Origin: an uncultured Acidobacteriota bacterium | Lineage (GTDB): Bacteria; Acidobacteriota; Vicinamibacteria; Vicinamibacterales; UBA2999 | Direction: 5' to 3' | Length of the DNA stretch: 64,000 nucleotides | Assembly: GCA_963814955.1 (NCBI GenBank) | Contig: CAWFEX010000013.1 | Coordinates: 245,921 to 309,920 of the forward strand | Part shown: positions 1 through 64,000 of the stretch, one piece after another | Numbering within the stretch: the stretch's first letter is position 1 | Layout of the letters: every line of letters starts with the position of its first letter | Notes under the pieces: model-generated | What the model saw: only the letters and a program-made list of their open reading frames with translations | Told to the model about the DNA's origin: nothing | Database searches by the model: none | Made by a program: the position numbers and the translations under genes

Positions 1-699
1 ACCCGTGATGGCAAACCCGATCTGTCGGGTATCTGGCAGGCGTTTACCACCGCCAACGACAATCTCCTGTCCCACTCCGCGAGCGAAGGGGTTCCCGCGG
101 GGGTTGGCGTGGTGGAGGGCGACGAGATTCCGTACCGCCCTGAGGCGCTCGCCCGGAAGCAGGACAATTTGGCGAATCGAGCGACGCGCGACACCGAAGC
201 AAAATGCTACCTGCCGGGCGTCCCGCGCATCACGTACATGCCGTTCCCGTTTCAGATTGTCCAGATGCCCGAGGTCACCACGATCCTGTACCAGTACCTC
301 CACGCGGTTCGTCACATTCATACGAACGGGACCCCGCATCCGAGAGGACCCATCGAGTGGTGGATGGGCGATTCACGCGGCCGCTGGGAAGGCGACACGC
401 TCGTCGTTGACGTCGTGCACTTCAACGAGGACACGTGGTTCGACAGAACCGGCAACTTCCACAGCGATGCCCTGCACGTCGTCGAGCGATACACGCTCGC
501 GGATGCCGATCACATCGATTACGAAGTGACGATCGAAGATCCGAAGGTGTTCACGCGGCCGTGGAAGATGCGCATGTTGCTCTACCGGCGGAAGGAACCG
601 AACTTTCAGCTTCTCGACTACGACTGTTATGCGTTCCAGTGGGAAAAGTCACTATCCGTACCCGGGGCGTTGATCGCGAGAAACGGAGCGTTCCAATGA
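1..699 (+). CDS. secreted protein of unknown function, paralog 1 of 4 (5' end outside window)
   Basis: Frame 1 is open from nt 1 (TRDGKPDLSGIWQA...), TGA at 697-699. The C-terminal block WMGDSRGRWEGDTLVVDVVHFNEDTW...HVVERY...YEVTIEDPKVFTRPW recurs in three neighbouring ORFs. Confidence 0.7.
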   Translation, partial: TRDGKPDLSGIWQAFTTANDNLLSHSASEGVPAGVGVVEGDEIPYRPEALARKQDNLANRATRDTEAKCYLPGVPRITYMPFPFQIVQMPEVTTILYQYLHAVRHIHTNGTPHPRGPIEWWMGDSRGRWEGDTLVVDVVHFNEDTWFDRTGNFHSDALHVVERYTLADADHIDYEVTIEDPKVFTRPWKMRMLLYRRKEPNFQLLDYDCYAFQWEKSLSVPGALIARNGAFQ

Positions 700-1547
700 G
701 ATGGCACCAGGCGGTAAGGGTTCTCGGGATCGGCGTGGCACTCGTGGGGCTGTCCGTTTCGCTGTCAGGTCAGGGTGCGCAGCCCCAACCTTCAACACCG
801 CAGAGCCCATGGCCTCCGGCGCGGACCGCAGACGGACAGCCCGACGTGCAGGGTTCGTGGCGTCCCGTACTGGGGGGGACCCACTCGTTGGACCCGGCGA
901 AGAGCAGTGCGGTGGATTTCGAAGAGCGGTTGAGCGGAGTGGTCAAGCTCAATCCAAGCCGGATCGTGGACCCGCCGGACGGCCACATCCCGTATCAGCC
1001 GTGGGCGGCGGCGCTGCGGAAGGAACTCGAGGCGGCGTACGAGAATCCGACCAAGCCCGAGCACATCGACACGCAGACCCGCTGCTTCGTGCCCAGCGTG
1101 CCGCGTTTGTACTACTTTCCGACGTTCAAGATTCTTCAGCCGCCCGGGAGTGTCGTGTTCGTTTGGGATGAGTATCATGCGTTTCGCGTCATCCCGCTGG
1201 ACGGCCGGCCGCGCGTCCCCGCCAACCTGAAGCTGTGGATGGGCGATGCGCGTGGCCGTTGGGAAGGAAACACGCTCGTCGTGGATACGACCAATCTCAA
1301 CGCGAAATCACGACTCGACGTCGTCGGAGATTTCTTCAGCGACAAAGCGCACATCGTGGAGCGGTTCATCTTCATCGATGCCAACACGATGAATTACGAG
1401 GCCACGATCACCGACCCAACCGTGTTTACCCGACCGTGGACGATGCGGGTAGCTCAGAGGCGAATGCCGGACGACGAAATGTGGGAGTGGGCGTGCCACG
1501 AAGGCGAGCAGGACGCGGCCAACTCGTCGAGCAAGGTCGTCCACTAG
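696..1547 (+). CDS. secreted protein of unknown function, paralog 2 of 4
   Basis: ATG 696 overlaps the upstream stop (ATGA). Signal-like N-terminus MRWHQAVRVLGIGVALVGLSVSLSGQG. Contains DGQPDVQGSW and WMGDARGRWEGNTLVVDTTNLN...HIVERF...YEATITDPTVFTRPW. Confidence 0.75.
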   Translation: MRWHQAVRVLGIGVALVGLSVSLSGQGAQPQPSTPQSPWPPARTADGQPDVQGSWRPVLGGTHSLDPAKSSAVDFEERLSGVVKLNPSRIVDPPDGHIPYQPWAAALRKELEAAYENPTKPEHIDTQTRCFVPSVPRLYYFPTFKILQPPGSVVFVWDEYHAFRVIPLDGRPRVPANLKLWMGDARGRWEGNTLVVDTTNLNAKSRLDVVGDFFSDKAHIVERFIFIDANTMNYEATITDPTVFTRPWTMRVAQRRMPDDEMWEWACHEGEQDAANSSSKVVH

Positions 1548-2026
1548 AGCAGGAGCTTCCGCATCTTCAACGCGTCCATCCGAAGACCGGAACGAAGAAC
1601 GTGCTGCTTCCGTTCCACGGCCTCATAGCCGAGAGCAACATAAAACGGTTCGGCGTTCACTGAAGCATGGAGCTCGAGGTGTGAGAGGCCTCGCTCTTGG
1701 GCCATACGCTCCATCTCCCGCACCAGGGCCGAGCCGACGCCCCTGCGGGCAGCGCTGGGGACGACATAGCAGGCCCGCAGCTCCGCCTTCTGAACGACGA
1801 GGGCACCGAGACCTACCGGCTCGCCGTCGAGTTCCGCTATCAGACGAATCTCACGATCGCCGTTTTTCAGGAAACCGCGAACCGAAGCCTCTGTGACGGG
1901 CGCGGCCCACGCTTCGATGACGTCAGGCGGGTAGTGCTGTGCAGGAAGTCCGCGAACCGAGCGCCCATGGATTTCAAGGAACAAACGTCCCTCATCGTCA
2001 CGCATAGGGCGGACCACGACAGCCAT
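1544..2026 (-). CDS. GNAT family N-acetyltransferase
   Basis: 160-aa ORF with a GNAT-type acetyl-CoA pocket region (ARRGVGSALVREMERMAQERG...EPFYVALGYE). Convergent 4-nt overlap with the previous gene. Confidence 0.8.
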   Translation of the reverse strand: MAVVVRPMRDDEGRLFLEIHGRSVRGLPAQHYPPDVIEAWAAPVTEASVRGFLKNGDREIRLIAELDGEPVGLGALVVQKAELRACYVVPSAARRGVGSALVREMERMAQERGLSHLELHASVNAEPFYVALGYEAVERKQHVLRSGLRMDALKMRKLLL

Positions 2027-2093
2027 GTTTGGAAGTGCGGTGTGCCGGCCGCGACGTCAGCGCGGCCGGTAGTGATTCAGAAAGAACGGACGA

Positions 2094-2504
2094 CTAGTTC
2101 TCTCCCGCGCCGCGGATATTGGAACCCGTTCCCCGCGAGTAATACCGGCCGTTGACTTCCATGCCCATGAACTCGGCGGTGCGCTTCGACTTGTCTCGCG
2201 GAGGATGCGCAATGATCTTGACGCGATTGCCTACCTTGAGGATCTGCGGAGAAATCCCCGACGCGACCATCGACGCCGCCCCGGACCCCTCGAACCCCCA
2301 GCTTTCCGGCTTGCCAGTGGGACCCGGCACATCGAGCGTGATCCACATGTGCGGATTCCGCCATTCGACGTTCGTGACCACGCCTTCGACCGACACCAAC
2401 TGATCGACGTCGTACATCGCCCGCGAATGATGGGCCGACAGCAGCGTCGTCATCGACACGAACCCGACAATCACCGTCAGAATGCCGACCGTCTTCCGCG
2501 CCAT
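2094..2504 (-). CDS. small secreted protein (DUF6152-like, AHHS N-terminus)
   Basis: GGAGG lies 5 nt upstream of ATG 2504. TM/signal segment TVGILTVIVGFVSMTTLLS is followed by AHHS, then a mature domain of about 105 aa. Family assignment is by pattern recall only. Confidence 0.6.
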   Translation of the reverse strand: MARKTVGILTVIVGFVSMTTLLSAHHSRAMYDVDQLVSVEGVVTNVEWRNPHMWITLDVPGPTGKPESWGFEGSGAASMVASGISPQILKVGNRVKIIAHPPRDKSKRTAEFMGMEVNGRYYSRGTGSNIRGAGEN

Positions 2505-2567
2505 ACGTGCCTCCATGCTGCAAAACTGCCACCGAACGATGGTTCGTCTGCTCCGTACGATCCCAGG

Positions 2568-3368
2568 TCATGATCCGAGACGCGTGAGATAGGTTTCCGG
2601 GCCATCCTCCGGCCGGCACAACACTTCCTCGATGACGTCGAGCGGTTGACGTTTCAAGGTGATCGCCGGCGTCTCCCACGGCTTCGTCAGCATCTCCGGA
2701 TCTTCCACTGTCGCGCGATACTCGAGCGTATCAGCGTCAATGCGACGCCATCGTTCGACGATGTGCATTGCGGGAGAGGTCAACCACACCCCGGTGCTCG
2801 CGTTCGTCGGCCTGTCCTGGGCACTCGCCAGCCATCCTTCTCCATTGAAGGACGTCACGTCGATGACGAGCGTGTCACCGTCCCAGCGTCCCGCCGAGTC
2901 GCCGAGGTGTGTCGGATACAGATACTGCTCCGAGGTGTGCGGTCGCCCGGTTGTGGGGATGATCCGGAAGATCGGGTAGGCCGCGGTGAACACGAATGCG
3001 AATCCGGGGCGCTGAACGATCTGAACGGGATGCCCAATCATTGCGGCGCGAGGGAACGCGGGAGGAGCGCACCGCATGGTCGGGTCGTCCTTGGCCGACA
3101 AGACCTTCATACGAGCGCGCGCCTCGTCCTTGTACAGTCCCTCGAGCTCGGTCAGATTGAACGTGTCGCGCCCGGAGCTTGCGCCGAGCGGCTCGCCCTT
3201 CCAGACGCCGGTCAGGTTCGGTTCGCCCCACGTGGTTCGCGCCGCGAACGAACCGGCACCCGCTCCCGACCCACTCGACTCTGCGTTGTCGCTCGATCGC
3301 ACGCCGAGCCACACGGCCGCTCCGACGACAACCGCGGCAACGGCAATCGTGATCGCCCGCGTGCTCAT
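2568..3368 (-). CDS. secreted protein of unknown function, paralog 3 of 4
   Basis: ATG 3368 overlaps the upstream stop (ATGA at 3365-3368). Signal MSTRAITIAVAAVVVGAAVWLG. Contains WGEPNLTGVWKG and GRWDGDTLVIDVTSFNGEGW...HIVERW...YRATVEDPEMLTKPW. Confidence 0.75.
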   Translation of the reverse strand: MSTRAITIAVAAVVVGAAVWLGVRSSDNAESSGSGAGAGSFAARTTWGEPNLTGVWKGEPLGASSGRDTFNLTELEGLYKDEARARMKVLSAKDDPTMRCAPPAFPRAAMIGHPVQIVQRPGFAFVFTAAYPIFRIIPTTGRPHTSEQYLYPTHLGDSAGRWDGDTLVIDVTSFNGEGWLASAQDRPTNASTGVWLTSPAMHIVERWRRIDADTLEYRATVEDPEMLTKPWETPAITLKRQPLDVIEEVLCRPEDGPETYLTRLGS

Positions 3369-4321
3369 CGGACACCGCCCTGCTGCTTCTTCGCCGCTTC
3401 CGCGGCGGCAAATTCCCGGTGCCGCGCGTCCAGCTCGGGATCCAGGAAGCAGAGCGATTCCTGGACCGTGTCGTACGGCACCATGCCCCGGCGGTCGGTG
3501 GCTCCGGTCCATGGAGCAGTCAGCATCTTCGAGTCTTCAACAACGACTCGATATTCAAAGACCTGCGCGTCCGGTCGACTCCAGCGCTCGGTGATGCGCA
3601 GCGCGTCGGACGATGTCTGAGGGAGCCGGTTCGGGGGCCTGGCATCGCCGAGCCACGGCTTGCCGTTGAAGTCCGTCACCTCGACAACAAGCGTGTCGCC
3701 TTCCCAATGACCGACCGACGAGCCGAGGAACGACGGCTTGCGCGCGGCGCGAGGTCGCTGCCCGTTCTCCTCAACGATCGGAATGATCCTGAAGCTGCTG
3801 GCGCCTTCGTTGAGCATCAGGAGATATCCGGGAGCCGACACCAGTTGGACGGTTCCGCCCATCGCGCCGTTGACGGGTGACGGTGGCCAGCAGTGGTAGT
3901 TCGGCGTATCGATGCCGCGCCAGTCGATCAGGCCTCGTGCGGCGCCGCCGCCCTCCCTGTAGTCACGTGCCTCCGGACGGTATAGCGACTCGAGCGGCAC
4001 CGGCGGCGGGGCAATCGTCGCCTCGGGCCAATAGACGCCCGAAAAATCCGGTTTTCCATCCCATGGTGTGCGAGGCACCGGGTATTTCATGGGGTCCGGC
4101 GTGTACTTCGCGACGCGATCGGTGGCCTCGGCGCGACTCTCTACGCCTGGAGGCAGAATCTCTTCGATCCGTCTGGTCCAGTCGGCGCCCGCCGCCGCCG
4201 TCTTTGGTGGCGTATATGGCTGGATTTGCGCGGATACGTGTGACGCGCCGATCGCCGCGATCAACGCCAGTACTCCGATGCCGGCCGCAACCAGCATGGC
4301 TGGTGCCGCAATCCTTCTCAT
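3365..4321 (-). CDS. secreted protein of unknown function, paralog 4 of 4
   Basis: ATG 4321 is preceded by AGGAAGG. Signal MRRIAAPAMLVAAGIGVLALIAAIGA. Contains DGKPDFSGVYWP and GHWEGDTLVVEVTDFNGKPW...ITERW...YRVVVEDSKMLTAPW. Confidence 0.75.
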   Translation of the reverse strand: MRRIAAPAMLVAAGIGVLALIAAIGASHVSAQIQPYTPPKTAAAGADWTRRIEEILPPGVESRAEATDRVAKYTPDPMKYPVPRTPWDGKPDFSGVYWPEATIAPPPVPLESLYRPEARDYREGGGAARGLIDWRGIDTPNYHCWPPSPVNGAMGGTVQLVSAPGYLLMLNEGASSFRIIPIVEENGQRPRAARKPSFLGSSVGHWEGDTLVVEVTDFNGKPWLGDARPPNRLPQTSSDALRITERWSRPDAQVFEYRVVVEDSKMLTAPWTGATDRRGMVPYDTVQESLCFLDPELDARHREFAAAEAAKKQQGGVR

Positions 4322-4402
4322 GCTCACAGCACACCTTCCTGTGGCAAATACGAGAGACCCGCGGAGGAGGAGAAAGTAGCGCACTCTGCGGCTGGGTTCA
4401 AT

Positions 4403-4471
4403 GATTAGAGTGCCTGGGGTGCCTGGGGTGCTGGAACCGGTTTCTAACCCGCCCTACGGGGTGTGCCCCGG
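4403..4471. repeat. composite intergenic repeat (ATTAGAG box, duplicated GTGCCTGGG word, GAACCGGTTTC box, degenerate REP head)
   Basis: GATTAGAGTGCCTGGGGTGCCTGGGGTGCTGGAACCGGTTTCTAACCCGCCCTACGGGGTGTGCCCCGG. It aligns with the reverse complement of 18058-18100 (TAAAGTGCCTGAAGTGCCTAGAACCGGTTTTATAACCGACG). Confidence 0.6.
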
Positions 4472-4532
4472 TGAGGGTCTTGGAACGGTAGAGACCTGGC
4501 TCGAAGAGAGCGCCTGAAAGCCGTTGAGCCGG

Positions 4533-4679
4533 CTATACCGGTTGCCCGCGGATCACCCGAATCAGCAGAAAGACGACGGCTATGACAAGGAGAACGTGTA
4601 GCCATCCGCCCAGCGTTGTCGTCGTTACCATCCCGAGCAGCCAGAGCCCCACGAGCAGAATCACGAGGAACATCAACAT
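4533..4679 (-). CDS. tiny two-helix membrane protein (lmo0937-like)
   Basis: Below the size cut-off of the ORF track. ATG 4679, TAG 4533-4535. Translation: MLMFLVILLVGLWLLGMVTTTTLGGWLHVLLVIAVVFLLIRVIRGQPV. Confidence 0.6.
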   Translation of the reverse strand: MLMFLVILLVGLWLLGMVTTTTLGGWLHVLLVIAVVFLLIRVIRGQPV

Positions 4680-4930
4680 CTGCGTCCTCCCCGAAACCTC
4701 GAAGCACGTGGGATGCCAGATAGCGTCTGCGCCGGTCGCTCAATGCGCTACAATCCCGCACGCATTGCGCGCGTCCGCGCGGCTTCGGCGGAGACCCGCC
4801 GAGGTACGTTCGACTTTAACGAAGCCGGTCGGCCCGAACCTTTCGCTACCAGCAAGGAAGGCGACGTAGCGACTCCGTAGGGCCGTCCTCGCCGACCGAC
4901 AGGTCGAAGATCAGATGCTGAGGAGGTCCT

Positions 4931-6493
4931 ATGGTGCGAAAGTCATTTTCTGTTGTCGCAGTCCTGGGCCTGGTGGTGCTGACGGTCGGGCCGGCTGCTG
5001 CCCAGGATGCCAGGGCGGTCCTGCAGGCCGCGTCCAAGGCGATGGGTAACCTGAAATCGGTGCAGATCACCGGCACCGGCTGGAACGCCGCGGTGGGTCA
5101 GAGCTTCACTCAGGAGGAGGACTGGCCACGGTTCGAGGTGACGCGCTACGTGCGCACCATCGATTTCGAGGCGGGCACCTCGCGCGAGGAGTTCACGCGC
5201 AGACAGGGCAACAACCCGCCACAGGGCGGTGGCGGCACGCCGATTCAAGGTGAACAGCAGCAGGTGTTTCTCGTCAGCGGGAACAGCGCCTGGAACCTCG
5301 TGGACGGAAAACCTGTTCCGCAGCCGGGCCAGTATCTGGCGGGCGTTCCCGTCGGGGAGTTCCGTCAGCTCGACATCCTGCTCACGCCGCACGGATTCCT
5401 TCGCGCGGCCATGACGGCCAAGAACCCGACGGCCGTTTCGCTGACACTTGGGTCGCCAACCGGCGCGGTCACGCCGAACGGAAAACAGACGCTCGTCTCA
5501 TTCACCGTGATGGGGAAGTACAAGGTCGTCGGCACGTTTGACGATCAGAACCTGCTCGCGCTGGTCCACACGTGGGTGCCCAATCCTGTGTACGGCGACA
5601 TGCTGTACGAGCTGCGGTATCTCAACTACAAGGATTTTGGAGGCGTGAAGTTTCCGACCACGCTCCATATCCATCAGGGAGATCCGCGGTTGATGGTTGC
5701 GCACAACTCGATGGAAATCACGTTGAACAACGTCCAGCCGAACATCGCCGTTCCGGCGATCACGGTGCCGGCGGAAGTACAGAAGGCCACTGCGCCTGCC
5801 GTGCGCGCGGAGTCGCAGAAGCTCGCCGACGGCGTCTGGCTTGTCGCTGGAGGCACTCACAACAGCCTTGCCGTCGACTTCCGCGATTTCGTGACGGTCA
5901 TCGAGGCGCCGCTTAACGAAGAGCGCTCGCTCGCCGTGCTGGCGGAAGTCGCGCGCCTGATCCCGAACAAGCCGATTCGCTACGTCGTGAACACGCACCA
6001 TCATTTCGACCACTCGGGCGGGCTGCGCACCTACATGGCGCAGGGCGCGACGGTCGTCAGCCACCAGGCGAATCGTGACTTCCTCGAGAACGTGCTGTTC
6101 AGCCCCGGGATGCGAACGATGATGCCGGACCGGTTCTCGACCTACTACCCCTACTTCAGCGGAGGCAGGCGGCCGCTTCCGATTGAGACCGTCAACCAGA
6201 AGTACGTCATCAGCGACGGCGTGCGGACGCTCGACCTCTACCCGATGCAGGGGCTGAACCATCATGGCGGGATGCTGCTCGCGTACTTCCCGAAAGAGCG
6301 AATCCTGGTGAATGCCGACTTGTACACGCCGCCCGCACAGGGCGCAGCCGCCCCGGCTCCGAATGCCAACATGAGAAGCCTGCAGCAGAACATGCAGCGG
6401 CTGAAGCTCGAGGTCGCGCAGCATGTGCCGATCCACGGGCAGCCGGGATCGGGGGAACAGTTCGTTCAGATAGTTGGAAAGGGAACGAACTGA
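4931..6493 (+). CDS. MBL-fold metallo-hydrolase with N-terminal extension of about 280 aa
   Basis: AGGAGG upstream of ATG 4931. Signal peptide MVRKSFSVVAVLGLVVLTVGPAAAQ. Canonical HxHxDH motif in VNTHHHFDHSGG. Confidence 0.85.
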   Translation: MVRKSFSVVAVLGLVVLTVGPAAAQDARAVLQAASKAMGNLKSVQITGTGWNAAVGQSFTQEEDWPRFEVTRYVRTIDFEAGTSREEFTRRQGNNPPQGGGGTPIQGEQQQVFLVSGNSAWNLVDGKPVPQPGQYLAGVPVGEFRQLDILLTPHGFLRAAMTAKNPTAVSLTLGSPTGAVTPNGKQTLVSFTVMGKYKVVGTFDDQNLLALVHTWVPNPVYGDMLYELRYLNYKDFGGVKFPTTLHIHQGDPRLMVAHNSMEITLNNVQPNIAVPAITVPAEVQKATAPAVRAESQKLADGVWLVAGGTHNSLAVDFRDFVTVIEAPLNEERSLAVLAEVARLIPNKPIRYVVNTHHHFDHSGGLRTYMAQGATVVSHQANRDFLENVLFSPGMRTMMPDRFSTYYPYFSGGRRPLPIETVNQKYVISDGVRTLDLYPMQGLNHHGGMLLAYFPKERILVNADLYTPPAQGAAAPAPNANMRSLQQNMQRLKLEVAQHVPIHGQPGSGEQFVQIVGKGTN

Positions 6494-6503
6494 ACCTGAA
6501 CCA

Positions 6504-6659
6504 GTCGTTCACACTTCTCGGTTTTCGTTCTCGGTTCGTGTTCAGGTTCGCCGGGCTTCGACGTCGGCCTCCGCGCGGAGCGCTCCGGCGAGGCCTCGCC
6601 GAAGCCTTCGCGAACGCTGAACACGAACCGAGAAGCGAGAACTGAGAAGTGTGAACGAC
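6504..6659. repeat. 156-bp imperfect palindrome (long hairpin element)
   Basis: Arms 6504-6545 (GTCGTTCACACTTCTCGGTTTTCGTTCTCGGTTCGTGTTCAG) and 6617-6659 (CTGAACACGAACCGAGAAGCGAGAACTGAGAAGTGTGAACGAC) are reverse complements with few mismatches. The GC-rich centre is itself partly palindromic. Confidence 0.8.
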
Positions 6660-6672
6660 AGGTCTTCATACA

Positions 6673-8184
6673 TTGAGCTACATCGGAGCGCTGGACCAGG
6701 GCACCACGAGCACGAGATTCATGGTGTTCGACGCGACCGGCGTCGAGGTGGCCAGATGTCAACTGGAGCACCGGCAGATTCTGCCGAAGCCGGGCTGGGT
6801 CGAACACAATCCAGACGAAATCACAACGCGAGTAGCCGAAGTCGTCACGGGAGCTTTGGAAGAGGCAGGGCTTCACGGCAGCGACCTTGCGGCCATCGGC
6901 GTAGCCAACCAGCGCGAAACGACCGTTGTCTGGAATCCGCGCACCGGCCAGCCATGGCATAACGCCATTGTCTGGCAGGACATGCGGACCGACCACGGCG
7001 TCCGCGCGCTGGAACCGCATCGCGCCCGGCTCATCGAACGAAGCGGCCTGCCGCCGGCAACATACTTCTCTGCCCTGAAGCTGCAATGGATTCTCGATAA
7101 CGTCGAAGGCGCACGTGCGGCGGCGGAGTGCGGCGAGGCGGTGTTCGGCACCATCGACACCTGGGTGTTATGGAACCTGACAGGCGGACCTGACGGCGGT
7201 CTGCACGTCACCGATTTGACCAATGCGAGTCGGACGCAGCTCGTGAATCTGAAGACCAGGGACTGGGATGACGAGCTGCTGTCGCTGTTCCGTATTCCAC
7301 GACAGATCCTTCCGCGCATCTGCGCCTCCTGCGACCGATCCGCGTACGGTGTGACGCGAAAGGATGGACCGTTCCGTGCCGAGGTTCGAATTGGCGGTGC
7401 GCTCGGCGATCAGCAGGCCGCTCTCGTGGGACAAACGTGCTTTACGCCCGGCGAAGCAAAGAACACGTACGGCACGGGCAATTTCATGCTGATGAATACG
7501 GGAACGGAGATCGTGCCATCGCAAGCCGGTCTTCTGACGACCGTGGGTTACCAGTTCAGCGGGGCAGACGTCGTATACGCGTTGGAAGGTTCGATCGCTG
7601 TCACCGGATCGGCCGTGCAATGGCTTCGCGACGAGCTCGGCGTGATCGCCTCGGCGGCCGAAATCGAACCGCTCGCGGCAAGCGTCCCTGACAGCGCTGG
7701 CGTGTGCTTTGTGCCGGCATTCTCGGGACTCTTCGCACCGTATTGGCGGGCAGATGCACGCGGCGCCATTGTCGGCCTGTCACGCTTCCACACGAAGGCG
7801 CACCTCGCCCGCGCCACGCTCGAGGCCATCTGCTTCCAGACGCGCGATGTGCTCGACGCCATGACCGCAGACTCGGGCGTGAAACTGCAAGTACTGAAGG
7901 TCGACGGTGGGGCTACGGTGAACAACCTGCTGATGCAGCTCCAGGCCGACATCCTGGGTGTGCCCGTGGTACGTCCAACAGTCACCGAGACCACGGCGTT
8001 GGGCGCCGCCTATGCAGCGGGCCTCGCCGTGGGCGTCTGGGAGGATCTGGACTCACTGCGCCGGAACTGGCGCGTGGCGCGGCAGTGGACGCCGCAATGG
8101 AGTGCGGACCAGCGCGAAAACGCCTACCGGATGTGGCGGAAAGGTGTAGAGCGATCGCTCGGCTGGATTGTCGGGCCGACCTGA
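6673..8184 (+). CDS. glpK: glycerol kinase
   Basis: TTG start. [11 protein letters not shown] phosphate-binding motif at the N-terminus. The 503 aa are colinear with FGGY-family glycerol kinases (...[13 protein letters not shown]...VDGGAT.N..LMQ.QAD). Confidence 0.9.
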
Positions 8185-8203
8185 AGGTCGGCCCCTACAG
8201 GGG
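8173..8203. repeat. REP-type hairpin, family 1 (GGCCGACCTxAGGTCGGCC + CTACAGGGG)
   Basis: GGGCCGACCTGAAGGTCGGCCCCTACAGGGG. The stem encloses the glpK stop codon (8182-8184). Same family as 27724-27796. Confidence 0.75.
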
Positions 8204-8315
8204 ACTAGGGAGGACGCTTTCGCAACGCGCCTTCGATTGACTCGAAGATGTGCCCGGCGTATGGTTGGCGCAGTTTGATCGTCCGGAAGGCTGCGGACGG
8301 TCCGGAGGCACTGAT

Positions 8316-9609
8316 ATGAAAGCACGAACGATCAACATTGTGGCTGTATCCATTGCTGTATTGGCGGTCGCCCTCCTGATCAACGACCGGCGGGGACCTG
8401 TCGAGGGACAGCAGACGAGGACGCCCGGCGGGGGCTTTGCCGCCGTCACCGGACTCAAGGGCGGGCAGGACGTATTCGGTCCGTACGATCCGGTTCAGAA
8501 CTGGCCACGGCCGCTCGGGGAGAGTCTGCCCAACCACGAGGCCTGGACCTGGTCGCAGGCCACCGATGTGTTTGCCGAAAGCCCCGACCGCGTCATCGTT
8601 GCGCAGAAGGGCGAGCTCCCTGTGCTGCCAAGCGGGCGCGGACGCGGAACGACCTGGCTGCCGCAGCTGGGCCCCAGCATCAAGTTCCCCGTCGGCGGTG
8701 GCGTGCCGGTGCGCGAGGCCGCCAGCGCCACTCCGAGCTCGGGCAAGGCCGCACCCGATGGGAGCGACGGCCGGCCGGGCGTCGACTGGCGGTGGGAGCA
8801 CGTCATCGCGGTCTTCGATCGCAACGGCAAGATGACCGAAGACTGGTCGCAGTGGGACAAGATCTGGGGGCGGCCGCATGATGTGGAGATCAGCCCGTAC
8901 GATCCGGAAAAGCACATCTGGATCGTGGACGCCGACAACCACTTCGTCGCCAAATTCACCAACGATGGGAAGAAGCAGCTGCTGTTGCTGGGGACGCCTG
9001 GTGTGCCGGGCAACGACGACACGCATTTCGCGCGGCCGACGTTCATGGCCTTCATGGACGCCAACACCTGGTATCTGGCCGACGGCTACGACAACACGCG
9101 CGTCATCAAGTACGACATGAACGGGAAAAAGCTTCTGCAGTGGGGGATGAAAGGGGAGCAGCCGAACGAACGGCGTCCCGGCTACTTCAACAGCGTCCAT
9201 GGCATTGCCGTCAACCCGAAGACGCGTCAGGTTTACGTGAACGACCGCAACAACGGCCGGCTTCAGGTGTTCGACGAGAATGGCAAGTTCCTGGATCAGT
9301 GGGATTTCGGTCCGCGGCCGCCCATGAACATCCACAGCATCACGCATGGGCAGCGACGGCGTGCTCTGGGCCGCCGATCAGGGGTCGCACAAGCTCCTCG
9401 GCTACGACGCCAAAGGGAACTTCCTGTATTCATGGGGAACGTTCGGCACGTGCCAGGGCTGTATGTGGGGCGTGCACGGGTTCGCCACCGACAAGGACGG
9501 CAATCTCTACACCGCCGAGGTCAGAACCGGCCGTGTCCAGAAGTACGCCCCGCGAAAGGGCGCCAACGCCGCGTTCCTCGTGGGCAAGCCCTGGCCGGGG
9601 GTCTGGTAG
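8316..9609 (+). pseudogene. NHL-repeat beta-propeller protein, reading frame broken near 9345 (pseudogene or indel error)
   Basis: GGAGG upstream of ATG 8316 and a signal peptide. Blade-like repeats (HGIAVNPKTRQVYVNDRNNGRLQVFDENGKFL; GVHGFATDKDGNLYTAEVRTGRVQKY). Frame 3 is sensible to 9344; the protein continues in frame 1 from 9346 (MGSDGVLWAADQGSHKLLGYD). Confidence 0.65.
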
Positions 9610-9623
9610 ACACCCTGCGATTA

Positions 9624-9658
9624 GAACCGGTTTCGTCACCTACGTGATGAAACCGGTC
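9624..9658. terminator. hairpin between convergent genes (possible bidirectional terminator)
   Basis: GAACCGGTTTCGTCAC-CTAC-GTGATGAAACCGGTC lies 15 nt after the NHL gene stop and 24 nt before the stop of the minus-strand gene. No U-tract. Confidence 0.4.
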
Positions 9659-9681
9659 CTGATCACTCGTCGCTCGATACG

Positions 9682-10059
9682 CTACCGCCGTTTGGCCGCT
9701 TCGTAAATACTCGCCGACCCGCCGCCTATCGCGGCGCCGATCAGCGCGCCCTTCGTGCCTTTGAGCGCTCCACCGATTCCGGCGCCGGTCGCGGCCGCGC
9801 CGCCGATCATCAGAGCCGTCTTTGTTTTCGACCGCTCCGGAACACGCTCGACCGACTGCGCCGCCGAACGCCGCGCAACCGAGCGATTGGTCCCGTACAC
9901 CGCCGGTCGCGCCCGGCCGTAGTCGTCGTAGACCGCCCTTTGCGTCGATGATTCGTTGCAGCGGGCTGCGTAGCTTTGTGCCGAACCAACCGCCGGCATG
10001 GCCAGCATGCCCAAGGTGACGACGGCGACGGCAATTGGCTTCAGTATCTTCCCAACCAT
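9682..10059 (-). CDS. small secreted glycine-zipper protein
   Basis: GAGGAG upstream of ATG 10059. Signal MVGKILKPIAVAVVTLGMLAMPAVGSA. C-terminal GGAAATGAGIGGALKGTKGALIGAAIGGG glycine zipper. Confidence 0.65.
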   Translation of the reverse strand: MVGKILKPIAVAVVTLGMLAMPAVGSAQSYAARCNESSTQRAVYDDYGRARPAVYGTNRSVARRSAAQSVERVPERSKTKTALMIGGAAATGAGIGGALKGTKGALIGAAIGGGSASIYEAAKRR

Positions 10060-10278
10060 GGCATCCACTCCTCGCGCGGGAGCGGCGAACGCTCCAATCG
10101 CGCCTGACGCAGACGCAGCATCTGCAGCGGTGCGCTCAAAGAAAGTGCCAGCCTTGAACTGAACCGGACCATTCACCGATCGCGCATTTTGCGAAACTCC
10201 GCTCGAGTCCGTCCTCGCGGAGCGAATACAGCTGAGCCCGCGTGGGGACGCGTGTCGCGCGGCAATGTGCGGCATGGC

Positions 10279-11475
10279 GTGAAGACGATCGGATGCGATA
10301 CTGAGTGCATCATCACCTCGCGAATTCTTCTCGCTCTCATATCGACAACGCTGGCGGCAGGTTGTGTGCGTGCACACGCTGTCGTTTCGCTGGAGGCTTA
10401 CCCGGCGACCTGTCGAGGCCTCGTCGCCGAATCTGGAGCCACCGATCCGATTCGGATGGCGTGGCACGAGCTGGATGATTCGGCCGGTCGCCTGGCGATG
10501 GCCAGGTCGTGCGGCGCCGTTGGGCCGGCCGTATACCTTCCGCCTGTACGGAACGACGGGCTCTCTCAGGATGCAATCGATAAGCTCGTCATCCTGAGTT
10601 GGAACGTCCACGTCGGAGGAGGAGATGTCGCGGCAATTGTCCGGGCCCTCCGCGAGGGAAACCTGACAGGCGGTGAGCCGGTCGGCAATTTCATCGTGCT
10701 GTTGCAAGAGGCATTTCGCGCCGGCACTGCGGTGCCGAATTCGCCGGTGAACGGAGCCTCGATCCCGCGGCGTATCGAAGAGTTTCCTCCCGATGGACTG
10801 CGGCGCGACATCCTGCAAAGTGCGCGCGAGCTGGGCCTCGGCGTCTTCTATGTGCCATCGATGCGCAATGGATCGCACCGGGGGGTGGCCGCCGAGGATC
10901 GCGGCAACGCAATTCTCTCGACGCTCCCCCTCTCGGACCTCACGGGCATCGAGCTGCCGTTCGAGCGCCAGCGTCGCATTGCCGCGTCGGCGACGGTGTC
11001 AGGTGTCGATACGGCCGGCAATCCCTGGCAGCTGCGACTCGTCACCGCACATCTCAACGCGACGGCAAGCATGAAACGCCTGTGGGTCTTTTCCGCGGGC
11101 GTTCGGGAGCGGCAGGCCAGACATCTGGCCGGGGTGCTTGCGCGCGCCGACGTCCCGACGGTCGTCGGCTCTGATTTGAATTCGTGGGCGGGCGGGCCCT
11201 CAGAGCCGGCTTACTCAGAGCTCCGCGCTCATTTTCCCCAGACACCCGCGCTCGGCGGTGAGCCGACATTCCGTGGCGGCAGGATGCTCGACTTCGTGTT
11301 CCTCCGCGTACCGCCAGTCTGGGCGGGACAGCTCCAGACGCTGAGTAGCTTTTTTGGATCCGATCACCGCCCGCTGATCGGGTGGATTCAGTTTCGGCCC
11401 GCTCCCGTTTGCAGCCGCTTGAGCGCGGACTGCACGGCGTCGCGCAGCGAACCCGAATCCTTCGACAACTCCTGA
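10279..11475 (+). CDS. endonuclease/exonuclease/phosphatase (EEP) family lipoprotein
   Basis: Lipobox LAAGC after a GTG start (10279 or 10267; start uncertain). EEP motifs LVILSWNVHVGGG and FFGSDHRPL. Confidence 0.75.
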   Translation: MKTIGCDTECIITSRILLALISTTLAAGCVRAHAVVSLEAYPATCRGLVAESGATDPIRMAWHELDDSAGRLAMARSCGAVGPAVYLPPVRNDGLSQDAIDKLVILSWNVHVGGGDVAAIVRALREGNLTGGEPVGNFIVLLQEAFRAGTAVPNSPVNGASIPRRIEEFPPDGLRRDILQSARELGLGVFYVPSMRNGSHRGVAAEDRGNAILSTLPLSDLTGIELPFERQRRIAASATVSGVDTAGNPWQLRLVTAHLNATASMKRLWVFSAGVRERQARHLAGVLARADVPTVVGSDLNSWAGGPSEPAYSELRAHFPQTPALGGEPTFRGGRMLDFVFLRVPPVWAGQLQTLSSFFGSDHRPLIGWIQFRPAPVCSRLSADCTASRSEPESFDNS

Positions 11476-12962
11476 TCGAGCTTGCGCAGCTCGTCCATCG
11501 CCTGGTCCATGCGGCCGGCGCCTGCGTGCAGCAGGGCCACGTAGTATCGAATCGTGCGGCGCCGCGACTCGTCGTTCCCCGCGTACTCGTTGAACGCCCA
11601 GCCGAGCGTACCAATGTGATCGTCGGGAGGCAGCGCACTGAGCAACGCCTGCCGATCTTTTTCATGACCGCTGAGCGTCGCAAAGTAATACGGACCCCAG
11701 AGCGCCTGAGCCTGTGCCATGCTCAACTTCTGACTCTCCCGCCTCATGGCGTCGGCGACCCGCACTCGCTCGACAACAGATTCCGGCGTGTTGGTGTTGC
11801 CGTATGCGGACCATTGCAGCGTGCGAACGCTATCGACCGCGCGTCCTGCTCGAAGGGCCGTGTCGAACAGTTTCGCCGCTCGAGCGACATCGTCATCCTG
11901 GAAAAGAATCCAGTGGGCGAGCATTGCATTCGCGTAAGGATTCCCCGGATCGATGGCCAGGGCCTCTTCGTACCATTCAGCCGGGTTCAGTTGCCGATTC
12001 CCGTCGCGCCACATCAGGAAACTGGCCCAGCCAGAGTGGGCCAGCAAGTCGGCCCGGCGCGCGCCGGTGGCCGAGGGGAGCGCCGCGTCCACCACGGCGA
12101 GGCCCGGCTTGATCGCTTCGCCAAACGAGGACTTGCCGCCTTCCACGCGGACGTTGCGAATCCAGTCCATCGCGGCGTCTTCCTGTGCCTGTTGAACCGC
12201 TTCTGAAGCCGGGGCCAGTTCTTTCGCTCGCGCCAGCGTGGACAGCGCCTCGACGGATTGGCTGCGCCGACGCTGCGCCGATGCCTCGGCCAACAGAGCT
12301 TCGACCTGGCGCATCTGATCGGACGTCAGCTCCGTCGGCCGGTCGCTGGGGCCCGTTGACGCGGTCGCAGACTCGCCGTCGCCTGCGCGCAGAACGAGGT
12401 AAGCCGCAAGTCCGAGTGCGAGAACGGCCACGAGCGCCGCTGCTGGCCACCAGCGCCGCAGTAGCAACCGCCATGCGGGTTCGCCTTCGATCATGGCTGC
12501 CAGGCGATCGCACAGCCGTTCCGCGTCGTCATGGAACTCCGCGTGATCGAGCGCGGCGAGCTGCCGGTTGCCCAGCGGCGCAAGCGATGCCGGCAAGTCT
12601 TCCTTCTTCGGCATCGACGCGCCCTGGACGAGCACCGGTACAACCGGGATGCTGCGGCTCAGAGCGGTCTCGACCTCCAGACGAACGAAGTCGCCGGGAT
12701 CGTCGAGTCGGCGGGTACCGTCGGCAGCGCGCAGAGACGTCCATCGTGGTCCGATCACGACGAGCATCGCGGCGGTCTGTCGCAGCGAGGCCTGCAATAC
12801 CTCGACGAAGTCGGTGCCCGGGTCGATGGTCTCGATGTCGAGGAACACGCGATCGGCGCCGAACCGCCGGTGCAGGTGGTCGGCGAGCCGGCCGGCGTCA
12901 CCGGATGCGTCCTCCCGCCGGTAGCTCACAAAGATGCGATTTGAAGTGGCGGTCCGCGGCAC
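11388..12962 (-). CDS. TIR domain - single TM - helical-repeat (TPR-like) protein
   Basis: N-terminal TIR_2-type signature RIFVSYRREDASGDAGRLADHL...VFLD...LVVIGPRW...FVRLEVE. TM segment WWPAAALVAVLALGLAAYLVL (12390-12452). Alpha-helical C-terminal region of about 330 aa. The GTG 12962 start is provisional. Confidence 0.75.
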   Translation of the reverse strand: MPRTATSNRIFVSYRREDASGDAGRLADHLHRRFGADRVFLDIETIDPGTDFVEVLQASLRQTAAMLVVIGPRWTSLRAADGTRRLDDPGDFVRLEVETALSRSIPVVPVLVQGASMPKKEDLPASLAPLGNRQLAALDHAEFHDDAERLCDRLAAMIEGEPAWRLLLRRWWPAAALVAVLALGLAAYLVLRAGDGESATASTGPSDRPTELTSDQMRQVEALLAEASAQRRRSQSVEALSTLARAKELAPASEAVQQAQEDAAMDWIRNVRVEGGKSSFGEAIKPGLAVVDAALPSATGARRADLLAHSGWASFLMWRDGNRQLNPAEWYEEALAIDPGNPYANAMLAHWILFQDDDVARAAKLFDTALRAGRAVDSVRTLQWSAYGNTNTPESVVERVRVADAMRRESQKLSMAQAQALWGPYYFATLSGHEKDRQALLSALPPDDHIGTLGWAFNEYAGNDESRRRTIRYYVALLHAGAGRMDQAMDELRKLDQELSKDSGSLRDAVQSALKRLQTGAGRN

Positions 12963-12982
12963 GTGCTCGATGATACGCGGAA

Positions 12983-13063
12983 CCACGAAGGACACGAAGA
13001 TCGCGAAGACACGAGGGTCAGGAATCGGATCCGAGTGATTCGTGACCTTCGTGTCCTTCGTGG
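12983..13063. repeat. perfect 17-bp inverted repeat hairpin (likely terminator of 13073..14104)
   Basis: CCACGAAGGACACGAAG (12983-12999) and CTTCGTGTCCTTCGTGG (13047-13063). It starts 10 nt past the stop of the upstream minus-strand gene. The arm is itself a duplicated ACGAAGGAC word. Confidence 0.7.
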
Positions 13064-13072
13064 TTTCCGGCT

Positions 13073-14104
13073 CTAATTGGTTCGCGTGGCGTCGGTACGT
13101 GGCGTTCCGTTGATGACGCTGTAGACCTGCTCGATGTGCACGGTCCGGTGCGTATCCCATCGCTCGAAACCTTTATATGCATCGAGCGTGAGGGTCTTCT
13201 GAATGTCTGCCAGACTGCGGCCCGCTCCGATTCCTGCGGCGACGCCCTTCGACAATTCCTCGAGGTACTGGAGCGACATCGCGGCGTCCTTCTTCGTTCC
13301 CATCAGCGCGTGTCCGGTCGCGGCGTGATCGAAGTCGAGCGCCATGATCGTGCGCAGTGCGTCGATATATGCGCCGACCGTCGGCGTGATGTTCTGCGGC
13401 AGGCGCTTGACCTGCAGCACGTCGGCGCTGAACACCGTTCGCTCGTCCGGGAAATAGAGCGCGGTGCTGTCGTCGGTGTGCGCGACGCCGAGGGGCACCA
13501 TGATGACGCGCTTGCCGCCGAGCGTCACCGTGTGGCGGTCGCGGAACGTCGTGCTCGGGAGGAACACGTCGTTCACCGAACCGCGAATCAGCTCGGCCGC
13601 ACTGAGGATGCCGTTCCGGTTCTCGTCGAACAGGTCGAAGCGCTCCGCCGTTGCGCCGGTGGCCTCACTGCGCTCGACAACGCCGTTGCGGTTGGCGTCC
13701 ATCTTGACGCCATCAGCCGGTAGTGGCGGGTTCCCTGGAGGAAGTGCCACGCCCGCCCGCATGTTGGCGTGACCGACGAACTCGGCGGTATCCGCAAAGA
13801 CGACGCCTCCGGACGCATGGTCCCAGTCCTTGTGTGTGTAAAGGACGTAGCGGACCGGCACCTTGAAGCGGGTGGCGAACTCCGCCTTGAGCCAGCGGGC
13901 GAAGTCGCGATTGATCGGGTCGGACATGATGATGCCTTCGGGCGTCACCAGGAATACGGTGTAGTGGTTGTCGTTCTGGGCCCGGTACAGCTGGCCCGTA
14001 ATGTTCACGATGCCGCGTGGTGGCGATTTCTGTTGTGCCATGGCGCTCGTCGCGACACCCGACATCACAGTAATAACGAGGATAGAGGTCAGAATCCTTC
14101 TCAT
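13073..14104 (-). CDS. secreted MBL-fold hydrolase carrying an EF-hand pair
   Basis: Signal MRRILTSILVITVMSGVATSAMAQQ. MBL-like motif YTHKDWDHASGG. Two canonical 12-residue Ca-binding loops, DANRNGVVERSE and DENRNGILSAAE. Confidence 0.75.
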   Translation of the reverse strand: MRRILTSILVITVMSGVATSAMAQQKSPPRGIVNITGQLYRAQNDNHYTVFLVTPEGIIMSDPINRDFARWLKAEFATRFKVPVRYVLYTHKDWDHASGGVVFADTAEFVGHANMRAGVALPPGNPPLPADGVKMDANRNGVVERSEATGATAERFDLFDENRNGILSAAELIRGSVNDVFLPSTTFRDRHTVTLGGKRVIMVPLGVAHTDDSTALYFPDERTVFSADVLQVKRLPQNITPTVGAYIDALRTIMALDFDHAATGHALMGTKKDAAMSLQYLEELSKGVAAGIGAGRSLADIQKTLTLDAYKGFERWDTHRTVHIEQVYSVINGTPRTDATRTN

Positions 14105-14182
14105 GATGATCTCCTTGCGGCGCTTAGCCTACTCCAATATGGCGGGTTCGGCGAAGGAGAAGGTGGGCGGTATCATCAACTC

Positions 14183-15967
14183 ATGAAGCTCCTTGTCGCG
14201 TATCTCGCTGACTACTGGCGGCTTGTCGTGCTCGCCCTGGTTCTTGCGGCGATCAACCAGGTCTTCTCGCTCCTCGACCCGCTGATCTTCCGGTACGTCA
14301 TCGACGAGTACGCGACGCGCTTCTCGGAATACTCGACGGAAGAGTTCTTTCGCGGCGTGAGCGTGCTGCTGGCCGCGGCCGTCGGAGTCGCGTTCGTCTC
14401 GCGCGTGGCGAAGAACTTCCAGGACTACTTCATCAACGTGATTACCCAGCGCCTTGGTGCGCGACTGTACTCGGACGGCATCCGCCATTCGCTCGAGCTC
14501 CCGTATACGGTGTTCGAAGATCAGCGCAGCGGCGAGACGCTCGGCAAGTTACAGAAAGTGCGCAGCGACGTCGAGAAGCTGATTACCGCCTCGATCAACA
14601 CGCTGTTCACGTCCCTGGTCGGCATTGTCTTCGTGATGATCTACGCCTGGAGCGTCCATTGGCTGATCGCGCCGATTTACTTTCTCACGGTGCCGGCGCT
14701 CGGGATTCTGAGCTCGGTGCTCAGCAAGAAGATCAAGGTGATTCAGAAAACGATCGTGGCCGAGACCACGGCTCTTGCCGGCGCCACCACGGAATCATTG
14801 CGGAACATCGAGTTGGTGAAGAGTCTGGGTCTGGCGTCGCAGGAAATCGCGCGGCTGAACAGCACGACTGACAAGATCCTCCGCCTGGAGCTGAAGAAGG
14901 TCCGCTACATCCGCAGCCTCAGCTTCGTTCAGGGCACCGTCGTCAATGCGCTGCGCACGAGCATCATGTTCCTGATGCTGTATCTCATTTACGTCCAGGC
15001 CATCACGGTCGGGCAGTTCTTTTCGCTCTTCATCTACTCCTTCTTCATCTTCGGGCCGCTTCAGGAGCTCGGGAACATCATCAACATTTACCGGGAGGCG
15101 GAGGTATCGCTGAAGAATTTCGAAGACATCCTCCAGATGAAGAAGGAGCCGCGGCCGCTCAACCCGGTGCCGCTGGGCGATCTGCAGCGTCTGGCTTTCA
15201 GCCATGTGAGCTTCAAGCATCAGACCGCTTCGTCACCGGCGCTGACCGACATCTCTTTCACCGTCAAGCGCGGTGACACAATTGCCTTCGTCGGCCCTTC
15301 CGGCGCCGGAAAGACGACGCTGGTCAAGCTGCTCGTGGGACTGTATCGCCCCGAAACGGGCGAGATTCTCTACAACGGCCACCCCGCATCGGAGGTGGAT
15401 CTCAATGAGCTGCGCGAGCAAATCGGCTTCGTGACACAGGACACGCAGCTGTTTTCCGGCACGATTCGCGAGAACCTCCTGTTCGTCAACCCGGCCGCCA
15501 CGGATGCGGAATGTCTCGACGTGCTGCACAAATCGTCGTGCGACAGCCTGCTGGCGCGCGCATCGCAGGGCCTGGATACGGTGATTGGCGAGGGTGGCGT
15601 CAAGGTGTCCGGGGGTGAAAAGCAGCGGCTGTCGATTGCCCGCGCGCTCCTGCGCCGGCCGCACCTTCTGGTCTTCGACGAGGCGACGTCCTCTCTGGAT
15701 TCGTTGACCGAGACGGAGATCGGCCAGACGATCCGTGAGGTCGGGACGAGTCAGGACGTGATGACCATTCTCATCGCTCACCGGCTGTCGACGATCATGC
15801 ACGCGGACCGTATTCATGTGCTCGAGCGGGGCAGCATCATCGAGTCGGGCACGCACGCGCAACTGCTGGACGAGAAGGGACTGTATTACGCGATGTGGCG
15901 GCAGCAGATTGGCGAGAAGCGAACGACGCCGGTCACCGCGGCCCCGCCCAGGCTTGCGCTGGTGTGA
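14183..15967 (+). CDS. ABC transporter ATP-binding/permease protein (exporter type)
   Basis: ATG 14183. Six-TM domain, then Walker A GPSGAGKTT, signature VSGGEKQR and Walker B LLVFDEATS. Confidence 0.9.
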   Translation: MKLLVAYLADYWRLVVLALVLAAINQVFSLLDPLIFRYVIDEYATRFSEYSTEEFFRGVSVLLAAAVGVAFVSRVAKNFQDYFINVITQRLGARLYSDGIRHSLELPYTVFEDQRSGETLGKLQKVRSDVEKLITASINTLFTSLVGIVFVMIYAWSVHWLIAPIYFLTVPALGILSSVLSKKIKVIQKTIVAETTALAGATTESLRNIELVKSLGLASQEIARLNSTTDKILRLELKKVRYIRSLSFVQGTVVNALRTSIMFLMLYLIYVQAITVGQFFSLFIYSFFIFGPLQELGNIINIYREAEVSLKNFEDILQMKKEPRPLNPVPLGDLQRLAFSHVSFKHQTASSPALTDISFTVKRGDTIAFVGPSGAGKTTLVKLLVGLYRPETGEILYNGHPASEVDLNELREQIGFVTQDTQLFSGTIRENLLFVNPAATDAECLDVLHKSSCDSLLARASQGLDTVIGEGGVKVSGGEKQRLSIARALLRRPHLLVFDEATSSLDSLTETEIGQTIREVGTSQDVMTILIAHRLSTIMHADRIHVLERGSIIESGTHAQLLDEKGLYYAMWRQQIGEKRTTPVTAAPPRLALV

Positions 15968-15969
15968 CG

Positions 15970-17229
15970 TTAATTGATCGACGGCGTCAGCCTCGATTCA
16001 CCGGGCTGTGCCGGACTGGAACTGGCGATGATGGACATCCAGCCGCGAACCGCCAACGGAATGAAATACACGTCGAACGGCACTCTGAATCTGATCTCGC
16101 TCTTGAACACATAGACACAGATGAAGAGGCCGAGGATCGGCGCGCCCCAGACAAGGAAAAGGTCGTAGCGGCGATTGCTTGCAGGCCAGCACGATCGCAG
16201 ACAGACGAGGAGCCCGGCGACGAGGGCAATTGAGAAGAAGAGCTCGTACAGCCGGATGATCGGCCTCACCGAGAGCTGGTCCAGCGGCCACGAGAAGTTC
16301 CCAACGAAGAGAAAGGGGATGTTCTCGAGCGACTGAACCAGTACGAACGGGTCGTTTCGAATGCAGCGCAGTCCTTCTCTCATGAAATACGCCGAATCGA
16401 TGAACGGCCGATCCCATTCCTTGCGCTGGAACATGTCCAATTGAGAGTAGAGAGGGGAGAACCACTGATTTCCCGCCGAGTCCCTATTGACCTTCGAGGG
16501 ACATTTCCCTTCTATGAAGTTGAGTCCGCCAGCGGAGGCGGTGAGCTGAAAGATGCCGATGGTCCGGTAGGCGAGCGTTCCATGAAGAACCAGTCCGGCG
16601 CCGATCACAGCGACGATCGGCGCAACCACTTTGAGCGCGGCGGACCACGGCTGGCGCTTCCAGTGGAGGATGCCGAGCACGAACAGCGGTGCCAGAAACA
16701 CGTGCGTGCTCTTGATCCACATGGCCGCGATGAACACGACGCCCCAGGCAGCCGACCATGCGTACGACGGTCGCTCCACAACTTTCAGGCTCACCCACAG
16801 CAGCAGTGACAAAAGGAAGGTAAACGTGTTTTCAGAAATCGCAAACAGGTTGAACCCGAGCCACTGTACGTGAAAGGTTCCCACCACCAGCGCCGCGAAA
16901 CCGACGCGCGGGCCGAAACTCTTTTCCGCGGCTTTCCACATGAACCACAACGACGCCGCGCCGATGATGGATTGATAGATGGCCAACGCCTGGGTCCAGT
17001 TCCTGAACGCCAGCTTGAAAAAAGCCACGACGAACGGAAACCCAATCGGCTGAAAGAAATGCGTCGGGAGCCAGGTGCCGGTCAGGAGGTCTTCGGCGAT
17101 ATTCGAATAGTTCCCCATGTCCGAGAACAGCCGGTTCGACAGCGGATACAGGTACGCGGACGCCGCCCGGATGATGAACGCCACGGCAAGAATTGCGTAG
17201 CCTGCGCGCTTCATGAGACTAGAATTCAT
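15970..17229 (-). CDS. polytopic membrane protein, GT-C (ArnT/PMT-like) glycosyltransferase fold suspected
   Basis: About 11 predicted TM segments. The first loop, LFSDMGNYSNIAEDLLTGTWLP...QPIGFPF, resembles the acidic first-loop motif of GT39/GT83 enzymes. Confidence 0.5.
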   Translation of the reverse strand: MNSSLMKRAGYAILAVAFIIRAASAYLYPLSNRLFSDMGNYSNIAEDLLTGTWLPTHFFQPIGFPFVVAFFKLAFRNWTQALAIYQSIIGAASLWFMWKAAEKSFGPRVGFAALVVGTFHVQWLGFNLFAISENTFTFLLSLLLWVSLKVVERPSYAWSAAWGVVFIAAMWIKSTHVFLAPLFVLGILHWKRQPWSAALKVVAPIVAVIGAGLVLHGTLAYRTIGIFQLTASAGGLNFIEGKCPSKVNRDSAGNQWFSPLYSQLDMFQRKEWDRPFIDSAYFMREGLRCIRNDPFVLVQSLENIPFLFVGNFSWPLDQLSVRPIIRLYELFFSIALVAGLLVCLRSCWPASNRRYDLFLVWGAPILGLFICVYVFKSEIRFRVPFDVYFIPLAVRGWMSIIASSSPAQPGESRLTPSIN

Positions 17230-17317
17230 CCAGTTATTGACGTTAGCTCAGGTTGGGCCGCATATAATCGGCGAAATCGCAGCGAACGTTCGAGACCGCG
17301 GAAAAATGGAGGTCACC

Positions 17318-17905
17318 ATGAAGGACATCGTCACGGTTGCGTTGATTGTGCTGGCCACTTCGAGCGGCGTGCTGGCGCAGGAGGGCCGCGGTAGCGCGCC
17401 GCCCCCGCCGCCTTTGCAGCCAGGGGCATCGCAGGCCGACGTGGACGTGGCTCTGCTTGCCGCACCCGCGAATCTCCGCGACCAGGCCACCGTCATCAAG
17501 TGGAAGCCCGACTTCACCTACGACACACTGAGGAAAGGGACGAATCGTCTCGTGTGCTACAACCGGTCGGGACAGGCCGGACAGCAGCCGTTCTCAATTG
17601 AGTGCACGAGCATCGGGAACGTGGAGCGGGTGACGCAGAACATGAAGCTCGAAGCGATGGGCGACAAGAAGCAGGCAATGCTTGATGCCGCCGAAAAGGA
17701 CGGCACTCGCGTCAAACCCGAGTACGGGTCGATCTTCTACAACCTGTCCGGTCCGGACCGGGAGCGCGCGCGGGCGCACATGACCGTCGCGATACCCGGT
17801 GCCACAACGCAGTCCACAGGACTGCCCGATAACAACAAGCAGGGCGGCGCCTGGATCATGAATGCCGGCACGTCGACTGCGCACATCATGGTGCCAGGGC
17901 ACTAG
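17318..17905 (+). CDS. secreted hypothetical protein
   Basis: GGAGG 6 nt upstream of ATG 17318. Signal MKDIVTVALIVLATSSGVLAQ. No recognisable motif. Confidence 0.6.
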   Translation: MKDIVTVALIVLATSSGVLAQEGRGSAPPPPPLQPGASQADVDVALLAAPANLRDQATVIKWKPDFTYDTLRKGTNRLVCYNRSGQAGQQPFSIECTSIGNVERVTQNMKLEAMGDKKQAMLDAAEKDGTRVKPEYGSIFYNLSGPDRERARAHMTVAIPGATTQSTGLPDNNKQGGAWIMNAGTSTAHIMVPGH

Positions 17906-17930
17906 CTCAAATTGCCTGGAACCCATTTCC

Positions 17931-18100
17931 ATAACCGTAGTGTCCGGCCATTCTCGGACAACCGCAGTGTCCGGCTTTAGCCGGACCTGAAGTCCGCCTG
18001 CCCTTCGACTTACGCTCAGGGCACCCCGAGCACGTCGAGGGGTGAAGGCGGACACTACGTCGGTTATAAAACCGGTTCTAGGCACTTCAGGCACTTTAGA
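17931..18100. repeat. MITE-like REP composite (family 2, GTAGTGTCCGG heads) plus adjoining AGTGCCT-word / AACCGGTT module
   Basis: 17931-18067 is bounded by ATAACCGTAGTGTCCGG ... CGGACACTACGTCGGTTAT. The internal about 110 bp is the reverse complement of 36204-36320. 18068-18100 matches the module at 4403-4450. Confidence 0.8.
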
Positions 18101-18118
18101 GAAAGTGAAAGGAGAGTA

Positions 18119-18445
18119 TTGAAGCCTGTCATCGTCGGTCTTCTTGCACTCGCCGCCTTGTCCGGCGCCCAGCGAACGCAGACGTTCAGCGGTGTCATTA
18201 CCGACGACGTGTGTGCGCGGGACGGTCACGCCGGCATGCAGATGGGGCCAACCGACGCAGAATGCACGCGATTGTGCGTCATGCTGCACGGCGCTTCATA
18301 CGTGTTGTACGACGGCAAGGATGTGTACACCCTCATCGGGCAGAACGAGCCGGACGAATTCGCAGGGCAGAAGGTGCGGGTTGTCGGAACGCTCGACGCG
18401 AAGTCGAAGGCCATCCACGTCGAGTCGATAACGGCCGCGGACTGA
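18119..18445 (+). CDS. small secreted Cys/His/Met-rich protein
   Basis: AAAGGAGAG upstream of TTG 18119. Signal MKPVIVGLLALAALSGA. Contains CARDGHAGMQMGPTDAECTRLCVMLHG. Confidence 0.6.
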   Translation: MKPVIVGLLALAALSGAQRTQTFSGVITDDVCARDGHAGMQMGPTDAECTRLCVMLHGASYVLYDGKDVYTLIGQNEPDEFAGQKVRVVGTLDAKSKAIHVESITAAD

Positions 18446-18478
18446 GCGGGCTGGGGCACGCACCAGTGCAGCCGCACG

Positions 18479-19855
18479 TCACGCGCGGCTCGGTACCGAG
18501 GCAATCGAAGGGGTGTGGGCGAAGTCGAGGCGCCGGCGGAATTCGCGCCGCAGAAGCAGCATGATCACCGCGAGTTGCATGGCTCCGGCAACGACCGACA
18601 GATACCAGATCCATCGCAGTTCGAATCCGGGAACCCGCGCCAGCGCGAACGCAGGAATCGCGACCGCGACGATGCGGGCGAACGACGCGGCGAGCGGAGG
18701 CAATGTATTGCCCATCGCCTGAAACATGCTGGAGGCGACGAACACGATCCCCGCGGCGGCGAGGTTCCACGAGGTGATCCACAGGTACTCGGCGCCCATG
18801 CCGATCACCTGCGGGTCATCGGTGAAGACGCCAACCATCGGCTGTCCGGCGATCTGACAGAGAAGCGTTACGAGAAGCATGAAGGTTGCGGCCATCGCAA
18901 CCGCCGTCTTGAACGTGGCGCGGACGCGATCCGGTTGCCCCGCGCCAAAGTTCTGCCCGGCGACGGGCGCCACGGAAAAGGCCAGCGCGACCACCGGCAT
19001 GAACGCCGCCTGCGTGATTCGCATGCCTATGCCGAATCCAGCCTGCGCGGCCGCGCCGAACGGGCGCGCGATGATGTACACGACGAATACGTATACCCCC
19101 ATCAAAACGAACTCGCCACCGGCGGGAAGTCCGATCGCAAGCATCCTTCTCCAGATTCCGATCGAGGGTTTCCAGTCGGCGGGGACCAGCTTCAGATAGG
19201 ACGTTTCCGGTCGCAGGAACATCGACAACCACACATTGCCGACGACGACCGCCAGCAGAGAGGCGATGGCGGCGCCGGCCACGCCAAGCGGCCGATGGCC
19301 GATCCAGCCGAAGATCAGGAACGGCGCCAATGCGATGTTCAGAATCACCGTGGCCGTCTGCACGACCATACCGGGCCTGAAGTTGCCCGTGCCGCGCAGC
19401 GCGGCGCCGATGCACGCCATCGGGAGCTGCAGCGCCATGGCCGGGATGAACCAGAGAAGGTATTCCCCCGCCTGAGAGGCGGTTCGATCGTCCGGACCCA
19501 GAAGGTTGACATACGGCGTGCGCAGACCCATCGCGACGATGAAAAAGATCAGACCTACGACAACGGACAGTCCCATCGCCTGGTCGAACGCGAGCTGGGC
19601 GCCAGTGCGATCTTTTCGACCGACGGCGTGCGACACGAGCGTGGTGACGCCAACCCCGAGCATCTGGGTGATCGCAATCACGATGAAGGTAAGGTTGCCG
19701 GCGATGCCGACGCCCGCAACCGCCTCCTTTCCAAGTCGGCCGACCCAGTACAAATCGACCAGGAAATAAAGCGTCTGGAACATCATCGTGACCAGCATGA
19801 AGCCGGCCGTCTTTACAAGATGCCGCGCGACCGATCCGGTTGTCAGATCCTGCAT
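18479..19855 (-). CDS. MATE family efflux transporter
   Basis: 458 aa with 12 TM segments. N-terminus MQDLTTGSVARHLVKTAGFMLVTMMFQTLYFLVDLYWVGRLGKEAVAGVG is typical of MATE/NorM proteins. Confidence 0.85.
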   Translation of the reverse strand: MQDLTTGSVARHLVKTAGFMLVTMMFQTLYFLVDLYWVGRLGKEAVAGVGIAGNLTFIVIAITQMLGVGVTTLVSHAVGRKDRTGAQLAFDQAMGLSVVVGLIFFIVAMGLRTPYVNLLGPDDRTASQAGEYLLWFIPAMALQLPMACIGAALRGTGNFRPGMVVQTATVILNIALAPFLIFGWIGHRPLGVAGAAIASLLAVVVGNVWLSMFLRPETSYLKLVPADWKPSIGIWRRMLAIGLPAGGEFVLMGVYVFVVYIIARPFGAAAQAGFGIGMRITQAAFMPVVALAFSVAPVAGQNFGAGQPDRVRATFKTAVAMAATFMLLVTLLCQIAGQPMVGVFTDDPQVIGMGAEYLWITSWNLAAAGIVFVASSMFQAMGNTLPPLAASFARIVAVAIPAFALARVPGFELRWIWYLSVVAGAMQLAVIMLLLRREFRRRLDFAHTPSIASVPSRA

Positions 19856-19859
19856 CTCG

Positions 19860-21257
19860 CTATTGTGGCTGCCGAGCCAGCTCGCGTCGGGTGGATGTAC
19901 GGCGCTCGATCGTCATTGGCATGCCGAATCGTGGACGGAGCGAAATGAGCGGATGCGGTTCGACTTTGTGCCCTGGGATCAGGTGAAGACGATAGTCCTG
20001 GGCAAGTGTCGCGAGCACGAGATGCGCCTCAACGAGCGCGAATTGGTTGCCAATACACTGTCGCGGACCGGCGCCGAACGGCAGATAGGCAAACTTCGGC
20101 CGATCCGCGACGCGCTCCGGCGTGAAGCGATCGGGATCGAACACTTCCGCATCCGGCCAGAAGGCGGGCAGGCGGTGCAGGACGTAAGGGATGATCAGCG
20201 CGAGCCATCCTCGCGGCAGGGGGAACCCGCCGAGCTCGTCATCGGCCAGTGCCTGCCGGGAGAACGCCCAGGCCGGTGGATACAGTCGCATGGATTCGTC
20301 CAGCACCATGCGCGTGTACGGCAGATTTCCCAGATCGGAATATTCCGGACGCCGACCGTCGAGTACCGCATCGATCTCCTGTTCCAGCCTCCGCCGCGCT
20401 GCATCGGACGTCGCGAGCAGATACCAGGTCCAGGTCAATGCCAGCGACGTCGTCTCCTGACCCGCCAGCAGAAACGTCGTCACCTCAACCTTCAGTTGCT
20501 CGTCGGTCATTGTCTCGCCGGTCTCTTCGTCGCGGGCGGACATCAGCATGGACAGCAGGTCGGCGCTGTCAGTGGGGTTCCGTCGGCGCTGGCTGATGAC
20601 GTGATCGACGGCACCCTGGAGCACCGCCCGCGCCGCCTGGAAACGCCGGTACTTCGGGGTTGGCCATCGATCCGTGAACCCAAGCGACCAGAAGCTCTCG
20701 CCGATATGTTCGTTGATGACCATCCACGCACGATCGACGTCGCCGGCGAACGGGCCAAGGTCGGACCCCAGCAGCGCGCGCAGCACGACCGTGCGCGTGA
20801 GACGCATCATCTCGGCGGCGATGTCCACAGGACGCCCGTGTGACGCGATCGCCTGCCACTCGGCTGCGGTTTCCCGGGCGGCATCCACCATAATGCCGGC
20901 CAGGGCCGAGATTCGCTGCCGATGAAATGCGGGTTGCGCAATCCGCCGCTGGCGCAGCCAGAACTCGTCCTCGCTGGTCAACAGGCCGTTGCCGAGCGAG
21001 GCGCGCAGTTTGTCGTACAGAGGGCTCTTGTGATAGTTGCGCGCGTTCTCCTGCAGCACGTGACGAATGTCACGCGGATTCGTGATGAGGTAAGCGCGTC
21101 GCGGACCGATCTTCAGAAACACGACGTCGCCGAAGCGGCGCGCGGCGTCCATGAAAACTGCTGTCGGGTTGCGTCTGACCGCCGGGAGCATGCCCAGGAT
21201 CGGGAGCCCACGAGGGCCCGGTGGCAGCCTCAGAGCGGAACCATCAGAGCTGCGCAT
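19860..21257 (-). CDS. cytochrome P450
   Basis: Heme loop FGAGPRQCIGNQFA (FxxGxRxCxG), ExxR (ESMR) and I-helix LLAGQETT. The stop lies 4 nt from the MATE start. Confidence 0.9.
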   Translation of the reverse strand: MRSSDGSALRLPPGPRGLPILGMLPAVRRNPTAVFMDAARRFGDVVFLKIGPRRAYLITNPRDIRHVLQENARNYHKSPLYDKLRASLGNGLLTSEDEFWLRQRRIAQPAFHRQRISALAGIMVDAARETAAEWQAIASHGRPVDIAAEMMRLTRTVVLRALLGSDLGPFAGDVDRAWMVINEHIGESFWSLGFTDRWPTPKYRRFQAARAVLQGAVDHVISQRRRNPTDSADLLSMLMSARDEETGETMTDEQLKVEVTTFLLAGQETTSLALTWTWYLLATSDAARRRLEQEIDAVLDGRRPEYSDLGNLPYTRMVLDESMRLYPPAWAFSRQALADDELGGFPLPRGWLALIIPYVLHRLPAFWPDAEVFDPDRFTPERVADRPKFAYLPFGAGPRQCIGNQFALVEAHLVLATLAQDYRLHLIPGHKVEPHPLISLRPRFGMPMTIERRTSTRRELARQPQ

Positions 21258-21330
21258 CGTACGAGACGACTATAGCGCCGATGGCACGCCCGTCTTGCGC
21301 GCCGACCCGCCCGTCATGCGACTGGGGATG

Positions 21331-21358
21331 TACGTAGTGTCCGGCTTCAGCCGGATTA
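21331..21358. repeat. REP hairpin, family 2
   Basis: TACGTAGTGTCCGGCTTCAGCCGGATTA, a single copy between the P450 start and the kinase stop. Confidence 0.7.
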
Positions 21359-21371
21359 ACAGGTTTGCCCG

Positions 21372-23642
21372 CTAGAGGGCCGACGATCGTGATGCCGCTT
21401 GGGCCGCGAGTCTCACAAGCTCGGCTTCAAGAACGGAAAGTTCCACAGGCTTCGCCAGGTGCATCTGGAAACCAGCTTCCGCCGCCAGTTTGCGGTCCGC
21501 TTCGTGCGCGAAGGCACTGAGTGCGATTGCCGGAATCCGGCCGAGCATGCCAGGGATGGCGCGAATCTGCCGCATGAGCGAAAGCCCGTCCTCACCGGGC
21601 ATGCCGATGTCGCTGACGAGCACGTCTGCGGCGTTACTCATGAGCTCGTCGAGAGCGGCGCGCGCCGAATGTGCGGTCGTGACGTGGGCGCCCGCGGCGC
21701 CCAGAGCCTCGGCCAGGAGGTCCCTCGTATCGGCGTCGTCATCTACGACGAGAATGCGGACGCCGGCGAGCGGTGACGATTGAAGCGCCAGAGACGCGGG
21801 CGGAACTGGACTGGCGGATGGAGTGTTCGCCGGAAGGCGCAAGACGAAGCGGGCGCCCCGGTTGACGCCTTCGCTGTGAGCCTCGACGGTGCCGCCGTGG
21901 AGCTCCGCAAGACATCGCGTGATGGCCAGACCGAGACCAACACCTGTGTGCGGCCGTGTCGTCGAGCTGTCGGCCTGGCGGAACCGCTCGAACACGTGGG
22001 GCAGGAACTCGGGGGCAATCCCGACCCCGGTGTCACTGACGCTCAGCTGAACGAACGACTGTTCCTCGGTGAGCTCTACCGACACGCGACCGTCGCGGGG
22101 CGTGAACTTGATGGCGTTCGAAAGAAGGTTCCAGATGATCTGCTCGACCCGGGCGATGTCGCCGTAGATATTGCCTGTGCCGGGCACGATGGCGGCATCG
22201 AGTCGTACGCCGCCTTCTTCGGCAGCCGGCCGCAGCGACTCGACCACGGCCGACGCAATCGTGGCGACCGTCAGCGGCTGGAGCTCCAACCGCATCTTGC
22301 CCGTCACGATACGAGAGACATCCAGGAGGTCCTCGATCAGGTGGGCCTGGAGACGGGCATTCCTGTCTATGACCTGCAGCGCGTGTTGGCGGCGCTCCTC
22401 GGCCAGGGTCCCGGTGCGCAGCATCGAAAGCCATCCCAACACCGCATTGAGCGGCGTTCGCAGTTCGTGCGACAGCATCGCGAGGAACTCGTCCTTCGAG
22501 TGATCCGCTTCCTGCGCCTGCGTCCGCGCCTCTCGCTCACGGACAACCAGATCGCGAAGCTGCGATTCACTCTCACGCAGCGCGTGTTCCGAGGCTTCGA
22601 GAACGGCCTGGTGATGGGCCGACGCTTCCCAGGCGCGAACCTGGACGCGCGTCATCACGAACAACATCAACGACAGCAACAGGCCGGCAACCAGTGTCCA
22701 CTGCGCCGCCAGCGGAAAGGCGACGACCGCGCCGCCGAGGGACCTCACAATCATGAGCCATTCGCGACCCGCTCCATGAACGAGCTGTGCCGACTGGAAC
22801 TGCAGCGCGGTGGTGTCGTCCGCGGATCGGTGAAGCAGCGCGGTCGGCTGAGGATCGGCGCCGTCGTACACCTCGAACGCCACGGACGGCGTGGCCTCTT
22901 CGACGATGTCGGTGAAGAGCTCGACAGGATGGAATGAACTGAAGACGAATCCCACGAGCGCCCGTCGACGGTCGGCCACCGTGCGGATCGTCGCTCCGCT
23001 CCGGTAGATCGGCACGTAGAGGATGAAACCCCCTGACACGCCCACCTCGAAGGGCTCGGTCGCGCCAACCTTGTCGGACAACGTCGGCTCACCAGAGTCG
23101 CGAGCGTTTTCCATCGCGGCGCGCTGAACCGCATCGGTCCACATGTCGAAACCGATCGCCCGTCGATCGCCCCCGGCTGTGGGTTCGAGAAAGACGATGG
23201 GGTAATACTCCGGCCTCGGGCCTCGCGGTGAAACGGTGAGCTGTGTCGGGCTGTCAAGGTTGATGGCTCGAACGACGTCGTTCAGGTCGCGGCGGGCGAT
23301 ACGCTGTGAAAAGCCGATGCCCTCGAGCCCCGGGTAACGTTCGGGCAAAGCGAGGTGGGTGATAAAGGACCGGAACTCCGCGGGGTTCTTCTCGTTGCTC
23401 GACGCAAACAGCGCCGCCGCGGCACGAGTCACCTCGAGATAACTGTTGACCCTGCCCTCAATTTGCTGGCGCGTCCCTTCCGCGTTGCTGAGGAATGCCG
23501 CCCGGGCCCGCGCCTGAATGCTCACCGCCACGTACAACGCGACGGCGACCGACAACAGACAAGACAACAGGAGCAGGGCGTATGGCACCCATCGCCGCAG
23601 TGGAAGCCGTGGCCGTCCGATGTGGAACCCGCGGTTTTTCAC
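21372..23642 (-). CDS. hybrid sensor histidine kinase with periplasmic CHASE-type domain and C-terminal receiver
   Basis: TM - about 260-aa sensor (YPGLEGIGFSQRI...YPIVFLEP...AIGFDM) - TM - H-box SHELRTPLNAV - HATPase (DTGVGI, GVGLGLAI) - receiver (ILVVDDDADTRD...SDIGMPGEDG). Confidence 0.85.
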   Translation of the reverse strand: MKNRGFHIGRPRLPLRRWVPYALLLLSCLLSVAVALYVAVSIQARARAAFLSNAEGTRQQIEGRVNSYLEVTRAAAALFASSNEKNPAEFRSFITHLALPERYPGLEGIGFSQRIARRDLNDVVRAINLDSPTQLTVSPRGPRPEYYPIVFLEPTAGGDRRAIGFDMWTDAVQRAAMENARDSGEPTLSDKVGATEPFEVGVSGGFILYVPIYRSGATIRTVADRRRALVGFVFSSFHPVELFTDIVEEATPSVAFEVYDGADPQPTALLHRSADDTTALQFQSAQLVHGAGREWLMIVRSLGGAVVAFPLAAQWTLVAGLLLSLMLFVMTRVQVRAWEASAHHQAVLEASEHALRESESQLRDLVVREREARTQAQEADHSKDEFLAMLSHELRTPLNAVLGWLSMLRTGTLAEERRQHALQVIDRNARLQAHLIEDLLDVSRIVTGKMRLELQPLTVATIASAVVESLRPAAEEGGVRLDAAIVPGTGNIYGDIARVEQIIWNLLSNAIKFTPRDGRVSVELTEEQSFVQLSVSDTGVGIAPEFLPHVFERFRQADSSTTRPHTGVGLGLAITRCLAELHGGTVEAHSEGVNRGARFVLRLPANTPSASPVPPASLALQSSPLAGVRILVVDDDADTRDLLAEALGAAGAHVTTAHSARAALDELMSNAADVLVSDIGMPGEDGLSLMRQIRAIPGMLGRIPAIALSAFAHEADRKLAAEAGFQMHLAKPVELSVLEAELVRLAAQAASRSSAL

Positions 23643-23885
23643 AGCAGTAACGTGATAGACAGGCTTCCCGCGTTTGTAGAAACCCGACTTGGACGAGGGG
23701 CCTGACGGTTCGTGCTCGTCCTGTCAGACCGACGACGCCGTTCACACCGCAATCGCGGTGCCTACACCGAGGGGCCGTTCAGCGGGTGGAATTTCAATGA
23801 GTTGGCGAAATGGAATTGCAGAATTGTCCCCGAACGGCAATTCCTGTCGTGGCCCGCACGCGCCGGGGGGCGCGATACTAGTGTC

Positions 23886-24578
23886 ATGTCGCCGGCCGCG
23901 GGCCTGATTCATCACACCGATGGCATCACACGCTGCTGGTGGCCAGGCGAGGATCACGCGTATCTGCGTTATCACGATGATGAATGGGGGATTCCCGTCG
24001 CCGAGGACCGGCGGCTGTTCGAAAAGATCTGCCTCGAAGGATTCCAGGCGGGGCTGAGCTGGCTGACGATTCTCCGCAAACGTCCGCACTTCCGAAACGC
24101 CTTCGCGGATTTCGATGTCGACCGCGTCGCGCGGTTCAACGCCCGCGACATACGGCGACTGCTCAGCGACGAGAGAATCATCCGTCATCGCGGCAAGATC
24201 GAATCGGCGATCAACAACGCCAGGCGCGCTGCCGCAATCCGCGAGGAGTTCGGATCGCTGGCGGCGTACTTCTGGAGCTGGGAACCAGACCCGCGGTCGC
24301 GCCCGCGGCGCCTGACGCGAAACGCACTCATGCAGCTTGCGCGGACACCGCAATCCATCGCGTTGAGCAAGGACTTGAAGCGGCGGGGTTGGACGTTTGT
24401 GGGACCGACGACGGTTTATGCCTTCATGCAGGCCATGGGTCTGGTGAACGATCATCTGGAAGGCTGCGCGAGCAGGGCCGTCATCGAACAAGCGCGGGCG
24501 GTGTTCCGGCGGCCGTTCACGAATCCCGAATCGCGTCGTGCTGGTCGGCGAGACGCCGCAGAACAGGGGCGACCTTGA
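23886..24578 (+). CDS. tag: DNA-3-methyladenine glycosylase I
   Basis: CWWPGEDHAYLRYHDDEWGIPV...EGFQAGLSWLTILRKR...RGWTFVGPTTVYAFMQAMGLVNDH is colinear with E. coli Tag. ATG 23886 chosen. Confidence 0.85.
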   Translation: MSPAAGLIHHTDGITRCWWPGEDHAYLRYHDDEWGIPVAEDRRLFEKICLEGFQAGLSWLTILRKRPHFRNAFADFDVDRVARFNARDIRRLLSDERIIRHRGKIESAINNARRAAAIREEFGSLAAYFWSWEPDPRSRPRRLTRNALMQLARTPQSIALSKDLKRRGWTFVGPTTVYAFMQAMGLVNDHLEGCASRAVIEQARAVFRRPFTNPESRRAGRRDAAEQGRP

Positions 24579-26487
24579 CAAAAGCATCGACGACAGCTGG
24601 ATCGAAGTGCGTTCCGCTGCCTTTGACGATGAAGGCGACGACGTCATCGTGCTGCATGGCCTCGTGATAAACGCGACGCGAATGGATGGCGTCGTACACA
24701 TCCACGAGCGCAATCAGGCGGCCGGCAATGGGAATCTCGGTGCCGCGTAAGCCCTGCGGGTAGCCGGTCCCGTCCCACTTCTCATGGTGGGTGTAGACGA
24801 TGTCCTTGGCGATGGTCAGCGTGACGTCGTCGCGTATTCCCACTTCGCGTTCTGTCTTGAGAATGACATCTCGCCCGTGGGTCGGGTGCTTGCGCATTTC
24901 CAGCAGCTCGTCCGCGGTGAGCACCCCAGGCTTGTTCAGCAGGCTATCCGGCACGCCCACTTTTCCGATGTCGTGGAGAGGCGCGAGCGTCGAGAGCAGA
25001 TCGATTCGTTCGGGAGTCAAGTAGGCGCTGAATTCGGGACGGGTCGCGAGCTCCTGCGCGAGTACGCGCGTGTATTGCTGCGTTCGCCGTGAATGCCTTC
25101 CCGTTTCGACGTCCCTGATTTCGACGAGCGAGAGAAGTGCCTGAACCATCACCCGCTCCGTCGTGACTTTGTCGCGCCCGGCTCGATCGGCGCGGATTCG
25201 CTCGATCACGACTTGAGCAACGGTCATGAACGCGAGAGCGGAAGAAAGACCGATCGTCGGGAACAGCGGCGACAGGAAGGCGCCGTGTCGCGAGAGCAGC
25301 GCGACAGCCACGGCCCACGCTCCGATCAGGCCGAGAATCGCGCTGACGCCACCCCAGGCGAGGCCAAAGCGGGACACCACCAGGGCGGCGAGCATGCCGA
25401 GCGCCAGTACAGACAACGTCTCGAGGGTCAGCCCGTACTCAGGCCGACGAAGGAAGTCCCGCTGCAGGAGGTTGTCGGCGACCGTGGCCTGGACTTCGAC
25501 ACCGGTAAACACTGTGTCGAGAGGTGTCGATACGACCTCTCGCGTGCCGAGTGCGCTGGTGCCGACAAACACGATCTTGTCCTTGAAGGCATTCGCATGC
25601 GCCTGGCCGTTCAGGACATCGACAGCCGAGACATACGCAAAGGTATTTTTGACGCCTCGGTATCGCAGGAGCAGATTGCTCTTGCCGTCGAGCGGCACAT
25701 GCACGTCGCCGCCTGCGCCGACCTGGTGAGCACTTTCACCTCGGTCCCCACCGTCTTCCGAGATCAACAGCGTCGAGGCGTCCACATTCGCGACGCGCAG
25801 CGCCACGCCGCGCGTTCTCGTTGCTGCTGAGACGGCGGCGAGCGCCAGAGCCGGATAGACGTGGCCCTCGAATTCCACAACGAGCGGAACGCGTCTGAGA
25901 ATGCCATCGACGTCGGGCACGGCGTTCATAAATCCCGAGGCACCCGCGGCCCGTGCGAGGTTCGGCAGGTTGCACACGGAGGCGGACGCCCGGAAAAACG
26001 GATCAGCCGCGTGCTCGTCATCGCCCTGAATGATGGCGAGGCCAAGTGGGTGATGTACGCATTCACGCCGCAATTGGCCGGGATCGTCGAACGTCAGCGC
26101 AAAGCCCAGCACGACGCGACCGGCGTGAAGCGCGTCCGCAAGTATGGCGTCGGGGTCTTCACCCGATTCACCAATCCGGTCCGATTCGGCGAACATGATA
26201 TCGAGCGCGACGATGGACGCGCCGAGATCCCGCAGGTTGCCGATCAACCGTGCGATGAGATCGCGCCGCCAGGGCCATTGGCCGATCGTGGTGAGACTTC
26301 GCTCGTCGACGTCGACGATGACGATTCTGCCATCAGGCGGGTGAGTGCCGGCGGCGCGCACCAGCGTGTCGTAGATGCGCCAGTCCATGCGGGCGAGTGA
26401 CGCCGGGCGGTAGAGACAGAGTGCTGCGACGACGAGCGTCGGCACCAGTCCACACAGGACAACGAGCCGCCGCAGGCCGATTGTCAT
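24517..26487 (-). CDS. CHASE2 sensor - 3 TM - HD-GYP phosphodiesterase
   Basis: N-terminal CHASE2 pattern (IVIVDVDERSL...GQWPWRRD...ALDIMF). C-terminal HDIGKVGVP...HHEKWDGTGYP (HD-GYP). Confidence 0.85.
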   Translation of the reverse strand: MTIGLRRLVVLCGLVPTLVVAALCLYRPASLARMDWRIYDTLVRAAGTHPPDGRIVIVDVDERSLTTIGQWPWRRDLIARLIGNLRDLGASIVALDIMFAESDRIGESGEDPDAILADALHAGRVVLGFALTFDDPGQLRRECVHHPLGLAIIQGDDEHAADPFFRASASVCNLPNLARAAGASGFMNAVPDVDGILRRVPLVVEFEGHVYPALALAAVSAATRTRGVALRVANVDASTLLISEDGGDRGESAHQVGAGGDVHVPLDGKSNLLLRYRGVKNTFAYVSAVDVLNGQAHANAFKDKIVFVGTSALGTREVVSTPLDTVFTGVEVQATVADNLLQRDFLRRPEYGLTLETLSVLALGMLAALVVSRFGLAWGGVSAILGLIGAWAVAVALLSRHGAFLSPLFPTIGLSSALAFMTVAQVVIERIRADRAGRDKVTTERVMVQALLSLVEIRDVETGRHSRRTQQYTRVLAQELATRPEFSAYLTPERIDLLSTLAPLHDIGKVGVPDSLLNKPGVLTADELLEMRKHPTHGRDVILKTEREVGIRDDVTLTIAKDIVYTHHEKWDGTGYPQGLRGTEIPIAGRLIALVDVYDAIHSRRVYHEAMQHDDVVAFIVKGSGTHFDPAVVDAFVKVAPVLRRLADQHDAIRDS

Positions 26488-27122
26488 CTGACGGAGATAT
26501 CGACGCGGCGGTTCCTGGGCTCGAACACGTCGTCTGCCGTCGGGACCAGCAGATCGGACTCGCCGTGCGAAGTCACCTCGATCGCCGACGCGTCGAGGCC
26601 GGCGTCGATCAGAAAGCCGCGGACCATCTCGGCGCGTTTCCGGCCAAGATCGAAGTTTGCGGTAATTGTGCCTGTGGTGTCGGTGTGGCCGATGATCAGG
26701 AGCTCGGGAACAGGATGCTCTTTGATAGCCTGCAGAATGTCGGGGACCATGGAGCGGCTGTCGTCGGTGAGCTCGTCCGACTCGAAACGAAAGTACACCG
26801 TAAACCGTTGCGGCGCTGGCGGGAGAGCCCTCAGGGCGTCTCCGAAGATTCGGCGCACATCCGATTCGCTCAGGCGGGTCGCGGGCGATGGCGCCTCGTT
26901 GGCCGATGCGACTGTCGCTTCGCGCGCCTCGTCCAGATCGGTTGTCCCTGAAGAGTTCGAGACCGCCGCGCGCCCTGACGAGTCGTCTTCACCGTCGGGA
27001 AGCAATACCGTTAGTGTTTGACCGGGGCGCTCGACAAGCTCAATACGCAGCATTGCGCACGCCGACGCGAATCCCGCGCCGGCGAGCGCAACGAGAACAA
27101 CGAGCGGTCGTGCTCCAATCAT
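26484..27122 (-). CDS. OmpA/MotB-like peptidoglycan-binding protein
   Basis: ATGA overlaps at both ends. C-terminal LIIGHTDTTGT...NFDLGRKRAEMV...RNRRVDI motif. Confidence 0.8.
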   Translation of the reverse strand: MIGARPLVVLVALAGAGFASACAMLRIELVERPGQTLTVLLPDGEDDSSGRAAVSNSSGTTDLDEAREATVASANEAPSPATRLSESDVRRIFGDALRALPPAPQRFTVYFRFESDELTDDSRSMVPDILQAIKEHPVPELLIIGHTDTTGTITANFDLGRKRAEMVRGFLIDAGLDASAIEVTSHGESDLLVPTADDVFEPRNRRVDISVR

Positions 27123-27619
27123 TCCGGTACGACACGCAGCGCCAGTGTCGTCCCGCGAACACCGACAATTGCCCCAGGAGTTTCAAGACGGACCGAGTCG
27201 GGCGACAGCTTTGCGATGCGTCCGGACACGTACGCCGCTACGCCGCGAACCACTTTGAGCACGAATCCGAGCTGGCCCGCTGAAGGGGCGTACGCGAAAC
27301 GTTCGAGGGAGACCTCGCTGGCGGGGCCAAGCGACACTCGCGTGTCGTCATTCAGAGTGATCCCGATGCGGCCGTCGGCGCCCGTCCTGACAACGTCGGC
27401 TTCGTACACCGGCTGTCCAACATGAGCAGGGCCGACGTTTCCGGCGCGGACGATGAATACTGAGCCCGAGGCAACCTTGACGCGTCCGGCAGCCAGCGGT
27501 TCAGCGAAGGCTGGCGTCGCCGCGAGCAACATAACGCCGGCGAAAAGCCACGGTACGGCGCGCAGGCGTGCACCGTGGGAACTGCTGCGGCTTCGATGAT
27601 TCATCATGCAACACCCCAC
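27119..27619 (-). CDS. FecR-domain protein
   Basis: Signal peptide, then GRVKVASGSVFIVRAG...G.PVYEADVVRTGADGRIGITLNDDTRVSLGPASEVSL, typical of FecR domains. The start may be 27604-27607. Confidence 0.75.
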   Translation of the reverse strand: MGCCMMNHRSRSSSHGARLRAVPWLFAGVMLLAATPAFAEPLAAGRVKVASGSVFIVRAGNVGPAHVGQPVYEADVVRTGADGRIGITLNDDTRVSLGPASEVSLERFAYAPSAGQLGFVLKVVRGVAAYVSGRIAKLSPDSVRLETPGAIVGVRGTTLALRVVPE

Positions 27620-27723
27620 TTTCAGCCCGATTTGCGGGTTCTTAAGCTACATATCGTTTATCGGCTTTGCGGGGTGGTCAGTACATCTGCACACGATTGC
27701 ACGGCCCGAAGCGGGCGACATTG

Positions 27724-27796
27724 TGGGGGCCGACCTTCAGGTCGGCCGTGGGGCGGGCGACACCTGTAGGGGCCGACCTTCAGGTCGGCCCGTGAC
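27724..27796. repeat. two tandem REP hairpins, family 1
   Basis: GGGGCCGACCTTCAGGTCGGCCGTGGGG and CCTGTAGGGGCCGACCTTCAGGTCGGCCCGTGAC. They end 1 nt before the stop of the DUF763 gene. Confidence 0.8.
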
Positions 27797-29014
27797 CTAG
27801 AACAAGCGGAGTTGATGTGAACCGTGTGGCTTCCGTGAGACTCGGCTCTTGTCGTCGAAGACGGTGCGCCCCCCGTGCGACCGCGAGGCTGCCCGTTCCC
27901 ACGCGATTGCGGCGTTGACGTCCGACGTCGGGTCGAGCCGCTCCTCGATGGCTCGGGTAAACGCGTCAAGACGTTTCATCCCGTGCAGCTTTTCGGAATG
28001 ACCGAGCTTTGCCGCGTGAAGCGACCGGCGGAGCACCGCGATGGATTGGTCATATACGTCCAGTGGAACAGGAAACGGATGGCCGTCTTTGCCGCCGTGC
28101 GCAAACGAAAACCTCGCCGGGTCATCGAAACGCGACGGCGCACCGTGCACGACTTCCGCCACCAGCGCCAGCGACTGCAGCGTCCGCGGACCAAGTTGTT
28201 CGAGCAGCAGAAACGAGGCGAAATCGCGCAACTCGCGATCGTGAGCGAGTGCCAGCACGGCGCCGAGCCGCTTTTCGTTGACGTCCGACGCGCGGACAGA
28301 GTGCCGCGCCGGCATCGTGAGGCGTCGTACGCTGCGAATCGTCTCGTCCGGATCGCTCCGGGCGATCGTCAGGAGGGCGTCCTGGGCAGTCCGCGCACGC
28401 GAATCCACCAGATTCATGACGGTGCCGACATGTTCTCCGACTATCGCCGAATGCGGATCGGCAGTGAAATCGCGAACCGACGCCGAGTGCCAGTGATAGC
28501 GCCGGGCGAGCCCGCTGTCTCCGTTCATTCCCTGTTGCACGATCGCCCAATCGCCTTCGGACGTAAGGACGAACGAGTGCAGATAGATCTGGAAACCGTC
28601 GGCGACAGCGTTGTTGTCTATGCGGGCGGTCAGGCGGCTGATCCGGACCAGCGAGTCGCCGTCGAGACTGTTTCGATCGGCGAGCGCACGCAGTTCGTGC
28701 GGAGTGTTGCGCGAGTGTTTGCCGCGACCGCCGCAGATGAAGATTCCCAGATCGCTGGCGCGCCGATTGAGTCCCTGCTTCAGCGCTCCCATCACCGACG
28801 TCGTGATGCCCGAGGAATGCCAGTCCATCCCGAGAACCGCTCCCAGCGCCTGAAACCAGAACGGATCGCTGAGCCGGGAGATGAATGCAGCTCGACCATA
28901 GTGATGGACCACACTTTCGGTCACAGCCGTACCGAGCGTCACCATTCGGGTCGCCAGCCACGAAGGGACGCGCCCATAGTGGAGAGGGAGATCCGCGAAA
29001 CCGGATCGAGGCAC
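27797..29014 (-). CDS. DUF763 domain protein
   Basis: GTG start. N-terminus MPRSGFADLPLHYGRVPSWL...FWFQALGAVLGMDWHSSGITTSV is characteristic of DUF763. Confidence 0.7.
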   Translation of the reverse strand: MPRSGFADLPLHYGRVPSWLATRMVTLGTAVTESVVHHYGRAAFISRLSDPFWFQALGAVLGMDWHSSGITTSVMGALKQGLNRRASDLGIFICGGRGKHSRNTPHELRALADRNSLDGDSLVRISRLTARIDNNAVADGFQIYLHSFVLTSEGDWAIVQQGMNGDSGLARRYHWHSASVRDFTADPHSAIVGEHVGTVMNLVDSRARTAQDALLTIARSDPDETIRSVRRLTMPARHSVRASDVNEKRLGAVLALAHDRELRDFASFLLLEQLGPRTLQSLALVAEVVHGAPSRFDDPARFSFAHGGKDGHPFPVPLDVYDQSIAVLRRSLHAAKLGHSEKLHGMKRLDAFTRAIEERLDPTSDVNAAIAWERAASRSHGGRTVFDDKSRVSRKPHGSHQLRLF

Positions 29015-29355
29015 GGTTCATTTTTGCACGCGCAAAGTGTGGGGGCTCACGCGTATCGAACATGGCGTCCAATCTCATCAGCAGATTTGTCGTGCAAAGC
29101 GATTGACCGGTGCCGACACATCAGCTAACGTCGCGGACGCGAACACATAACAGCGATCTGGCGACGGCTGATTGTCCATCTCAGTCCTCTCCTCGGCGTC
29201 GATCGCGCGCCCGCTGGCAGACAGTAGGGCACGTCGGATTCTCGGCACCTTGCCCCTCATCCAGTTATGGCAGTGTGCTGTCCGACGTGCTGACGGCAGG
29301 ACCTGTGTGTTGCGGACGCGGCTGGATGCTCGCCGTGGAAGGACCAATAGTCACC

Positions 29356-31002
29356 ATGCCTGATGTGTTTCTCAGCTACGCCCGGGAGGATCGCGAGCGT
29401 GCTCGGGTTCTGGCGGGCGCGCTCGAAACACAGGGCTGGTCCGTCTGGTGGGATCGCAAGATCATCGCAGGCGACACATTCGACGAAACAATCGAGGAGC
29501 AGCTCGCGACCGCCAAGAGCGTCGTCGTGCTCTGGTCGGAACAGTCGATCGGGTCCGAGTGGGTGAGAAACGAGGCAGCGGCTGCGTCCGAACGAGACGT
29601 CCTCGTTCCGGTCCTTCTGGACAACGTCAAACAGCCGCTCGAATTCCGGCGCAGACAAGCGGCCGACCTGACGCGCTGGGCTGGCGATCCGAGGGATGTT
29701 GAATTCCAAGGGCTCGTCGAAGGCATCGCCGCAAAGACGCGAACGCCGTTGCGGCCTCGAACGACGCCGCCTGTCATTGAACGCGCATGGCATCGTGTGC
29801 GGTTGAAGCCGGCACTTGCCGCGCTGGTCCTCATCGCGGGCGCCGCCGGGTACCTGATTTGGACGGTCGTGGGCCGCGATGGCGCCGTTGTAGTCGATGA
29901 ACCCGGCGTCGATCGACTGAAAGTCGTCAACGCGGCAACGTCCGATGGCCGCGATCGCGACGCCCCATTCATGCTCACTTTCGGTACGGTGCTGAAAATA
30001 AGTCTGGAACCGGACCAGGAGTACTTCCTGCGGCTTTCGGAAGGTGCGGAAGCGGTCAAGGTGGTGCTCGACATGAGACGCGTCGACTTACGAAACAGCA
30101 ACCTTCAGAGCACACTCTCTGGCCTCAACCAGGACGGGACGGTGGCAGAAGAGCGTCTGATCGATTTCAACGAGATAGACGTTGGCGCCAGAAAGACAGC
30201 CTCGTGGTCGACGAGACGAACGACGCCTGTGGGTTTCAAGCTGCTGAACGGCAACGTGCCGGCGGATTTCTGGCTCAGCGTGCGCCGGGAGCCGGCGCCG
30301 CAGTTCGTGCCTTTCTTCGGCGACGTCGTGCCGCAGCGGTTGCCGCTCGGCGAAGAGGCATCCGGAGTGCTCGAGCGCAATGAGGACGCCTATTACCTGG
30401 TACCGCTCGGGCAGGGCGAGATTCAGGTCGTCGTCGATTTCGCCAATGCGGAGAGGCGGAAGACGAATATTCAAGGATCGGTCGCGCTCCTCGATGTGGA
30501 CGGTGGAAATTCCAGGGAGATTGTCCGGTTCAATGAAATCGAGGTCTCTTCTCGCAAGATCGGAACCTTCGTGACTCGAACACCTGGTTCCATCATCGTG
30601 AACGTTCAGAACGACGACGACCCTGTCAGATTCGACTTGAGGCTCATTGCAGCCCCAGCCGGGAATACGGACATCAAACCGATCCTGCGGCGTTCGAGGG
30701 ACATCAGCGGCAAATGGGTCGCGGAGGCGACCAGGAGCGGGCAGCGCCCGTTCCAAATCGAGCTCGAGCTCGACGTCATGAATGACCGGCTGTTCGGCAC
30801 CGTGCACTACCCATCCGGCGACGCGGGCATCCAGGACGGCGAGATCGAAGGGGATCGGATCCGTTTCCGGACCGTGCACACGCCTCAATTCGACGCAGCA
30901 CCAGCCGAAATCAGATTCGACGGCCAGATTACCGGCGAGACGCTGCAATTGATTCTTCAGGATTCCACGGGGGTCGCACGCGTCACCGCCCGCCGCCGCT
31001 GA
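29356..31002 (+). CDS. TIR domain - single TM - duplicated beta-rich module protein
   Basis: ATG 29356. TIR_2-type MPDVFLSYAREDRERARVLAGALETQGWSVWWD...VVVLWSEQSIGSEWVRNEA. TM LKPALAALVLIAGAAGYLIWTVV (29803-29871). Two homologous modules of about 105 aa (29965-30285, 30334-30645) and a terminal domain of about 95 aa. Confidence 0.8.
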   Translation: MPDVFLSYAREDRERARVLAGALETQGWSVWWDRKIIAGDTFDETIEEQLATAKSVVVLWSEQSIGSEWVRNEAAAASERDVLVPVLLDNVKQPLEFRRRQAADLTRWAGDPRDVEFQGLVEGIAAKTRTPLRPRTTPPVIERAWHRVRLKPALAALVLIAGAAGYLIWTVVGRDGAVVVDEPGVDRLKVVNAATSDGRDRDAPFMLTFGTVLKISLEPDQEYFLRLSEGAEAVKVVLDMRRVDLRNSNLQSTLSGLNQDGTVAEERLIDFNEIDVGARKTASWSTRRTTPVGFKLLNGNVPADFWLSVRREPAPQFVPFFGDVVPQRLPLGEEASGVLERNEDAYYLVPLGQGEIQVVVDFANAERRKTNIQGSVALLDVDGGNSREIVRFNEIEVSSRKIGTFVTRTPGSIIVNVQNDDDPVRFDLRLIAAPAGNTDIKPILRRSRDISGKWVAEATRSGQRPFQIELELDVMNDRLFGTVHYPSGDAGIQDGEIEGDRIRFRTVHTPQFDAAPAEIRFDGQITGETLQLILQDSTGVARVTARRR

Positions 31003-31068
31003 CCAACCGGCGTTCAGCGCCGCAGGTCGGGTCACCGCGCACGTGCGTCCGAGAGCCGGGGCGCGAAT

Positions 31069-31713
31069 CTATCGCAATTGGAAGGTGACCGTAACCGTCA
31101 TCACCACCGGCACGGGCTCGCCGTTGAGCCGCGTAGGGTTGAAGAGCCACTGTCGAACCGCCTCCACGGCAGCCGCATCGAGGAGCGGAACGGATCGAAG
31201 CACTCGGACGTCCCGTACGGTTCCGTCGATTCCGATAACTGCCTCGAGAATCACGGTTCCCTTGATTCGTGCCACGCGGGCAACCTCTGGATAAACAGGC
31301 GGCACGTGGTGAACTCGCTCGGGCCTGGTAATGGCGCCGCCCACTCGAACCGGTTCCCGATCCTGCGGTGCCGGCGGCGGTGGCAGCGGCACGTCATTGA
31401 CGATGCTATTGAGCGGCACACCGTCAATCAGTGATGGGCCAACGTCGAAAGGTTCGGGAAGCGTGGGATCGGCTTCGGGCTGCACACCCTGTGGTTCCTG
31501 AACCGGCGCCGCGCTTGACGAGGCTCTGTTCACCGGCTTTTCACGCGCGCGAAAAGCTGGTGGAGGCGATGGCACGACAGGGATGACGTGGACGAACTCG
31601 ACAACGCGATGAGGCTCGGGAAGCTCGCCGGTGGCAAACAGCGGTATCCCAAGAACGAGGGCAAGAAAAACGAGATGAGCGGCGACGGACAATGCCAGCG
31701 TGACGGCACGCAT
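31069..31713 (-). CDS. energy transducer TonB
   Basis: N-terminal TM, Pro-rich linker, and C-terminal YPEVARVARIKGTVILEAVIGIDGTVRDVRVLRS...A.EAVRQW.F.P. Confidence 0.8.
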   Translation of the reverse strand: MRAVTLALSVAAHLVFLALVLGIPLFATGELPEPHRVVEFVHVIPVVPSPPPAFRAREKPVNRASSSAAPVQEPQGVQPEADPTLPEPFDVGPSLIDGVPLNSIVNDVPLPPPPAPQDREPVRVGGAITRPERVHHVPPVYPEVARVARIKGTVILEAVIGIDGTVRDVRVLRSVPLLDAAAVEAVRQWLFNPTRLNGEPVPVVMTVTVTFQLR

Positions 31714-31873
31714 GAGAGCCCTCCTTGCCGTGTTTTACGGCAACAGCGGATTTCACAATCCGCCACACAGGAAGGCCACGCCGGCGCGACCCTGTTATAT
31801 GAATTCGACACCGGTCCACGATGAGAGTTCCTCAGCTAATCGACGAAGAGGCGTTGCCCGCCCGTTCGAGGCG

Positions 31874-33490
31874 CTAGTCTGCAGGGGCAGGTAAACACTG
31901 CCATGCGCGAAACGAGCCCGTAAGGAGCGGTTTCCATACAACCGTCCGGCCGACGCTCTCTTGCAAGTGCATGCTGAGGATTTCCAGACGACCCGGTTCA
32001 CTGATGACGAGCACCGACGGATCGTCACAGATTGCCGACGGGAATGCCGACAGCCCGGACGCTTGAAGAAACGCAAGGAACTGTGGGCTCTGGTTGTTCC
32101 GGCTCAACCGAATCGTGAGCAATCGAACTTCAGGCTGGTGAAACGGTCTCCACCAGTGTTCTTCCGGAAACGTATCCCGGTGAATCACGACAAGGGAAGG
32201 GTTCAGGGCGGCGAGTGCGGCGCCATCGGCGTCTACCTGAAGGCTGTGACGATGGTTGGCGGCCATGGCCGCGAACACGGTTCGCGCCTGATATCCACAC
32301 AGGACGAGCGTCACGACAAGGACGAGCGATGCTGATTTCTTGCTCAGGTGTTCGGAACGCATGGTGGCCAGGACAACGCACACGAAACAGGCAATCATCG
32401 GTGCCAGCAGTCGAAACGGAAGGCTTTTGAAACCAACCTGCACGGCCAGGCAAAAAACGAGAAACGACAGGGCCATGGCCAGTGTCACGCCCGAATCGTG
32501 TCGACGCGACCATAGACTGACGATCAGGAGAAGTCCGACCAAGGCGGGCCAGACCTCATTCAAGCGTTCGGATACGTTTGCCGCGTCGAGGATCCACAGC
32601 CGCTGGATTGCGGCCGTCACATAATCGAGTGGTGTCAGCCGCGCCACGGTCGACTCATAAAAATCCCGAACGGGTTTCACGCTGAAACGGTCCGGATTCA
32701 CGCCCCACGCCTGTTCCAGCATCAGCCAATCGTCGGCAGTCCATCCCACCGCACGCCTGGCCCCGCCAATGTTTACCTCGCTCGGCAGCACCGATTGCCA
32801 GTTCCAATCGAACAGCGCCGTGACGAGGTCGTTCAGTTCGCGATAAGCGTCCCATTCCGGCCGCATCTTGTAGAGAGCGATATCGGCAAGATGAAGTACT
32901 GCGAAGAGACAAAGGGATGCGACGAGCAGCGCGCCCGCTGCCGCGATTCCACGCCGTCGCGCCTGCATGGCGCGCGGCAACAGGCACATGCTGACCGTGA
33001 GCGCGCCTGCCATGGCGCCGCCGGATCGCAATAGCAGGCCGAGAACCAGCAGTGCTGCTGCCATGAGCAGGACCATCCGGCGAGTTGGAGCCTCACTTTG
33101 AAGCTCAGACCAGGCGAGTGCGACCGCAGCCCCTCCGGCTATCGTGGCGCTGATGGTGTATTGCACGCTGCCGACCAGCGGCAGCATCGCCGCGGTTGCC
33201 GTTGCCGCCGCCGAGAGACGAAACGTTCTGGAAGACGACGAACCCCAGACCAGCGTTACGAACACGGCCGCACCCCACACGAGTGCTGCAGTCACTGTGA
33301 TGTCCCACGCATAGGCCGCAGGCCAGACCTGACGGACCCCGACGAGGAGCCAGCCGAGGATTGCGTTTGGCAGCAGTGCAAACCCGGTGGGCGGCTGACC
33401 GGGGATACGGGTTCCTTCCAGGACCGCACGAATTGTTGCGTCGTCGTTGGTGTCGTACGCGGGCGGAATCCACAGCCACAGAGCCAGCAC
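31874..33490 (-). CDS. polytopic membrane protein with C-terminal soluble domain, unknown function
   Basis: 538-aa ORF (GTG start) with about 10 hydrophobic segments. No motif recognised. Confidence 0.55.
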   Translation of the reverse strand: MLALWLWIPPAYDTNDDATIRAVLEGTRIPGQPPTGFALLPNAILGWLLVGVRQVWPAAYAWDITVTAALVWGAAVFVTLVWGSSSSRTFRLSAAATATAAMLPLVGSVQYTISATIAGGAAVALAWSELQSEAPTRRMVLLMAAALLVLGLLLRSGGAMAGALTVSMCLLPRAMQARRRGIAAAGALLVASLCLFAVLHLADIALYKMRPEWDAYRELNDLVTALFDWNWQSVLPSEVNIGGARRAVGWTADDWLMLEQAWGVNPDRFSVKPVRDFYESTVARLTPLDYVTAAIQRLWILDAANVSERLNEVWPALVGLLLIVSLWSRRHDSGVTLAMALSFLVFCLAVQVGFKSLPFRLLAPMIACFVCVVLATMRSEHLSKKSASLVLVVTLVLCGYQARTVFAAMAANHRHSLQVDADGAALAALNPSLVVIHRDTFPEEHWWRPFHQPEVRLLTIRLSRNNQSPQFLAFLQASGLSAFPSAICDDPSVLVISEPGRLEILSMHLQESVGRTVVWKPLLTGSFRAWQCLPAPAD

Positions 33491-33633
33491 TGCACAGACA
33501 ACGAGCGCGGCCGCAACGCCGAATGTCGCCCATTCGAATTGCCGTACCTGTGTCCTTCACCTCAATTTCCCCTCGAGGCGCAGATGCCCGTATCCTGTGT
33601 CACGTGGCGCGGAAAGACGCCACAACAACATAC

Positions 33634-34818
33634 ATGGCAACCTCAACCCGCATACAGGCGGCGGACGCGGCCTTTGCCGCCGTCAAGCGATTTTATTCGT
33701 CCTCACGTTACTCAGAGCGGCGGTCGGACCCAGGAGTGTCCGATTTCACCTTCGGCAATCCGCACGAACTGCCGTTACCCGGCCTCGTGTCAGCGATTCG
33801 CGAACGCGCACAGCCGCGCGACAAGAACTGGTTTGCTTACAAGGCGAGCGAAGCGGAACCTCAAGCGTTCCTTGCCGAACATGTGGGTCGAGAACTGGGA
33901 CTGGCTTTCGATGCCGAAGATATCGCGCTGACGACAGGCGCCTTCGCCGCCATCATGGTGGCGTTTCATCATGTCCTCGACGCCGGCGACGAAGCCATCT
34001 TCTCGGAGCCGGCATGGTTCTGCTACGAGCCACTGCTGCTCGCTGCGGCTGCCGTGCCGCGCAAGGTTGCTCTGAGCGCGCCAACATTCGATCTCGATCT
34101 TCCGGCTATTGACGCGGCGATCGGCCCGAGAACGCGGCTCGTCATCGTCAACTCGCCGCATAATCCAACCGGGCGCATTTATTCGCGCGAGGTGCTGACG
34201 GACCTGGCAGACGTTCTGGAGCGAGCCTCCACGCGCGTTGGTCACCGAATCTACCTTCTCTCGGACGAGCCGTATCGCCGGCTGCGATTCGACGGCAGGG
34301 CGTTCCACAGTCCGGCGGCTGTGTATCCATGGACGTTCATTTCCTACAGCTACGGCAAGGTCCTGCTGGCCCCCGGCCAGCGGCTCGGCTATCTGGCGAT
34401 TTCGCCGCTCATGCCGTACCCAGAGCGTCGGGCGTTCCGCGACTCGATGCTGTCAGCGCAAATGGCGCTTGGCTGGTGCTTTCCGAACGCCGTCATGCAA
34501 TACGCGGTGCCGGACCTGGAGACGCTGTCCATCGATCGACCCGCGCTGGCCCGACGACGCGATCGCCTCATGAGCGTGCTGGGCGAGAGCGGTTACGAGG
34601 TTCTGCCGCCGGAAGGCACGTTTTATCTGTGGAGCAGGTGGCCAAAAGGCGATCCATTGCAGCTCTGGACCAGGCTGGCTGACCAGAACGTGTTCGTCCT
34701 GCCGGGCAGCCTCATGAACGCGCCGGATTATTTTCGAATCAGTTTGACCGCGTCCGATGCCATGGTCGAGCGCGCACTCGAGGCGTTCCGAGAGGTCGGG
34801 CGCCACTCATACGCGTGA
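33634..34818 (+). CDS. class I/II pyridoxal-phosphate-dependent aminotransferase
   Basis: ATG 33634. NSPHNPTG motif and a PLP-lysine region SYSYGKVLLAPGQRLGY. Confidence 0.8.
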   Translation: MATSTRIQAADAAFAAVKRFYSSSRYSERRSDPGVSDFTFGNPHELPLPGLVSAIRERAQPRDKNWFAYKASEAEPQAFLAEHVGRELGLAFDAEDIALTTGAFAAIMVAFHHVLDAGDEAIFSEPAWFCYEPLLLAAAAVPRKVALSAPTFDLDLPAIDAAIGPRTRLVIVNSPHNPTGRIYSREVLTDLADVLERASTRVGHRIYLLSDEPYRRLRFDGRAFHSPAAVYPWTFISYSYGKVLLAPGQRLGYLAISPLMPYPERRAFRDSMLSAQMALGWCFPNAVMQYAVPDLETLSIDRPALARRRDRLMSVLGESGYEVLPPEGTFYLWSRWPKGDPLQLWTRLADQNVFVLPGSLMNAPDYFRISLTASDAMVERALEAFREVGRHSYA

Positions 34819-34872
34819 TGTCCGCTGCGGCCACAGTGACGTTCGCGGATCGCCGGGCGCTGGAGTCGCGAC

Positions 34873-35385
34873 GTGCTTAAGCGCAGGCACATCTACGTGC
34901 TCCTGTTCGCGGTGCCTGCGCTGCTCGTCTCACTGATCGCGGCGGCCATGGTGCTGGCCGCAACAGCGGGCGCCCTCTGGCTGTTCGTGTTCGGCGACAA
35001 TCCCTGGCCGCCGGTTGCAGACACGCTGCTTGGAGCCGTGCTCTTCCTGGCAGGTGTGGGGGTGTGGCTTGGGCTTCTGTTCGTTGCCTATACCGTTGGC
35101 AAGCAGGAGGAACTTCGCTCCACGCTCAACATGCGTCACGTAGCTCTGTCCGTTGGCGCCACGATTGTACTCATCGCGGTGATCGTCGCGCGGGTGACGG
35201 GTGTGCAGATCTTCGGAACCGCGAGCGACAGTCTAATCTGTTCGGACCTCTGTCGGGCACAGGGTTTCCCGGCCAGCGGCACGCCACCGCGGGATTCGGG
35301 CGACCGCACCTGCAGTTGCTACGACGATCAGGGAAGAGAGGCAAGACGAGTTCCCCTTCCAGGCGCGGCTTCGAGCAACCCGTAA
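34873..35385 (+). CDS. membrane protein, unknown function
   Basis: GTG start. Four hydrophobic segments. Cys-rich tail LICSDLCRAQG...DRTCSCYDD. Confidence 0.5.
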   Translation: MLKRRHIYVLLFAVPALLVSLIAAAMVLAATAGALWLFVFGDNPWPPVADTLLGAVLFLAGVGVWLGLLFVAYTVGKQEELRSTLNMRHVALSVGATIVLIAVIVARVTGVQIFGTASDSLICSDLCRAQGFPASGTPPRDSGDRTCSCYDDQGREARRVPLPGAASSNP

Positions 35386-35573
35386 CACAGGCAACCTGGC
35401 GCACGCGCCGCTCGTGAAACAGGACATCGGTGGCACTTCGTCGCCTCGACGAGGATGACACGCAAAGGCTGTTCGCGCGCCGACCGCACCACATACGGCG
35501 GCGATCTGCACTCGTCACCTGGTACCACACTTGCCCAGGTATCAGGTGCGCCTGTCCTCACAAGGGAGCGATT

Positions 35574-36203
35574 ATGCGACGCATCTCCGGATTTCTCTCG
35601 TTCCTGGTTGTCGCCGGGGTCCTCGTCATCGGGCCATCCGATGTCGCCGCACAGGAGCGCGCAGCGATCGAAGGGTTCGGCGGGCTGTCTCTCAACAACG
35701 CGCTGCAGTCGACGTCTCTGGCGCCGTCGCTGGGCGGCACCGTGACCTACAGCGTCGTGCCAAACATCCAGTTGGTCGGCGAAGCAGGCCGACTGAGTAA
35801 TGTGCTCCCGACCCTTTCGGGGACGGTGTTCTCCGTAACCGGTACCGGCGTGAGTGCGTCCGCGTTCTATGGAGAGGGAGGCGCCCGGCTGCTCCTGGCT
35901 CCAGACTCGGCGTTCACCCCGTATGCGGAAGCGACCGCCGGGATAGCACGGCTGGACATCCGCAGCGACCGGCTCAGCCCCGTGGCGAATGCCGCGACGT
36001 CGATTGCTCTTGGATATGTGGGCCGAACCACACCGACGCTCGGCGCCGGTGGGGGTTTTGTGATTCAGGGAGGGCCGATCCTCTTCGACGTCGGCTACCG
36101 CTACAAGCAGCTGTTCGCGAACGACGTCATGCGTTTCGCCCTCGGGTTTGGACAGCAGTTGCACACCCATCAAGTGCGGGTCGGGCTCGGCGTGCGGTTC
36201 TGA
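35574..36203 (+). CDS. outer-membrane beta-barrel protein
   Basis: AGGGAG upstream of ATG 35574. Signal peptide, alternating beta pattern, and C-terminal ...VRVGLGVRF with terminal Phe. Confidence 0.7.
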   Translation: MRRISGFLSFLVVAGVLVIGPSDVAAQERAAIEGFGGLSLNNALQSTSLAPSLGGTVTYSVVPNIQLVGEAGRLSNVLPTLSGTVFSVTGTGVSASAFYGEGGARLLLAPDSAFTPYAEATAGIARLDIRSDRLSPVANAATSIALGYVGRTTPTLGAGGGFVIQGGPILFDVGYRYKQLFANDVMRFALGFGQQLHTHQVRVGLGVRF

Positions 36204-36340
36204 TACGTAGTGTCCGCCTTCACCCCTCGACGATGCTCGGGGTGCCCTGAGCGTAAGTCGAAGGGCAGGCGGACCTCGCGGTCCGGCTAAAGCCGGACAC
36301 TACGTCTGCTGGGTCCGGCTAAAGCCGGACACTACGTCTG
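36204..36340. repeat. MITE-like REP composite, family 2 (inverted copy of 17931-18067)
   Basis: TACGTAGTGTCCGCCTTCACCCCTCGACGATGCTCGGGGTGCCCTGAGCGTAAGTCGAAGGGCAGGCGGAC, followed by two GTCCGGCTAAAGCCGGACACTACGTCTGC units. Confidence 0.8.
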
Positions 36341-36362
36341 CTTGGACACAACGAATGTGTGA

Positions 36363-36725
36363 CTACGAGGGTGTGACGCCCGCCTGATGGCGCGCAACAC
36401 GCGCCGCGATTGTCCGGCGATTCATGTCGATCCTGCCGTTGAACCCCGCGCCCTCGAGGATGACCACGTGGTTTGCACTGACGTTCCCGGTGACCGACGC
36501 GGAAACCGCCATCTCGACGTGTTCAGAGGCGGAAATCGAGCCGCGGACAGTGCCGCGGATATGAACGCGCTTGCCGCGGATATCCGCTTCGATGTGCGCC
36601 TGATCGGCAATCGTCACGATGGCATTCGGGACGTCGATGTTGCCTTCGACGCGACCCTCGATGAGCACATCCTCATCGCTGCACAGTCTGCCGATGATAT
36701 GTAGTGGGGCTGGAATGGTGACCAT
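36363..36725 (-). CDS. bactofilin (polymer-forming cytoskeletal protein)
   Basis: Repetitive beta-helix pattern G.L....V.IEGRVEGNI......V.I......I.ADI.GK.V.I.G.V.G.I. Confidence 0.8.
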   Translation of the reverse strand: MVTIPAPLHIIGRLCSDEDVLIEGRVEGNIDVPNAIVTIADQAHIEADIRGKRVHIRGTVRGSISASEHVEMAVSASVTGNVSANHVVILEGAGFNGRIDMNRRTIAARVARHQAGVTPS

Positions 36726-36886
36726 GGTGGTGGAGTGCGAGCCTCAGTCTACGCGTCCACATGTGTCCGCGCAACCAGTTCGTGTGACAGCATGCGGCAG
36801 GAAATTCAACCAAAGCACAGCTGTTAGGCGTTTTTCATGTTCACGCGTCTGACACGCCATACCAGGACGGAACCGACGATGTGAGC

Positions 36887-38623
36887 TCAATCGGCGACGA
36901 ATTTTCGCGGCGCATATTTGTCGTGGCGGCGCAACATTCCAACCAGCTCGTCGCCGGGGATGGGCCGACTGAAATAGGTCCCCTGCGCGCGGTCGCAGCG
37001 CTGCTCCCGCAAGAAGGCGAGCTGCGCGGCGGTTTCAACGCCTTCGGCCGTGACACTGAGCCCCAGCGCGTGACCCATGCGTATGATCGCTGCAACCAGC
37101 GCCTGATTGGTCTGGTCCGTCGCACAGTTTCGGACGAACGAGCGATCGATCTTCAGCGCGTGCAGAGGAAAGCGCTTCATCAGACCGAGGCACGAGTATC
37201 CGGTTCCGAAGTCGTCTACAGCGACCTGAATCCCGAGACGACGAAATTCCTTGAGGTGGCGCAGCACGCGTTTCGGGTGATGCATCAGTCCCCGCTCGGT
37301 GAGTTCGAGCTCGAGCAGGCGCGGATCGTAACCCACAGCGCGCGTAATATCCCGCAGCTCGTTCAGCAGATCAGGATGATCGAAATGTCTGCTCGACAGG
37401 TTGACGGCGAGCTTCAGCGCCTGGCCACGCTCGTGGACGAGGGCTTCGGTCATTGCCGACTGCAGGACCCATCGCTCGATGGACAGAATGAGCCCGGTCT
37501 CCTCCGCGATCGGGATGAAATCCGCGGGTCGAACGAGGCCCATGCTGGGATGCTGCCAGCGCACCAGCGCCTCGAGACCATCGATCCGTCCGGTCTGGAG
37601 GTCCACGAGCGGCTGGAAATGCAGCAGCAGCTCACCGCGGTCGAGCGCGTGGCGAAGGTCGCTGGTGAACGCCAGCTTGGATGACGCCTCGCTTTGAACG
37701 CGCCCTGTATAGAAGCGATAGGTGTCTCGTCCTTCGGCCTTCGCCTGGTACATGGCCCGATCCGCATTTCGAAGCAGTCTCTGCGGGTCGGTCCCGTCAG
37801 TTGGATACGAGCTGACACCAATGCTGGCGGTGACGAAGAGCTCGCGACCGGACACCATGAAGGGCGCCTTCAGCGCGTGCTGCAGTTTTTCGGCTATCGG
37901 GAGCAGACCGGAACGGCGCTTGACCTCGACCACAGCGATGAATTCGTCGCCGCTGAGACGGGCGAGCGTGTCGTTGCTCCTCAGCGATCGGCGGAGACGT
38001 TCGCCCCACTGCCGCAGCACCTCATCGCCAGCATGGTGTCCAAGCGTGTCGTTGATCTGCTTGAAATGATCGATGTCCACGAAGAAAAGTCCTGCGACGA
38101 GCCCATCGCGATGAGCTCGTTTCAGCGCTGCATCGAGATGCTCCATCAACATCGTGCGATTCGGCAGCTGCGTGAGGCTGTCCCGGTACGCGAGGCGCTT
38201 GATCTGAAGCTCGGAGTGTTTGCGCTCGATCGCATATCTGATGCTCCGCGTGAGTACGTCGCCTGTCGTGTTGCCTTTCGGCAAATAGTCCTGGGCGCCG
38301 GCCTTGACGGCGCGGAGTGCGAGCGCCTCGTCTTCGGCGCCGCTCAGGATGACAACAGGAAGGTCAGGAACGACGGCGACAACCGTCGTGAGGGCATCAA
38401 GATCGGCGGCATCCGGGAGCCCGAGATCCAGTAATACGAGGTCGTAGACTTTCTCTGTGAGCCGTTCCACGGCGGCCCTGATCGAGGTGACGTGGTCGTA
38501 TTGGAAGTTGGCTGATGCGACGCTCATCAGAGTGGCGCCGATGAAGCCCGCATACCCCGCATCGTCCTCGACGAGCAGAAGGCGGAGGTCGACGTCCGTA
38601 TCCGCCATGACCCGTGCCGGCAT
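36887..38623 (-). CDS. response regulator with GGDEF and EAL domains
   Basis: AGGAGG upstream of ATG 38623. Receiver (LLLVEDD...LVLLDLGLPD), GGDEF site RLSGDEF, EAL site LEALVRW. Confidence 0.9.
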   Translation of the reverse strand: MPARVMADTDVDLRLLLVEDDAGYAGFIGATLMSVASANFQYDHVTSIRAAVERLTEKVYDLVLLDLGLPDAADLDALTTVVAVVPDLPVVILSGAEDEALALRAVKAGAQDYLPKGNTTGDVLTRSIRYAIERKHSELQIKRLAYRDSLTQLPNRTMLMEHLDAALKRAHRDGLVAGLFFVDIDHFKQINDTLGHHAGDEVLRQWGERLRRSLRSNDTLARLSGDEFIAVVEVKRRSGLLPIAEKLQHALKAPFMVSGRELFVTASIGVSSYPTDGTDPQRLLRNADRAMYQAKAEGRDTYRFYTGRVQSEASSKLAFTSDLRHALDRGELLLHFQPLVDLQTGRIDGLEALVRWQHPSMGLVRPADFIPIAEETGLILSIERWVLQSAMTEALVHERGQALKLAVNLSSRHFDHPDLLNELRDITRAVGYDPRLLELELTERGLMHHPKRVLRHLKEFRRLGIQVAVDDFGTGYSCLGLMKRFPLHALKIDRSFVRNCATDQTNQALVAAIIRMGHALGLSVTAEGVETAAQLAFLREQRCDRAQGTYFSRPIPGDELVGMLRRHDKYAPRKFVAD

Positions 38624-39025
38624 CGTGTCCTCCTGTTGACAGTGTATGTGCAACTGCGTGCAGCAACTGTCAGCAATTCAGACGGTTTTGAGGGGCAACC
38701 CGGTGAAGAGGCACGGTGCGTGCCATGGACACGAAAATCCCTCGATCGTGCGAAGAGTTGCGCATCGTCGCTTGTGGGTGGAAGCGTGCGGGCACACGCC
38801 GAGACGACGTGTCAACAGCGAGCGCTGACACCGGGGGGACAGGACGGTACACGAAGATACTCGAGCAGCCAGTGAAGGCTTCAGAGCGGATCGGACAGCT
38901 CGCGAAGTCTACCGGTGGCATGCACTCGTGCGCGCGGCGTGCCCGGTGCCCGGCCAATTCTGTGTATTGTCTGAGGGGTGGTATTGTATCGGCCGTCGAC
39001 CGATGAGTGCCCGACGGAGAATCGT

Positions 39026-39769
39026 ATGCGCCTGAGATCGCTCGCAGCAGCAGCCTTTATCGTATGGATGTCTACTCCTGCGTTTGCGCAGGAGTGGAGG
39101 GATTTTGCTTTCCAGCAGGATCGTTTCACCTGCAATTTTCCTGGTGACCCGAAGATCACGGACACCACCTTCATGTCGCAGTTCGGGCATCGTCTGCCTG
39201 CGCGGGTGTACAGCGTCGAACTGGCCCGGAATCACAAGTTTTCAGTGACGGTCGTCGACTACGGCAACATCACTCAACTGGGATTGGAAAAGCAGAAGTC
39301 CTGTCCCCCGGGCTCGGAGGCATGCCGTGGAGGATCTGGTGCTCCGGGAAATTCAACGGGGCCGGGTTACTCCAAAGCCGACAGGGCTGGAGCGATTACC
39401 TACGCCACCTGGTTGTTCATGCAGCGCGACGCGAAAGTGACCCATCTGCTCTGGACGAATATCAGTCTTGTCGAGGGGCACCAGATTCGCCTGTTGAACA
39501 ACGCGGACAAGTCGCTGACGGCTGCTTCCGTCTTCATGCACGAAGACAAGCTGTATATCGCCGAGGGCACCGTTCCGGAGGGGTATCCCGAACCCGGCCT
39601 GTTCTATCAGTCGCTCGGGTTCCTCGATGAGAACGGCAACGGCATCCGCTACGCGGACTTCTACCACAATGGATTCCCGAAGCCGCCGCTGCAGGGCGCG
39701 GGCCGGGGAGCCGGGCCTGCGGGAGGAGCCCAGGCGCCTGGCGGCCGCGGGCAGGGTCGCGGGAATTAA
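39026..39769 (+). CDS. secreted protein of unknown function (domain shared with the C-terminus of 62584..63969)
   Basis: Signal MRLRSLAAAAFIVWMSTPAFAQ. Blocks DRFTCNFPGDPKITDTTFMSQFGHRLPARVY, SCPPGSEACRG and ERDAKVTHLLWTNISLVEGHQIRLLNNADKSLTAASVFMHEDKLYI. Gly/Arg-rich tail. Confidence 0.65.
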   Translation: MRLRSLAAAAFIVWMSTPAFAQEWRDFAFQQDRFTCNFPGDPKITDTTFMSQFGHRLPARVYSVELARNHKFSVTVVDYGNITQLGLEKQKSCPPGSEACRGGSGAPGNSTGPGYSKADRAGAITYATWLFMQRDAKVTHLLWTNISLVEGHQIRLLNNADKSLTAASVFMHEDKLYIAEGTVPEGYPEPGLFYQSLGFLDENGNGIRYADFYHNGFPKPPLQGAGRGAGPAGGAQAPGGRGQGRGN

Positions 39770-39914
39770 AGGAGGCCGTCAAGGCCCGCCCCACGGTTAT
39801 GAAACCCCCGTGACGATGACTGTCACCGGCCTGTCGAAACCGTAACCTGCGGAAGTAGTCGATCACACATTATGCGCGGGCTGCAACGGGCACGAGGCTT
39901 GCCCGTCGCAGCGC

Positions 39915-40997
39915 ATGCCCAAGCGACATGCATGTGTTGCGCTCTGTCTGAGTGTCCTCGCAACGGCCGCCGTTCACGCCCAGTCCACGGTCGTCGAACT
40001 GAACGACGCCGGCTGGAAGATGCTCCAGAGTGGTGAAGGTGCGCGGGCAGGAAAGCTGTTTGCGGAAGCACTCGCTCTCAAACCGAACGATCCCGTCCTT
40101 CTGTTCGGTGCTGGAGCCGCCGCTCACCTCGACGGACGACCCAGGGACGCGATGGGGCGCCTGCAGCGGGCGCTGGAATTCAATCCGGGACTCACCGGAG
40201 CGTCGCTGCTGCTCGGCCAGATCGCGTACGCGGAAAACGACGTCGCAACCGCAATCGCCGTTTACGAGAAGGCGCTGAAGTACGCCCCCAATGATCGAGA
40301 CCTGGCCAGTCGCCTCGCGTCGTGGCGCAAGGAGGCCGACACACATCAGGGTTTCGATGAGCGCAGGCTGGATCGCTTCAGCGTCATGTTCCAGGGTCAC
40401 GCCGACGCGCCTCTGGCGCTTCGTGCAACAGAGGTGCTCAACTCATCCTTCTGGGAGATTGGACGGGCGCTCGGCGCTTTTCCACCCAACAACGTTGCGG
40501 TGATGCTCTATACGGACAGGCAGTTCCGGGACATCACGCAGGCGCCGGAGTGGGCCGGGGGCGTGTACGACGGCCGCATTCGGGTTCCCGCCGCCGGCGC
40601 GGCGCGGTCACCGGAGTCATTCGAACGCGTGCTCGTCCATGAACTGACGCACTCGATCATCGCGAATCTGGCGCCGCGAGGAATCCCGGTTTGGTTGCAC
40701 GAGGGTCTCGCACAGTACTTCGAGGGGGACGATCCGCAGGCGGCGCAGCGCCGCCTCAGAGCCACGGGCCGCACGATTCCGCTCCGAAGCCTCGAGGGAA
40801 GCTTCATGCGGCTCAGCGCGGCTGATGCGCAGATTGCTTACGACGAAAGCCTCGTCGCGGTTACTCACATCTTTCAACGCCCGGGGTTCAACTGGCCCAG
40901 CCTGTTTCGTGCGCTTGGCGAGAACGATCGGACCGAGCACACGTTCGATAACTTCGGATACCGGTACGCCGATTTGGAGGCTGAGTTCAGGCGGTAG
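39915..40997 (+). CDS. TPR-repeat protein with HExxH metallopeptidase-like C-terminal domain
   Basis: Signal peptide and TPR-like helices (aa 30-150). Contains LVHELTHSI...WLHEGLAQYFEG (peptidase-MA-like). Confidence 0.65.
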   Translation: MPKRHACVALCLSVLATAAVHAQSTVVELNDAGWKMLQSGEGARAGKLFAEALALKPNDPVLLFGAGAAAHLDGRPRDAMGRLQRALEFNPGLTGASLLLGQIAYAENDVATAIAVYEKALKYAPNDRDLASRLASWRKEADTHQGFDERRLDRFSVMFQGHADAPLALRATEVLNSSFWEIGRALGAFPPNNVAVMLYTDRQFRDITQAPEWAGGVYDGRIRVPAAGAARSPESFERVLVHELTHSIIANLAPRGIPVWLHEGLAQYFEGDDPQAAQRRLRATGRTIPLRSLEGSFMRLSAADAQIAYDESLVAVTHIFQRPGFNWPSLFRALGENDRTEHTFDNFGYRYADLEAEFRR

Positions 40998-41017
40998 CGG
41001 CGGTCTGGTCTGAAGCC

Positions 41018-42163
41018 TCAGTTACCCGACTCCCCGAGGGGCACGACCTGAATCGCCGCATCACGGACTTCCCCAAGAAACCGGTTTAGGGTAGACCCTT
41101 TGAGAAGAATCTCCCATCGCGACCGCGCGGTTTGGCCAAAAATCACGTGGGTGATCCCTTCGCGGTTGGCGAACGCAATGAGGCCATCGGCGGGCCGATC
41201 GGCCCTCACCCGCACGACGGTCGCGCCGAGTTCTTCTGCCAGCGCGATGTTGCGCTGAAGCGCGTCCCGATCGGCCGGCCTGATGTGTCCAGGCCGCTCG
41301 CGAGGTGTCTCGACATAGACGGCATACCAGCGGGCCCCGATGCGGCCGGCGATACGTGCTCCCGTGCGCAGAACCCTCGGAGCATCGGCGCTCGAGCTCA
41401 TGCAGACCATCACACGCTCGGGAATGAGCGCGGGCTCCAGCCCCTCCCGCTGGCGGCGTGACGCCGCCTTCTCTCCGATCTCGTCGGCCACGGCGCGCAG
41501 CGCGAGTTCGCGCAGCGTGGAAATGTTCGTCTCGCGAAAGAAGTTCGCCAGTGCCTGCTCGACCTTGTCGGGCGTGTAGACCTTTCCCTGCCGCAGGCGG
41601 CTGTGCAGCTCCTCAACGGTCACATCGACGTTGACGACTTCGTCCGCGCGGTCGAGAAACGTATCGGGCACGGTCTCGCGAACCCGTACGCCGGTCACGC
41701 GGCTGACCGCGTCGTTCAGTGTTTCGAGATGCTGAATGTTGACCGCGGTCATGACGCCAATACCCGCATCGAGCAGCTCCATTACATCCTGGTAGCGTTT
41801 GTCGTGCCGCCCACCCGGCGCATTGGTGTGGGCGAGTTCGTCGACTACGCACAATGCCGGCTTGCGCGCGAGGATCGCATCGAGGTCCATCTCCTGCAGC
41901 GTGACGCCGCGGTATTCCAATTGTCGCCGGGGAATGATTTCGAGATCGGCGATTCGAATTTCAGTGTCGGCGCGCCCGTGGGTCTCGACGAATCCGATCA
42001 CCACGTCTACGCCCTGACGGCGGAGCATGTGCGCGTCTTCGATCATCGAATAGGTTTTGCCAACACCGGGCGCGGCGCCGATGTAAATGCGCAGCCGGGC
42101 ATGCCGATTAGGGTGCAGTTGTGCCAGCAACTGGTCGCCGGTGGGGCGCGCCTCCTCTGACAC
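41018..42163 (-). CDS. kdpD: stand-alone KdpD N-terminal sensor domain + USP-like domain (no TM or kinase part)
   Basis: RLRIYIGAAPGVGKTYSMIEDAHMLRRQGVDVVIGFVETHGR... is colinear with the KdpD N-terminal domain and is followed by a USP-like fold. The ORF ends at 381 aa. Divergent from kdpF. Confidence 0.8.
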   Translation of the reverse strand: MSEEARPTGDQLLAQLHPNRHARLRIYIGAAPGVGKTYSMIEDAHMLRRQGVDVVIGFVETHGRADTEIRIADLEIIPRRQLEYRGVTLQEMDLDAILARKPALCVVDELAHTNAPGGRHDKRYQDVMELLDAGIGVMTAVNIQHLETLNDAVSRVTGVRVRETVPDTFLDRADEVVNVDVTVEELHSRLRQGKVYTPDKVEQALANFFRETNISTLRELALRAVADEIGEKAASRRQREGLEPALIPERVMVCMSSSADAPRVLRTGARIAGRIGARWYAVYVETPRERPGHIRPADRDALQRNIALAEELGATVVRVRADRPADGLIAFANREGITHVIFGQTARSRWEILLKGSTLNRFLGEVRDAAIQVVPLGESGN

Positions 42164-42268
42164 CTGGGCTCCATCCTAGCGCGCGCTATTCACCGGGAGT
42201 TGTGCCTTTACGAATTCTTTATGCCTTTTTGCCGATCCCTTTAGGGCCGGGACTCGTACGCTCAACTC

Positions 42269-42523
42269 GTGGACATCCCCGAGATGATTCCTTCCGTGGA
42301 ACTGAAAGGCACCCACGCAGACAAGGTAAAGACGCTCGACGTCGCCATTGCCAGACTCGATGAGCTGAGGACGGCCCTCGCCGGTCAACCCGTACCAGGC
42401 GCACCGCCCTACGAGTTGTACGGTCGCTACATCAATGCGCCTGTCTGGCCGTGGTTCGCCGCGGGGTGGGTGCTGGGCGCGCTGTTCGTGGTGCTGTTCG
42501 TAGTGGCGTGGAGCTACTCGTGA
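42269..42523 (+). CDS. small tail-anchored membrane protein upstream of kdpF
   Basis: 84-aa ORF (GTG 42269, or ATG 42284) with high GC3 and a C-terminal TM WPWFAAGWVLGALFVVLFVVAW. Confidence 0.45.
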   Translation: MDIPEMIPSVELKGTHADKVKTLDVAIARLDELRTALAGQPVPGAPPYELYGRYINAPVWPWFAAGWVLGALFVVLFVVAWSYS

Positions 42524-42558
42524 CGACTCAATTCGCTTCGATGGAAAGGTGAAACGTG

Positions 42559-42642
42559 ATGCTCGCATTGGGAATGGTGGTGCTCGGGCTCGCCGCGTTT
42601 GCGGCCATGTTCGGGTTCGTCAGACTCTGTGACCGCGTGTAG
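42559..42642 (+). CDS. 27-aa hydrophobic peptide directly upstream of kdpF
   Basis: MLALGMVVLGLAAFAAMFGFVRLCDRV. Its stop lies 8 nt before the kdpF ATG. Not in the ORF track. Confidence 0.35.
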   Translation: MLALGMVVLGLAAFAAMFGFVRLCDRV

Positions 42643-42650
42643 GTGACGCC

Positions 42651-42731
42651 ATGACGCTGCTGTCGTTGTTCTTGAGCGTTGCAGCCTTCGTCTACCTCGT
42701 CTACGCGATGCTCCGGCCGGAAAAGTTCTGA
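42651..42731 (+). CDS. kdpF: K+-transporting ATPase subunit F
   Basis: [26 protein letters not shown] carries the KdpF signature ...YL.YA(L/M)LRPE.F. The stop is 8 nt before kdpA. Not in the ORF track. Confidence 0.75.
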
Positions 42732-42739
42732 GGCGTCTT

Positions 42740-44450
42740 ATGGGCACCGAATACATGGCCGTCGGCTTCACCATTCTGTTCACGGTTGCCACGAGCGCGC
42801 CGCTGGGCGGGTACATGTATCGAGTGTTCACGGGGCGCCGCACGCTGCTGGATCCGGTGCTCGGCCCCCTCGAACGCCTGGTTCTGCGCCTCACGGGCGT
42901 CGATCCGAACGAGCAGCAGGACTGGAAGCAGGTACTCAGTTTCACTGCTCGTCTCGAACGTGTTCATGTGGCTGGCGACGTGGACGATCGTCACGCTGCA
43001 GCACTACCTCCCCCTCAATCCTGACAGGATCGGCAACATGGAGCCGACCCTCGCGTTCAACACCATCTGGAGCTTCACCACCAACACGAACCTGCAGCAC
43101 TACAGCGGCGAGACCGGGCTCTCGTACTTCTCGCAGATGTTTACCGTTACGTTCCTGCAGTTCGTGACCGCCGCGACAGGCGTGGCGGCGGCTGTGGCGA
43201 CCATTCGCGGGCTGGCGGGAAATCGCCTCACGCAGCTCGGCAGCTTTTATGTCGATCTCACGCGTGCGACGGTTCGACTCTTTCTGCCGCTCGCGGTGCT
43301 CTTGTCCGTCTTGCTGATGTGGCAGGGGACGCCCATGACATTCGAAGGCGCGGCACGAGCGACAACTGTCGAGGGAGCGGAGCAGACGATCGCCCGAGGC
43401 GTGACCGCGGGTGTGGTGTCCATCAAGCAACTGGGTACGAATGGCGGCGGCTACTTCGGCCCGAATTCAGCTCATCCCTACGAGAATCCCACGCCGCTCT
43501 CGAACTTTATCGAGACCTGGTCGATCGCGATCATTCCGATGTCGATGGTGGTGATGCTCGGCTACATGACAGGGCGGGGCAAGCTGGCCGCCGTGATCTT
43601 TGCGACGATGCTCGCAGTGTATCTGCCGATGGTGGTCTTTGCCATCGCGCAGGAAGCGGGAGGGAATCCGGCGATTGCCGGTATGGGGGTCGACCAGTCT
43701 ACGGGCTCGATGGAAGGCAAGGAGGTTCGCTTCGGGGTCGGCCTGTCGGCGCTCTGGGGTGTGACGACCACCGTGACGTCGAACGGGTCGGTCAATTCCA
43801 TGCACGATTCGTGGACACCTCTGGGCGGGCTCATGCCACTCATCGGCATGTGGCTCAACAACATCTTCGGCGGGGTCGGCGTCGGCTTCATCAACATGCT
43901 GATCTTCGTCATCGTTGCGGTGTTCGTGGCGGGCATGATGATCGGTCGCACGCCTGAGTTCCTCGGAAAGAAGGTTGAAGCCAGAGAGATCAAGCTGGCG
44001 AGCCTCGCGCTCCTGTGGCACCCACTGTCGATTCTGGTCGGCACGGCCATCGCCTGCTACGTATGGGCCACAACGGCCGATCCGAATTCGGCGCTTGTGT
44101 GGCTCAAGAACCCGGGCCCACATGGGTTCTCGGAAATGCTCTACGAGTTTTCCTCCGCTACTGCCAACAATGGCTCGGGCTTCGAAGGGCTCGGCGACAA
44201 CACAGCTTTCTGGAATATCTCGACGGGCCTCGCGATGATCCTCGGCCGCTACATTCCCATAATCGCGCCCCTGGCACTGGCCGCGTCGCTCGCCGCGAAG
44301 CCGGCCGCGCCCGAAACGGCAGGATCGCTGCGGGCTGACAGCGCGACGTTCGGCGTGACGCTCTGGGCGGTCATCGTTATCCTCGGTCTGCTGATGTTCA
44401 TGCCCGTCGCGGTGCTGGGGCCAATTGCCGAACACCTGGCGCTGAGGTAG
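42740..44450 (+). pseudogene. kdpA: K+-transporting ATPase subunit A, single +1 frame break at about 42931
   Basis: The N-terminal 64 aa are in frame 2 (...[12 protein letters not shown]) and the rest is in frame 3 ([17 protein letters not shown]...NTNLQHYSGETGLSYFSQM...). Deleting one G of CAGGTAC restores the conserved WKQY. Confidence 0.8.
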
Positions 44451-44452
44451 CC

Positions 44453-45058
44453 ATGTTCAAGGAAATACGGCAAGGCGTTCTGTTCACCATCGTGATGATG
44501 GCGCTGCTCGGTGGGGCGTACCACGTCGTGCTGTGGGGCATCGGGAGCGTCGTCTTTCCGGAACAGACCGAAGGTAGTCTGATTCGTCGCAACGACGGCA
44601 CGATCGCCGGCTCGCGGCTGATCGCGCAGAAGTTCACGCAGCCGGAATACTTCCAGCCGCGGCCCTCGGCGGTCGATTACAACGGGGCGTCGACCGGCGG
44701 CAGCAACTACGGACCTTCCAATCCCGACCATGTGCAGGCTGTGCAGGAGCGCCTCTATGCGATCACGAAGCGGGAAGGCGTGACGGCCAGCGACGTTCCC
44801 TCGGAGATGGTGACGACGAGCGGGGCTGGCATGGATCCGCACATTCCTCCGGGCGCGGCGGCGCTGCAGGCCGCACGCGTGGCGATCAGCCGGAACGTGG
44901 ACGTCAGGCGGGTACGCGAGCTGGTCACCGCACATATCGAACCGCCGGCGCTCGGGTTCCTGGGTCGCTCCCGAGTCAACGTGCTGGAGCTGAACCTCGC
45001 GCTCGACGACCGGTTCGGCTCACCGGTGCGCCAGCCGGACCGCGACGAAGGACAGTAA
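44453..45058 (+). CDS. kdpC: K+-transporting ATPase subunit C
   Basis: Colinear with E. coli KdpC (GSLI...G...GS.LI.Q.F....YF..RPSA......ASGGSN.GPSNP...VNVLELNLALD). Confidence 0.85.
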   Translation: MFKEIRQGVLFTIVMMALLGGAYHVVLWGIGSVVFPEQTEGSLIRRNDGTIAGSRLIAQKFTQPEYFQPRPSAVDYNGASTGGSNYGPSNPDHVQAVQERLYAITKREGVTASDVPSEMVTTSGAGMDPHIPPGAAALQAARVAISRNVDVRRVRELVTAHIEPPALGFLGRSRVNVLELNLALDDRFGSPVRQPDRDEGQ

Positions 45059-45061
45059 GCC

Positions 45062-47104
45062 ATGGCAGAACGTGCACGTTCGATTTCGATCTGGGATCCG
45101 ACCATCGTGAGCCCGGCGGTAGCGGACTCGTTCCGCAAGCTGGATCCGCGAGTTCAAATCAAGAACCCGGTCATGTTCATCGTGGAGGTCGGCAGCCTGC
45201 TGACGACGATCGTGTGGCTCCAGGAGCTCGCCGCAGGCGGCGGGAACCCGCTGTTCACCGGGCAGGTCGCCTTCTGGCTCTGGTTTACCGTGCTCTTCGC
45301 AAACTTTGCGGAGGCGATGGCCGAGGGGCGCGGCAAGGCGCAGGCGGCCACGCTGCGCAAGGCGAAGACCGAGACGACCGCCGTCCGCGTTCTTCCCGGC
45401 GGTACGCGCGAAACAGTCAACGCCGGCACTCTGCGCGCGAACGACGTCGTCCGCGTGGAGGCGGGACAGATGATCCCGGGCGACGGCGAGATCATAGAAG
45501 GTGTCGCAAGCGTCGATGAATCGGCCATCACCGGCGAGTCCGCGCCGGTCATCCGCGAGGCAGGCGGAGATCGCTCCGCGGTGACCGGCGGCACCAAGGT
45601 GCTGTCGGACTGGATCGTTGTGAAAATCACGTCGAATCCGGGCGAAACGTTTCTCGATCGAATGATCGCCCTGGTTGAGGGCGCCGTCCGGCAAAAGACG
45701 CCGAACGAGATTGCGCTGAACATCTTGTTGGCGGTCCTGACGCTGGTCTTTCTGCTCGTCGTTGTCACGCTCGAGCCGTTTGCCAACTACGCCGGTGCCT
45801 CGATTCCGATTCCGGTACTGACCGCGCTGCTGGTCTGCCTCATTCCGACGACGATTGGCGCGCTGATTTCGGCCATAGGGATCGCAGGGATGGATCGGCT
45901 CGTGCAGCAGAACGTTTTGGCGATGTCGGGGCGCGCAGTGGAGGCAGCCGGCGACGTCGATACCTTGCTGCTCGACAAGACCGGGACCATCACCCTCGGC
46001 AACAGGCAGGCGGCCAACCTCCATCCCGCGCCCGGCATCAGCGACGCCACGCTCGCGGACGCCGCGCAGCTCGCCTCGCTGGCCGACGAGACGCCGGAGG
46101 GACGTTCGATCGTCGTGCTGGCAAAGGAAAAGTACGGCTTGCGAGGTCGCGAACTGGCCGCTCACGAAGCAACGTTCGTGGCGTTCACGGCACACACGCG
46201 CATGTCCGGCATCGACTTCAACGGGCGCTCGATCCGGAAAGGCGCGGTCGACGCCATCGAGCGACTGGTCCAGCAGCACGGAAATACGCTGCCCGCGGAG
46301 CTGCGCAGCCAGGTCGATCGCATCGCCCGCGACGGTGGAACGCCGCTGGCCGTGGCAGAAAGCGGCCGGGCGCTCGGCGTCATCCACCTCAAGGACATCG
46401 TGAAAGGCGGAATCCGCGACCGGTTCGCGCACCTGCGCGCGATGGGGATCAAGACGGTCATGATTACCGGTGACAACCCGCTGACCGCCGCCGCCATAGC
46501 CGCCGAAGCGGGCGTAGACGACTTCATGGCCGAAGCGACGCCCGAGGAGAAGCTCACACTGATCCGCTCCGAGCAGGCGGGGGGACGCATGGTGGCGATG
46601 ACCGGCGACGGCACCAACGATGCGCCGGCGCTCGCTCAGGCCGATGTGGGCGTGGCCATGAACACCGGGACGATGGCGGCGAAGGAAGCCGGCAACATGG
46701 TCGACCTCGATTCGAACCCGACAAAGCTGATCGAGATCGTCGAGATCGGCAAGCAATTGCTGATGACACGCGGCGCCCTGACGACCTTTTCGATTGCCAA
46801 TGACGTGGCCAAGTACTTCGCGATCATTCCGGCGATGTTCGTACTCGCGTTCCCACAGCTGGGTGTGCTCAACGTCATGCACCTGGCGACACCACAGTCG
46901 GCGATTCTCTCCGCGGTCATCTTCAACGCCGTGATCATCCTCGCGCTGATTCCGCTGGCGCTCAGGGGGATCACCTACAAACCGCTTGGAGCCGCCGCAA
47001 TTCTGCGGCGCAATCTGCTGATCTACGGCGTCGGTGGGGTCATCCTGCCGTTCATCGGCATCAAGGCGATCGACGTCGTACTCGCAGCCCTTGGTCTGGC
47101 GTGA
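45062..47104 (+). CDS. kdpB: K+-transporting ATPase subunit B (P-type ATPase)
   Basis: [21 protein letters not shown] and [17 protein letters not shown] motifs. 680 aa. Confidence 0.95.
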
Positions 47105-47111
47105 ACCGGCG

Positions 47112-47792
47112 TCACAGATCCGCGAAGCGATATCCCACCCACGGTTCGGTCATGATGTATTTGGGCGCCGCGGGATCCTGCTCGATCTTCTTCCGCAGCG
47201 AACGGATCAGCACGCGCAGGTGCTCGGGCTGGTCGGCTGCGTGAGGGCCCCAGATCGCCTTCAGTACGGCGCGATGCGTCAGCACGCGGCCGGGATGCTG
47301 TGCGAGATACGTGAGCAGCTCGAATTCCTTCGGTGTCAGCCGCACCTCTTCGCCGTTCCGGAGCACCCGAAATCGTTCACGATCGATGACAAGGTCGCCT
47401 CGTACGATCGGCTCGGACGTCGGTGGACTCTCCACCCGCCTGAGCCCAGCACGGATACGCGCGAGGAGCTCCTCGGCGCCGAACGGCTTCGTCACGTAGT
47501 CGTCTGCCCCTGCATCCAACGCGCGTACCTTGTCGCCTTCGGCGCCGCGCGCGGAGAGCACCAGGATGGGCACGTTCGACAGTTGTCGTACGCGAACGCA
47601 CAGCTCGACGCCGTCGATATCCGGCAGGCCCAGGTCGAGCACGACCAGGTCCGGCCTATCGCGATCCACCGCCTCCAATGCCGCGCGACCAGTCATCGCG
47701 GAGAAGACGTCATAGCCCTGCGCGCGCAAAAGCGGCGCCACCGTGCCGATGATGTTCGGCTCGTCGTCAACGATCAGGATGCGCGAGCCCAT
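47112..47792 (-). CDS. kdpE: OmpR-family response regulator KdpE
   Basis: Receiver ILIVDDEP...DLVVLDLGLPDIDG plus a winged-helix ...LTPKEFELL..L......VLT....L..IWG...TEPWVGYRF. Starts 2 nt after the kinase stop. Confidence 0.85.
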   Translation of the reverse strand: MGSRILIVDDEPNIIGTVAPLLRAQGYDVFSAMTGRAALEAVDRDRPDLVVLDLGLPDIDGVELCVRVRQLSNVPILVLSARGAEGDKVRALDAGADDYVTKPFGAEELLARIRAGLRRVESPPTSEPIVRGDLVIDRERFRVLRNGEEVRLTPKEFELLTYLAQHPGRVLTHRAVLKAIWGPHAADQPEHLRVLIRSLRKKIEQDPAAPKYIMTEPWVGYRFADL

Positions 47793-47794
47793 GC

Positions 47795-49314
47795 TTACGA
47801 GATCGCCGTCGGCACGCGGACCGATCCGGGCACGACGATGGAAAACCTCGCGCCCGCGTGCGCGACGTTTTCGGCCCAGATCCGGCCACCTGCCGCCGAC
47901 AGCAGCCCGCGCGTAATCGAGAGGCCCATTCCGGTTCCAAATGTTGTCTGACGGGCGGTACGGCCACGATAAAAACGTTCGAACAGGTGGTCGAGCTCAC
48001 CGGGATCCAGACCGGGTCCCTGGTCGGTGATCGCAACATGCAGACCGTCAGGCTCGACACGCGCCTGCACGAGAATCTCCTTGTCCTTTGGCGAGTAGTG
48101 TGCGGCGTTTTCGATGACGTGAGACAGCGCAACCGACGATCAAACGTGGATCGATCTCGACCTCCATGTCGGAGTCCGCATCCACGCGCAGCGCGTGCCC
48201 CTCGACGTGCATGCCTGACGTGGGCGACGGCAGCATCTACAACGTCGGCCGCCGTGACCCACTGCCGCTCGATGCGGATCGCCTCCGCATCGATGCGCGC
48301 CATGTCGAGGATGTCCTGAAACAGGCGAGTGAGGCGGTCGAGCTCCACGATGGCGGTGTCCGCCTGCACATGCCGGTCATTCGTGGGCAGATCGCTGCGC
48401 AGGTTCTCCACGGCGACTCGTATCGCCGTCAGTGGTGTTCGCAGATCATGGCTGAGCGCCGCGAGCAGCGTGCCCGCCAGGTCCGCCTTCTGCCGCACAA
48501 GCGCGGCGGCGTCACGTTCCGCCAGGAACTGCGCCCGTTCGATGGCAATGGCGACGACGCCGGCGACGGCGTCGAGCGTGCCGATGTCGAGCGCCGGGGA
48601 CGCCGCTACCAGAAGCCCAACGGCTTTCGTACCGTGTCGGAGCGGGACGATGAACGACTCGTTGCGTTCGCCGGCCCGGACGTGGCCTCCGTACGCACGT
48701 TGTCGGGCATCGAACTCCAGGGTGCCGCGCGCCTTCGCCAGCGCCGTGTTGAGGGCGCTCACATCGACGGAAGATCGTCGCTTCCGCCCTGGTAGATGCG
48801 CCAGCCGTGCTCGTCGGGAAGGCAGACCGCCACTCTGGCGAGCTCGAAGCGGCGCGCGACGTAGCGGGCCAGCACCTCGATCGCGCCGGCGGTCTCGGTG
48901 GTCAGCAGCACGTCACGGGTCAGGTCGAACAGACGCGTCACTTCATTGCGGCGCGCGATCGCGTCTGCGCGCGCGATCCTGCGCCGCCGCGGACAGATTG
49001 CTGGCGATGACCGCCACCACGAGGAAGGCGAACAGCGCAATCCAGTTCTGCGGATCGGCGATCGTGAATGTGCCGACCGGAGGCAGGAAGAAGAAGTTGA
49101 GCGTCAACATGGCCAGGATCGACACAATGATCGCCACTCTCAGCCGCGCGAGCGTCGCGGCGCCCAGCGCCACCAGAAGAAGCACCAGGGCAGCCGTTGT
49201 CGGGCTGACATCAGGCAACGCCCGGAGCGCCGACCGTGACGGCTGCGATAGCGCCAAGGCTGCACAGCGAAGACGAGGATGTCGCGCACGCCAGGGTTTG
49301 CGGCCCGTCATCAC
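47795..49314 (-). pseudogene. kdpD: KdpD-type membrane/GAF/histidine-kinase half, at least 4 frame breaks
   Basis: Pieces lie in different frames. In order: TM region (...NFFFLPPVGTFTIADPQNW...), then IARRNEVTRLFDLTRDVLL...GAF-like, then H-box LSHDLRTPLTAI, then EGHALRVDADSDMEVEIDPRLIV, then LSHVIENAAHYSP...ITDQGPGL...GTGMGLSI. Junctions are near 48975, 48770, 48210 and 48133. Confidence 0.75.
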
Positions 49315-49829
49315 CTGAATGGAGATTCTGCCACTTTGAATGAGGCCTTCGGCAGTCGGGTCAATTTCTTATGGACTCTTTACGCCTTTCTTACGTGCAC
49401 TGGCGCTAACGTGGTGCTCGGAGAACGGGGATGCAGGTCGTTACATCGTTCCATGCGTCTGCGGTCGAGCCCGACCAGCTCAGCGCCATCATGGCCGATT
49501 ACATGGCGCTCGAACGCGCTCGAGCTATCGCAGGCTGTTCGTCGCGCGGTTCGGTCTGCTGGCGCTCTCATTGCCGTTGCCGGCGCCGGTCTGCATTGGC
49601 TTGCCGCGCTGCCGACCTGGTTGGGCGTAGGACTCTGTCTCGCCGCTCCGGCCTGGGCATGGTTCGTCGAACTGAGGTGCGACTGGCGGCTCGCGCGCCG
49701 GCTGGACGAGGTTCCCGAACGTGCAGCCGTATCTGGTGCTGTCACCTCTCGAGCACGAAAGTCATAAAAAGTTCATAAGTACGCCGCGTCGTATCGAAAG
49801 GAGACGACCGCGTTCCTCGCATAATGGGG

Positions 49830-49965
49830 ACGTAGCCAAATTCGCTCACGAGCGAAGCGGGGGAACCATCGGAAGTCCCGGTTGTGGCTTCCAGGGGGCG
49901 CGTCCGGCATTGAGCCCGGTAGAGGACTCCAACCTCGAGCCCGTCAGCTAACCCCGTCGGCAATT
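49830..49965 (+). promoter_or_regulatory. c-di-AMP riboswitch (ydaO/yuaA class) in the kup leader
   Basis: AAUUCGCUCACGAGCGAAGCGGGGGAACCA...CCAGGGGGCGCGUCC...CCCGGUAGAGGA...CUCGAGCCCGUCAGCUAACCCCGUCGGCA matches the conserved cores of the ydaO motif (GAGCGGGGGACCCA, GGGGUGAAUC, GGUAGGG, CCCGAAUCCGUCAGCUAACCUCGUAAGCG). GGAGG and the kup GTG follow immediately. Confidence 0.75.
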
Positions 49966-49974
49966 GGAGGTTTC

Positions 49975-51907
49975 GTGTCCGTTTCGTCCGCTGCCTCGCG
50001 AGTCGACGCCCCGACGCCAGCGCGTGATACACCGCGCCGGCTGCTTCCCCTGACACTCACCGCGCTCGGCGTGGTTTACGGCGACATCGGTACCAGCCCG
50101 TTGTACGCCATGCGCGAATGCTTCTTCGGGTCACACTCGGTACCGCCCACGCACGACAACGTGCTGGGCGTGCTTTCACTGATCATCTACTCACTGATGC
50201 TCGTCATTTCGATCAAGTACGTCGCGTTGGTCATGCGTGCGGATAACCACGGCGAAGGGGGCGTGCTCGCGTTGACCGCGTTGGTCCCAGGCCGGAGCGG
50301 CGCAACCGGCGGGCCCACGCGGCTGGCTGTCGGGCGACCAATACTGATTGGACTCGGCATTTTCGGAACCGCGTTGCTGTATGGCGACGGCATGATCACG
50401 CCCGCCATTTCCGTGCTCGGCGCGATAGAGGGGGTGGAAGTGGCCACGCCTCTATTTCGGCCCTACGTGGTGCCTGTCACGGTCGCGATTCTGGTCGCGC
50501 TCTTTGTGATTCAGAAGTACGGCACTCATCGCGTGGGAGGACTGTTCGGTCCCGTCATGATCATCTGGTTCGTCGTCATCGCTGCGCTTGGCGTCGTCTG
50601 GATCGTGCGTGCGCCAGCGGTGCTCGGTGCGTTCGATCCTCGACACGGCTTCGACTTCTTCCGCGACAACGGCATTACAGGTTTTGCCGTGCTTGGCGCA
50701 GTCTTCCTGGTTGTCACGGGTGGCGAAGCGCTTTACGCCGACATGGGGCATTTTGGAAGGTATCCCATTCGTGTGGCGTGGTTTGCGCTTGTGCTCCCTG
50801 CTTTGGTGCTGAATTACCTCGGCCAGGGAGCGTTGCTCCTGACTCGATGCGAGCGTCGAGCATCCTTTTTTCCTGCTCGCACCATCGTGGGCGCTGCTGC
50901 CGCTCGTGGGACTCGCAACGGCCGCCGCGATTATCGCATCGCAGGCGCTGATTTCCGGCTCGTTTTCCATTACCCGTCAGGCGATCCAGCTTGGGCTCGC
51001 GCCCCGGCTCGAAGTGGAGCACACGTCGGCTCATGAAATGGGCCAGATCTACGTGCCTCAGGTGAATTGGGCGTTGATGTTCTCGACCGTGCTCATCGTG
51101 ATTGGGTTCGGTTCGTCCGGTGCGTTGGCGGCAGCGTACGGCATTGCGGTGACGCTGACCATGATCATTACGGTGTTGCTGCTGTACGTGATCATGACGC
51201 AGCGCTGGCGGTGGCCCAAGCCGGCGGCCCTGGCGGTGGTGATTTTCTTTCTGACCATCGACCTCGCATTCTTCGGCGCGAACGCGCTGAAGATTCTCCA
51301 GGGCGGGTGGGTGACGCTTGTGGTTGCACTGGTGCTGTTTACGCTCATGACGACCTGGAAGACCGGCCGTCGGCTACTGGCCGAACGGCTGACAGCGCGC
51401 GCGCTTCCTCTCGACGAGTTCCTCGCGACTGTGGCTGCCGTCCAGCCGGTGCGCGTGCCTGGGACGGCGGTGTTCATGACGGCACAGCCCACGGGAACGC
51501 CGCCGGCACTCACACACAATCTCCGGTACAACAAGGTTCTTCACGAGCATGTCGTCGTGCTCACGGTGACGACGGCGCAGAGACCGCATGTATCCGCCGA
51601 GGATCGCGTTTCGGTCGAGCCGCTCGGCTACGATCTGTTCAACGTGCGCGTGCAGTACGGATTCATGGAGGATCCCGATGTTCCGGCAGCGCTCCTGCAG
51701 GCGCGCGAGCAGGGCCTGATCCTCGATTCTGATGATCTGACGTACTTCCTGGGGCGCGAGACCATCATCGTGACGCGTCGAAAAGGGATGGCCATCTGGC
51801 GCGAGAAGCTGTTCGTCCTCATGGCTCGCAACGCGATTCGCGCGACGGCGTTCTTTCGTCTGCCGCCCGAGCGTGTCGTCGAACTGGGTGTGCAGGTGGA
51901 AATGTAA
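49975..51907 (+). pseudogene. kup: KUP/HAK/KT potassium transporter, single frame break at about 50845
   Basis: GGAGG upstream of GTG 49975. [14 protein letters not shown] motif. Frame 1 reads to ...[12 protein letters not shown], then frame 2 reads [41 protein letters not shown]...GQIYVPQVNW, colinear with E. coli Kup. Confidence 0.8.
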
Positions 51908-51914
51908 GGACGGC

Positions 51915-52658
51915 CTACTCCCAGTAATCCCTCAGTTCGCTCAATCCTCCGATGATGAGATCCGGAGAAACAGCGGAAGAGGCCGGCAGGCCTGCGCCGG
52001 CCGCATCGACCCAGATGCCGGTCATCCCCATCTTTTGTGGCTGTCCGACATCCCATTCCAGATTGTCGCCAACCATCCAGGTCTCGGGCGGAGACGCAGC
52101 CAGCTCGTTGAGCGCCAAGCGGTAGATTCGCTCGTCCGGTTTTCCGAACCCCAGCTCTCCTTCGACGAGAATCAGGTCGAACAACGGCTCCAACTGGAAC
52201 CGCACGATCTTCTGACGCTGAACCTCGGCCGCGCCGTTGGTGAGCAGCGCGAGTCGGCACCCGCTCTCGCGCAGCCACTTCAGTGTTTCAACGGCGCCCG
52301 GGAAAAGAGCAGTGCGCTCGTCGCGGCAACGGTCGTATCGCTCGGCGATTCGTTCGACCAGTGCGTCATCGTCAGTTCCAATGGCGGCGAGCGCCATCTT
52401 CGTGATCTGCCGCCGGGCCGCGGCCAGGTCCAGGCGACCCTGTCGGTGCCGTGCCGGGTCCGACCAGAACCATTCGCGAAGCCTGAGGATCTCAGCCAGA
52501 ACCGTTTGCGGATCCACGTGGGGCGCGCATGTTTCGCAGGCGACGTCCCAGCAGTCCACGACCGCACTGCCGTCCACGATGGTGTCATCCAGGTCGACCA
52601 GAACAGCACGCGGCCGCTGGCGGATCGCAGCCGTACCCGGGGCAGAAGGCGCGCTCAC
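51915..52658 (-). CDS. HAD-superfamily hydrolase (phosphatase)
   Basis: Motif I VLVDLDDT, motif II LLTNG, Lys in GFGKPD, motif IV MVGDNLEWD. GTG start. Confidence 0.8.
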   Translation of the reverse strand: MSAPSAPGTAAIRQRPRAVLVDLDDTIVDGSAVVDCWDVACETCAPHVDPQTVLAEILRLREWFWSDPARHRQGRLDLAAARRQITKMALAAIGTDDDALVERIAERYDRCRDERTALFPGAVETLKWLRESGCRLALLTNGAAEVQRQKIVRFQLEPLFDLILVEGELGFGKPDERIYRLALNELAASPPETWMVGDNLEWDVGQPQKMGMTGIWVDAAGAGLPASSAVSPDLIIGGLSELRDYWE

Positions 52659-52738
52659 GACGTAACATTAGACTCGTTTTCGCTGACCACCTTGAATCCT
52701 TGGCATTCGGCAAAGTCCGTGGCAAAGTGACGGGTCAC

Positions 52739-53713
52739 ATGTCTTCCGAGAGCGCCTCCGTACTGCAACGCGCATCAGCCGTCGATTCTGCCTGGAGCCT
52801 GCTTCGAGCCGCGCGCCAATTGGCCGACGGGCTCGAGAGGAGCGGGCGATTCGAGCTGTTCGGAGACGCCGAACCCGATGGTTTGCGGCCGTTGACGCCC
52901 GGCAGCTCCGGTGGAGTGCTTGCGTGGCAGCCAGGCGAAGGGTGGGAATCGCGTCTCCCGGCGGACGATCCGCGATCAGATCTGCTGAATTTATACCTCC
53001 CCATCTGCAGCGCTACGTCCGCGCGTCCGCTTACGGTGGGCCACCTCGGGCAAAGCCTCGATGGATTCATTGCAACGCCATCGGGCGACTCGCAGACCGT
53101 CACCGGCGGCGACAACATCGTCCACCTGCATCGGATGCGCGCGTTGTGTGACGCGGTGGTCGTCGGCGCGGGTACTGTCGCAGCCGACGATCCGCAGCTC
53201 ACCACACGCCACGTGCCGGGACCGCACCCGCTCCGCGTCATCTTCGATCCCGGACGCAGGCTGACGCCGACATTTCGACTGTTCACGGATCGCACCGCTC
53301 CCGTGCTGTACATCTGCACGCGATCCCGGATTTCAGCGGGTGAGAGCCATGTCGGTAGCGCGGTGATCGCCGCGATCGAGGGCGGGGAACCGGGAGAAGA
53401 AGCGGCGCAGGTGTTGCATCTTCTGCGTGCGCGCGGATGCGTGCGAGTGTTTGTCGAGGGAGGCGGGGTTACCGTATCGCGATTCCTCGAAGCCAATCTT
53501 CTCGATCGCTTGCAGATTGCTATCGCGCCGATACTGATTGGTGAAGGGCGTCCAGCGGTTCGGCTCACGCCGCAGGTTCGCTTGCGTGACTGCCGCCGGC
53601 CGAGTTACCGGGTGTTCCGCATGGGCGGTGACGTGTTGTTCGACTGCGACTTGAGCGTCCAGGCTGACAACGCTCACAATGGTGTTCCCGGGATGGTTAA
53701 TCGAGTCATCTAG
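52739..53713 (+). CDS. RibD C-terminal-type (DHFR-fold) reductase with N-terminal extension of about 95 aa
   Basis: GQSLDGFIATPSGDS..VTGG....HLHRMRALCDAVVVGAGTVAADDPQLTTR......PLRVIFD and ...VFVEGGGVTVSRFL matches the RibD_C pattern. No deaminase domain. Confidence 0.75.
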   Translation: MSSESASVLQRASAVDSAWSLLRAARQLADGLERSGRFELFGDAEPDGLRPLTPGSSGGVLAWQPGEGWESRLPADDPRSDLLNLYLPICSATSARPLTVGHLGQSLDGFIATPSGDSQTVTGGDNIVHLHRMRALCDAVVVGAGTVAADDPQLTTRHVPGPHPLRVIFDPGRRLTPTFRLFTDRTAPVLYICTRSRISAGESHVGSAVIAAIEGGEPGEEAAQVLHLLRARGCVRVFVEGGGVTVSRFLEANLLDRLQIAIAPILIGEGRPAVRLTPQVRLRDCRRPSYRVFRMGGDVLFDCDLSVQADNAHNGVPGMVNRVI

Positions 53714-53765
53714 TGGTGACAGGTACTTCTTCAGCGTATACGGTCCACTAAGTACCTGGCGAATC

Positions 53766-54653
53766 ATGCGCAGGTTCAGCTTCGCGCTGGTCGTCATTCT
53801 GGTGGTCCTGGCGGGCACGTCAGGGCGGCGGGCCTCGTCTGCGCCGGAGCCGGTCACAACATTTCGTGTCGCCACGTTCAACATTCATAAAGGTGCTCCC
53901 AGGCAGGGTGCCTATGACCTCGAGCGCACGATCGAGGGGATCCGGCACCTCGACGTGGACCTCGTCGGCATGCAGGAGGTGATGCGCAATCACCCCGGCT
54001 TCCGCTGCGACGACCAGGCCGCGCTGATGGCAGAGGGGCTGCGGCGGCGTACCGGACGTCCATGGACACATGTTCGTGCGAAGGCGTGGATCACGGAAGA
54101 TCGCCAATGTATGGCCGAAGGTCGAGGATCAGACGCCGCCACCGAAGATCTTGCGTTTCTTTCGGCGAGCCCCGTTCTCGAATCGAGCTCGGTCCGCCTG
54201 TCAGAGGGACGGGTGGGATTGGCCGTGCGCGTCGCAGCGATGCCGCATCTGCCTGTCATCGTGACGCACCTGGCAGCGAACCGCGAAAATCAACCCGATC
54301 GGATCCGTGAAATCGCGAGACTCCTGCCGTGGGCGCTGCGACAAGGTCCTGGCCTGCTGATCGGCGACTTCAACGCCCAGCCGGACTCCAGCGAGCTCGG
54401 TACGGTAATGGCGCAATATCGCGATGCGTGGGCCGAAGCCGCCGCACGTGGCCGGGTCGGCGGCGTCACCTCCGGATCGACGCGGCCGGGCCGGCGAGTA
54501 TCTCGCATCGACTACGTTTTCTATCAGCCGGGAATCGACGTCACGTTGGAGTCCGTGGACATCGTCGATTTTTCGACTTTGCCTGGATTCGGTGAAGTTT
54601 CGGACCATCACCCTGTGGTGGCGACGTTTCGTCGGAATCCTGCAGTCGACTAG
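53766..54653 (+). CDS. secreted endonuclease/exonuclease/phosphatase (EEP) family protein
   Basis: Signal MRRFSFALVVILVVLAGTSG. Contains FRVATFNIHKG, DLVGMQEV, LLIGDFNA and VSDHHPVVATF. Confidence 0.8.
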   Translation: MRRFSFALVVILVVLAGTSGRRASSAPEPVTTFRVATFNIHKGAPRQGAYDLERTIEGIRHLDVDLVGMQEVMRNHPGFRCDDQAALMAEGLRRRTGRPWTHVRAKAWITEDRQCMAEGRGSDAATEDLAFLSASPVLESSSVRLSEGRVGLAVRVAAMPHLPVIVTHLAANRENQPDRIREIARLLPWALRQGPGLLIGDFNAQPDSSELGTVMAQYRDAWAEAAARGRVGGVTSGSTRPGRRVSRIDYVFYQPGIDVTLESVDIVDFSTLPGFGEVSDHHPVVATFRRNPAVD

Positions 54654-54721
54654 ACCGCCTTCATTACCGTGGGCCGGGTCCTTGGACTCGGCGAATCAAG
54701 CGGGTCCGGAAGGACCCGCCC

Positions 54722-55609
54722 CTACACTGCACGCCTCTGCTCTGGAGGCCAGGCCGCGAAATCGTCGTGACCGACGACGACGCGGGAACGTCCTGCGGCA
54801 ACATGTTCCAGACGACGCGTGCGCCACCGCGCGATGGCAGTTGCCTGTTCTGGCGCCATCTCGGTGGCGGCTTGTGCCCAGCCATCGATGAGGAGCCGCA
54901 TTACGTCACCCTCGGCTGGTCCCAACCTCCAGTTGCTCGACTCACGCCGGACGCGATACCCGAGATCCACAAAGCACCGTTCCGCGGACGCGGCGGCTTC
55001 AGGCCCCTGCGCCGGCCCGCCTAGTCCCTTGTCGGTGTTCTGATGGCGGTTCATGAGATCTCGAACTGTGTTGTCCAGAGGCTCTTCCGGCGTGCACGTG
55101 AATTGGCCGTTGTAGGTGATGGCGAAGAGCGCTGTCGCGCCTTCCGCATGGCAATGTGCGGCAAGCGCACGGAGCCAGGATTCCGACACGAGATCGAGCA
55201 GGGCAGACGCAGTCACAAGATGGCGCCCCGAGAACATCTCGCGGTCGTCCAGGATTCCGAGGTCCTGCTGCCGCGTCTCGACGTCGCACTCGAGCTGCGG
55301 GCCGAGAAGGACGCATCGCCCCGGCTCGATCCAGGTCTCGTATCCGCGCGCGACGCCCCAGGAGGCTAGTCGTTCTGGCAGCTCCGCCAGAAGAGCAGCG
55401 CTCCGGTCGACAGCAAGCCACTGCTGTTTGCGGCGCAGACGCTCGCACAAATACCGGACGTTCGAGCCGGTGCCGGTACCGAGGTCCAGCACCCGGATCG
55501 GTTCGCCTGCGGGCGCGGTTTCGACGACTGCGCGCGTCAGTGCTTCGGAGCGCGCCGCAAAGTCGGCGGGCTCGCGCAGTCGCAGCCAATCGGAGAGTGC
55601 GTCAGCCAC
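54722..55609 (-). CDS. class I SAM-dependent methyltransferase
   Basis: Motif I RVLDLGTGTGSNVRYL. GTG 55609 overlaps the stop of the upstream GT4 gene. Confidence 0.75.
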   Translation of the reverse strand: MADALSDWLRLREPADFAARSEALTRAVVETAPAGEPIRVLDLGTGTGSNVRYLCERLRRKQQWLAVDRSAALLAELPERLASWGVARGYETWIEPGRCVLLGPQLECDVETRQQDLGILDDREMFSGRHLVTASALLDLVSESWLRALAAHCHAEGATALFAITYNGQFTCTPEEPLDNTVRDLMNRHQNTDKGLGGPAQGPEAAASAERCFVDLGYRVRRESSNWRLGPAEGDVMRLLIDGWAQAATEMAPEQATAIARWRTRRLEHVAAGRSRVVVGHDDFAAWPPEQRRAV

Positions 55610-56687
55610 GCGTGTCCAAGTGACTGATGGGAGCGAGCGCAGCCGCCATCCGCGTGCAGGCGTCGTCCCAGGTTGGCAGCAGGTCACGCCTGCGTCGTGC
55701 GCCTTCGGCGAGGGTCGCTCGAAGATGGTCGTCGCGAAGCACACGAGAGAGGGCGTCGGTAAACGCCAGGACGTCTCCCACCGGCACGATCAGCCCGGCG
55801 TCATCACCGACGAGATCCGGGATTGCACCGGCCATCGTCGAGACCACTGGAAGTCCGTGGGCCAATGCCTCGGCGACCGCCATCCCGTAAGTCTCTTGCT
55901 GCGTGGCAAGGACGAAAAGGTCGGCCCGGTCATAGGCACTCGCGAGAGCGGAACGGTCAAGGTCCCCGACAAGCGAAACGCGATCCCCCATGCCGAGCGA
56001 CGCTACCTTTGCCCGGACGCGACCGGCTGTTGCCGGGTCGCGCGTGAGACTGCCGGCGCACGTCAGACGCCACGGCACGTCCCGTGTCGCGCCAAGCGCC
56101 GTAAGCATCAATTCGTGACCCTTTCCTTGATTGAGCGTCGCTACGGTCAAGAGCTCGAGGGTACGAGCGGGGCCATTGTCGGCCGTGACGCGCGAGCCGC
56201 GCGCCAGCGGTGCGGGATCCGTGCCGGGTTCGACGATGACTACACGATTCGGCTCGATGCCGTATTTCGCGATCAGTGGGACTGCGGCTTTGCCTGTGAC
56301 AACGACGAGCGCCGCGGCTCCGAGGGCGCGGCGCTCTCCCTCCTCGAAGCGCGCGGCGGTACTCGCATCGAGGCCTATGGCGGCAGCCAGGGGCTGATGA
56401 ACCAGTGCCACAAGACGCAGACGTGATGCCTCGCGGACGATGATCTCGGGCATGGCGCCGAGGGCCAGGCTGTCGACGATGACGACGGATCCTCCGTCAA
56501 CGGCAGCGAGCACTCGCTCGGCGTGCTGCAGCGCGTCAGGTGTTGGATAAGGAAAGCTCGTGTCGAGCTCGAGAACGTGCACCAGCCAGCCTCGCCGTCG
56601 GAGGCCGTCAACAATCCGCAAATCATAGATATAGCCACCGGTGCGCGTCTCGAGCGGACCCGGCGCAGCAAGGACAACCGACGGCAT
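55602..56687 (-). CDS. GT4-family (GT-B) glycosyltransferase
   Basis: TGGYIYDLRIV N-terminal region. C-terminal ...ETYGMAVAEALAHGLPVVSTMAGAIPDLV (E-x7-E-type region). ATG is 1 nt after the upstream stop. Confidence 0.8.
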   Translation of the reverse strand: MPSVVLAAPGPLETRTGGYIYDLRIVDGLRRRGWLVHVLELDTSFPYPTPDALQHAERVLAAVDGGSVVIVDSLALGAMPEIIVREASRLRLVALVHQPLAAAIGLDASTAARFEEGERRALGAAALVVVTGKAAVPLIAKYGIEPNRVVIVEPGTDPAPLARGSRVTADNGPARTLELLTVATLNQGKGHELMLTALGATRDVPWRLTCAGSLTRDPATAGRVRAKVASLGMGDRVSLVGDLDRSALASAYDRADLFVLATQQETYGMAVAEALAHGLPVVSTMAGAIPDLVGDDAGLIVPVGDVLAFTDALSRVLRDDHLRATLAEGARRRRDLLPTWDDACTRMAAALAPISHLDTRG

Positions 56688-56688
56688 C

Positions 56689-57096
56689 TTATGCCGGTTT
56701 GATTTCGGCCTCGAATGACGCCGACGCGATGTGGGACTCGTGCAGTGTGACGCGGATCCGCTCGAGTTTGGTGCCCCCCGGTCCAAGATCGCCGCGCGCG
56801 ACGGCGGCGACAAGACCGTCGAAGACGACCCGTGCCAGCATCTCTGTCGTGGTGTTGCGGCCGGCGAAGGCCGGAATCTCGTCGAGGTTGCGATAATTCA
56901 AATCGGCGAGCACCCGCCTCAGCACGTCTCCCGCGCGACCTATATCGACCACGATGCCGTCGGCGTCGAGGTTCGGTCGCTTGAGCTCGACGTCCACGAC
57001 ATAGGTGGCTCCGTGAAGTCGCTGTGCGGGGCCGAACACCTGGCCCTTGAAACTGTGGGCAATCATCATGTGGTCACGAACGGTGATGCTGTACAT
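56689..57096 (-). CDS. 6-pyruvoyl-tetrahydropterin synthase/QueD (COG0720) homologue lacking the canonical catalytic residues
   Basis: [16 protein letters not shown]...[16 protein letters not shown]...IVVDIG...LNYRNLDEI aligns with QueD FEAAHRL...HKCGRLHGHSFMVRLE...LDHHYLNDI, with the changes Cys to Ala, HGH to HGA and DH to NY. Confidence 0.7.
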
Positions 57097-57140
57097 AGGT
57101 CAAAGGGCAAAGGTCAAAAGGCAAAAGGCAAAAGGGCGCC
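57097..57140. repeat. tandem A/G-rich (CU-rich on the coding strand) short repeat
   Basis: AGGTCAAAGGGCAAAGGTCAAAAGGCAAAAGGCAAAAGGGCGCC fills the whole spacer between the dehydrogenase stop and the PTPS-like ATG. Confidence 0.7.
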
Positions 57141-57142
57141 AA

Positions 57143-58119
57143 CTACGAGTATCTGATCCTGTGGCACAACGTGTCGCCTGGCGCCCGGGCGAGCGTTGAC
57201 ATGACGTCCGGAAGCGCCTCGAAGTCGCTCTCGCCCGTAATCAGCACGTCGAGCGCCGGGTTGCGCAGCAGACCGAGGACGAGCTGCATCCGCCGGCGAC
57301 TGTCCCATCGCGGACGCTGTGATGGGGCGACATGACCCACCTGTGAGGACGCGATCGTCAGGCGTTTGGAATGGAATGCGCCTCCGAGCGGCAGCGGCAC
57401 GGTCTGATCGCCAAACCAGCTCAGCTCGACGATTTTGGCTTCAACGGCCGCCACCTGCAGCGCGAGATCAAGGCCGCCCGGCGCGCCGCTCGCGTCGATG
57501 ACGAGGTCGGCCTCGGGACGGGCCGTGTGCGGTTCTGCGAACTGCACCTTCAGAGCCCTGGCGACTTCCGCGCGGCGAGGATTGATGTCGATCAGCTCGA
57601 CGTCGCATCCGGGAATACCCGAAAGGAGCCATGCAACCAGGCATCCGACGGTTCCCGCGCCGATCACCGCGATACGATCGCCGAGGTGCGGCCGGCCGTC
57701 CCAGACTCCGTTGACGGCAGTCTCGAGATTGGCGGCCAGTACCCGCGCGCCCGGGAGGTGTGCCGTCCAGCAGGAGGTGCACGTCCGCGGCTGGGACGAT
57801 GAAGCGAGTTTGGTGGGGATGCAGAACGAACACTGTGCGGCCGACCAGAGTTTCGGGACCGCGTTCGACGCGGCCGACGATCGAATAGCCCGTACTTCAC
57901 GGGGGATGGAAACTCTCCCTGCTGGAACGGTGCGCGCATGCGCTCCCATTCGCTCGGCGGAACACGTCCACCAAACACGATCGCCTCCGTGCCGCGGCTG
58001 ATGCCGCTGTACAGCGCGCGCACGACGACATCGCCCGCGGCCGGCGTCGGCAGTACTTCGTTGCGAATTTCGCCATGTCCTGGTGCGGTGACCCAGAATG
58101 CTCTGGCCTCATCCTGCAT
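57143..58119 (-). pseudogene. MDR-superfamily zinc-type alcohol dehydrogenase, two frame breaks
   Basis: [19 protein letters not shown]...SGISRGTE...PVKYG | [26 protein letters not shown]...PPGRA | [15 protein letters not shown]...[12 protein letters not shown]... lie in three frames. Breaks occur in C-runs at 57889-57891 and 57742-57744. Confidence 0.75.
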
Positions 58120-58133
58120 ACGCCGACATTCTG

Positions 58134-58844
58134 ATGCCGTACACACGCCGTTACAATGTCGTGTTCGTCTCGGGGACCGGAATTACGGCAGGCGTTGCGT
58201 GGATCGTTGGTTCGTCGATCGACGCCGGCGTTGTTTACCCGCTGCAAGCAGCCGCCTTCTTTGCGCTGCTCGTCGTGGCCGTCGTCAGCGTGGCCGGCGC
58301 GGACCATCCGTTCCCGCGCTTCGGACCAGCCAATTACGTGACAACGATCCGGGCGATGCTGGTAGCGCTCGTCGCAGGGTTGGTCGGGCGTTCAGTACCA
58401 CCGGGAGTGCTCTGGGGCGTGATATTAGTGACGGCGCTGGTGGCCGTGCTCGACGGTCTCGACGGCTGGCTTGCGCGCAACACAGGCACGGTCAGCGCGT
58501 ACGGCGCACGATTCGACATGGAAACTGACGCGGCGTTCATCCTCGTCTTGTCGATACTGACGTGGCAGCACGGAAAGGCCGGTTCCTGGGTGCTGCTCTC
58601 CGGGCTCATGCGCTACGCGTTCGTCGCGGCGGGATGGGTGCTTCCATGGCTTGCCAAGCCGCTGCGGGCAACCCGACGCGGCCGGACCGTGGCCGTCATC
58701 CAACTGTTCGGGCTGAGCGTTGCGCTCGCCCCGATTGTTTCCCCGCCGGCCAGCGATGTGGCGGCTCTCATCTCGCTGGCTGCCCTCGTGTGGTCGTTCG
58801 GCATTGACGTCGCGTGGCTGTCGCGCCAATACCGCACGTCGTAG
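58134..58844 (+). CDS. CDP-alcohol phosphatidyltransferase family protein
   Basis: Exact signature D-G-x2-A-R-x8-G-x3-D-x3-D in [23 protein letters not shown]. Multi-TM. Start uncertain (only 15 nt from the divergent dehydrogenase start). Confidence 0.8.
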
Positions 58845-58853
58845 GAGCGAAGC

Positions 58854-59303
58854 ATGTCCATCGTGTCACGGCTTGGATCGCCCGCCGGCGCACTGCGAAT
58901 TCTGTCGGTGGCGCTCGGTGTGTTCCTGATCTTCATGGCGCTCGACAAGATTGAGTGGCTGAGCGACAGCACGATGCTGACGCGGCGCCTTCAAGAGTGG
59001 CGCGGCATGGTTCGTCCGCTGGCCCGCTGGTACCTCGATACGGTCGCGATTCCCGGAGCTCCCGTATTTGCGCGCGTGGTGGTGCTGGCCGAGCTGGCCT
59101 CAGGGACCGCGTTGATCCTGGGAGTAAAAATACGCCTGGCCGCCGCGTTGGCGTTTCTGATGGTGCTCAACTTCCATCTCGCCAGCGATCTCGTCTTCCG
59201 TTACAGCTATTTGATCAACGCCTACGGGCTGCCGATCCTCGGTGGCCTGCTGGCCCTGGCTGTCGGCGGAACCCGGTTGCCGTTCAGCGTGTCCCGAAGC
59301 TAG
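58854..59303 (+). CDS. DoxX-like membrane protein
   Basis: 149 aa with four hydrophobic segments in the DoxX pattern (LRILSVALGVFLIFMALDKI...; ...ELASGTALILGV). Confidence 0.55.
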   Translation: MSIVSRLGSPAGALRILSVALGVFLIFMALDKIEWLSDSTMLTRRLQEWRGMVRPLARWYLDTVAIPGAPVFARVVVLAELASGTALILGVKIRLAAALAFLMVLNFHLASDLVFRYSYLINAYGLPILGGLLALAVGGTRLPFSVSRS

Positions 59304-61000
59304 TGCGTTCGTTCGTAGTGTCCGGCTTCAGCCGGACCGTCGTGAGCGCGTCGAAGGGCGGCTTCAGCCGGACCGTGCGAGCCTCGGGTGCGTCGAAGGC
59401 GTCGAGCAGCATCGACGTCAGTTCGTGCATCGCACCGATCGATGGACGTTGCGGTTGCAGACCCTCATGGAATCCCGCATCGCGCAGCCGGTGAAGCACA
59501 GGGTCGCGGCGGCCAATCACGTGCACGGGCACGCGCCACGGCGCATCCTTCCCGCTCACGGCGGCGGGCGGCTGATGGTCGCCAATCACGATCAACAGCG
59601 GGTCGTCTGACTGCTCGCGCACGTAGCCCGCGAGCGACGTGTACTCATAAGCCATGGCGCGCACGTAGCTCGGCGCGAGGTTCGACAGGTCCGGACTGAC
59701 AGCCATGGCGCGCGCCACATCACCTTTGTCATAGGCATCCCTCGTCAACATCCGCGACCAGGCTGGCTGATACGGCGGCACCGGGCCGAACGGGGCATGT
59801 GTGGTGCTCGTGGGAAAAACGACGAATACGGGAGCGCGAGTGGATTGGCGCCGCTCGAGCGTGTCGAGCCGGGCCAGCGCGTACTGATCCGGAATGCTCC
59901 ACCACCCGAACTGCGGACCCTCATAGTCGAGGTCATCGCGGCCGTAGATCACGTCGAAACCGTAAAAGGCTCCTTCGGGCCAGGCTTGCCGCATACCGGG
60001 CATCAGTGCCACGGTGCGATACCCTCGTCTGGCGAAGTTCGTGATGATCGTGTTCCGCCGCGACGCCATCAGGGAGGTATAGGCGTACTGGTCGCGCACT
60101 TCCACGCCCGACAGCAGGCTCAGGTGCGCCAGCCACGAGGAGCCGCCGAAGGTGGGGGAGTCCACGTAGGCCGAGACCACCTGACGCCCGGAATCACGAA
60201 TGGCGGCCTCGAATTCGGCGCGGCTGGCAGCGAGCCCCGCCGAAATTTCCGCCGTCTCGTATGCGATGGCGCCGTACAACTCGACGAAGATGAGCAACAC
60301 GTCCACGCCCGTGATGGCCCGAAGGCCGGTGTCGAGCGCGGGACTCGGTCCGAGCGGCGCGGCCGCCGCACCGGCGCCAAACATCCCCAGCGCGTAGCGC
60401 GCCTGGCGCGCGTAGGCTGGCGTCACCGGGTTGGCAAATGTCACGTCAAACGGGGATCCGCCCGCGAACCGCTCACCGGCGAAGAGGACGAGGGCAATCG
60501 CGCCCAGTGCCCCAAGCGTCAATCGGTACTGGTCGACTTGCCATCGCCAGGGCGACCTGGCCAAGAGCGAGGCGAGCGACGACGTAGGCCACGGCAAACG
60601 CCAGCACCGTTACGGTCGCGACAGTGGCAATCAACCACCAGGGGGCGGCCCGTGCAAGCATCGCTGCGACATTGCCCAGATGCTGGGAGTCCCAGTACAG
60701 ATTGAACTCCCGTCCATAAAGGCCGGGAGCGGTCACGTCGAGATAGTGTCCGGCGACGAGCGCCACCCAGATTGCCGGCAACAGCCGCCGCGCCAGCGCC
60801 GGAGCGCGCCGATAGGCGAGGGTCAGCAGCAGCACGCACACGGCCAGCTCGACTGACAGGGCGGCGCCCCACGCAATCTTCGGTGTGGGCCACACGTTTT
60901 CGAACGTGAGGGAGGCGTTCAGGACGATTAGCGACAGGACGAGGAGTAACCCGTCACGGAGCGTTGCCGCGAACCGCCGTCGTTCACGTATCTGGGTCAC
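59284..61000 (-). pseudogene. LtaS/phosphoglycerol-transferase-like sulfatase-fold membrane protein, one frame break at about 60538
   Basis: Four TM segments in frame a (60473..61000) and a fifth TM plus sulfatase-like ectodomain in frame b (...LTLGALGAIALVLFAG...DSPTFGGSSWLAHLSLLSG...). Deleting one A (TT at 60538-60539 on the plus strand) gives ...LAMAVDQYRLTLG.... Confidence 0.65.
59314..59385. repeat. REP hairpins, family 2
   Basis: CGTAGTGTCCGGCTTCAGCCGGACCGTCGTGAGCGCGTCGAAGGGCGGCTTCAGCCGGACCGTGCG. Lies inside the 3' end of the minus-strand ORF 59284..60597. Confidence 0.75.
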
Positions 61001-61005
61001 TTTCT

Positions 61006-61653
61006 TTAGACCGACGAGAGAAGGTGTCCGAGCTTCTCCTTCTTGGTCTTCAGGTATCGCGTGGTGGACGCTGTCGGCGGGATTTCAATCGGAAGCCGCT
61101 CACTTACCGACAATCCGTCGCCCGTCAGGCCCGCGAGCTTCCTTGGATTGTTGCTGAGCAGACGCGTCGACTTCACGCCGAGATGGCGCAGCATGCCGAA
61201 CGCGGCGCGATAGTCCCGGCCGTCGGCGGAGAAGCCGAGCCGCTCGTTCGCCTCAACAGTATCGACGCCCTGGTCTTGCAGGGCGTAGGCGCGAATCTTG
61301 TTCGCCAGCCCGATGCCGCGCCCTTCCTGATCGAGATAGAGCAGTACGCCGCTCCCGTTCTCGACGATTTGATCCATCGCCGTGTGCAACTGCGGGCCGC
61401 AATCACAGCGCGCGGAATGGAAGAGGTCGCCCGTCAGGCAGGCCGAGTGCACGCGCGTGAGCACGTTCTCTCCGTTGCCGATGTCCCCGCGGACGAGCGC
61501 CACATGGGTTTTTGTGGAGAAAACGCTCTTGAATACGTGAATGTCGAACTCACCGTGATCTGTCGGAAGCTTTGCCGAAGCGACGCACCGCACCTGTGGC
61601 AGGCGAAGCAGCGCAGCAATGGAGGTCAGCGTACTGCGGAACCATGAAGTCAC
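61006..61653 (-). CDS. ribA: GTP cyclohydrolase II (monofunctional)
   Basis: RVHSACLTGDLFHSARCDCGPQL (zinc Cys triad) and YLDQEGRGIGLANKIRAYALQDQGVDTVEAN are near-identical in pattern to E. coli RibA. No RibB domain. Confidence 0.9.
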   Translation of the reverse strand: MTSWFRSTLTSIAALLRLPQVRCVASAKLPTDHGEFDIHVFKSVFSTKTHVALVRGDIGNGENVLTRVHSACLTGDLFHSARCDCGPQLHTAMDQIVENGSGVLLYLDQEGRGIGLANKIRAYALQDQGVDTVEANERLGFSADGRDYRAAFGMLRHLGVKSTRLLSNNPRKLAGLTGDGLSVSERLPIEIPPTASTTRYLKTKKEKLGHLLSSV

Positions 61654-61736
61654 AAGGGAATCCCCAAAAGCATTGATTGTGGCGTGATCCGTGATCGTAG
61701 GTGCGGATGAAAAACCTTGTCAAACCGGCGACGAGC

Positions 61737-62513
61737 TCAGCGCGCAGATACCGGCTGCAGCCCGGCTCGCGTCAGCGCTTCGCGAGCCTCCGCGCCGGTC
61801 AGCGTCCGCAGGAAGGCGCGAGCCGCGTCGCCGCTGACGGCGCTGGTGGGGATGGCTGCCACATAGATAGTCGGCAACTGAATGGCCGCAGGCAGAGTGC
61901 CGGCGACTTTCACACCCTTATTCGGTTGCAGCTCGCTCGTAAACGAGATACCGAGCTCTGCCTCGCCCTTGGCGACCGCGTCTGCGACTTCAGACCCCTG
62001 CGTTCGATAGACGATCTTCGGTTTCATTGCTTCCGCGATACCCAACCGCTGAAGGAGGCCTTCCATATACGTTCCGGACGTTCCGCCTGACGCCGGACTC
62101 ACATAAGAAACCGAGCGGGCCTTGAGCAGCGCGGCCTTGAAGGCGTCGGGCGTCGAAAGATCGGGCGAGGGTGCTCCCGCCCGCACGCCAACACCAATCA
62201 ACGCGCGCGCCAGATCGACCCGGCTTCCGGCGACAATGAGATTCTGCTTTTGCAGCGCGTCCATGCCGGGACTGGCAAGGACGACGACATCGGCTTTCTC
62301 GCCGCTGGCCAATCGTTTCTGCAGTGCGCCCGTGGTGTCGCTCACGTAGACGAGCCGGTTACCCGAGCTGCGGGTGAACGCGGCGCCGGCCTCCTTGATG
62401 GGTTCTGTCACCGCCCCGCCGACCAGCACTCTGAGCTCGGTCTGCGCGAACGCAAACGCGGGCAGCAGGATCAGCCAGATGAACGCAACACTCGTACTCA
62501 ATACTTGACGCAT
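61737..62513 (-). CDS. periplasmic substrate-binding protein, ModA-like (molybdate/tungstate-type PBP2 fold)
   Basis: Signal MRQVLSTSVAFIWLILLPAFAFAQ. LRVLVGGAVTEPIKEAG..F....G..L.......TGAL.KRL.SGEKADVV.LAS pattern. No adjacent permease or ATPase. Confidence 0.6.
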   Translation of the reverse strand: MRQVLSTSVAFIWLILLPAFAFAQTELRVLVGGAVTEPIKEAGAAFTRSSGNRLVYVSDTTGALQKRLASGEKADVVVLASPGMDALQKQNLIVAGSRVDLARALIGVGVRAGAPSPDLSTPDAFKAALLKARSVSYVSPASGGTSGTYMEGLLQRLGIAEAMKPKIVYRTQGSEVADAVAKGEAELGISFTSELQPNKGVKVAGTLPAAIQLPTIYVAAIPTSAVSGDAARAFLRTLTGAEAREALTRAGLQPVSAR

Positions 62514-62583
62514 CAGATTGTCTCCCTCGATCGTTGCGTGTCTCGTCCCGGGCGATCCTTCACATCCGTCGCGGCCGGTCATC

Positions 62584-63969
62584 TCAAGGTGCAGCGACCG
62601 GCGCCGGTGCGGGTGCGCCGCGGGGTGGAGGCTTCGGCACGTCGGGAATATTCACGTAGGTGCTCTGGTAGCGAACCGGTCTTCCTTGCTCATCGAGCCA
62701 GTTGAGGGACTCGTTGAAGGCCACCGGCGGCGGGTCGCCACGCGGCACGGTCGCCTCGACGATCACGAGGCGGTTCTCGTGCATATAGATCGACGCGAAA
62801 GTGCGTGACTGGTCGGCGGTGTTGGTGAGTCGCATTTCGACCCCCTGAACGAGGGCGATGCCGTTCCAGCTGAGCGTCGTTATTTTGGCGTCGCGTTCGG
62901 CGAACTTCGATATCGCGTAGAGCGTCGCGCCGCGTATGTCGGTCTTCCAGTAACCGACGCCCCAGTCGGCGATGCCTTGACAGGTGTTTGCGCCCGGCGG
63001 ACACGACCGCGATCGCTCCACCAGCAGACGTTCGGTGGGGTTGTAATCGACCACCGTAGCAGAGTAGCGGGTGGAACCCTTGACCGCCGCGTACACACGC
63101 GCCGGGAGGGCAGCGCCGTACTGGGAGAACCAGGTCGTGTCGGTGACCACGGGCCTTGCAGGGAACGTGAGAGTGAATCGTTCCTCCTGGCTGACAACCT
63201 CTGCCCACTCATCGGCGGCATTGCCGGCAGCAGCGCCGGGAACGATGCGGGTCTCATCCAGTTTTTGAGGTGCCGGCAAGCGGTTCGTGGGGTCGATGGT
63301 TGTCTTCAGCGTGTTGCTGTCCGCCCCATGTGCGTCGGCGACGCGCACCTGAAGGTCGCACTTCGCAGCCGACGCCGTGCCTGAACCCGTGGTGGGATAC
63401 GGGAGGACAGCTTGTACGCGACCTCCGGAAACCGTGCCGCGCACGACTCCGGGCAGCGGCATATCGCCACACGCGACCGTGAACCAGACGTGAGGTGCGG
63501 GGCCAAGATCGCCTGACGCATCGGTGGCCGCCACTTCCAGGTGAAGCGCGGGCGGGTTCGGTCGCATGCCGAGAAGGCGCAGGTCCGCGATGCGCGGTAC
63601 GTGGGACGGAATCATCAGAGCGGTAGGGAGAGTGCGCCCCGCCGGCAGTTGCACCACCAGCGCACGCTCGCCGGGTTTGGCGTCCCCGGTCACCTCAATC
63701 GCGATAGAAAACCAGGTGAGGGCCCCCTGAAACGTCTCGCCTCGCGTGACGCTCGAGACAGAGACGCCCTGGGACGGCGAGATTTCGGCGCTTTGAATAT
63801 CGTCGCGCGTCGCAATGACAACATTGACGAGGGTGGTCTGCCCGAGGGGGAGCTGGCGTGGATAAGCGTTCTCGATTCTGAGCTGCTGGGCTTGGGCCAA
63901 CTCGGCGCCCAGGCAGAGATACGAGACGACGGCGACTCCAAGGGTGAGGGACCGAATACTCCGGCGCAT
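62584..63969 (-). CDS. secreted multi-domain protein; the C-terminal 200 aa are paralogous to 39026..39769
   Basis: Signal MRRSIRSLTLGVAVVSYLCLGAELAQAQ. Beta-rich N-terminal half. C-terminal ERFTLTFPARPVVTDTTWFSQYGAALPARVY...SCPPGANTCQG...ERDAKITTLSWNGIALVQGVEMRLTNTADQSRTFASIYMHENRLVI. Confidence 0.7.
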   Translation of the reverse strand: MRRSIRSLTLGVAVVSYLCLGAELAQAQQLRIENAYPRQLPLGQTTLVNVVIATRDDIQSAEISPSQGVSVSSVTRGETFQGALTWFSIAIEVTGDAKPGERALVVQLPAGRTLPTALMIPSHVPRIADLRLLGMRPNPPALHLEVAATDASGDLGPAPHVWFTVACGDMPLPGVVRGTVSGGRVQAVLPYPTTGSGTASAAKCDLQVRVADAHGADSNTLKTTIDPTNRLPAPQKLDETRIVPGAAAGNAADEWAEVVSQEERFTLTFPARPVVTDTTWFSQYGAALPARVYAAVKGSTRYSATVVDYNPTERLLVERSRSCPPGANTCQGIADWGVGYWKTDIRGATLYAISKFAERDAKITTLSWNGIALVQGVEMRLTNTADQSRTFASIYMHENRLVIVEATVPRGDPPPVAFNESLNWLDEQGRPVRYQSTYVNIPDVPKPPPRGAPAPAPVAAP

Positions 63970-64000
63970 GAAACACCCCCGCTGTTATTCGACGCAAACC

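Follow-up and report, generated by a model that had tools for sequence, protein, structure and literature searches.

The gene at 29356..31002 (+ strand, stop codon counted) of a soil bacterium encodes a 548-aa protein (P0001) that joins, from N- to C-terminus, a TIR_2 domain, one transmembrane (TM) helix, two duplicated PPC/CUB-like beta-sandwiches and an 8-stranded beta-barrel. The best explanation of this architecture is a predicted single-pass inner-membrane protein, with its N-terminus inside and its C-terminus outside, that would act as a stand-alone bacterial transmembrane receptor with a TIR (NADase-type) output. Taking sequence comparison, structural models and analogy together, we consider this reading of the whole protein somewhat likelier to be right than wrong.

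Gene and protein layout

The gene was called from its open frame, profile match and homologue starts. It lies in the window (the whole stretch of DNA analysed, 64,000 nucleotides) within the sole long open frame at the locus, 29110-31002 (+), and translation from the ATG at 29356 yields the 548-aa protein with the N-terminus MPDVFLSYARED. The matching start column is shared by 30 of the 38 homologues in our alignment A1, while five start at +1 residue, one at +3 residues and two have longer starts. A database record with 100% identity to the protein (P0002) is 558 aa long, and an alternative ATG at 29326 would account for its 10 extra residues. The gene is flanked by one divergent and one convergent gene, and its neighbours (CHASE2-HD, OmpA, FecR, DUF763, TonB and aminotransferase) are signalling and metabolic genes. 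Nine pieces of RNA-library contigs from four runs (three studies) map to the gene or its leader, a weak hint of expression for which contaminating DNA is a possible source.

The cytoplasmic TIR domain (aa 1–125, 29356..29730, +) is followed by a low-confidence, Arg/Pro-rich linker (aa 126–151, 29731..29808, +; pLDDT <50 at aa 136–150 and mean A1 identity 27%) that ends in RAWHRVRLK, a positive-inside flank. The single TM helix (aa 152–175, 29809..29880, +) is modelled as a helix by AlphaFold2 and contains the hydrophobic stretch after RAWHRVRLK (Kyte-Doolittle 2.22), which spans residues 237–255 of the open frame, or aa 154–172 of the protein; the helix then leads into GRDGAVVVDEPG. Its N-side is strongly basic (RPRTTPPVIERAWHRVRLK) and its C-side net acidic. 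Helix and topology are predicted from the hydropathy window, the AlphaFold2 model and analogy. The sequence-only reading of this DNA had described a TIR domain with SEWVRNEA, then RAWHRVRLK, a TM segment and a beta-rich C-terminal region; all are present, as judged by the PF13676 match, hydropathy and the AlphaFold2 model, and the last of these resolves the all-beta C-terminal region into two sandwiches and a barrel.

Predicted enzyme residues of the TIR domain

The TIR_2 profile (PF13676) matches aa 4–113 with an E value of 5.3e-25 and 88.7 bits against a cut-off of 28, and the mean pairwise identity of the domain in A1 is 71.5%, compared with 49–50% for the two sandwiches D1 and D2. In superpositions over 120–125 aa (rmsd 2.1–2.3 Å, with an AlphaFold2 pLDDT of about 90 in this part of the model), the fold resembles Hydra TRR-2 (4w8g, Z 17.4), the SPARTA TIR-APAZ protein (8ifl, Z 16.4), SARM1 (9mw2, Z 15.8) and AbTir (7uxu, Z 14.1). 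Scaffold TIRs superpose equally well as enzymes, with Z 16.1 for MAL and 15.2 for MyD88. A complex prediction for two TIR copies (aa 1–135, A1) returned a score of 0.00 (mark 0.42) and speaks neither for nor against self-association.

The best sequence matches among solved structures are NAD+ nucleosidases of the AbTir/BtTir type (7uwg, 7uxu, 8g83 and 7uxr; E 3e-5 to 7e-5), a likeness limited in sequence to aa 3–76. Alignment to AbTir pairs W69 and E73 (WVRNE; codons at 29560..29574, +), the alpha-C Trp and the putative catalytic Glu, with the W and E of AbTir 'WTNYE'. W69, E73 and the BB-loop glycine G39 correspond to AbTir W204, E208 and G174 and are invariant in 38/38 sequences of A1; E208 occupies a position that we take to be that of E642 in SARM1. 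In the AbTir study, the E208A and G174A variants are inactive, cyclisation requires W204, and activity depends on self-association (10.1101/2022.05.07.491051). By alignment, the residues on which the NAD+ nucleosidase/cyclase activity of AbTir depends are retained in the TIR domain, and the catalytic Glu that had been proposed within SEWVRNEA is in place together with the Trp and the BB-loop Gly. From these residues we infer that NADase activity is most likely the output of the TIR-TM-ectodomain protein. Searches of defence and family libraries (NCBIfam, PADLOC) gave only sub-threshold TIR matches and none for the ectodomain or for the adjacent DUF763 protein.

Ectodomain folds and their distribution

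D1 (aa 199–315, 29950..30300, +) is a beta-sandwich modelled at a pLDDT of about 90–96, and D2 (aa 316–435, 30301..30660, +) is its internal duplicate, the two being 28% identical over 112 aa (E 5e-13) with the common motifs (S/T)N(L/I)Q and FNEI(D/E)V..RK. The top Foldseek match of the D1–D2 pair is the tandem collagen-binding domain of ColG (5iku, E 3e-9), followed by the SIDT1/2 ectodomains and CUB pairs. ColG collagen-binding, PPC (PF04151) and CUB tandems share with D1–D2 a tandem jelly-roll beta-sandwich fold, but the identity to ColG 5iku is only 13%, and the PF04151 profile does not match the protein at E <= 0.01. Membership of the PPC/collagen-binding families was rejected accordingly, the likeness being one of fold only. 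In a protein language-model atlas, PPC clusters lie near at 0.90–0.91 and unnamed viral clusters at 0.92–0.93, both of which serve as leads only.

D3 (aa 445–548, 30688..30999, +) is an 8-stranded up-and-down beta-barrel modelled at a pLDDT of 93.5 and limited to the closest homologues (10/38 A1 sequences, query counted). VIA-align superposes it on the Cap15 barrel (7n34; Z 14.8, rmsd 1.7 Å over 96 aa), on 1pby (Z 13.3) and on avidins (Z about 12). The identity of D3 to the Cap15 and avidin/calycin barrels is 9–16%, and de novo designed barrels match D3 equally well, so that the fold is a generic one. While the Cap15 barrel is cytoplasmic, D3 homologues mostly carry export leaders, and nine that occur as small proteins have N-terminal hydrophobic leaders. 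In one homologue (L093) the barrel is joined to a PGAP1-like hydrolase, and D3 may therefore not be extracytoplasmic in every case. The best Pfam match of D3 has an E value of 0.04; Pfam has no model for either the two-sandwich family or the D3 barrel family.

With the D1–D2 profile, 231 cluster representatives are recovered at E <= 1e-3. Elsewhere the module was found only where a TM helix or an export leader precedes it. Head domains were scanned in 48 representatives with a long N-terminal region, taken from 150 listed, and comprise 13 TIR_2, 13 VWA, five Pkinase, four Peptidase_C14 and one ECF sigma domain, with 12 heads without a family. A TM helix separates head and D1–D2 in 11/13 TIR forms and 4/5 kinase forms. 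In 38 of the 150 listed, the N-terminus is short and carries a hydrophobic leader. Export leaders are present on the VWA, caspase and small stand-alone forms; complete export is probable for the caspase and VWA proteins, in which D1–D2 would not be coupled across a membrane. Since D1–D2 follows a TM helix in Ser/Thr kinase forms and export leaders elsewhere, it appears to be a swappable extracytoplasmic module. Receptor Ser/Thr kinases such as P0127, P0201 and P0229 resemble the present protein in that one TM helix is followed by the homologous two-sandwich module at the C-terminus, but on the cytoplasmic side they have a protein kinase domain as output where ours is a TIR; judging by sequence, TIR would take the place of a receptor kinase's output domain.

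Among genomes, the D1–D2 ectodomain occurs in none of the other 400 sampled from the order (A2 profile) and none of the other 400 from the class (searched with the ectodomain protein), and a scan of metagenome contigs with the ectodomain alignment A2 returned only two short loci (L111 and L112). A genome of the same genus holds a degraded copy of the TIR-TM gene (L012/L118). The absence of the ectodomain from the order and class genomes searched, together with this degraded copy, points to a dispensable gene.

TIR-TM proteins in the genome and across phyla

The source genome encodes ten TIR_2 genes, six of which have the layout of a TIR, one TM helix and a C-terminal domain. A second TIR-TM protein is encoded in the window at 11388-13160 (-); it is of a second TIR subtype (IFVSYRRED...), with a TIR, a hydrophobic stretch scoring 2.35 and one TM helix, and its C-terminal region of about 330 aa is helical. 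The protein encoded at 29356-31002 belongs to a TIR clade with the signature 'PDVFxSYA...GWSVWWD...SEWVRNEA' that is widespread in bacteria and retains 55–70% identity across phyla. Across the best 80 loci of the clade, which come from many phyla, a TM helix lies about 150–200 aa after the TIR start in 65 and is followed by a variable C-terminus; the C-terminal domains of the clade include Lcl_C, TPR, YARHG, FGE-sulfatase, PDZ and CarboxypepD_reg. The 80 loci show no conserved neighbour gene, the top families (amidohydrolase and NMT1) being found at no more than 7/80 loci. The sequence-only reading had argued from two TIR-TM genes with different C-terminal regions in 64 kb to a family of sensors and not a one-off fusion. 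Both points stand: the second gene is present in the window, and the family is borne out by the six of ten genomic TIR_2 genes, by more than 100 metagenome proteins that carry the ectodomain of the TIR-TM protein, and by the 65 of 80 clade loci.

TIR_2 counts vary widely among relatives of the source genome. In 30 relatives, 17 genomes have none and 13 have 1 to 13 matches, with nine of the 30 holding 2 to 13. Across the 31 related genomes, all nine TPR-S-positive genomes are TIR-positive and TPR-S occurs in 0/17 TIR-negative genomes, counts that come from related and hence non-independent genomes. The only strong TPR-S gene of the source genome (C13:408200-408529) is about 131 kb from the TIR-TM gene and near a different TIR gene, and a CHAT-TIR / PGAP1-like / TPR-S island lies elsewhere on the same contig.

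Proposed mechanism and alternatives

We propose that the outer module would bind an extracytoplasmic ligand, with a polymer or glycan plausible in the case of the sandwiches and a small molecule in that of the barrel, and that binding would cause the receptors to cluster or re-orient. Clustering would permit a head-to-tail TIR assembly that forms a composite active site and switches on NAD+ cleavage, leading to either NAD+ depletion or a cyclic-ADPR-type signal. An adjacent partner gene would not be required.

A special case of this receptor reading, in which the role is defined, is an anti-phage or abortive-infection sensor whose ectodomain would detect phage adsorption, injection or envelope damage and whose TIR would kill or arrest the cell through NAD+ depletion. 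We regard this role as possible, although on balance it is unlikely. It is consistent with weak matches to defence TIRs (PADLOC PDC-S66 at 1.2e-11, SAVED-TIR at 1.3e-10 and the ThsB models, along with NCBIfam retron-TIR and ThcB4 matches far under their cut-offs), as well as with the patchy spread of the ectodomain (0 of the other 400 order genomes), the decayed copy in the same genus, the bimodal TIR_2 counts in relatives and the island of CHAT-TIR, PGAP1-like and TPR-S genes elsewhere in the genome. In a survey of E. coli, TIR systems that consist of a single gene protect against phages, and one of these systems has a TM segment (PMC11350192). However, the TIR-TM gene lies outside any defence island, among signalling and metabolic neighbours and with no phage or mobile-element genes seen beside it, and its TIR is conserved across phyla to a degree unlike that of an arms race.

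Slightly less probable still is a role in ordinary transmembrane signalling, in which the TIR would make a cADPR isomer as a second messenger that regulates physiology and the protein would be the equivalent of the D1–D2 receptor Ser/Thr kinases. The kinase forms with D1–D2 behind a TM helix (4/5) and the ECF sigma fusion fit such a role, as do the invariance of the alpha-C Trp that is tied to cyclic products, the high conservation of the TIR and the position of the gene among signalling genes. Against it, the genome yielded no known receptor for a TIR product, with 0 matches to SIR2_2 (a STALD search also gave 0 matches in the genome, but its control matched nowhere either), and the gene is dispensable and patchy in its spread.

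The TIR could instead be a non-enzymatic scaffold that recruits other TIR proteins, such as CHAT-TIR, or a TPR-S protein, much as TLRs recruit adaptors, a reading that we find doubtful. Ten TIR_2 genes in one genome, the absence or multiplication of TIR_2 in relatives (17/30 with none, nine with 2 to 13), the restriction of TPR-S to TIR-positive genomes (9/9, against 0/17) and the resemblance of the fold to MAL and MyD88 (Z 15–16) would all suit a scaffold. So would the BcTir/BcTpr system, in which BcTir has no catalytic activity and its TPR partner acts as the NADase (10.1101/2023.05.26.542521). Yet none of the catalytic Glu, the alpha-C Trp and the BB-loop Gly varies in our family, whereas BcTir has a Lys in place of the Glu; about 131 kb separates the TIR-TM gene from the nearest TPR-S gene, which is close to another TIR gene; and the co-occurrence counts come from kin genomes that are not independent.

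More speculatively, and with a probability that we place lower again, the six TIR-TM receptors with their differing outer domains may feed a common cytoplasmic pathway through TIR–TIR contacts or a common cADPR-type signal, with CHAT-TIR, the PGAP1-like hydrolase and TPR-S as its core. The suggestion arises because TIR is absent or often multi-copy in the 31 related genomes and TPR-S is found only with TIR. If true, the pathway would be a bacterial transmembrane pattern-recognition network, TLR-like in having many surface receptors and one adaptor/effector core.

The DUF763 gene and the shared intergenic region

The divergent gene at 27797..29014 (-) is a DUF763 gene (PF05559, E 4e-127), which we treat as a neighbour and not a partner; a literature search on DUF763 turned up a single paper (PMC554113). 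The 341-bp intergenic region common to the two genes (29015..29355, no strand assigned) has a GC of 0.58–0.59, compared with 0.61–0.67 over the DUF763 gene and 0.62–0.65 over the TIR gene start; the segment 29208-29300 is 77% conserved in the same-genus degraded copy; and a perfect 10-nt inverted repeat is formed by 29229-29238 and 29281-29290. An RNA-library contig covers 29153-29299. Rfam gave no match at E <= 1 on 28950-29420, a sigma-70 promoter scan of the intergenic region found 0 sites, and terminator-like sites there are no commoner than in shuffles.

The gene and its lower-GC divergent spacer are as the sequence-only reading described them, but the co-conservation of TIR and DUF763 that it had raised did not hold: the pairing is seen at 0/80 TIR-clade loci of other genomes and 0/3 DUF763 loci of relatives. 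In 110 loci searched for DUF763, the sole matches are two copies of the window itself, and DUF763 is present in just 4/30 relatives. The same-genus DUF763 orthologue (G567, 81% identity) has no TIR, FecR, OmpA or TonB homologue within about 9–10 kb on either side, nor have the DUF763 loci G007 and G387, while the degraded TIR-TM copy keeps part of the upstream leader beside a different upstream neighbour. That the two genes form a functional pair through a common control region, as their divergent arrangement around a 341-bp lower-GC spacer might suggest, is contradicted by the 80 clade loci, the three DUF763 loci and the degraded copy's neighbour, and we consider it highly improbable.

Comparison with known systems

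Several known systems share parts of the preferred receptor architecture. AbTir is soluble and has its TIR at the C-terminus, after an N-terminal coiled coil, whereas here the TIR is N-terminal and anchored by a TM helix that leads into a 370-aa ectodomain. The anti-phage operon BcTir/BcTpr combines a TIR and a TPR-S protein (10.1101/2023.05.26.542521); a TPR-S gene is present in this genome and co-occurs with TIR expansions in relatives, but BcTir is without the catalytic Glu that the TIR-TM-ectodomain protein retains. An operon of the BcTir/BcTpr type was rejected, as the genome's only strong TPR-S gene is about 131 kb away and not in the same operon. Thoeris (ThsB plus ThsA) was likewise rejected: the ThsB_TIR model scores just 22.4 bits, its cut-off being 21.2, the TIR-TM gene has DUF763 and TonB as neighbours, and SIR2_2 has 0 matches in the genome.

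The roles known for bacterial TIRs are those of cytoplasmic NADase effectors in anti-phage defence and of secreted virulence factors. We found no published description of bacterial TIR-TM-ectodomain receptors in the open literature searched, which included PMC7075850, PMC7159879, PMC8195603, PMC11350192 and PMC13142454. The 2024 survey of E. coli TIR systems describes TLR features, transmembrane domains among them, as seemingly absent in bacterial TIR systems (PMC11350192).

Like the receptor proposed here, Toll-like and IL-1 receptors are single-pass, with a cytoplasmic TIR and a ligand-binding domain outside, and the top fold match of our TIR is the Hydra Toll-related receptor TRR-2 (Z 17.4). 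The activation of Toll-like receptors by dimerisation or clustering is the model that we adopt for the present protein. Its domain order, however, is the reverse (type II, with an N-terminal TIR and a C-terminal ectodomain), it lacks LRR and Ig domains, and its TIR has enzyme-type residues. Membership of the Toll-like receptors was rejected because no LRR profile matches, the domains come in the opposite order and only the inside/outside layout is common to both; the resemblance is best read as convergent layout. The TIR clade displays a widespread arrangement of a TIR inside, one TM helix and a swappable sensor outside. If its TIRs are switched on from outside the membrane, these proteins would be a new class of bacterial transmembrane signalling or immunity receptor, offering a tractable system for TIR control across a membrane and a convergent counterpart of Toll-like receptors.

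Gene and overall architecture

The single long frame of the region (29110-31002, + strand) contains an ATG at 29356 that opens a 548-aa product with the N-terminus MPDVFLSYARED. This start is well supported because most homologues in alignment A1 (38 sequences including the query) begin at exactly that column: 30/38 open there, 5/38 one residue further in, 1/38 three residues further in, and 2/38 are longer. A database record 100% identical to the window protein (P0002) is 558 aa long, a length that a start at the alternative ATG at 29326, ten codons upstream, would account for. Pfam places TIR_2 at aa 4-113 of the 548-aa protein (E 5.3e-25, 88.7 bits, cut-off 28) and finds no other family in it. 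A hydrophobic stretch spans aa 154-172 (Kyte-Doolittle score 2.22), and the AlphaFold2 model built with the 38 rows of A1 (mean pLDDT 83.7) shows a helix at 152-175, after which the C-terminal region is all beta. The sequence-only reading of a TIR-TM protein with a beta-rich C-terminal region is thus borne out, as are its second TIR-TM gene in the window (11388-13160, - strand), the divergent DUF763 gene (27797-29014, - strand, E 4e-127), and the lower-GC spacer of about 340 bp, which measures 341 bp at a GC of 0.58-0.59, slightly under the flanking genes. Mean pairwise identity in A1 is 71.5% in the TIR domain, 27-28% in the linker and TM helix, and 49-50% in the two duplicated sandwiches of the ectodomain, D1 and D2.

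Catalytic residues of the TIR domain

Among solved structures, the closest sequence matches are the TIR domain of the Acinetobacter NAD+ nucleosidase AbTir (7uwg and 8g83, E 3e-5 to 7e-5), with PdTIR, TcpB, and 7uxr_A, deposited as 'TIR domain protein' and taken here to be BtTir, also among the best. Superposition of the TIR model gives Z-scores of 17.4 for Hydra TRR-2, 16.4 for SPARTA TIR-APAZ, 16.1 for MAL, 15.8 for SARM1, and 14.1 for AbTir. The W-x2-x-E glutamate noted from sequence is in place, and a check for loss of catalytic residues found none, since W69 and E73 align by HMMER with the W and E of AbTir 'WTNYE', G39 aligns with the glycine of the BB-loop 'GDS', and all three are invariant across A1. 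For the equivalent AbTir positions, the AbTir study reports that E208A and G174A are inactive and that ADPR cyclization requires W204; it also reports that the activity depends on self-association (10.1101/2022.05.07.491051). By sequence, the domain is of the enzyme type and probably cyclizing.

Ectodomain fold

The ectodomain contains an internal duplication, D1 (aa 199-315) and D2 (aa 316-435), whose halves are 28% identical (E 5e-13) and have two motifs in common, (S/T)N(L/I)Q and FNEI(D/E)V..RK. The top Foldseek match of the pair is the tandem collagen-binding domain of ColG (5iku, E 3e-9), followed by the SIDT1/2 ectodomains, CUB pairs, and the N-terminal domains of DeCLIC. As modeled, D1-D2 folds as two jelly-roll sandwiches in tandem, of the PPC/CUB kind; the Pfam PPC family has no match in the 548-aa protein. 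The C-terminal domain D3 (aa 445-548), modeled alone with 14 homologues, forms an eight-stranded up-and-down barrel (pLDDT 93.5). It is carried by 10 of the 38 A1 rows, query included, while the other 28 proteins end after D2 except P0080, which has unrelated sequence there. Secreted proteins of ~105 aa (L098-L110 in class genomes, together with window 30688-30999) form a family defined by this barrel, with the consensus ADVxGKWTAEV...LTGTVSG..GD..I.DG...GD...F, for which Pfam has no model.

Reuse of the D1-D2 module and membrane topology

At E <= 1e-3, a D1-D2 profile recovers 231 of 1.84 billion cluster representatives. The 150 listed comprise 38 with a short N-terminus and a hydrophobic leader, 27 with a short N-terminus in which a leader went undetected, 31 that start within the module and are probably fragments, and 54 with at least 90 aa ahead of it. 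A Pfam scan of 48 long-N-terminus representatives among those listed assigns the head domain to TIR_2 (both TIR subtypes) in 13, VWA in 13, Pkinase in five, Peptidase_C14 (caspase) in four, and an ECF sigma factor in one, and finds no family in 12; precomputed annotation places TIR_2 on five more representatives (P0100, P0017, P0071, P0112, and P0113). A TM helix lies between head and module in 11 of the 13 TIR forms and four of the five kinase forms, and an N-terminal leader is found instead in most VWA forms and two of the four caspase forms. On this pattern, the module acts like an extracytoplasmic binding unit that evolution has joined across the membrane to at least two different cytoplasmic outputs, Ser/Thr kinase and TIR. 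That the same module is wired to both is the strongest argument for the TIR protein being a receptor with TIR as its output.

The flanks of the TM helix are strongly basic on the N-terminal side and acidic on the C-terminal side. D3 homologues gathered from 400 genomes of the class comprise nine small proteins with a hydrophobic N-terminal leader, three proteins in which a TIR of the other subtype and a TM helix precede D3 (L094-L096), and a single fusion to a PGAP1-like hydrolase (L093); leaders and TM helices were assessed for the first two groups. Flank charge and two independent lines, the D3 homologues and the D1-D2 representatives, point the same way, to a predicted N-in, C-out orientation.

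Distribution and decay

TIR-domain patterns matched more than 616 stretches in species genomes, among them at least 582 encoding relatives. By record titles, the best 80 loci fall in Proteobacteria, Acidobacteriota, Verrucomicrobiota, Binatia, Desulfobacterota, Cyanobacteria, Bacteroidota, Chloroflexota, and others, with 51-89% TIR identity to the window protein. A TM helix is predicted 143-204 aa past the TIR start in 65 of these 80, with none at the threshold used in the other 15. Their C-terminal regions are mostly without a Pfam family, the exceptions being TPR (eight loci), PDZ (three), Lcl_C (two), CarboxypepD_reg (two), FGE-sulfatase (two, one with NACHT), YARHG, WD40, and PP-binding (one each), and a weak SnoaL_3 match under its cut-off (one). 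The Box-1 consensus, PDVFISY, matches 'group 14', which Toshchakov and Neuwald describe as the largest prokaryotic TIR group, little studied and without a structure (PMC7075850).

The genome encodes ten TIR_2 ORFs above cut-off. The count of TIR-TM architectures proposed from sequence gives six with an N-terminal TIR, one TM helix, and a C-terminal region; one has a TIR followed by five TM helices, one a polytopic membrane domain followed by a TIR, and two are soluble. Of 30 relatives searched, 17 lack a TIR_2 match and 13 have 1 to 13, highest in G088 (13), G353 (12), and G567 (10), and both extremes occur inside the genus. That TIR genes in a soil lineage follow an all-or-none, multi-copy pattern is one contribution of the analysis. 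Searches of the other 400 sampled genomes of the order and the other 400 of the class did not recover the D1-D2 ectodomain; it occurs in a Gemmatimonadaceae MAG (L025) and an Acidobacteriota MAG (L054) at 43-44% identity and in more than 100 metagenome proteins. Near-identical DNA is present in soil, rhizosphere, and root metagenomes of eight studies, one possibly the source sample.

A same-genus locus (L118, with the same arrangement at L012) holds a degraded copy in which window 29355-29792 is joined to 30441-30621, with 97 bp of leader, and from which the TM helix, D1, half of D2, and D3 have been lost. Since this copy is degraded, the TIR-TM gene is accessory and able to decay. At L012 (105-5979), the degraded copy is immediately preceded by two large ORFs of 640 and 1311 aa, neither with a Pfam family. 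The leader segment 29208-29300, 5' of the TIR gene, has no Rfam match and shows 77% conservation in the degraded copy; within it, two 10-nt arms (29229-29238 / 29281-29290) form a perfect inverted repeat, the right one inside a 20-nt block that is fully conserved. Nine short contig pieces from four RNA-library runs (three studies) lie on the gene and leader 29153-29299, a weak hint of expression, as RNA libraries may contain DNA.

Genomic context

Clustering of every ORF within 3.5 kb of the best 80 TIR genes yields no neighbor family present in more than seven loci, amidohydrolase and NMT1-like genes being the commonest. The proposed co-conservation with DUF763 fails: the pairing is accidental, because DUF763 occurs at 0/80 of these loci and in 4/30 relatives, and around its orthologues in G567 (81% identity, same genus), G007, and G387 no gene neighboring it in the window recurs within ~9-10 kb on each side. 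The window neighborhood, with a CHASE histidine kinase, CHASE2-HD, OmpA, FecR, P450, a MatE transporter, TonB, an aminotransferase, GGDEF-EAL, and Kdp genes, is not a defense island. Three tightly packed genes at 24517-27619 (- strand) encode a CHASE2-HD(HD_5) membrane sensor, an OmpA-domain protein, and a FecR-domain protein, and the 4-nt overlaps between their ends suggest a single operon. Just past the TonB-C gene, itself convergent with the TIR gene, a gene at 31874-33490 (- strand) encodes a 538-aa polytopic membrane protein without a Pfam or NCBIfam match.

Elsewhere on the same contig, outside the window (L147, G000:C13:397000-413000), an island of conflict-system-type genes includes a CHAT-TIR fusion (405 aa), an M48 peptidase with a zinc ribbon, a PGAP1-like alpha/beta hydrolase (531 aa), and a TPR-S protein (416 aa). 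In the Acidobacteriota MAG locus L054 (3648-7025), a 44%-identical TIR-TM homologue begins 7 nt past a STAS-domain gene that itself follows a response-regulator-SpoIIE-HATPase_c_2 gene, and at this single locus the homologue stands in one string with a partner-switching module.

Proposed mechanism and comparison with known systems

On the best-supported reading, the protein is a stand-alone single-pass receptor of type II. What the computation shows is the domain layout, the conservation of the catalytic residues, the extracytoplasmic character of the module, and its reuse on receptor kinases; NAD+ cleavage, activation by clustering, and the ligand are inferred. Binding of an extracytoplasmic ligand would drive self-association of the TIR domains in the cytoplasm, which would switch on NAD+ cleavage, and the outcome could be either NAD+ depletion (defense or growth arrest) or a messenger. 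The genome yielded no ThsA-type sensor; the SIR2_2 profile has no match in it, nor does STALD, for which the control was silent as well. TPR-S proteins of the BcTpr type occur in nine of 31 related genomes, all nine TIR-positive, and in none of the 17 TIR-negative ones; these counts come from genomes related to each other and offer a lead rather than a test. The genome's own TPR-S gene is the one in the L147 island with CHAT-TIR, the M48 peptidase, and the PGAP1-like hydrolase, ~131 kb from the TIR-TM gene.

The analysis contributes a new ectodomain of tandem sandwiches and a barrel, and one D1-D2 module shown to serve kinases, caspases, VWA proteins, and a sigma factor. In the available full-text literature we found no description of bacterial receptors laid out as N-terminal TIR, TM helix, and ectodomain, and one paper states that bacterial TIR systems seem to lack membrane features like those of TLRs (PMC11350192). 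The closest structure to D3 is the cyclic-dinucleotide-binding barrel of Cap15 (Z 14.8, rmsd 1.7 Å over 96 aa), followed by avidins (Z about 12) and designed barrels, and the modeled fold is a generic small-ligand-binding one. Five TIR-TM loci in other phyla (L015, L034, L069, L086, and L088) have a homologous same-strand upstream gene within 3.5 kb, which in the one scanned (L015) encodes a TPR-S / MAP3K_TRAF_bd protein, and in these five the upstream gene and TIR-TM gene together resemble the layout of the anti-phage operon BcTir/BcTpr.

Follow-up and report, generated by a model that had tools for sequence, protein, structure and literature searches.

The window analyzed here, a 64-kb stretch of an uncultured Acidobacteriota genome, carries eleven genes within positions 51915 to 61653. 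A preliminary description had listed these genes and their families; all eleven were confirmed at or near the positions it gave, and each family call was reproduced with Pfam and NCBIfam models, with the sulfatase fold of the LtaS-like protein recovered by Foldseek. The genes are as follows.

61006..61653, minus strand: monofunctional GTP cyclohydrolase II (GCH II), 215 aa (PF00925, 7e-67)
59284..61000, minus strand: membrane-anchored LtaS/EptA/OpgB-type phosphotransferase of the alkaline-phosphatase superfamily (fold by Foldseek)
58854..59303, plus strand: DoxX-family membrane protein (PF07681)
58098..58844, plus strand: CDP-alcohol phosphatidyltransferase (PF01066, 7.6e-14)
57143..58119, minus strand: MDR-superfamily NAD(P) dehydrogenase, BchC-like (weak ADH_zinc_N; NCBIfam BchC)
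56689..57096, minus strand: PTPS-IV subfamily T-fold protein (PF01242, 1.2e-23)
55602..56687, minus strand: GT4 retaining glycosyltransferase (PF00534, 3.7e-24)
54722..55609, minus strand: class I SAM-dependent methyltransferase (Methyltransf_25, 1e-5; AlphaFold2)
53766..54653, plus strand: secreted endonuclease/exonuclease/phosphatase (EEP) fold protein (PF03372, 2e-13)
52739..53713, plus strand: RibD_C-only pyrimidine reductase (PF01872, 2.5e-36)
51915..52658, minus strand: HAD-IA phosphatase (PF00702, 1.4e-24)

Some of the earlier gene models required revision. The MDR and LtaS-like genes contain frameshifts, considered below, that had been missed, and starts were corrected to 55609 for the methyltransferase, 56687 for GT4, and 53766 for the EEP gene, the last being the most likely position, with a signal peptide beginning at M30 of ORF 53679. 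The CDP-alcohol phosphatidyltransferase, which is divergent from the MDR gene, has a possible alternative start at 58134. The reported translational coupling was confirmed: a single base separates the PTPS stop codon (TAA, 56691-56689) from the GT4 ATG at 56687, while the methyltransferase GTG at 55609 creates an 8-nt overlap with the end of GT4 (stop at 55604-55602). The LtaS-like start follows the GCH II stop at a distance of 5 nt.

The PTPS-like gene is an orthologue of Streptomyces coelicolor SCO6650 (PDB 3d7j, E 6.8e-45). Its product carries the FGPAQ signature and has HGA in place of HGH, features of the PTPS-IV subfamily (PMC5445326, PMC5041015), and is 59-87% identical across phyla; it serves as the cluster's marker. 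Scanning 185,579 species genomes returned at least 587 loci, of which the 80 best-scoring were examined, with gene counts taken from the 52 that had flanks of 8 kb or more on both sides. Near PTPS-IV we found the MDR gene in 52 of 52 loci, GT4 in 51, RibD_C in 45, the methyltransferase in 44, the CDP-alcohol phosphatidyltransferase in 43, the LtaS-like gene in 35, and GCH II in 31. GCH II was thus absent from 21 of 52, and RibD_C from 7 of 52, including three Pseudonocardiaceae-type loci that were inspected (L041, L057, and L061). The conserved core forms one operon (MDR, PTPS-IV, GT4, and methyltransferase), accompanied by the divergent CDP-alcohol phosphatidyltransferase, RibD_C, the LtaS/EptA-like phosphotransferase, and often GCH II. 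That this gene order reappears in several phyla puts the arrangement far beyond coincidence.

Co-localization in related genomes, a check suggested in the preliminary description, proved true for eight of the eleven genes, found with the PTPS-like gene in at least five phyla (including Acidobacteriota, Actinomycetota, Proteobacteria, and Gemmatimonadota), but not for HAD, EEP, and DoxX. Copies also occur on plasmids, where PGAP annotation independently gave the same gene set; the plasmid-bearing hosts must have housekeeping rib genes elsewhere. The earlier statement that no characterized pathway has this gene set holds, although its core is the SCO6650/PTPS-IV neighborhood, including the PTPS-IV/GCH II/RibD_C trio, that had already been described and is still orphan (PMC5445326). 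We found no report in the literature of a membrane link for this trio. The gene set is shared by hundreds of bacterial species in several phyla and, on our reading, specifies an uncharacterized, non-riboflavin pathway.

HAD, EEP, and DoxX are lineage-specific accessories, present in 3, 3, and 2 of the 52 full loci, respectively, and only in close Vicinamibacterales relatives; DoxX additionally occurs in L002-L004. The HAD-IA phosphatase, encoded divergently from RibD_C, has a DLDDT motif and matched the NCBIfam CTE7 and YjjG-type pyrimidine nucleotidase models, with YigB at 37.8 bits versus a cut-off of 225. DoxX (PF07681, 28.2 bits versus a cut-off of 23.6) begins 9 nt downstream of the CDP-alcohol transferase. 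The previous argument that GCH II, the reductase, and HAD together yield a dephosphorylated ribitylaminopyrimidine was weakened, because it depends on the non-conserved HAD.

Among the precursor enzymes, GCH II passed the NCBIfam ribA cut-offs (TIGR00505, 229.8 bits versus 205.85). As described previously, it keeps the KIRAY Tyr, a switch residue that was present in 34 of 40 cluster-linked GCH II genes, the window's copy included. A creatininase-family amidohydrolase accompanied Tyr-less GCH II in 5 of 6 loci, compared with 3 of 34 loci that have the Tyr form (p 4.7e-4, a statistic that ignores phylogeny), which suggests that all lineages converge on a deformylated diaminopyrimidine. The reductase indeed consists of RibD_C without a deaminase domain, preceded by an N-terminal extension of ~95 aa that is partially conserved in Gram-negative lineages. 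Its best solved relatives are the 2,5-diamino-6-ribosylamino-pyrimidinone 5'-phosphate reductases 6p8c (7e-24) and 2azn, placing it nearest to the archaeal/fungal-like reductases that work before deamination. We found no deaminase, RibB, RibH, RibE, or FMN riboswitch at the locus, in line with the earlier report that RibB, lumazine synthase (RibH), and riboflavin synthase (RibE) were missing. This absence, together with synteny with PTPS-IV and the plasmid copies, lends good support to a dedicated pathway outside riboflavin synthesis that includes a membrane phospho-transfer branch.

The remaining core enzymes gave broader matches. The MDR dehydrogenase matched ADH_zinc_N weakly, its top NCBIfam model was BchC, at 3.9e-13 and short of the cut-off, with threonine and galactitol-1-P dehydrogenases ranking next, and it lacks catalytic zinc ligands; its conserved features are the invariant block SRGTE...MRAPFQ.G.FP.PVKYGY and a GxGxxG motif. 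GT4 matched PF00534 and PF13692, both at ~1e-24, and its nearest solved relatives by sequence were sucrose-phosphate synthase (6kih), MshA, BshA, and PimA, of which sucrose-phosphate synthase, MshA, and PimA glycosylate phospho-polyols or phosphatidylinositol. A PTPS-IV-GT4 fusion also exists (P0313). The methyltransferase had a weak Pfam match, yet its AlphaFold2 model (pLDDT 93.1) has a class I fold; Foldseek matched generic small-molecule class I enzymes, including phosphoethanolamine N-methyltransferases, RebM/AtmM sugar O-methyltransferases, and cyclopropane synthases, without indicating a substrate.

For the CDP-alcohol phosphatidyltransferase, the motif D-x2-DG-x2-AR-x8-G-x3-D-x3-D was invariant in 48 sequences, and the best NCBIfam matches, which were weak, were archaetidylinositol-phosphate and phosphatidylinositol-phosphate synthases. 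The LtaS-like protein, ~540-574 aa when intact (an intact homologue, P0121, is 94% identical), scored 24.4 bits against a sulfatase-fold Pfam cut-off of 25. The Foldseek matches that confirmed its fold were led by LtaS, LtaP, MCR-1, BcsG, GacH, and PbgA, with modest TM-scores of 0.3-0.55, and its AlphaFold2 model shows N-terminal helices, with the membrane part of low confidence, and an alpha/beta domain. Residues E240, T283, H401, and D474-H475 are conserved across phyla, and by sequence the active sites of both membrane enzymes are intact across phyla. The LtaS-like gene occurred only where the CDP-alcohol transferase was present (35 versus 0 among the 52 loci; Fisher p 6.6e-6, ignoring phylogeny). 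An MprF-type flippase-like protein is added in 30 of 52 loci. Neither a cytidylyltransferase nor a dedicated flippase was found within the 64-kb window. The variable periphery of the loci is lipid-, envelope-, or sugar-nucleotide-related (PlsC-like acyltransferase, ManC, MdoH).

We propose, with a probability of about 0.5, that at this locus Vicinamibacterales (Acidobacteriota) carry their own form of a widespread orphan PTPS-IV (SCO6650-type) cassette that leads from GTP to a membrane lipid, with substrates assigned by analogy throughout. The cluster appears to build, from GTP, a 2-aminopyrimidine or pterin that carries a sugar and a methyl group and is probably joined to a membrane lipid through a phosphodiester. 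GCH II would open GTP to 2,5-diamino-6-ribosylamino-4(3H)-pyrimidinone 5'-phosphate, which the deaminase-less, archaeal/fungal-like reductase would convert to the ribityl form; with no deaminase, the 2-amino group would be kept. The side chain or ring could then be remodeled by two zinc-free proteins, the BchC-like dehydrogenase and the T-fold protein PTPS-IV, which might oxidize a ribityl hydroxyl and then close the ring to give a dihydropterin, before GT4 adds a sugar and the methyltransferase a methyl group. The CDP-alcohol transferase would link the product to lipid through a phosphodiester, a step modeled on phosphatidylinositol-phosphate synthase, which uses CDP-diacylglycerol. The lipid would be flipped, and the LtaS-like enzyme could move the phospho-head group onto an acceptor outside the cytoplasm. 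HAD may take off a terminal phosphate, and the secreted EEP protein may serve as a phosphodiesterase.

We counted in favor of this proposal the domain calls, SCO6650 orthology, cross-phylum synteny, intact active sites, translational coupling, the dependence of the LtaS-like gene on the CDP-alcohol gene, the apparent convergence on a deformylated diaminopyrimidine, the PGAP annotation of the plasmid copies, the reductase and GT4 types, the vicine precedent, and the envelope-related periphery. Counted against it were the 6 of 52 full loci in which the CDP-alcohol transferase, LtaS-like, and flippase-like genes are all absent, the GCH II and RibD_C gaps, the absence of a cytidylyltransferase or dedicated flippase from the window, the modest LtaS-like TM-scores and low-confidence membrane part of that model, the methyltransferase fold matches that point to no substrate, and co-occurrence statistics that ignore phylogeny and draw on the best-scoring loci. 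Of the modified pyrimidine or pterin-like envelope metabolite envisaged in the preliminary description, the dedicated pathway and membrane branch are well supported, whereas product identity and lipid linkage are what we infer.

An unlikely yet credible alternative is a soluble pyrimidine or pteridine glycoside, akin to cyanobacterial or green-sulfur pterin glycosides or plant vicine, with the membrane genes serving a separate neighboring lipid function. MDR, PTPS-IV, GT4, and the methyltransferase form the invariant operon, whereas 6 of 52 loci have none of the membrane genes, the GT4 relatives MshA and sucrose-phosphate synthase use phospho-acceptors that are soluble, with a phosphatase acting next (HAD is present here), and vicine provides a precedent for GCH II feeding a pyrimidine glycoside (bioRxiv 10.1101/2020.02.26.966523). 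However, the CDP-alcohol transferase lies directly divergent from MDR in 43 of 52 loci from several phyla, at a median of 1.7 kb from PTPS-IV, the LtaS-like and flippase-like genes are likewise found repeatedly in both Gram-positive and Gram-negative lineages, and where the membrane genes are missing other lipid or envelope genes, for example a PlsC-like acyltransferase or MdoH, are found instead. An even less probable reading has the core make the riboflavin/F420 precursor 5-amino-6-ribitylaminouracil by another route, in which PTPS-IV would be the missing deaminase alongside GCH II, the RibD_C reductase, and the HAD phosphatase, and the other genes would tailor or use the precursor or be unrelated. 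GCH II, RibD_C, and HAD are fitting activities, PTPS-IV always adjoins pyrimidine-pathway genes (PMC5445326), and it is said, as unpublished work, to act in archaeal F420 synthesis (PMC5041015), which would indicate a uracil-type product and counts against our proposal. Against this route, the cluster-linked S. coelicolor RibA copy is 'unrelated to flavin biosynthesis' according to a 2026 riboflavin review (PMC13151069). RibB, RibH, RibE, FO synthase, and an FMN riboswitch were all absent from the window and seven related loci, HAD is not conserved, plasmid copies occur in riboflavin prototrophs, and PTPS-IV is tied most tightly to MDR and GT4 rather than to the reductase. Most hosts belong to lineages, Variovorax and Marinobacter among them, that are not known to make F420.

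Coincidental adjacency of housekeeping ribA/ribD-like genes to unrelated glycosyl, methyl, and lipid genes, or a phage-defense island, is the least probable account. Each family is common alone and GT4 weakly matches the 'GT4-conflict' Pfam family, but the same gene order in at least five phyla contradicts coincidence, and PADLOC found no defense family except a generic SAM-binding match. We also consider it very improbable that the cluster is a decaying pseudogene remnant, a reading prompted by three single-base frameshifts in two core genes. Two are 1-bp insertions (extra C's) in C runs of the MDR gene, at ~57891 and ~57744, which leave ORFs in three frames; they were shown by tblastn of the intact L001 orthologue and are indels relative to L002, a 94%-identical contig. 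The third, at ~60526, splits the LtaS-like gene into ORFs 60473-61000 and 59284-60597. The unrelated housekeeping-type genes kup and kdpD next door are broken too, and the window differs from L002 at 137 gap positions, most of which are single-base indels and which fall both within the cluster and beyond it; on this basis, the three frameshifts were read as assembly or sequencing errors rather than gene decay. Some genes broken in one contig are intact in the other, and vice versa, and identity to intact orthologues is high on either side of every frameshift.

The eleven genes that the preliminary description had placed at 51915-61653 are all present in the window, confirming that observation. 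Each family call was reproduced with Pfam and NCBIfam models: HAD, RibD_C, EEP, methyltransferase, GT4 glycosyltransferase, PTPS, the BchC-like dehydrogenase MDR, CDP-alcohol transferase, DoxX, the sulfatase-fold LtaS-like protein, and GTP cyclohydrolase II (GCH II). The packing was likewise as described, with a single base between the PTPS-like stop (TAA) and the GT4 ATG, and an 8-nt overlap between the methyltransferase GTG and the GT4 stop. In addition, 5 nt separate the GCH II stop from the LtaS-like start that follows it, and DoxX begins 9 nt after the CDP-alcohol transferase gene.

On motif, full-length similarity, and gene neighbourhood, the PTPS-like protein belongs to the PTPS-IV subfamily of COG0720. 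It had a strong match to one solved structure, that of Streptomyces coelicolor SCO6650 (PDB 3D7J; E 6.8e-45, ~61% identity, residues 1-130 aligned). FGPAQ has been defined as the PTPS-IV signature (PMC5445326), and VFGPAQ is invariant in 82 cluster-linked PTPS-IV sequences, including that of the window. Enzymes of the PTPS-II and QueD types carry a catalytic and zinc-binding motif, CxxxxxHGH or CxxxHGH (PMC5041015), while the window protein instead reads QRLHGATY, with HGA for HGH (the third His replaced by Ala) and no upstream Cys. It scored 44 bits with the NCBIfam QueD model, whose cut-off is 89. We consider the RefSeq label "6-carboxytetrahydropterin synthase" on plasmid-borne PTPS-IV copies to be an over-annotation. 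The protein keeps an LHESH segment that is invariant in PTPS-IV and includes the Glu by which T-fold enzymes bind a 2-amino-4-oxopyrimidine. Both PF00925 and PF01872, already reported near PTPS-IV (PMC5445326), occur in its window neighbourhood. A published remark, citing unpublished work, ties PTPS-IV to archaeal F420 (PMC5041015), and the literature on the SCO6648-6655 identifiers consisted of transcriptome or model mentions only. Fusions of PTPS-IV to GT4 and of MDR to PTPS-IV exist among the protein representatives; they may be read-through artefacts and were set aside as Rosetta-stone evidence.

A pattern scan with the PTPS-IV alignment, covering one genome for each of 185,579 species, yielded at least 587 confirmed PTPS-IV loci. 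The best 80 of these came from Acidobacteriota, Actinomycetota (Micromonospora, Pseudonocardia, Streptomyces, Amycolatopsis, Dactylosporangium), Alpha-, Beta-, and Gammaproteobacteria (Variovorax, Thauera, Inquilinus, Marinobacter, Kushneria, Lamprocystis among the Proteobacteria), Longimicrobiales, a Polyangiaceae MAG, and a Bdellovibrio MAG. Fifty-two of the best 80 were full loci, in which PTPS-IV is flanked by 8 kb or more in each direction, and these were searched by tblastn with proteins of the window or of L001, a 3.27-Mb contig from a more distant relative. Calling genes by GC3 worked imperfectly in the related loci, with antisense shadow ORFs winning at times, so the locus counts rest on tblastn. 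MDR was found in all 52 full loci, GT4 in 51, RibD_C in 45, the methyltransferase in 44, the CDP-alcohol transferase in 43, the LtaS-like gene in 35, and GCH II in 31, with median distances of the core partners from PTPS-IV of 0.7-3.5 kb. The typical order is a CDP-alcohol transferase gene diverging from MDR, PTPS-IV, GT4, and methyltransferase, which are followed by a convergent RibD_C gene. RefSeq annotation gives independent evidence of the same set on plasmids of Methylosinus trichosporium OB3b, Thiodictyon, Streptomyces fungicidicus, and Peteryoungia.

The families named in the preliminary description therefore do co-localise in related genomes, in that a conserved core recurs beside PTPS-IV across phyla, and its interpretation was partly supported. 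Cross-phylum synteny favors a dedicated, conserved, non-riboflavin pathway, which we regard as very probable. The part assigned to the HAD phosphatase rests on a gene that is not conserved, HAD being found in 3/52 full loci; together with EEP (3/52) and DoxX (2/52), it is confined to close Vicinamibacterales relatives. In other lineages the variable periphery is lipid, envelope, or sugar-nucleotide related: Variovorax humicola has a PlsC-like acyltransferase, a Granulosicoccaceae MAG has ManC, and Amycolatopsis has an IMPase-like phosphatase. ORF clustering over the loci also brought out partners that the window lacks, namely a creatininase-family protein (9/52), an FkbM methyltransferase (6/52), and YceI (6/52). 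Cytochrome b561 and MdoH, each found at three loci only, were rejected as core partners.

The window GCH II scored above both family cut-offs (TIGR00505, 229.8 against 205.85; NF001591, 257.6 against 148) and, as previously noted, keeps the tyrosine of its KIRAY motif. This residue is said, in work by Spoonamore et al. from 2006, to separate normal GCH II from formamidopyrimidine-forming variants, and the Streptomyces-type enzyme reportedly halts at the formylated pyrimidine (same work). Among 40 cluster-linked GCH II sequences, 34 have Tyr, the window included, and in the other 6 its place is taken by His, Leu, or Met. The Tyr-less loci are all actinomycetotal (L029, which has Leu, L041, L057, L061, L067, and L085), and a creatininase-family gene accompanied 5/6 of them compared to 3/34 of the Tyr loci (p 4.7e-4, in a test that ignores kinship). 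ArfB, the archaeal formamide hydrolase, is a creatininase-family member. Thus, the pathway seems to need a deformylated diaminopyrimidine, reached by way of either a Tyr GCH II or a creatininase. The three Pseudonocardiaceae-type loci inspected (L041, L057, L061) are without RibD_C. Seven loci (L015, L023, L024, L031, L038, L053, L086) encode a long GCH II (~368 aa) that begins with an additional domain of ~170 aa; that of the window is the short, 215-aa form. Two genes lie upstream of GCH II in the window:

61737-62582, minus strand: ModA-like solute-binding protein (SBP_bac_11)
62584-63969, minus strand: 461-aa secreted protein without a Pfam match

The SBP_bac_11 gene also adjoins GCH II in L002, a metagenomic contig 94% identical to the window, but not in L001.

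The nearest relatives of the RibD_C protein are reductases of the non-deaminated GCH II product (6p8c, 7e-24; 2azn). PF01872 was its sole Pfam domain, in agreement with the description of a reductase lacking a deaminase. Its N-terminal extension of ~95 aa, partly conserved in Gram-negative lineages, gave no Pfam match and has neither an HAE nor a PCxxC deaminase motif. Since no deaminase was among the families recurrent in related loci, the 2-amino group is probably kept. The MDR protein lacks the catalytic zinc ligands and has an invariant SRGTE...PVKYGY block; with BchC, threonine dehydrogenase, and galactitol-1-phosphate dehydrogenase as nearest relatives and the zinc ligands absent, it would appear to oxidise or reduce a secondary alcohol or polyol. 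GT4 was nearest to sucrose-phosphate synthase, MshA, BshA, and PimA. The methyltransferase gave a very confident class I model, and because its fold neighbours are generic and act on several substrate types, fold search gives no substrate assignment.

The CDP-alcohol transferase matched PF01066 with 52.8 bits (gathering cut-off 22) and has a complete D-x2-DG-x2-AR-x8-G-x3-D-x3-D motif; the segment [27 protein letters not shown] does not vary among 48 such transferases. Every equivalog model fell far below its cut-off. For the LtaS-like protein, sequence searches against PDB and NCBIfam returned no match, its two Pfam Sulfatase scores (24.4 and 23.0 bits) were just under the cut-off of 25, and only a fold search succeeded. 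An AlphaFold2 model built with 30 homologues (pLDDT 66 overall, 70-95 in the catalytic domain) has helices at residues 2-179 and an alpha/beta domain at 230-535, and its best Foldseek matches were LtaS, LtaP, MCR-1/ICR, BcsG, and GacH (E 7e-7 to 1e-4), along with PbgA. It resembles LtaS, EptA-MCR-1, OpgB, BcsG, and GacH in combining a multi-helix anchor with an alkaline-phosphatase fold that keeps the Glu, Thr, His, and Asp-His, although its identity to any of them is 11-20%. Across 42 sequences that span several phyla, E240, T283, H401, D474, and H475 reach a conservation of 95% or more and, by motif analogy, we equate them with the LtaS residues, among them the metal-binding Glu and Asp-His and the Thr nucleophile. 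All 35 full loci with an LtaS-like gene also have the CDP-alcohol transferase, compared to 0/9 full loci without the transferase that have an LtaS-like gene (p 6.6e-6, in a test that ignores kinship). This pattern fits a role for the LtaS-like protein as user of the transferase's putative lipid product. A flippase-like partner, LPG_synthase_TM, resembling the MprF flippase domain, was found in 30/52 full loci and is absent from the window.

From these assignments we infer the following route. GCH II would convert GTP to the 2,5-diaminopyrimidinone ribotide, which RibD_C would reduce to the ribityl form. MDR and PTPS-IV would then remodel the ribityl intermediate, either by C2' oxidation and ring closure to dihydroneopterin phosphate, a course that corresponds formally to the Amadori chemistry of GCH I, or by deamination. 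Glycosylation by GT4 and methylation would follow, and the CDP-alcohol transferase would link the product to lipid through a phosphodiester, by analogy with PIP synthase; CDP-diacylglycerol is the favored donor because no cytidylyltransferase is conserved. The lipid would be flipped, and the LtaS-like enzyme would move the phospho-head group to the outside of the cytoplasm. The cassette may direct a previously unknown class of membrane lipid or envelope decoration. A 2-aminopyrimidine or pterin derived from GTP and carrying sugar and methyl groups would form its head group, which the CDP-alcohol transferase would attach and the LtaS/EptA-like enzyme distribute after flipping. We give this reading a probability of roughly 0.4, and the chances that the product is membrane-linked at all are about even.

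A soluble glycoside made beside an unrelated lipid module would be another possible product, which we consider unlikely. Pterin glycoside pathways of cyanobacteria and Chlorobium have a PTPS-family gene beside a glycosyltransferase, and toxoflavin biosynthesis uses GCH II, RibD, and a methyltransferase. Among the plant glycosides vicine and convicine, vicine draws GCH II output away from riboflavin into a pyrimidine glycoside (bioRxiv 10.1101/2020.02.26.966523), and here too the GCH II product would feed a glycoside. However, the pterin glycoside pathways begin with GCH I together with a zinc-dependent, true PTPS. Toxoflavin requires a deaminase-containing RibD with ToxC/ToxD, and vicine, pterin glycosides, and toxoflavin are all made without CDP-alcohol, LtaS-like, or flippase-like partners. 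The early riboflavin pathway (RibA, ArfC/Rib7, and a HAD such as YigB) raises the question of an alternative supply of 5-amino-6-ribitylaminouracil, with PTPS-IV as the deaminase. The cluster resembles it in the first two steps, with a GCH II above the ribA cut-offs and a reductase closest to 2,5-diamino-6-ribosylamino-pyrimidinone 5'-phosphate reductases, and it has an adjoining HAD-IA phosphatase. Unlike that pathway, the cluster has no deaminase domain and its genes belong to a cross-phylum operon set of glycosyl, methyl, and lipid enzymes. As the preliminary description stated, RibB, RibH (lumazine synthase), and RibE (riboflavin synthase) were found neither among the cluster genes nor among 20 further large ORFs of the window. 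Rfam was scanned over the window at gathering level and over the cluster with E values up to 1; within the cluster this detected neither an FMN, THF, or preQ1 riboswitch nor any other element, and seven related loci likewise gave no hit. A 2026 riboflavin review describes the activity of the third S. coelicolor RibA copy as an entirely novel one that has no relation to flavin biosynthesis (PMC13151069). A riboflavin-supply role is improbable in our view, and the lipid head-group reading is preferred.

Broken reading frames could instead mark a real pseudogene remnant. The MDR gene is spread over three frames, with extra C's at ~57891 and ~57744, and the LtaS-like gene is broken at ~60526. Comparison with L002 revealed 137 gap positions over 17 kb, mostly 1-bp indels, with each sequence having intact genes where the other is broken, and L001 has intact MDR (326 aa) and LtaS-like (536 aa) versions. 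The neighbouring kup gene is likewise split. On all these grounds, the three frameshifts are very probably assembly errors rather than gene decay, and a remnant is very improbable. The window assembly appears indel-prone and of the long-read type. Features outside the cluster genes include the following:

41018-49300: kdpD-like sensor region, fragmented
49824-49974, plus strand: c-di-AMP riboswitch RF00379 (65 bits, E 7.5e-13), directly 5' of kup
49882-51907, plus strand: kup, an unrelated neighbour, as two overlapping ORFs owing to a frameshift
57097-57142, minus strand: MDR/PTPS-IV spacer with about six heptamer repeats (CCTTTTG, ACCTTTG, or CCCTTTG), carrying several indels in L002 relative to the window

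The position of the riboswitch means that the kup ORF as listed is too long at its 5' end. Chance adjacency or a defence island is scarcely credible. PADLOC was negative for defence systems, with a match of the methyltransferase to mad2 being a generic SAM-binding one. Far from the cluster are two proteins with TIR_2 domains, which could be signalling or defence proteins:

11388-13160, minus strand: TIR_2-domain protein, 590 aa
29110-31002, plus strand: TIR_2-domain protein, 630 aa

The cluster is a member of the already described, orphan SCO6650/PTPS-IV neighbourhood; its core has been glimpsed before, and it represents a real and interesting orphan pathway. The window PTPS-like protein is a clear orthologue of that of S. 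coelicolor SCO6650-SCO6655, where SCO6655 is a GCH II paralogue, and the Streptomyces loci L029 and L085 share the CDP-alcohol transferase, MDR, PTPS-IV, GT4, methyltransferase, RibD_C, and GCH II set. HAD, EEP, and DoxX are particular to the Vicinamibacterales version, and the Streptomyces-type GCH II has lost the Tyr and is paired with a creatininase-family gene, whereas the window keeps the Tyr and has no creatininase. For the transferases, the synthesis of phosphatidylinositol, its mannosides, and mycothiol (the PIP synthase PgsA1, PimA, MshA) offers a second comparison, as the weak best matches of the CDP-alcohol transferase are PIP and archaetidylinositol-phosphate synthases, GT4 is related to MshA and PimA, and a phosphatase is close by. 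In the cluster, however, the alcohol would be a GTP derivative rather than inositol, and the similarities are far under family cut-offs, making this a working analogy rather than membership. In the literature searched, no paper brought GCH II together either with CDP-alcohol phosphatidyltransferases or with 6-pyruvoyl, glycosyltransferase, and gene cluster, and we know of no characterised pathway that combines the cluster's parts.

If the lipid head-group reading is correct, the cassette would add a branch to purine-to-pteridine metabolism that is new and common to Acidobacteriota, Actinomycetota, Proteobacteria, and Gemmatimonadota, by which hundreds of soil and water bacteria, including well-studied Streptomyces, Micromonospora, Variovorax, and Methylosinus, divert GTP to a lipid or envelope-polymer head group, a chemistry without a characterised example. 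It would provide a function for PTPS-IV/SCO6650, whose structure was solved years ago, and for the third S. coelicolor RibA, a reason for the loss of the deformylase residue in some GCH II enzymes, and a new donor class for LtaS/EptA-type transferases, which bear on antibiotic tolerance and on the charge of the envelope. With the cassette present in genetically tractable hosts, the pathway can be tested directly.

Two further observations concern variants of the cassette. In Methylosinus and two Chromatiaceae (L083, on the OB3b plasmid, L039, and L022), the glucan synthase gene mdoH lies beside the cassette, and in L083 it occupies the divergent position usual for the CDP-alcohol transferase, which hints at periplasmic glucans as a possible acceptor in some Proteobacteria. 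Six protein representatives (P0251, P0318, P0243, P0249, P0254, and P0275) contain three tandem PTPS-IV domains, some extended by ~400 aa. Their low-complexity, GC-rich composition suggests a eukaryotic, possibly algal, origin, and PTPS-IV may thus also occur outside bacteria, as a covalent trimer.
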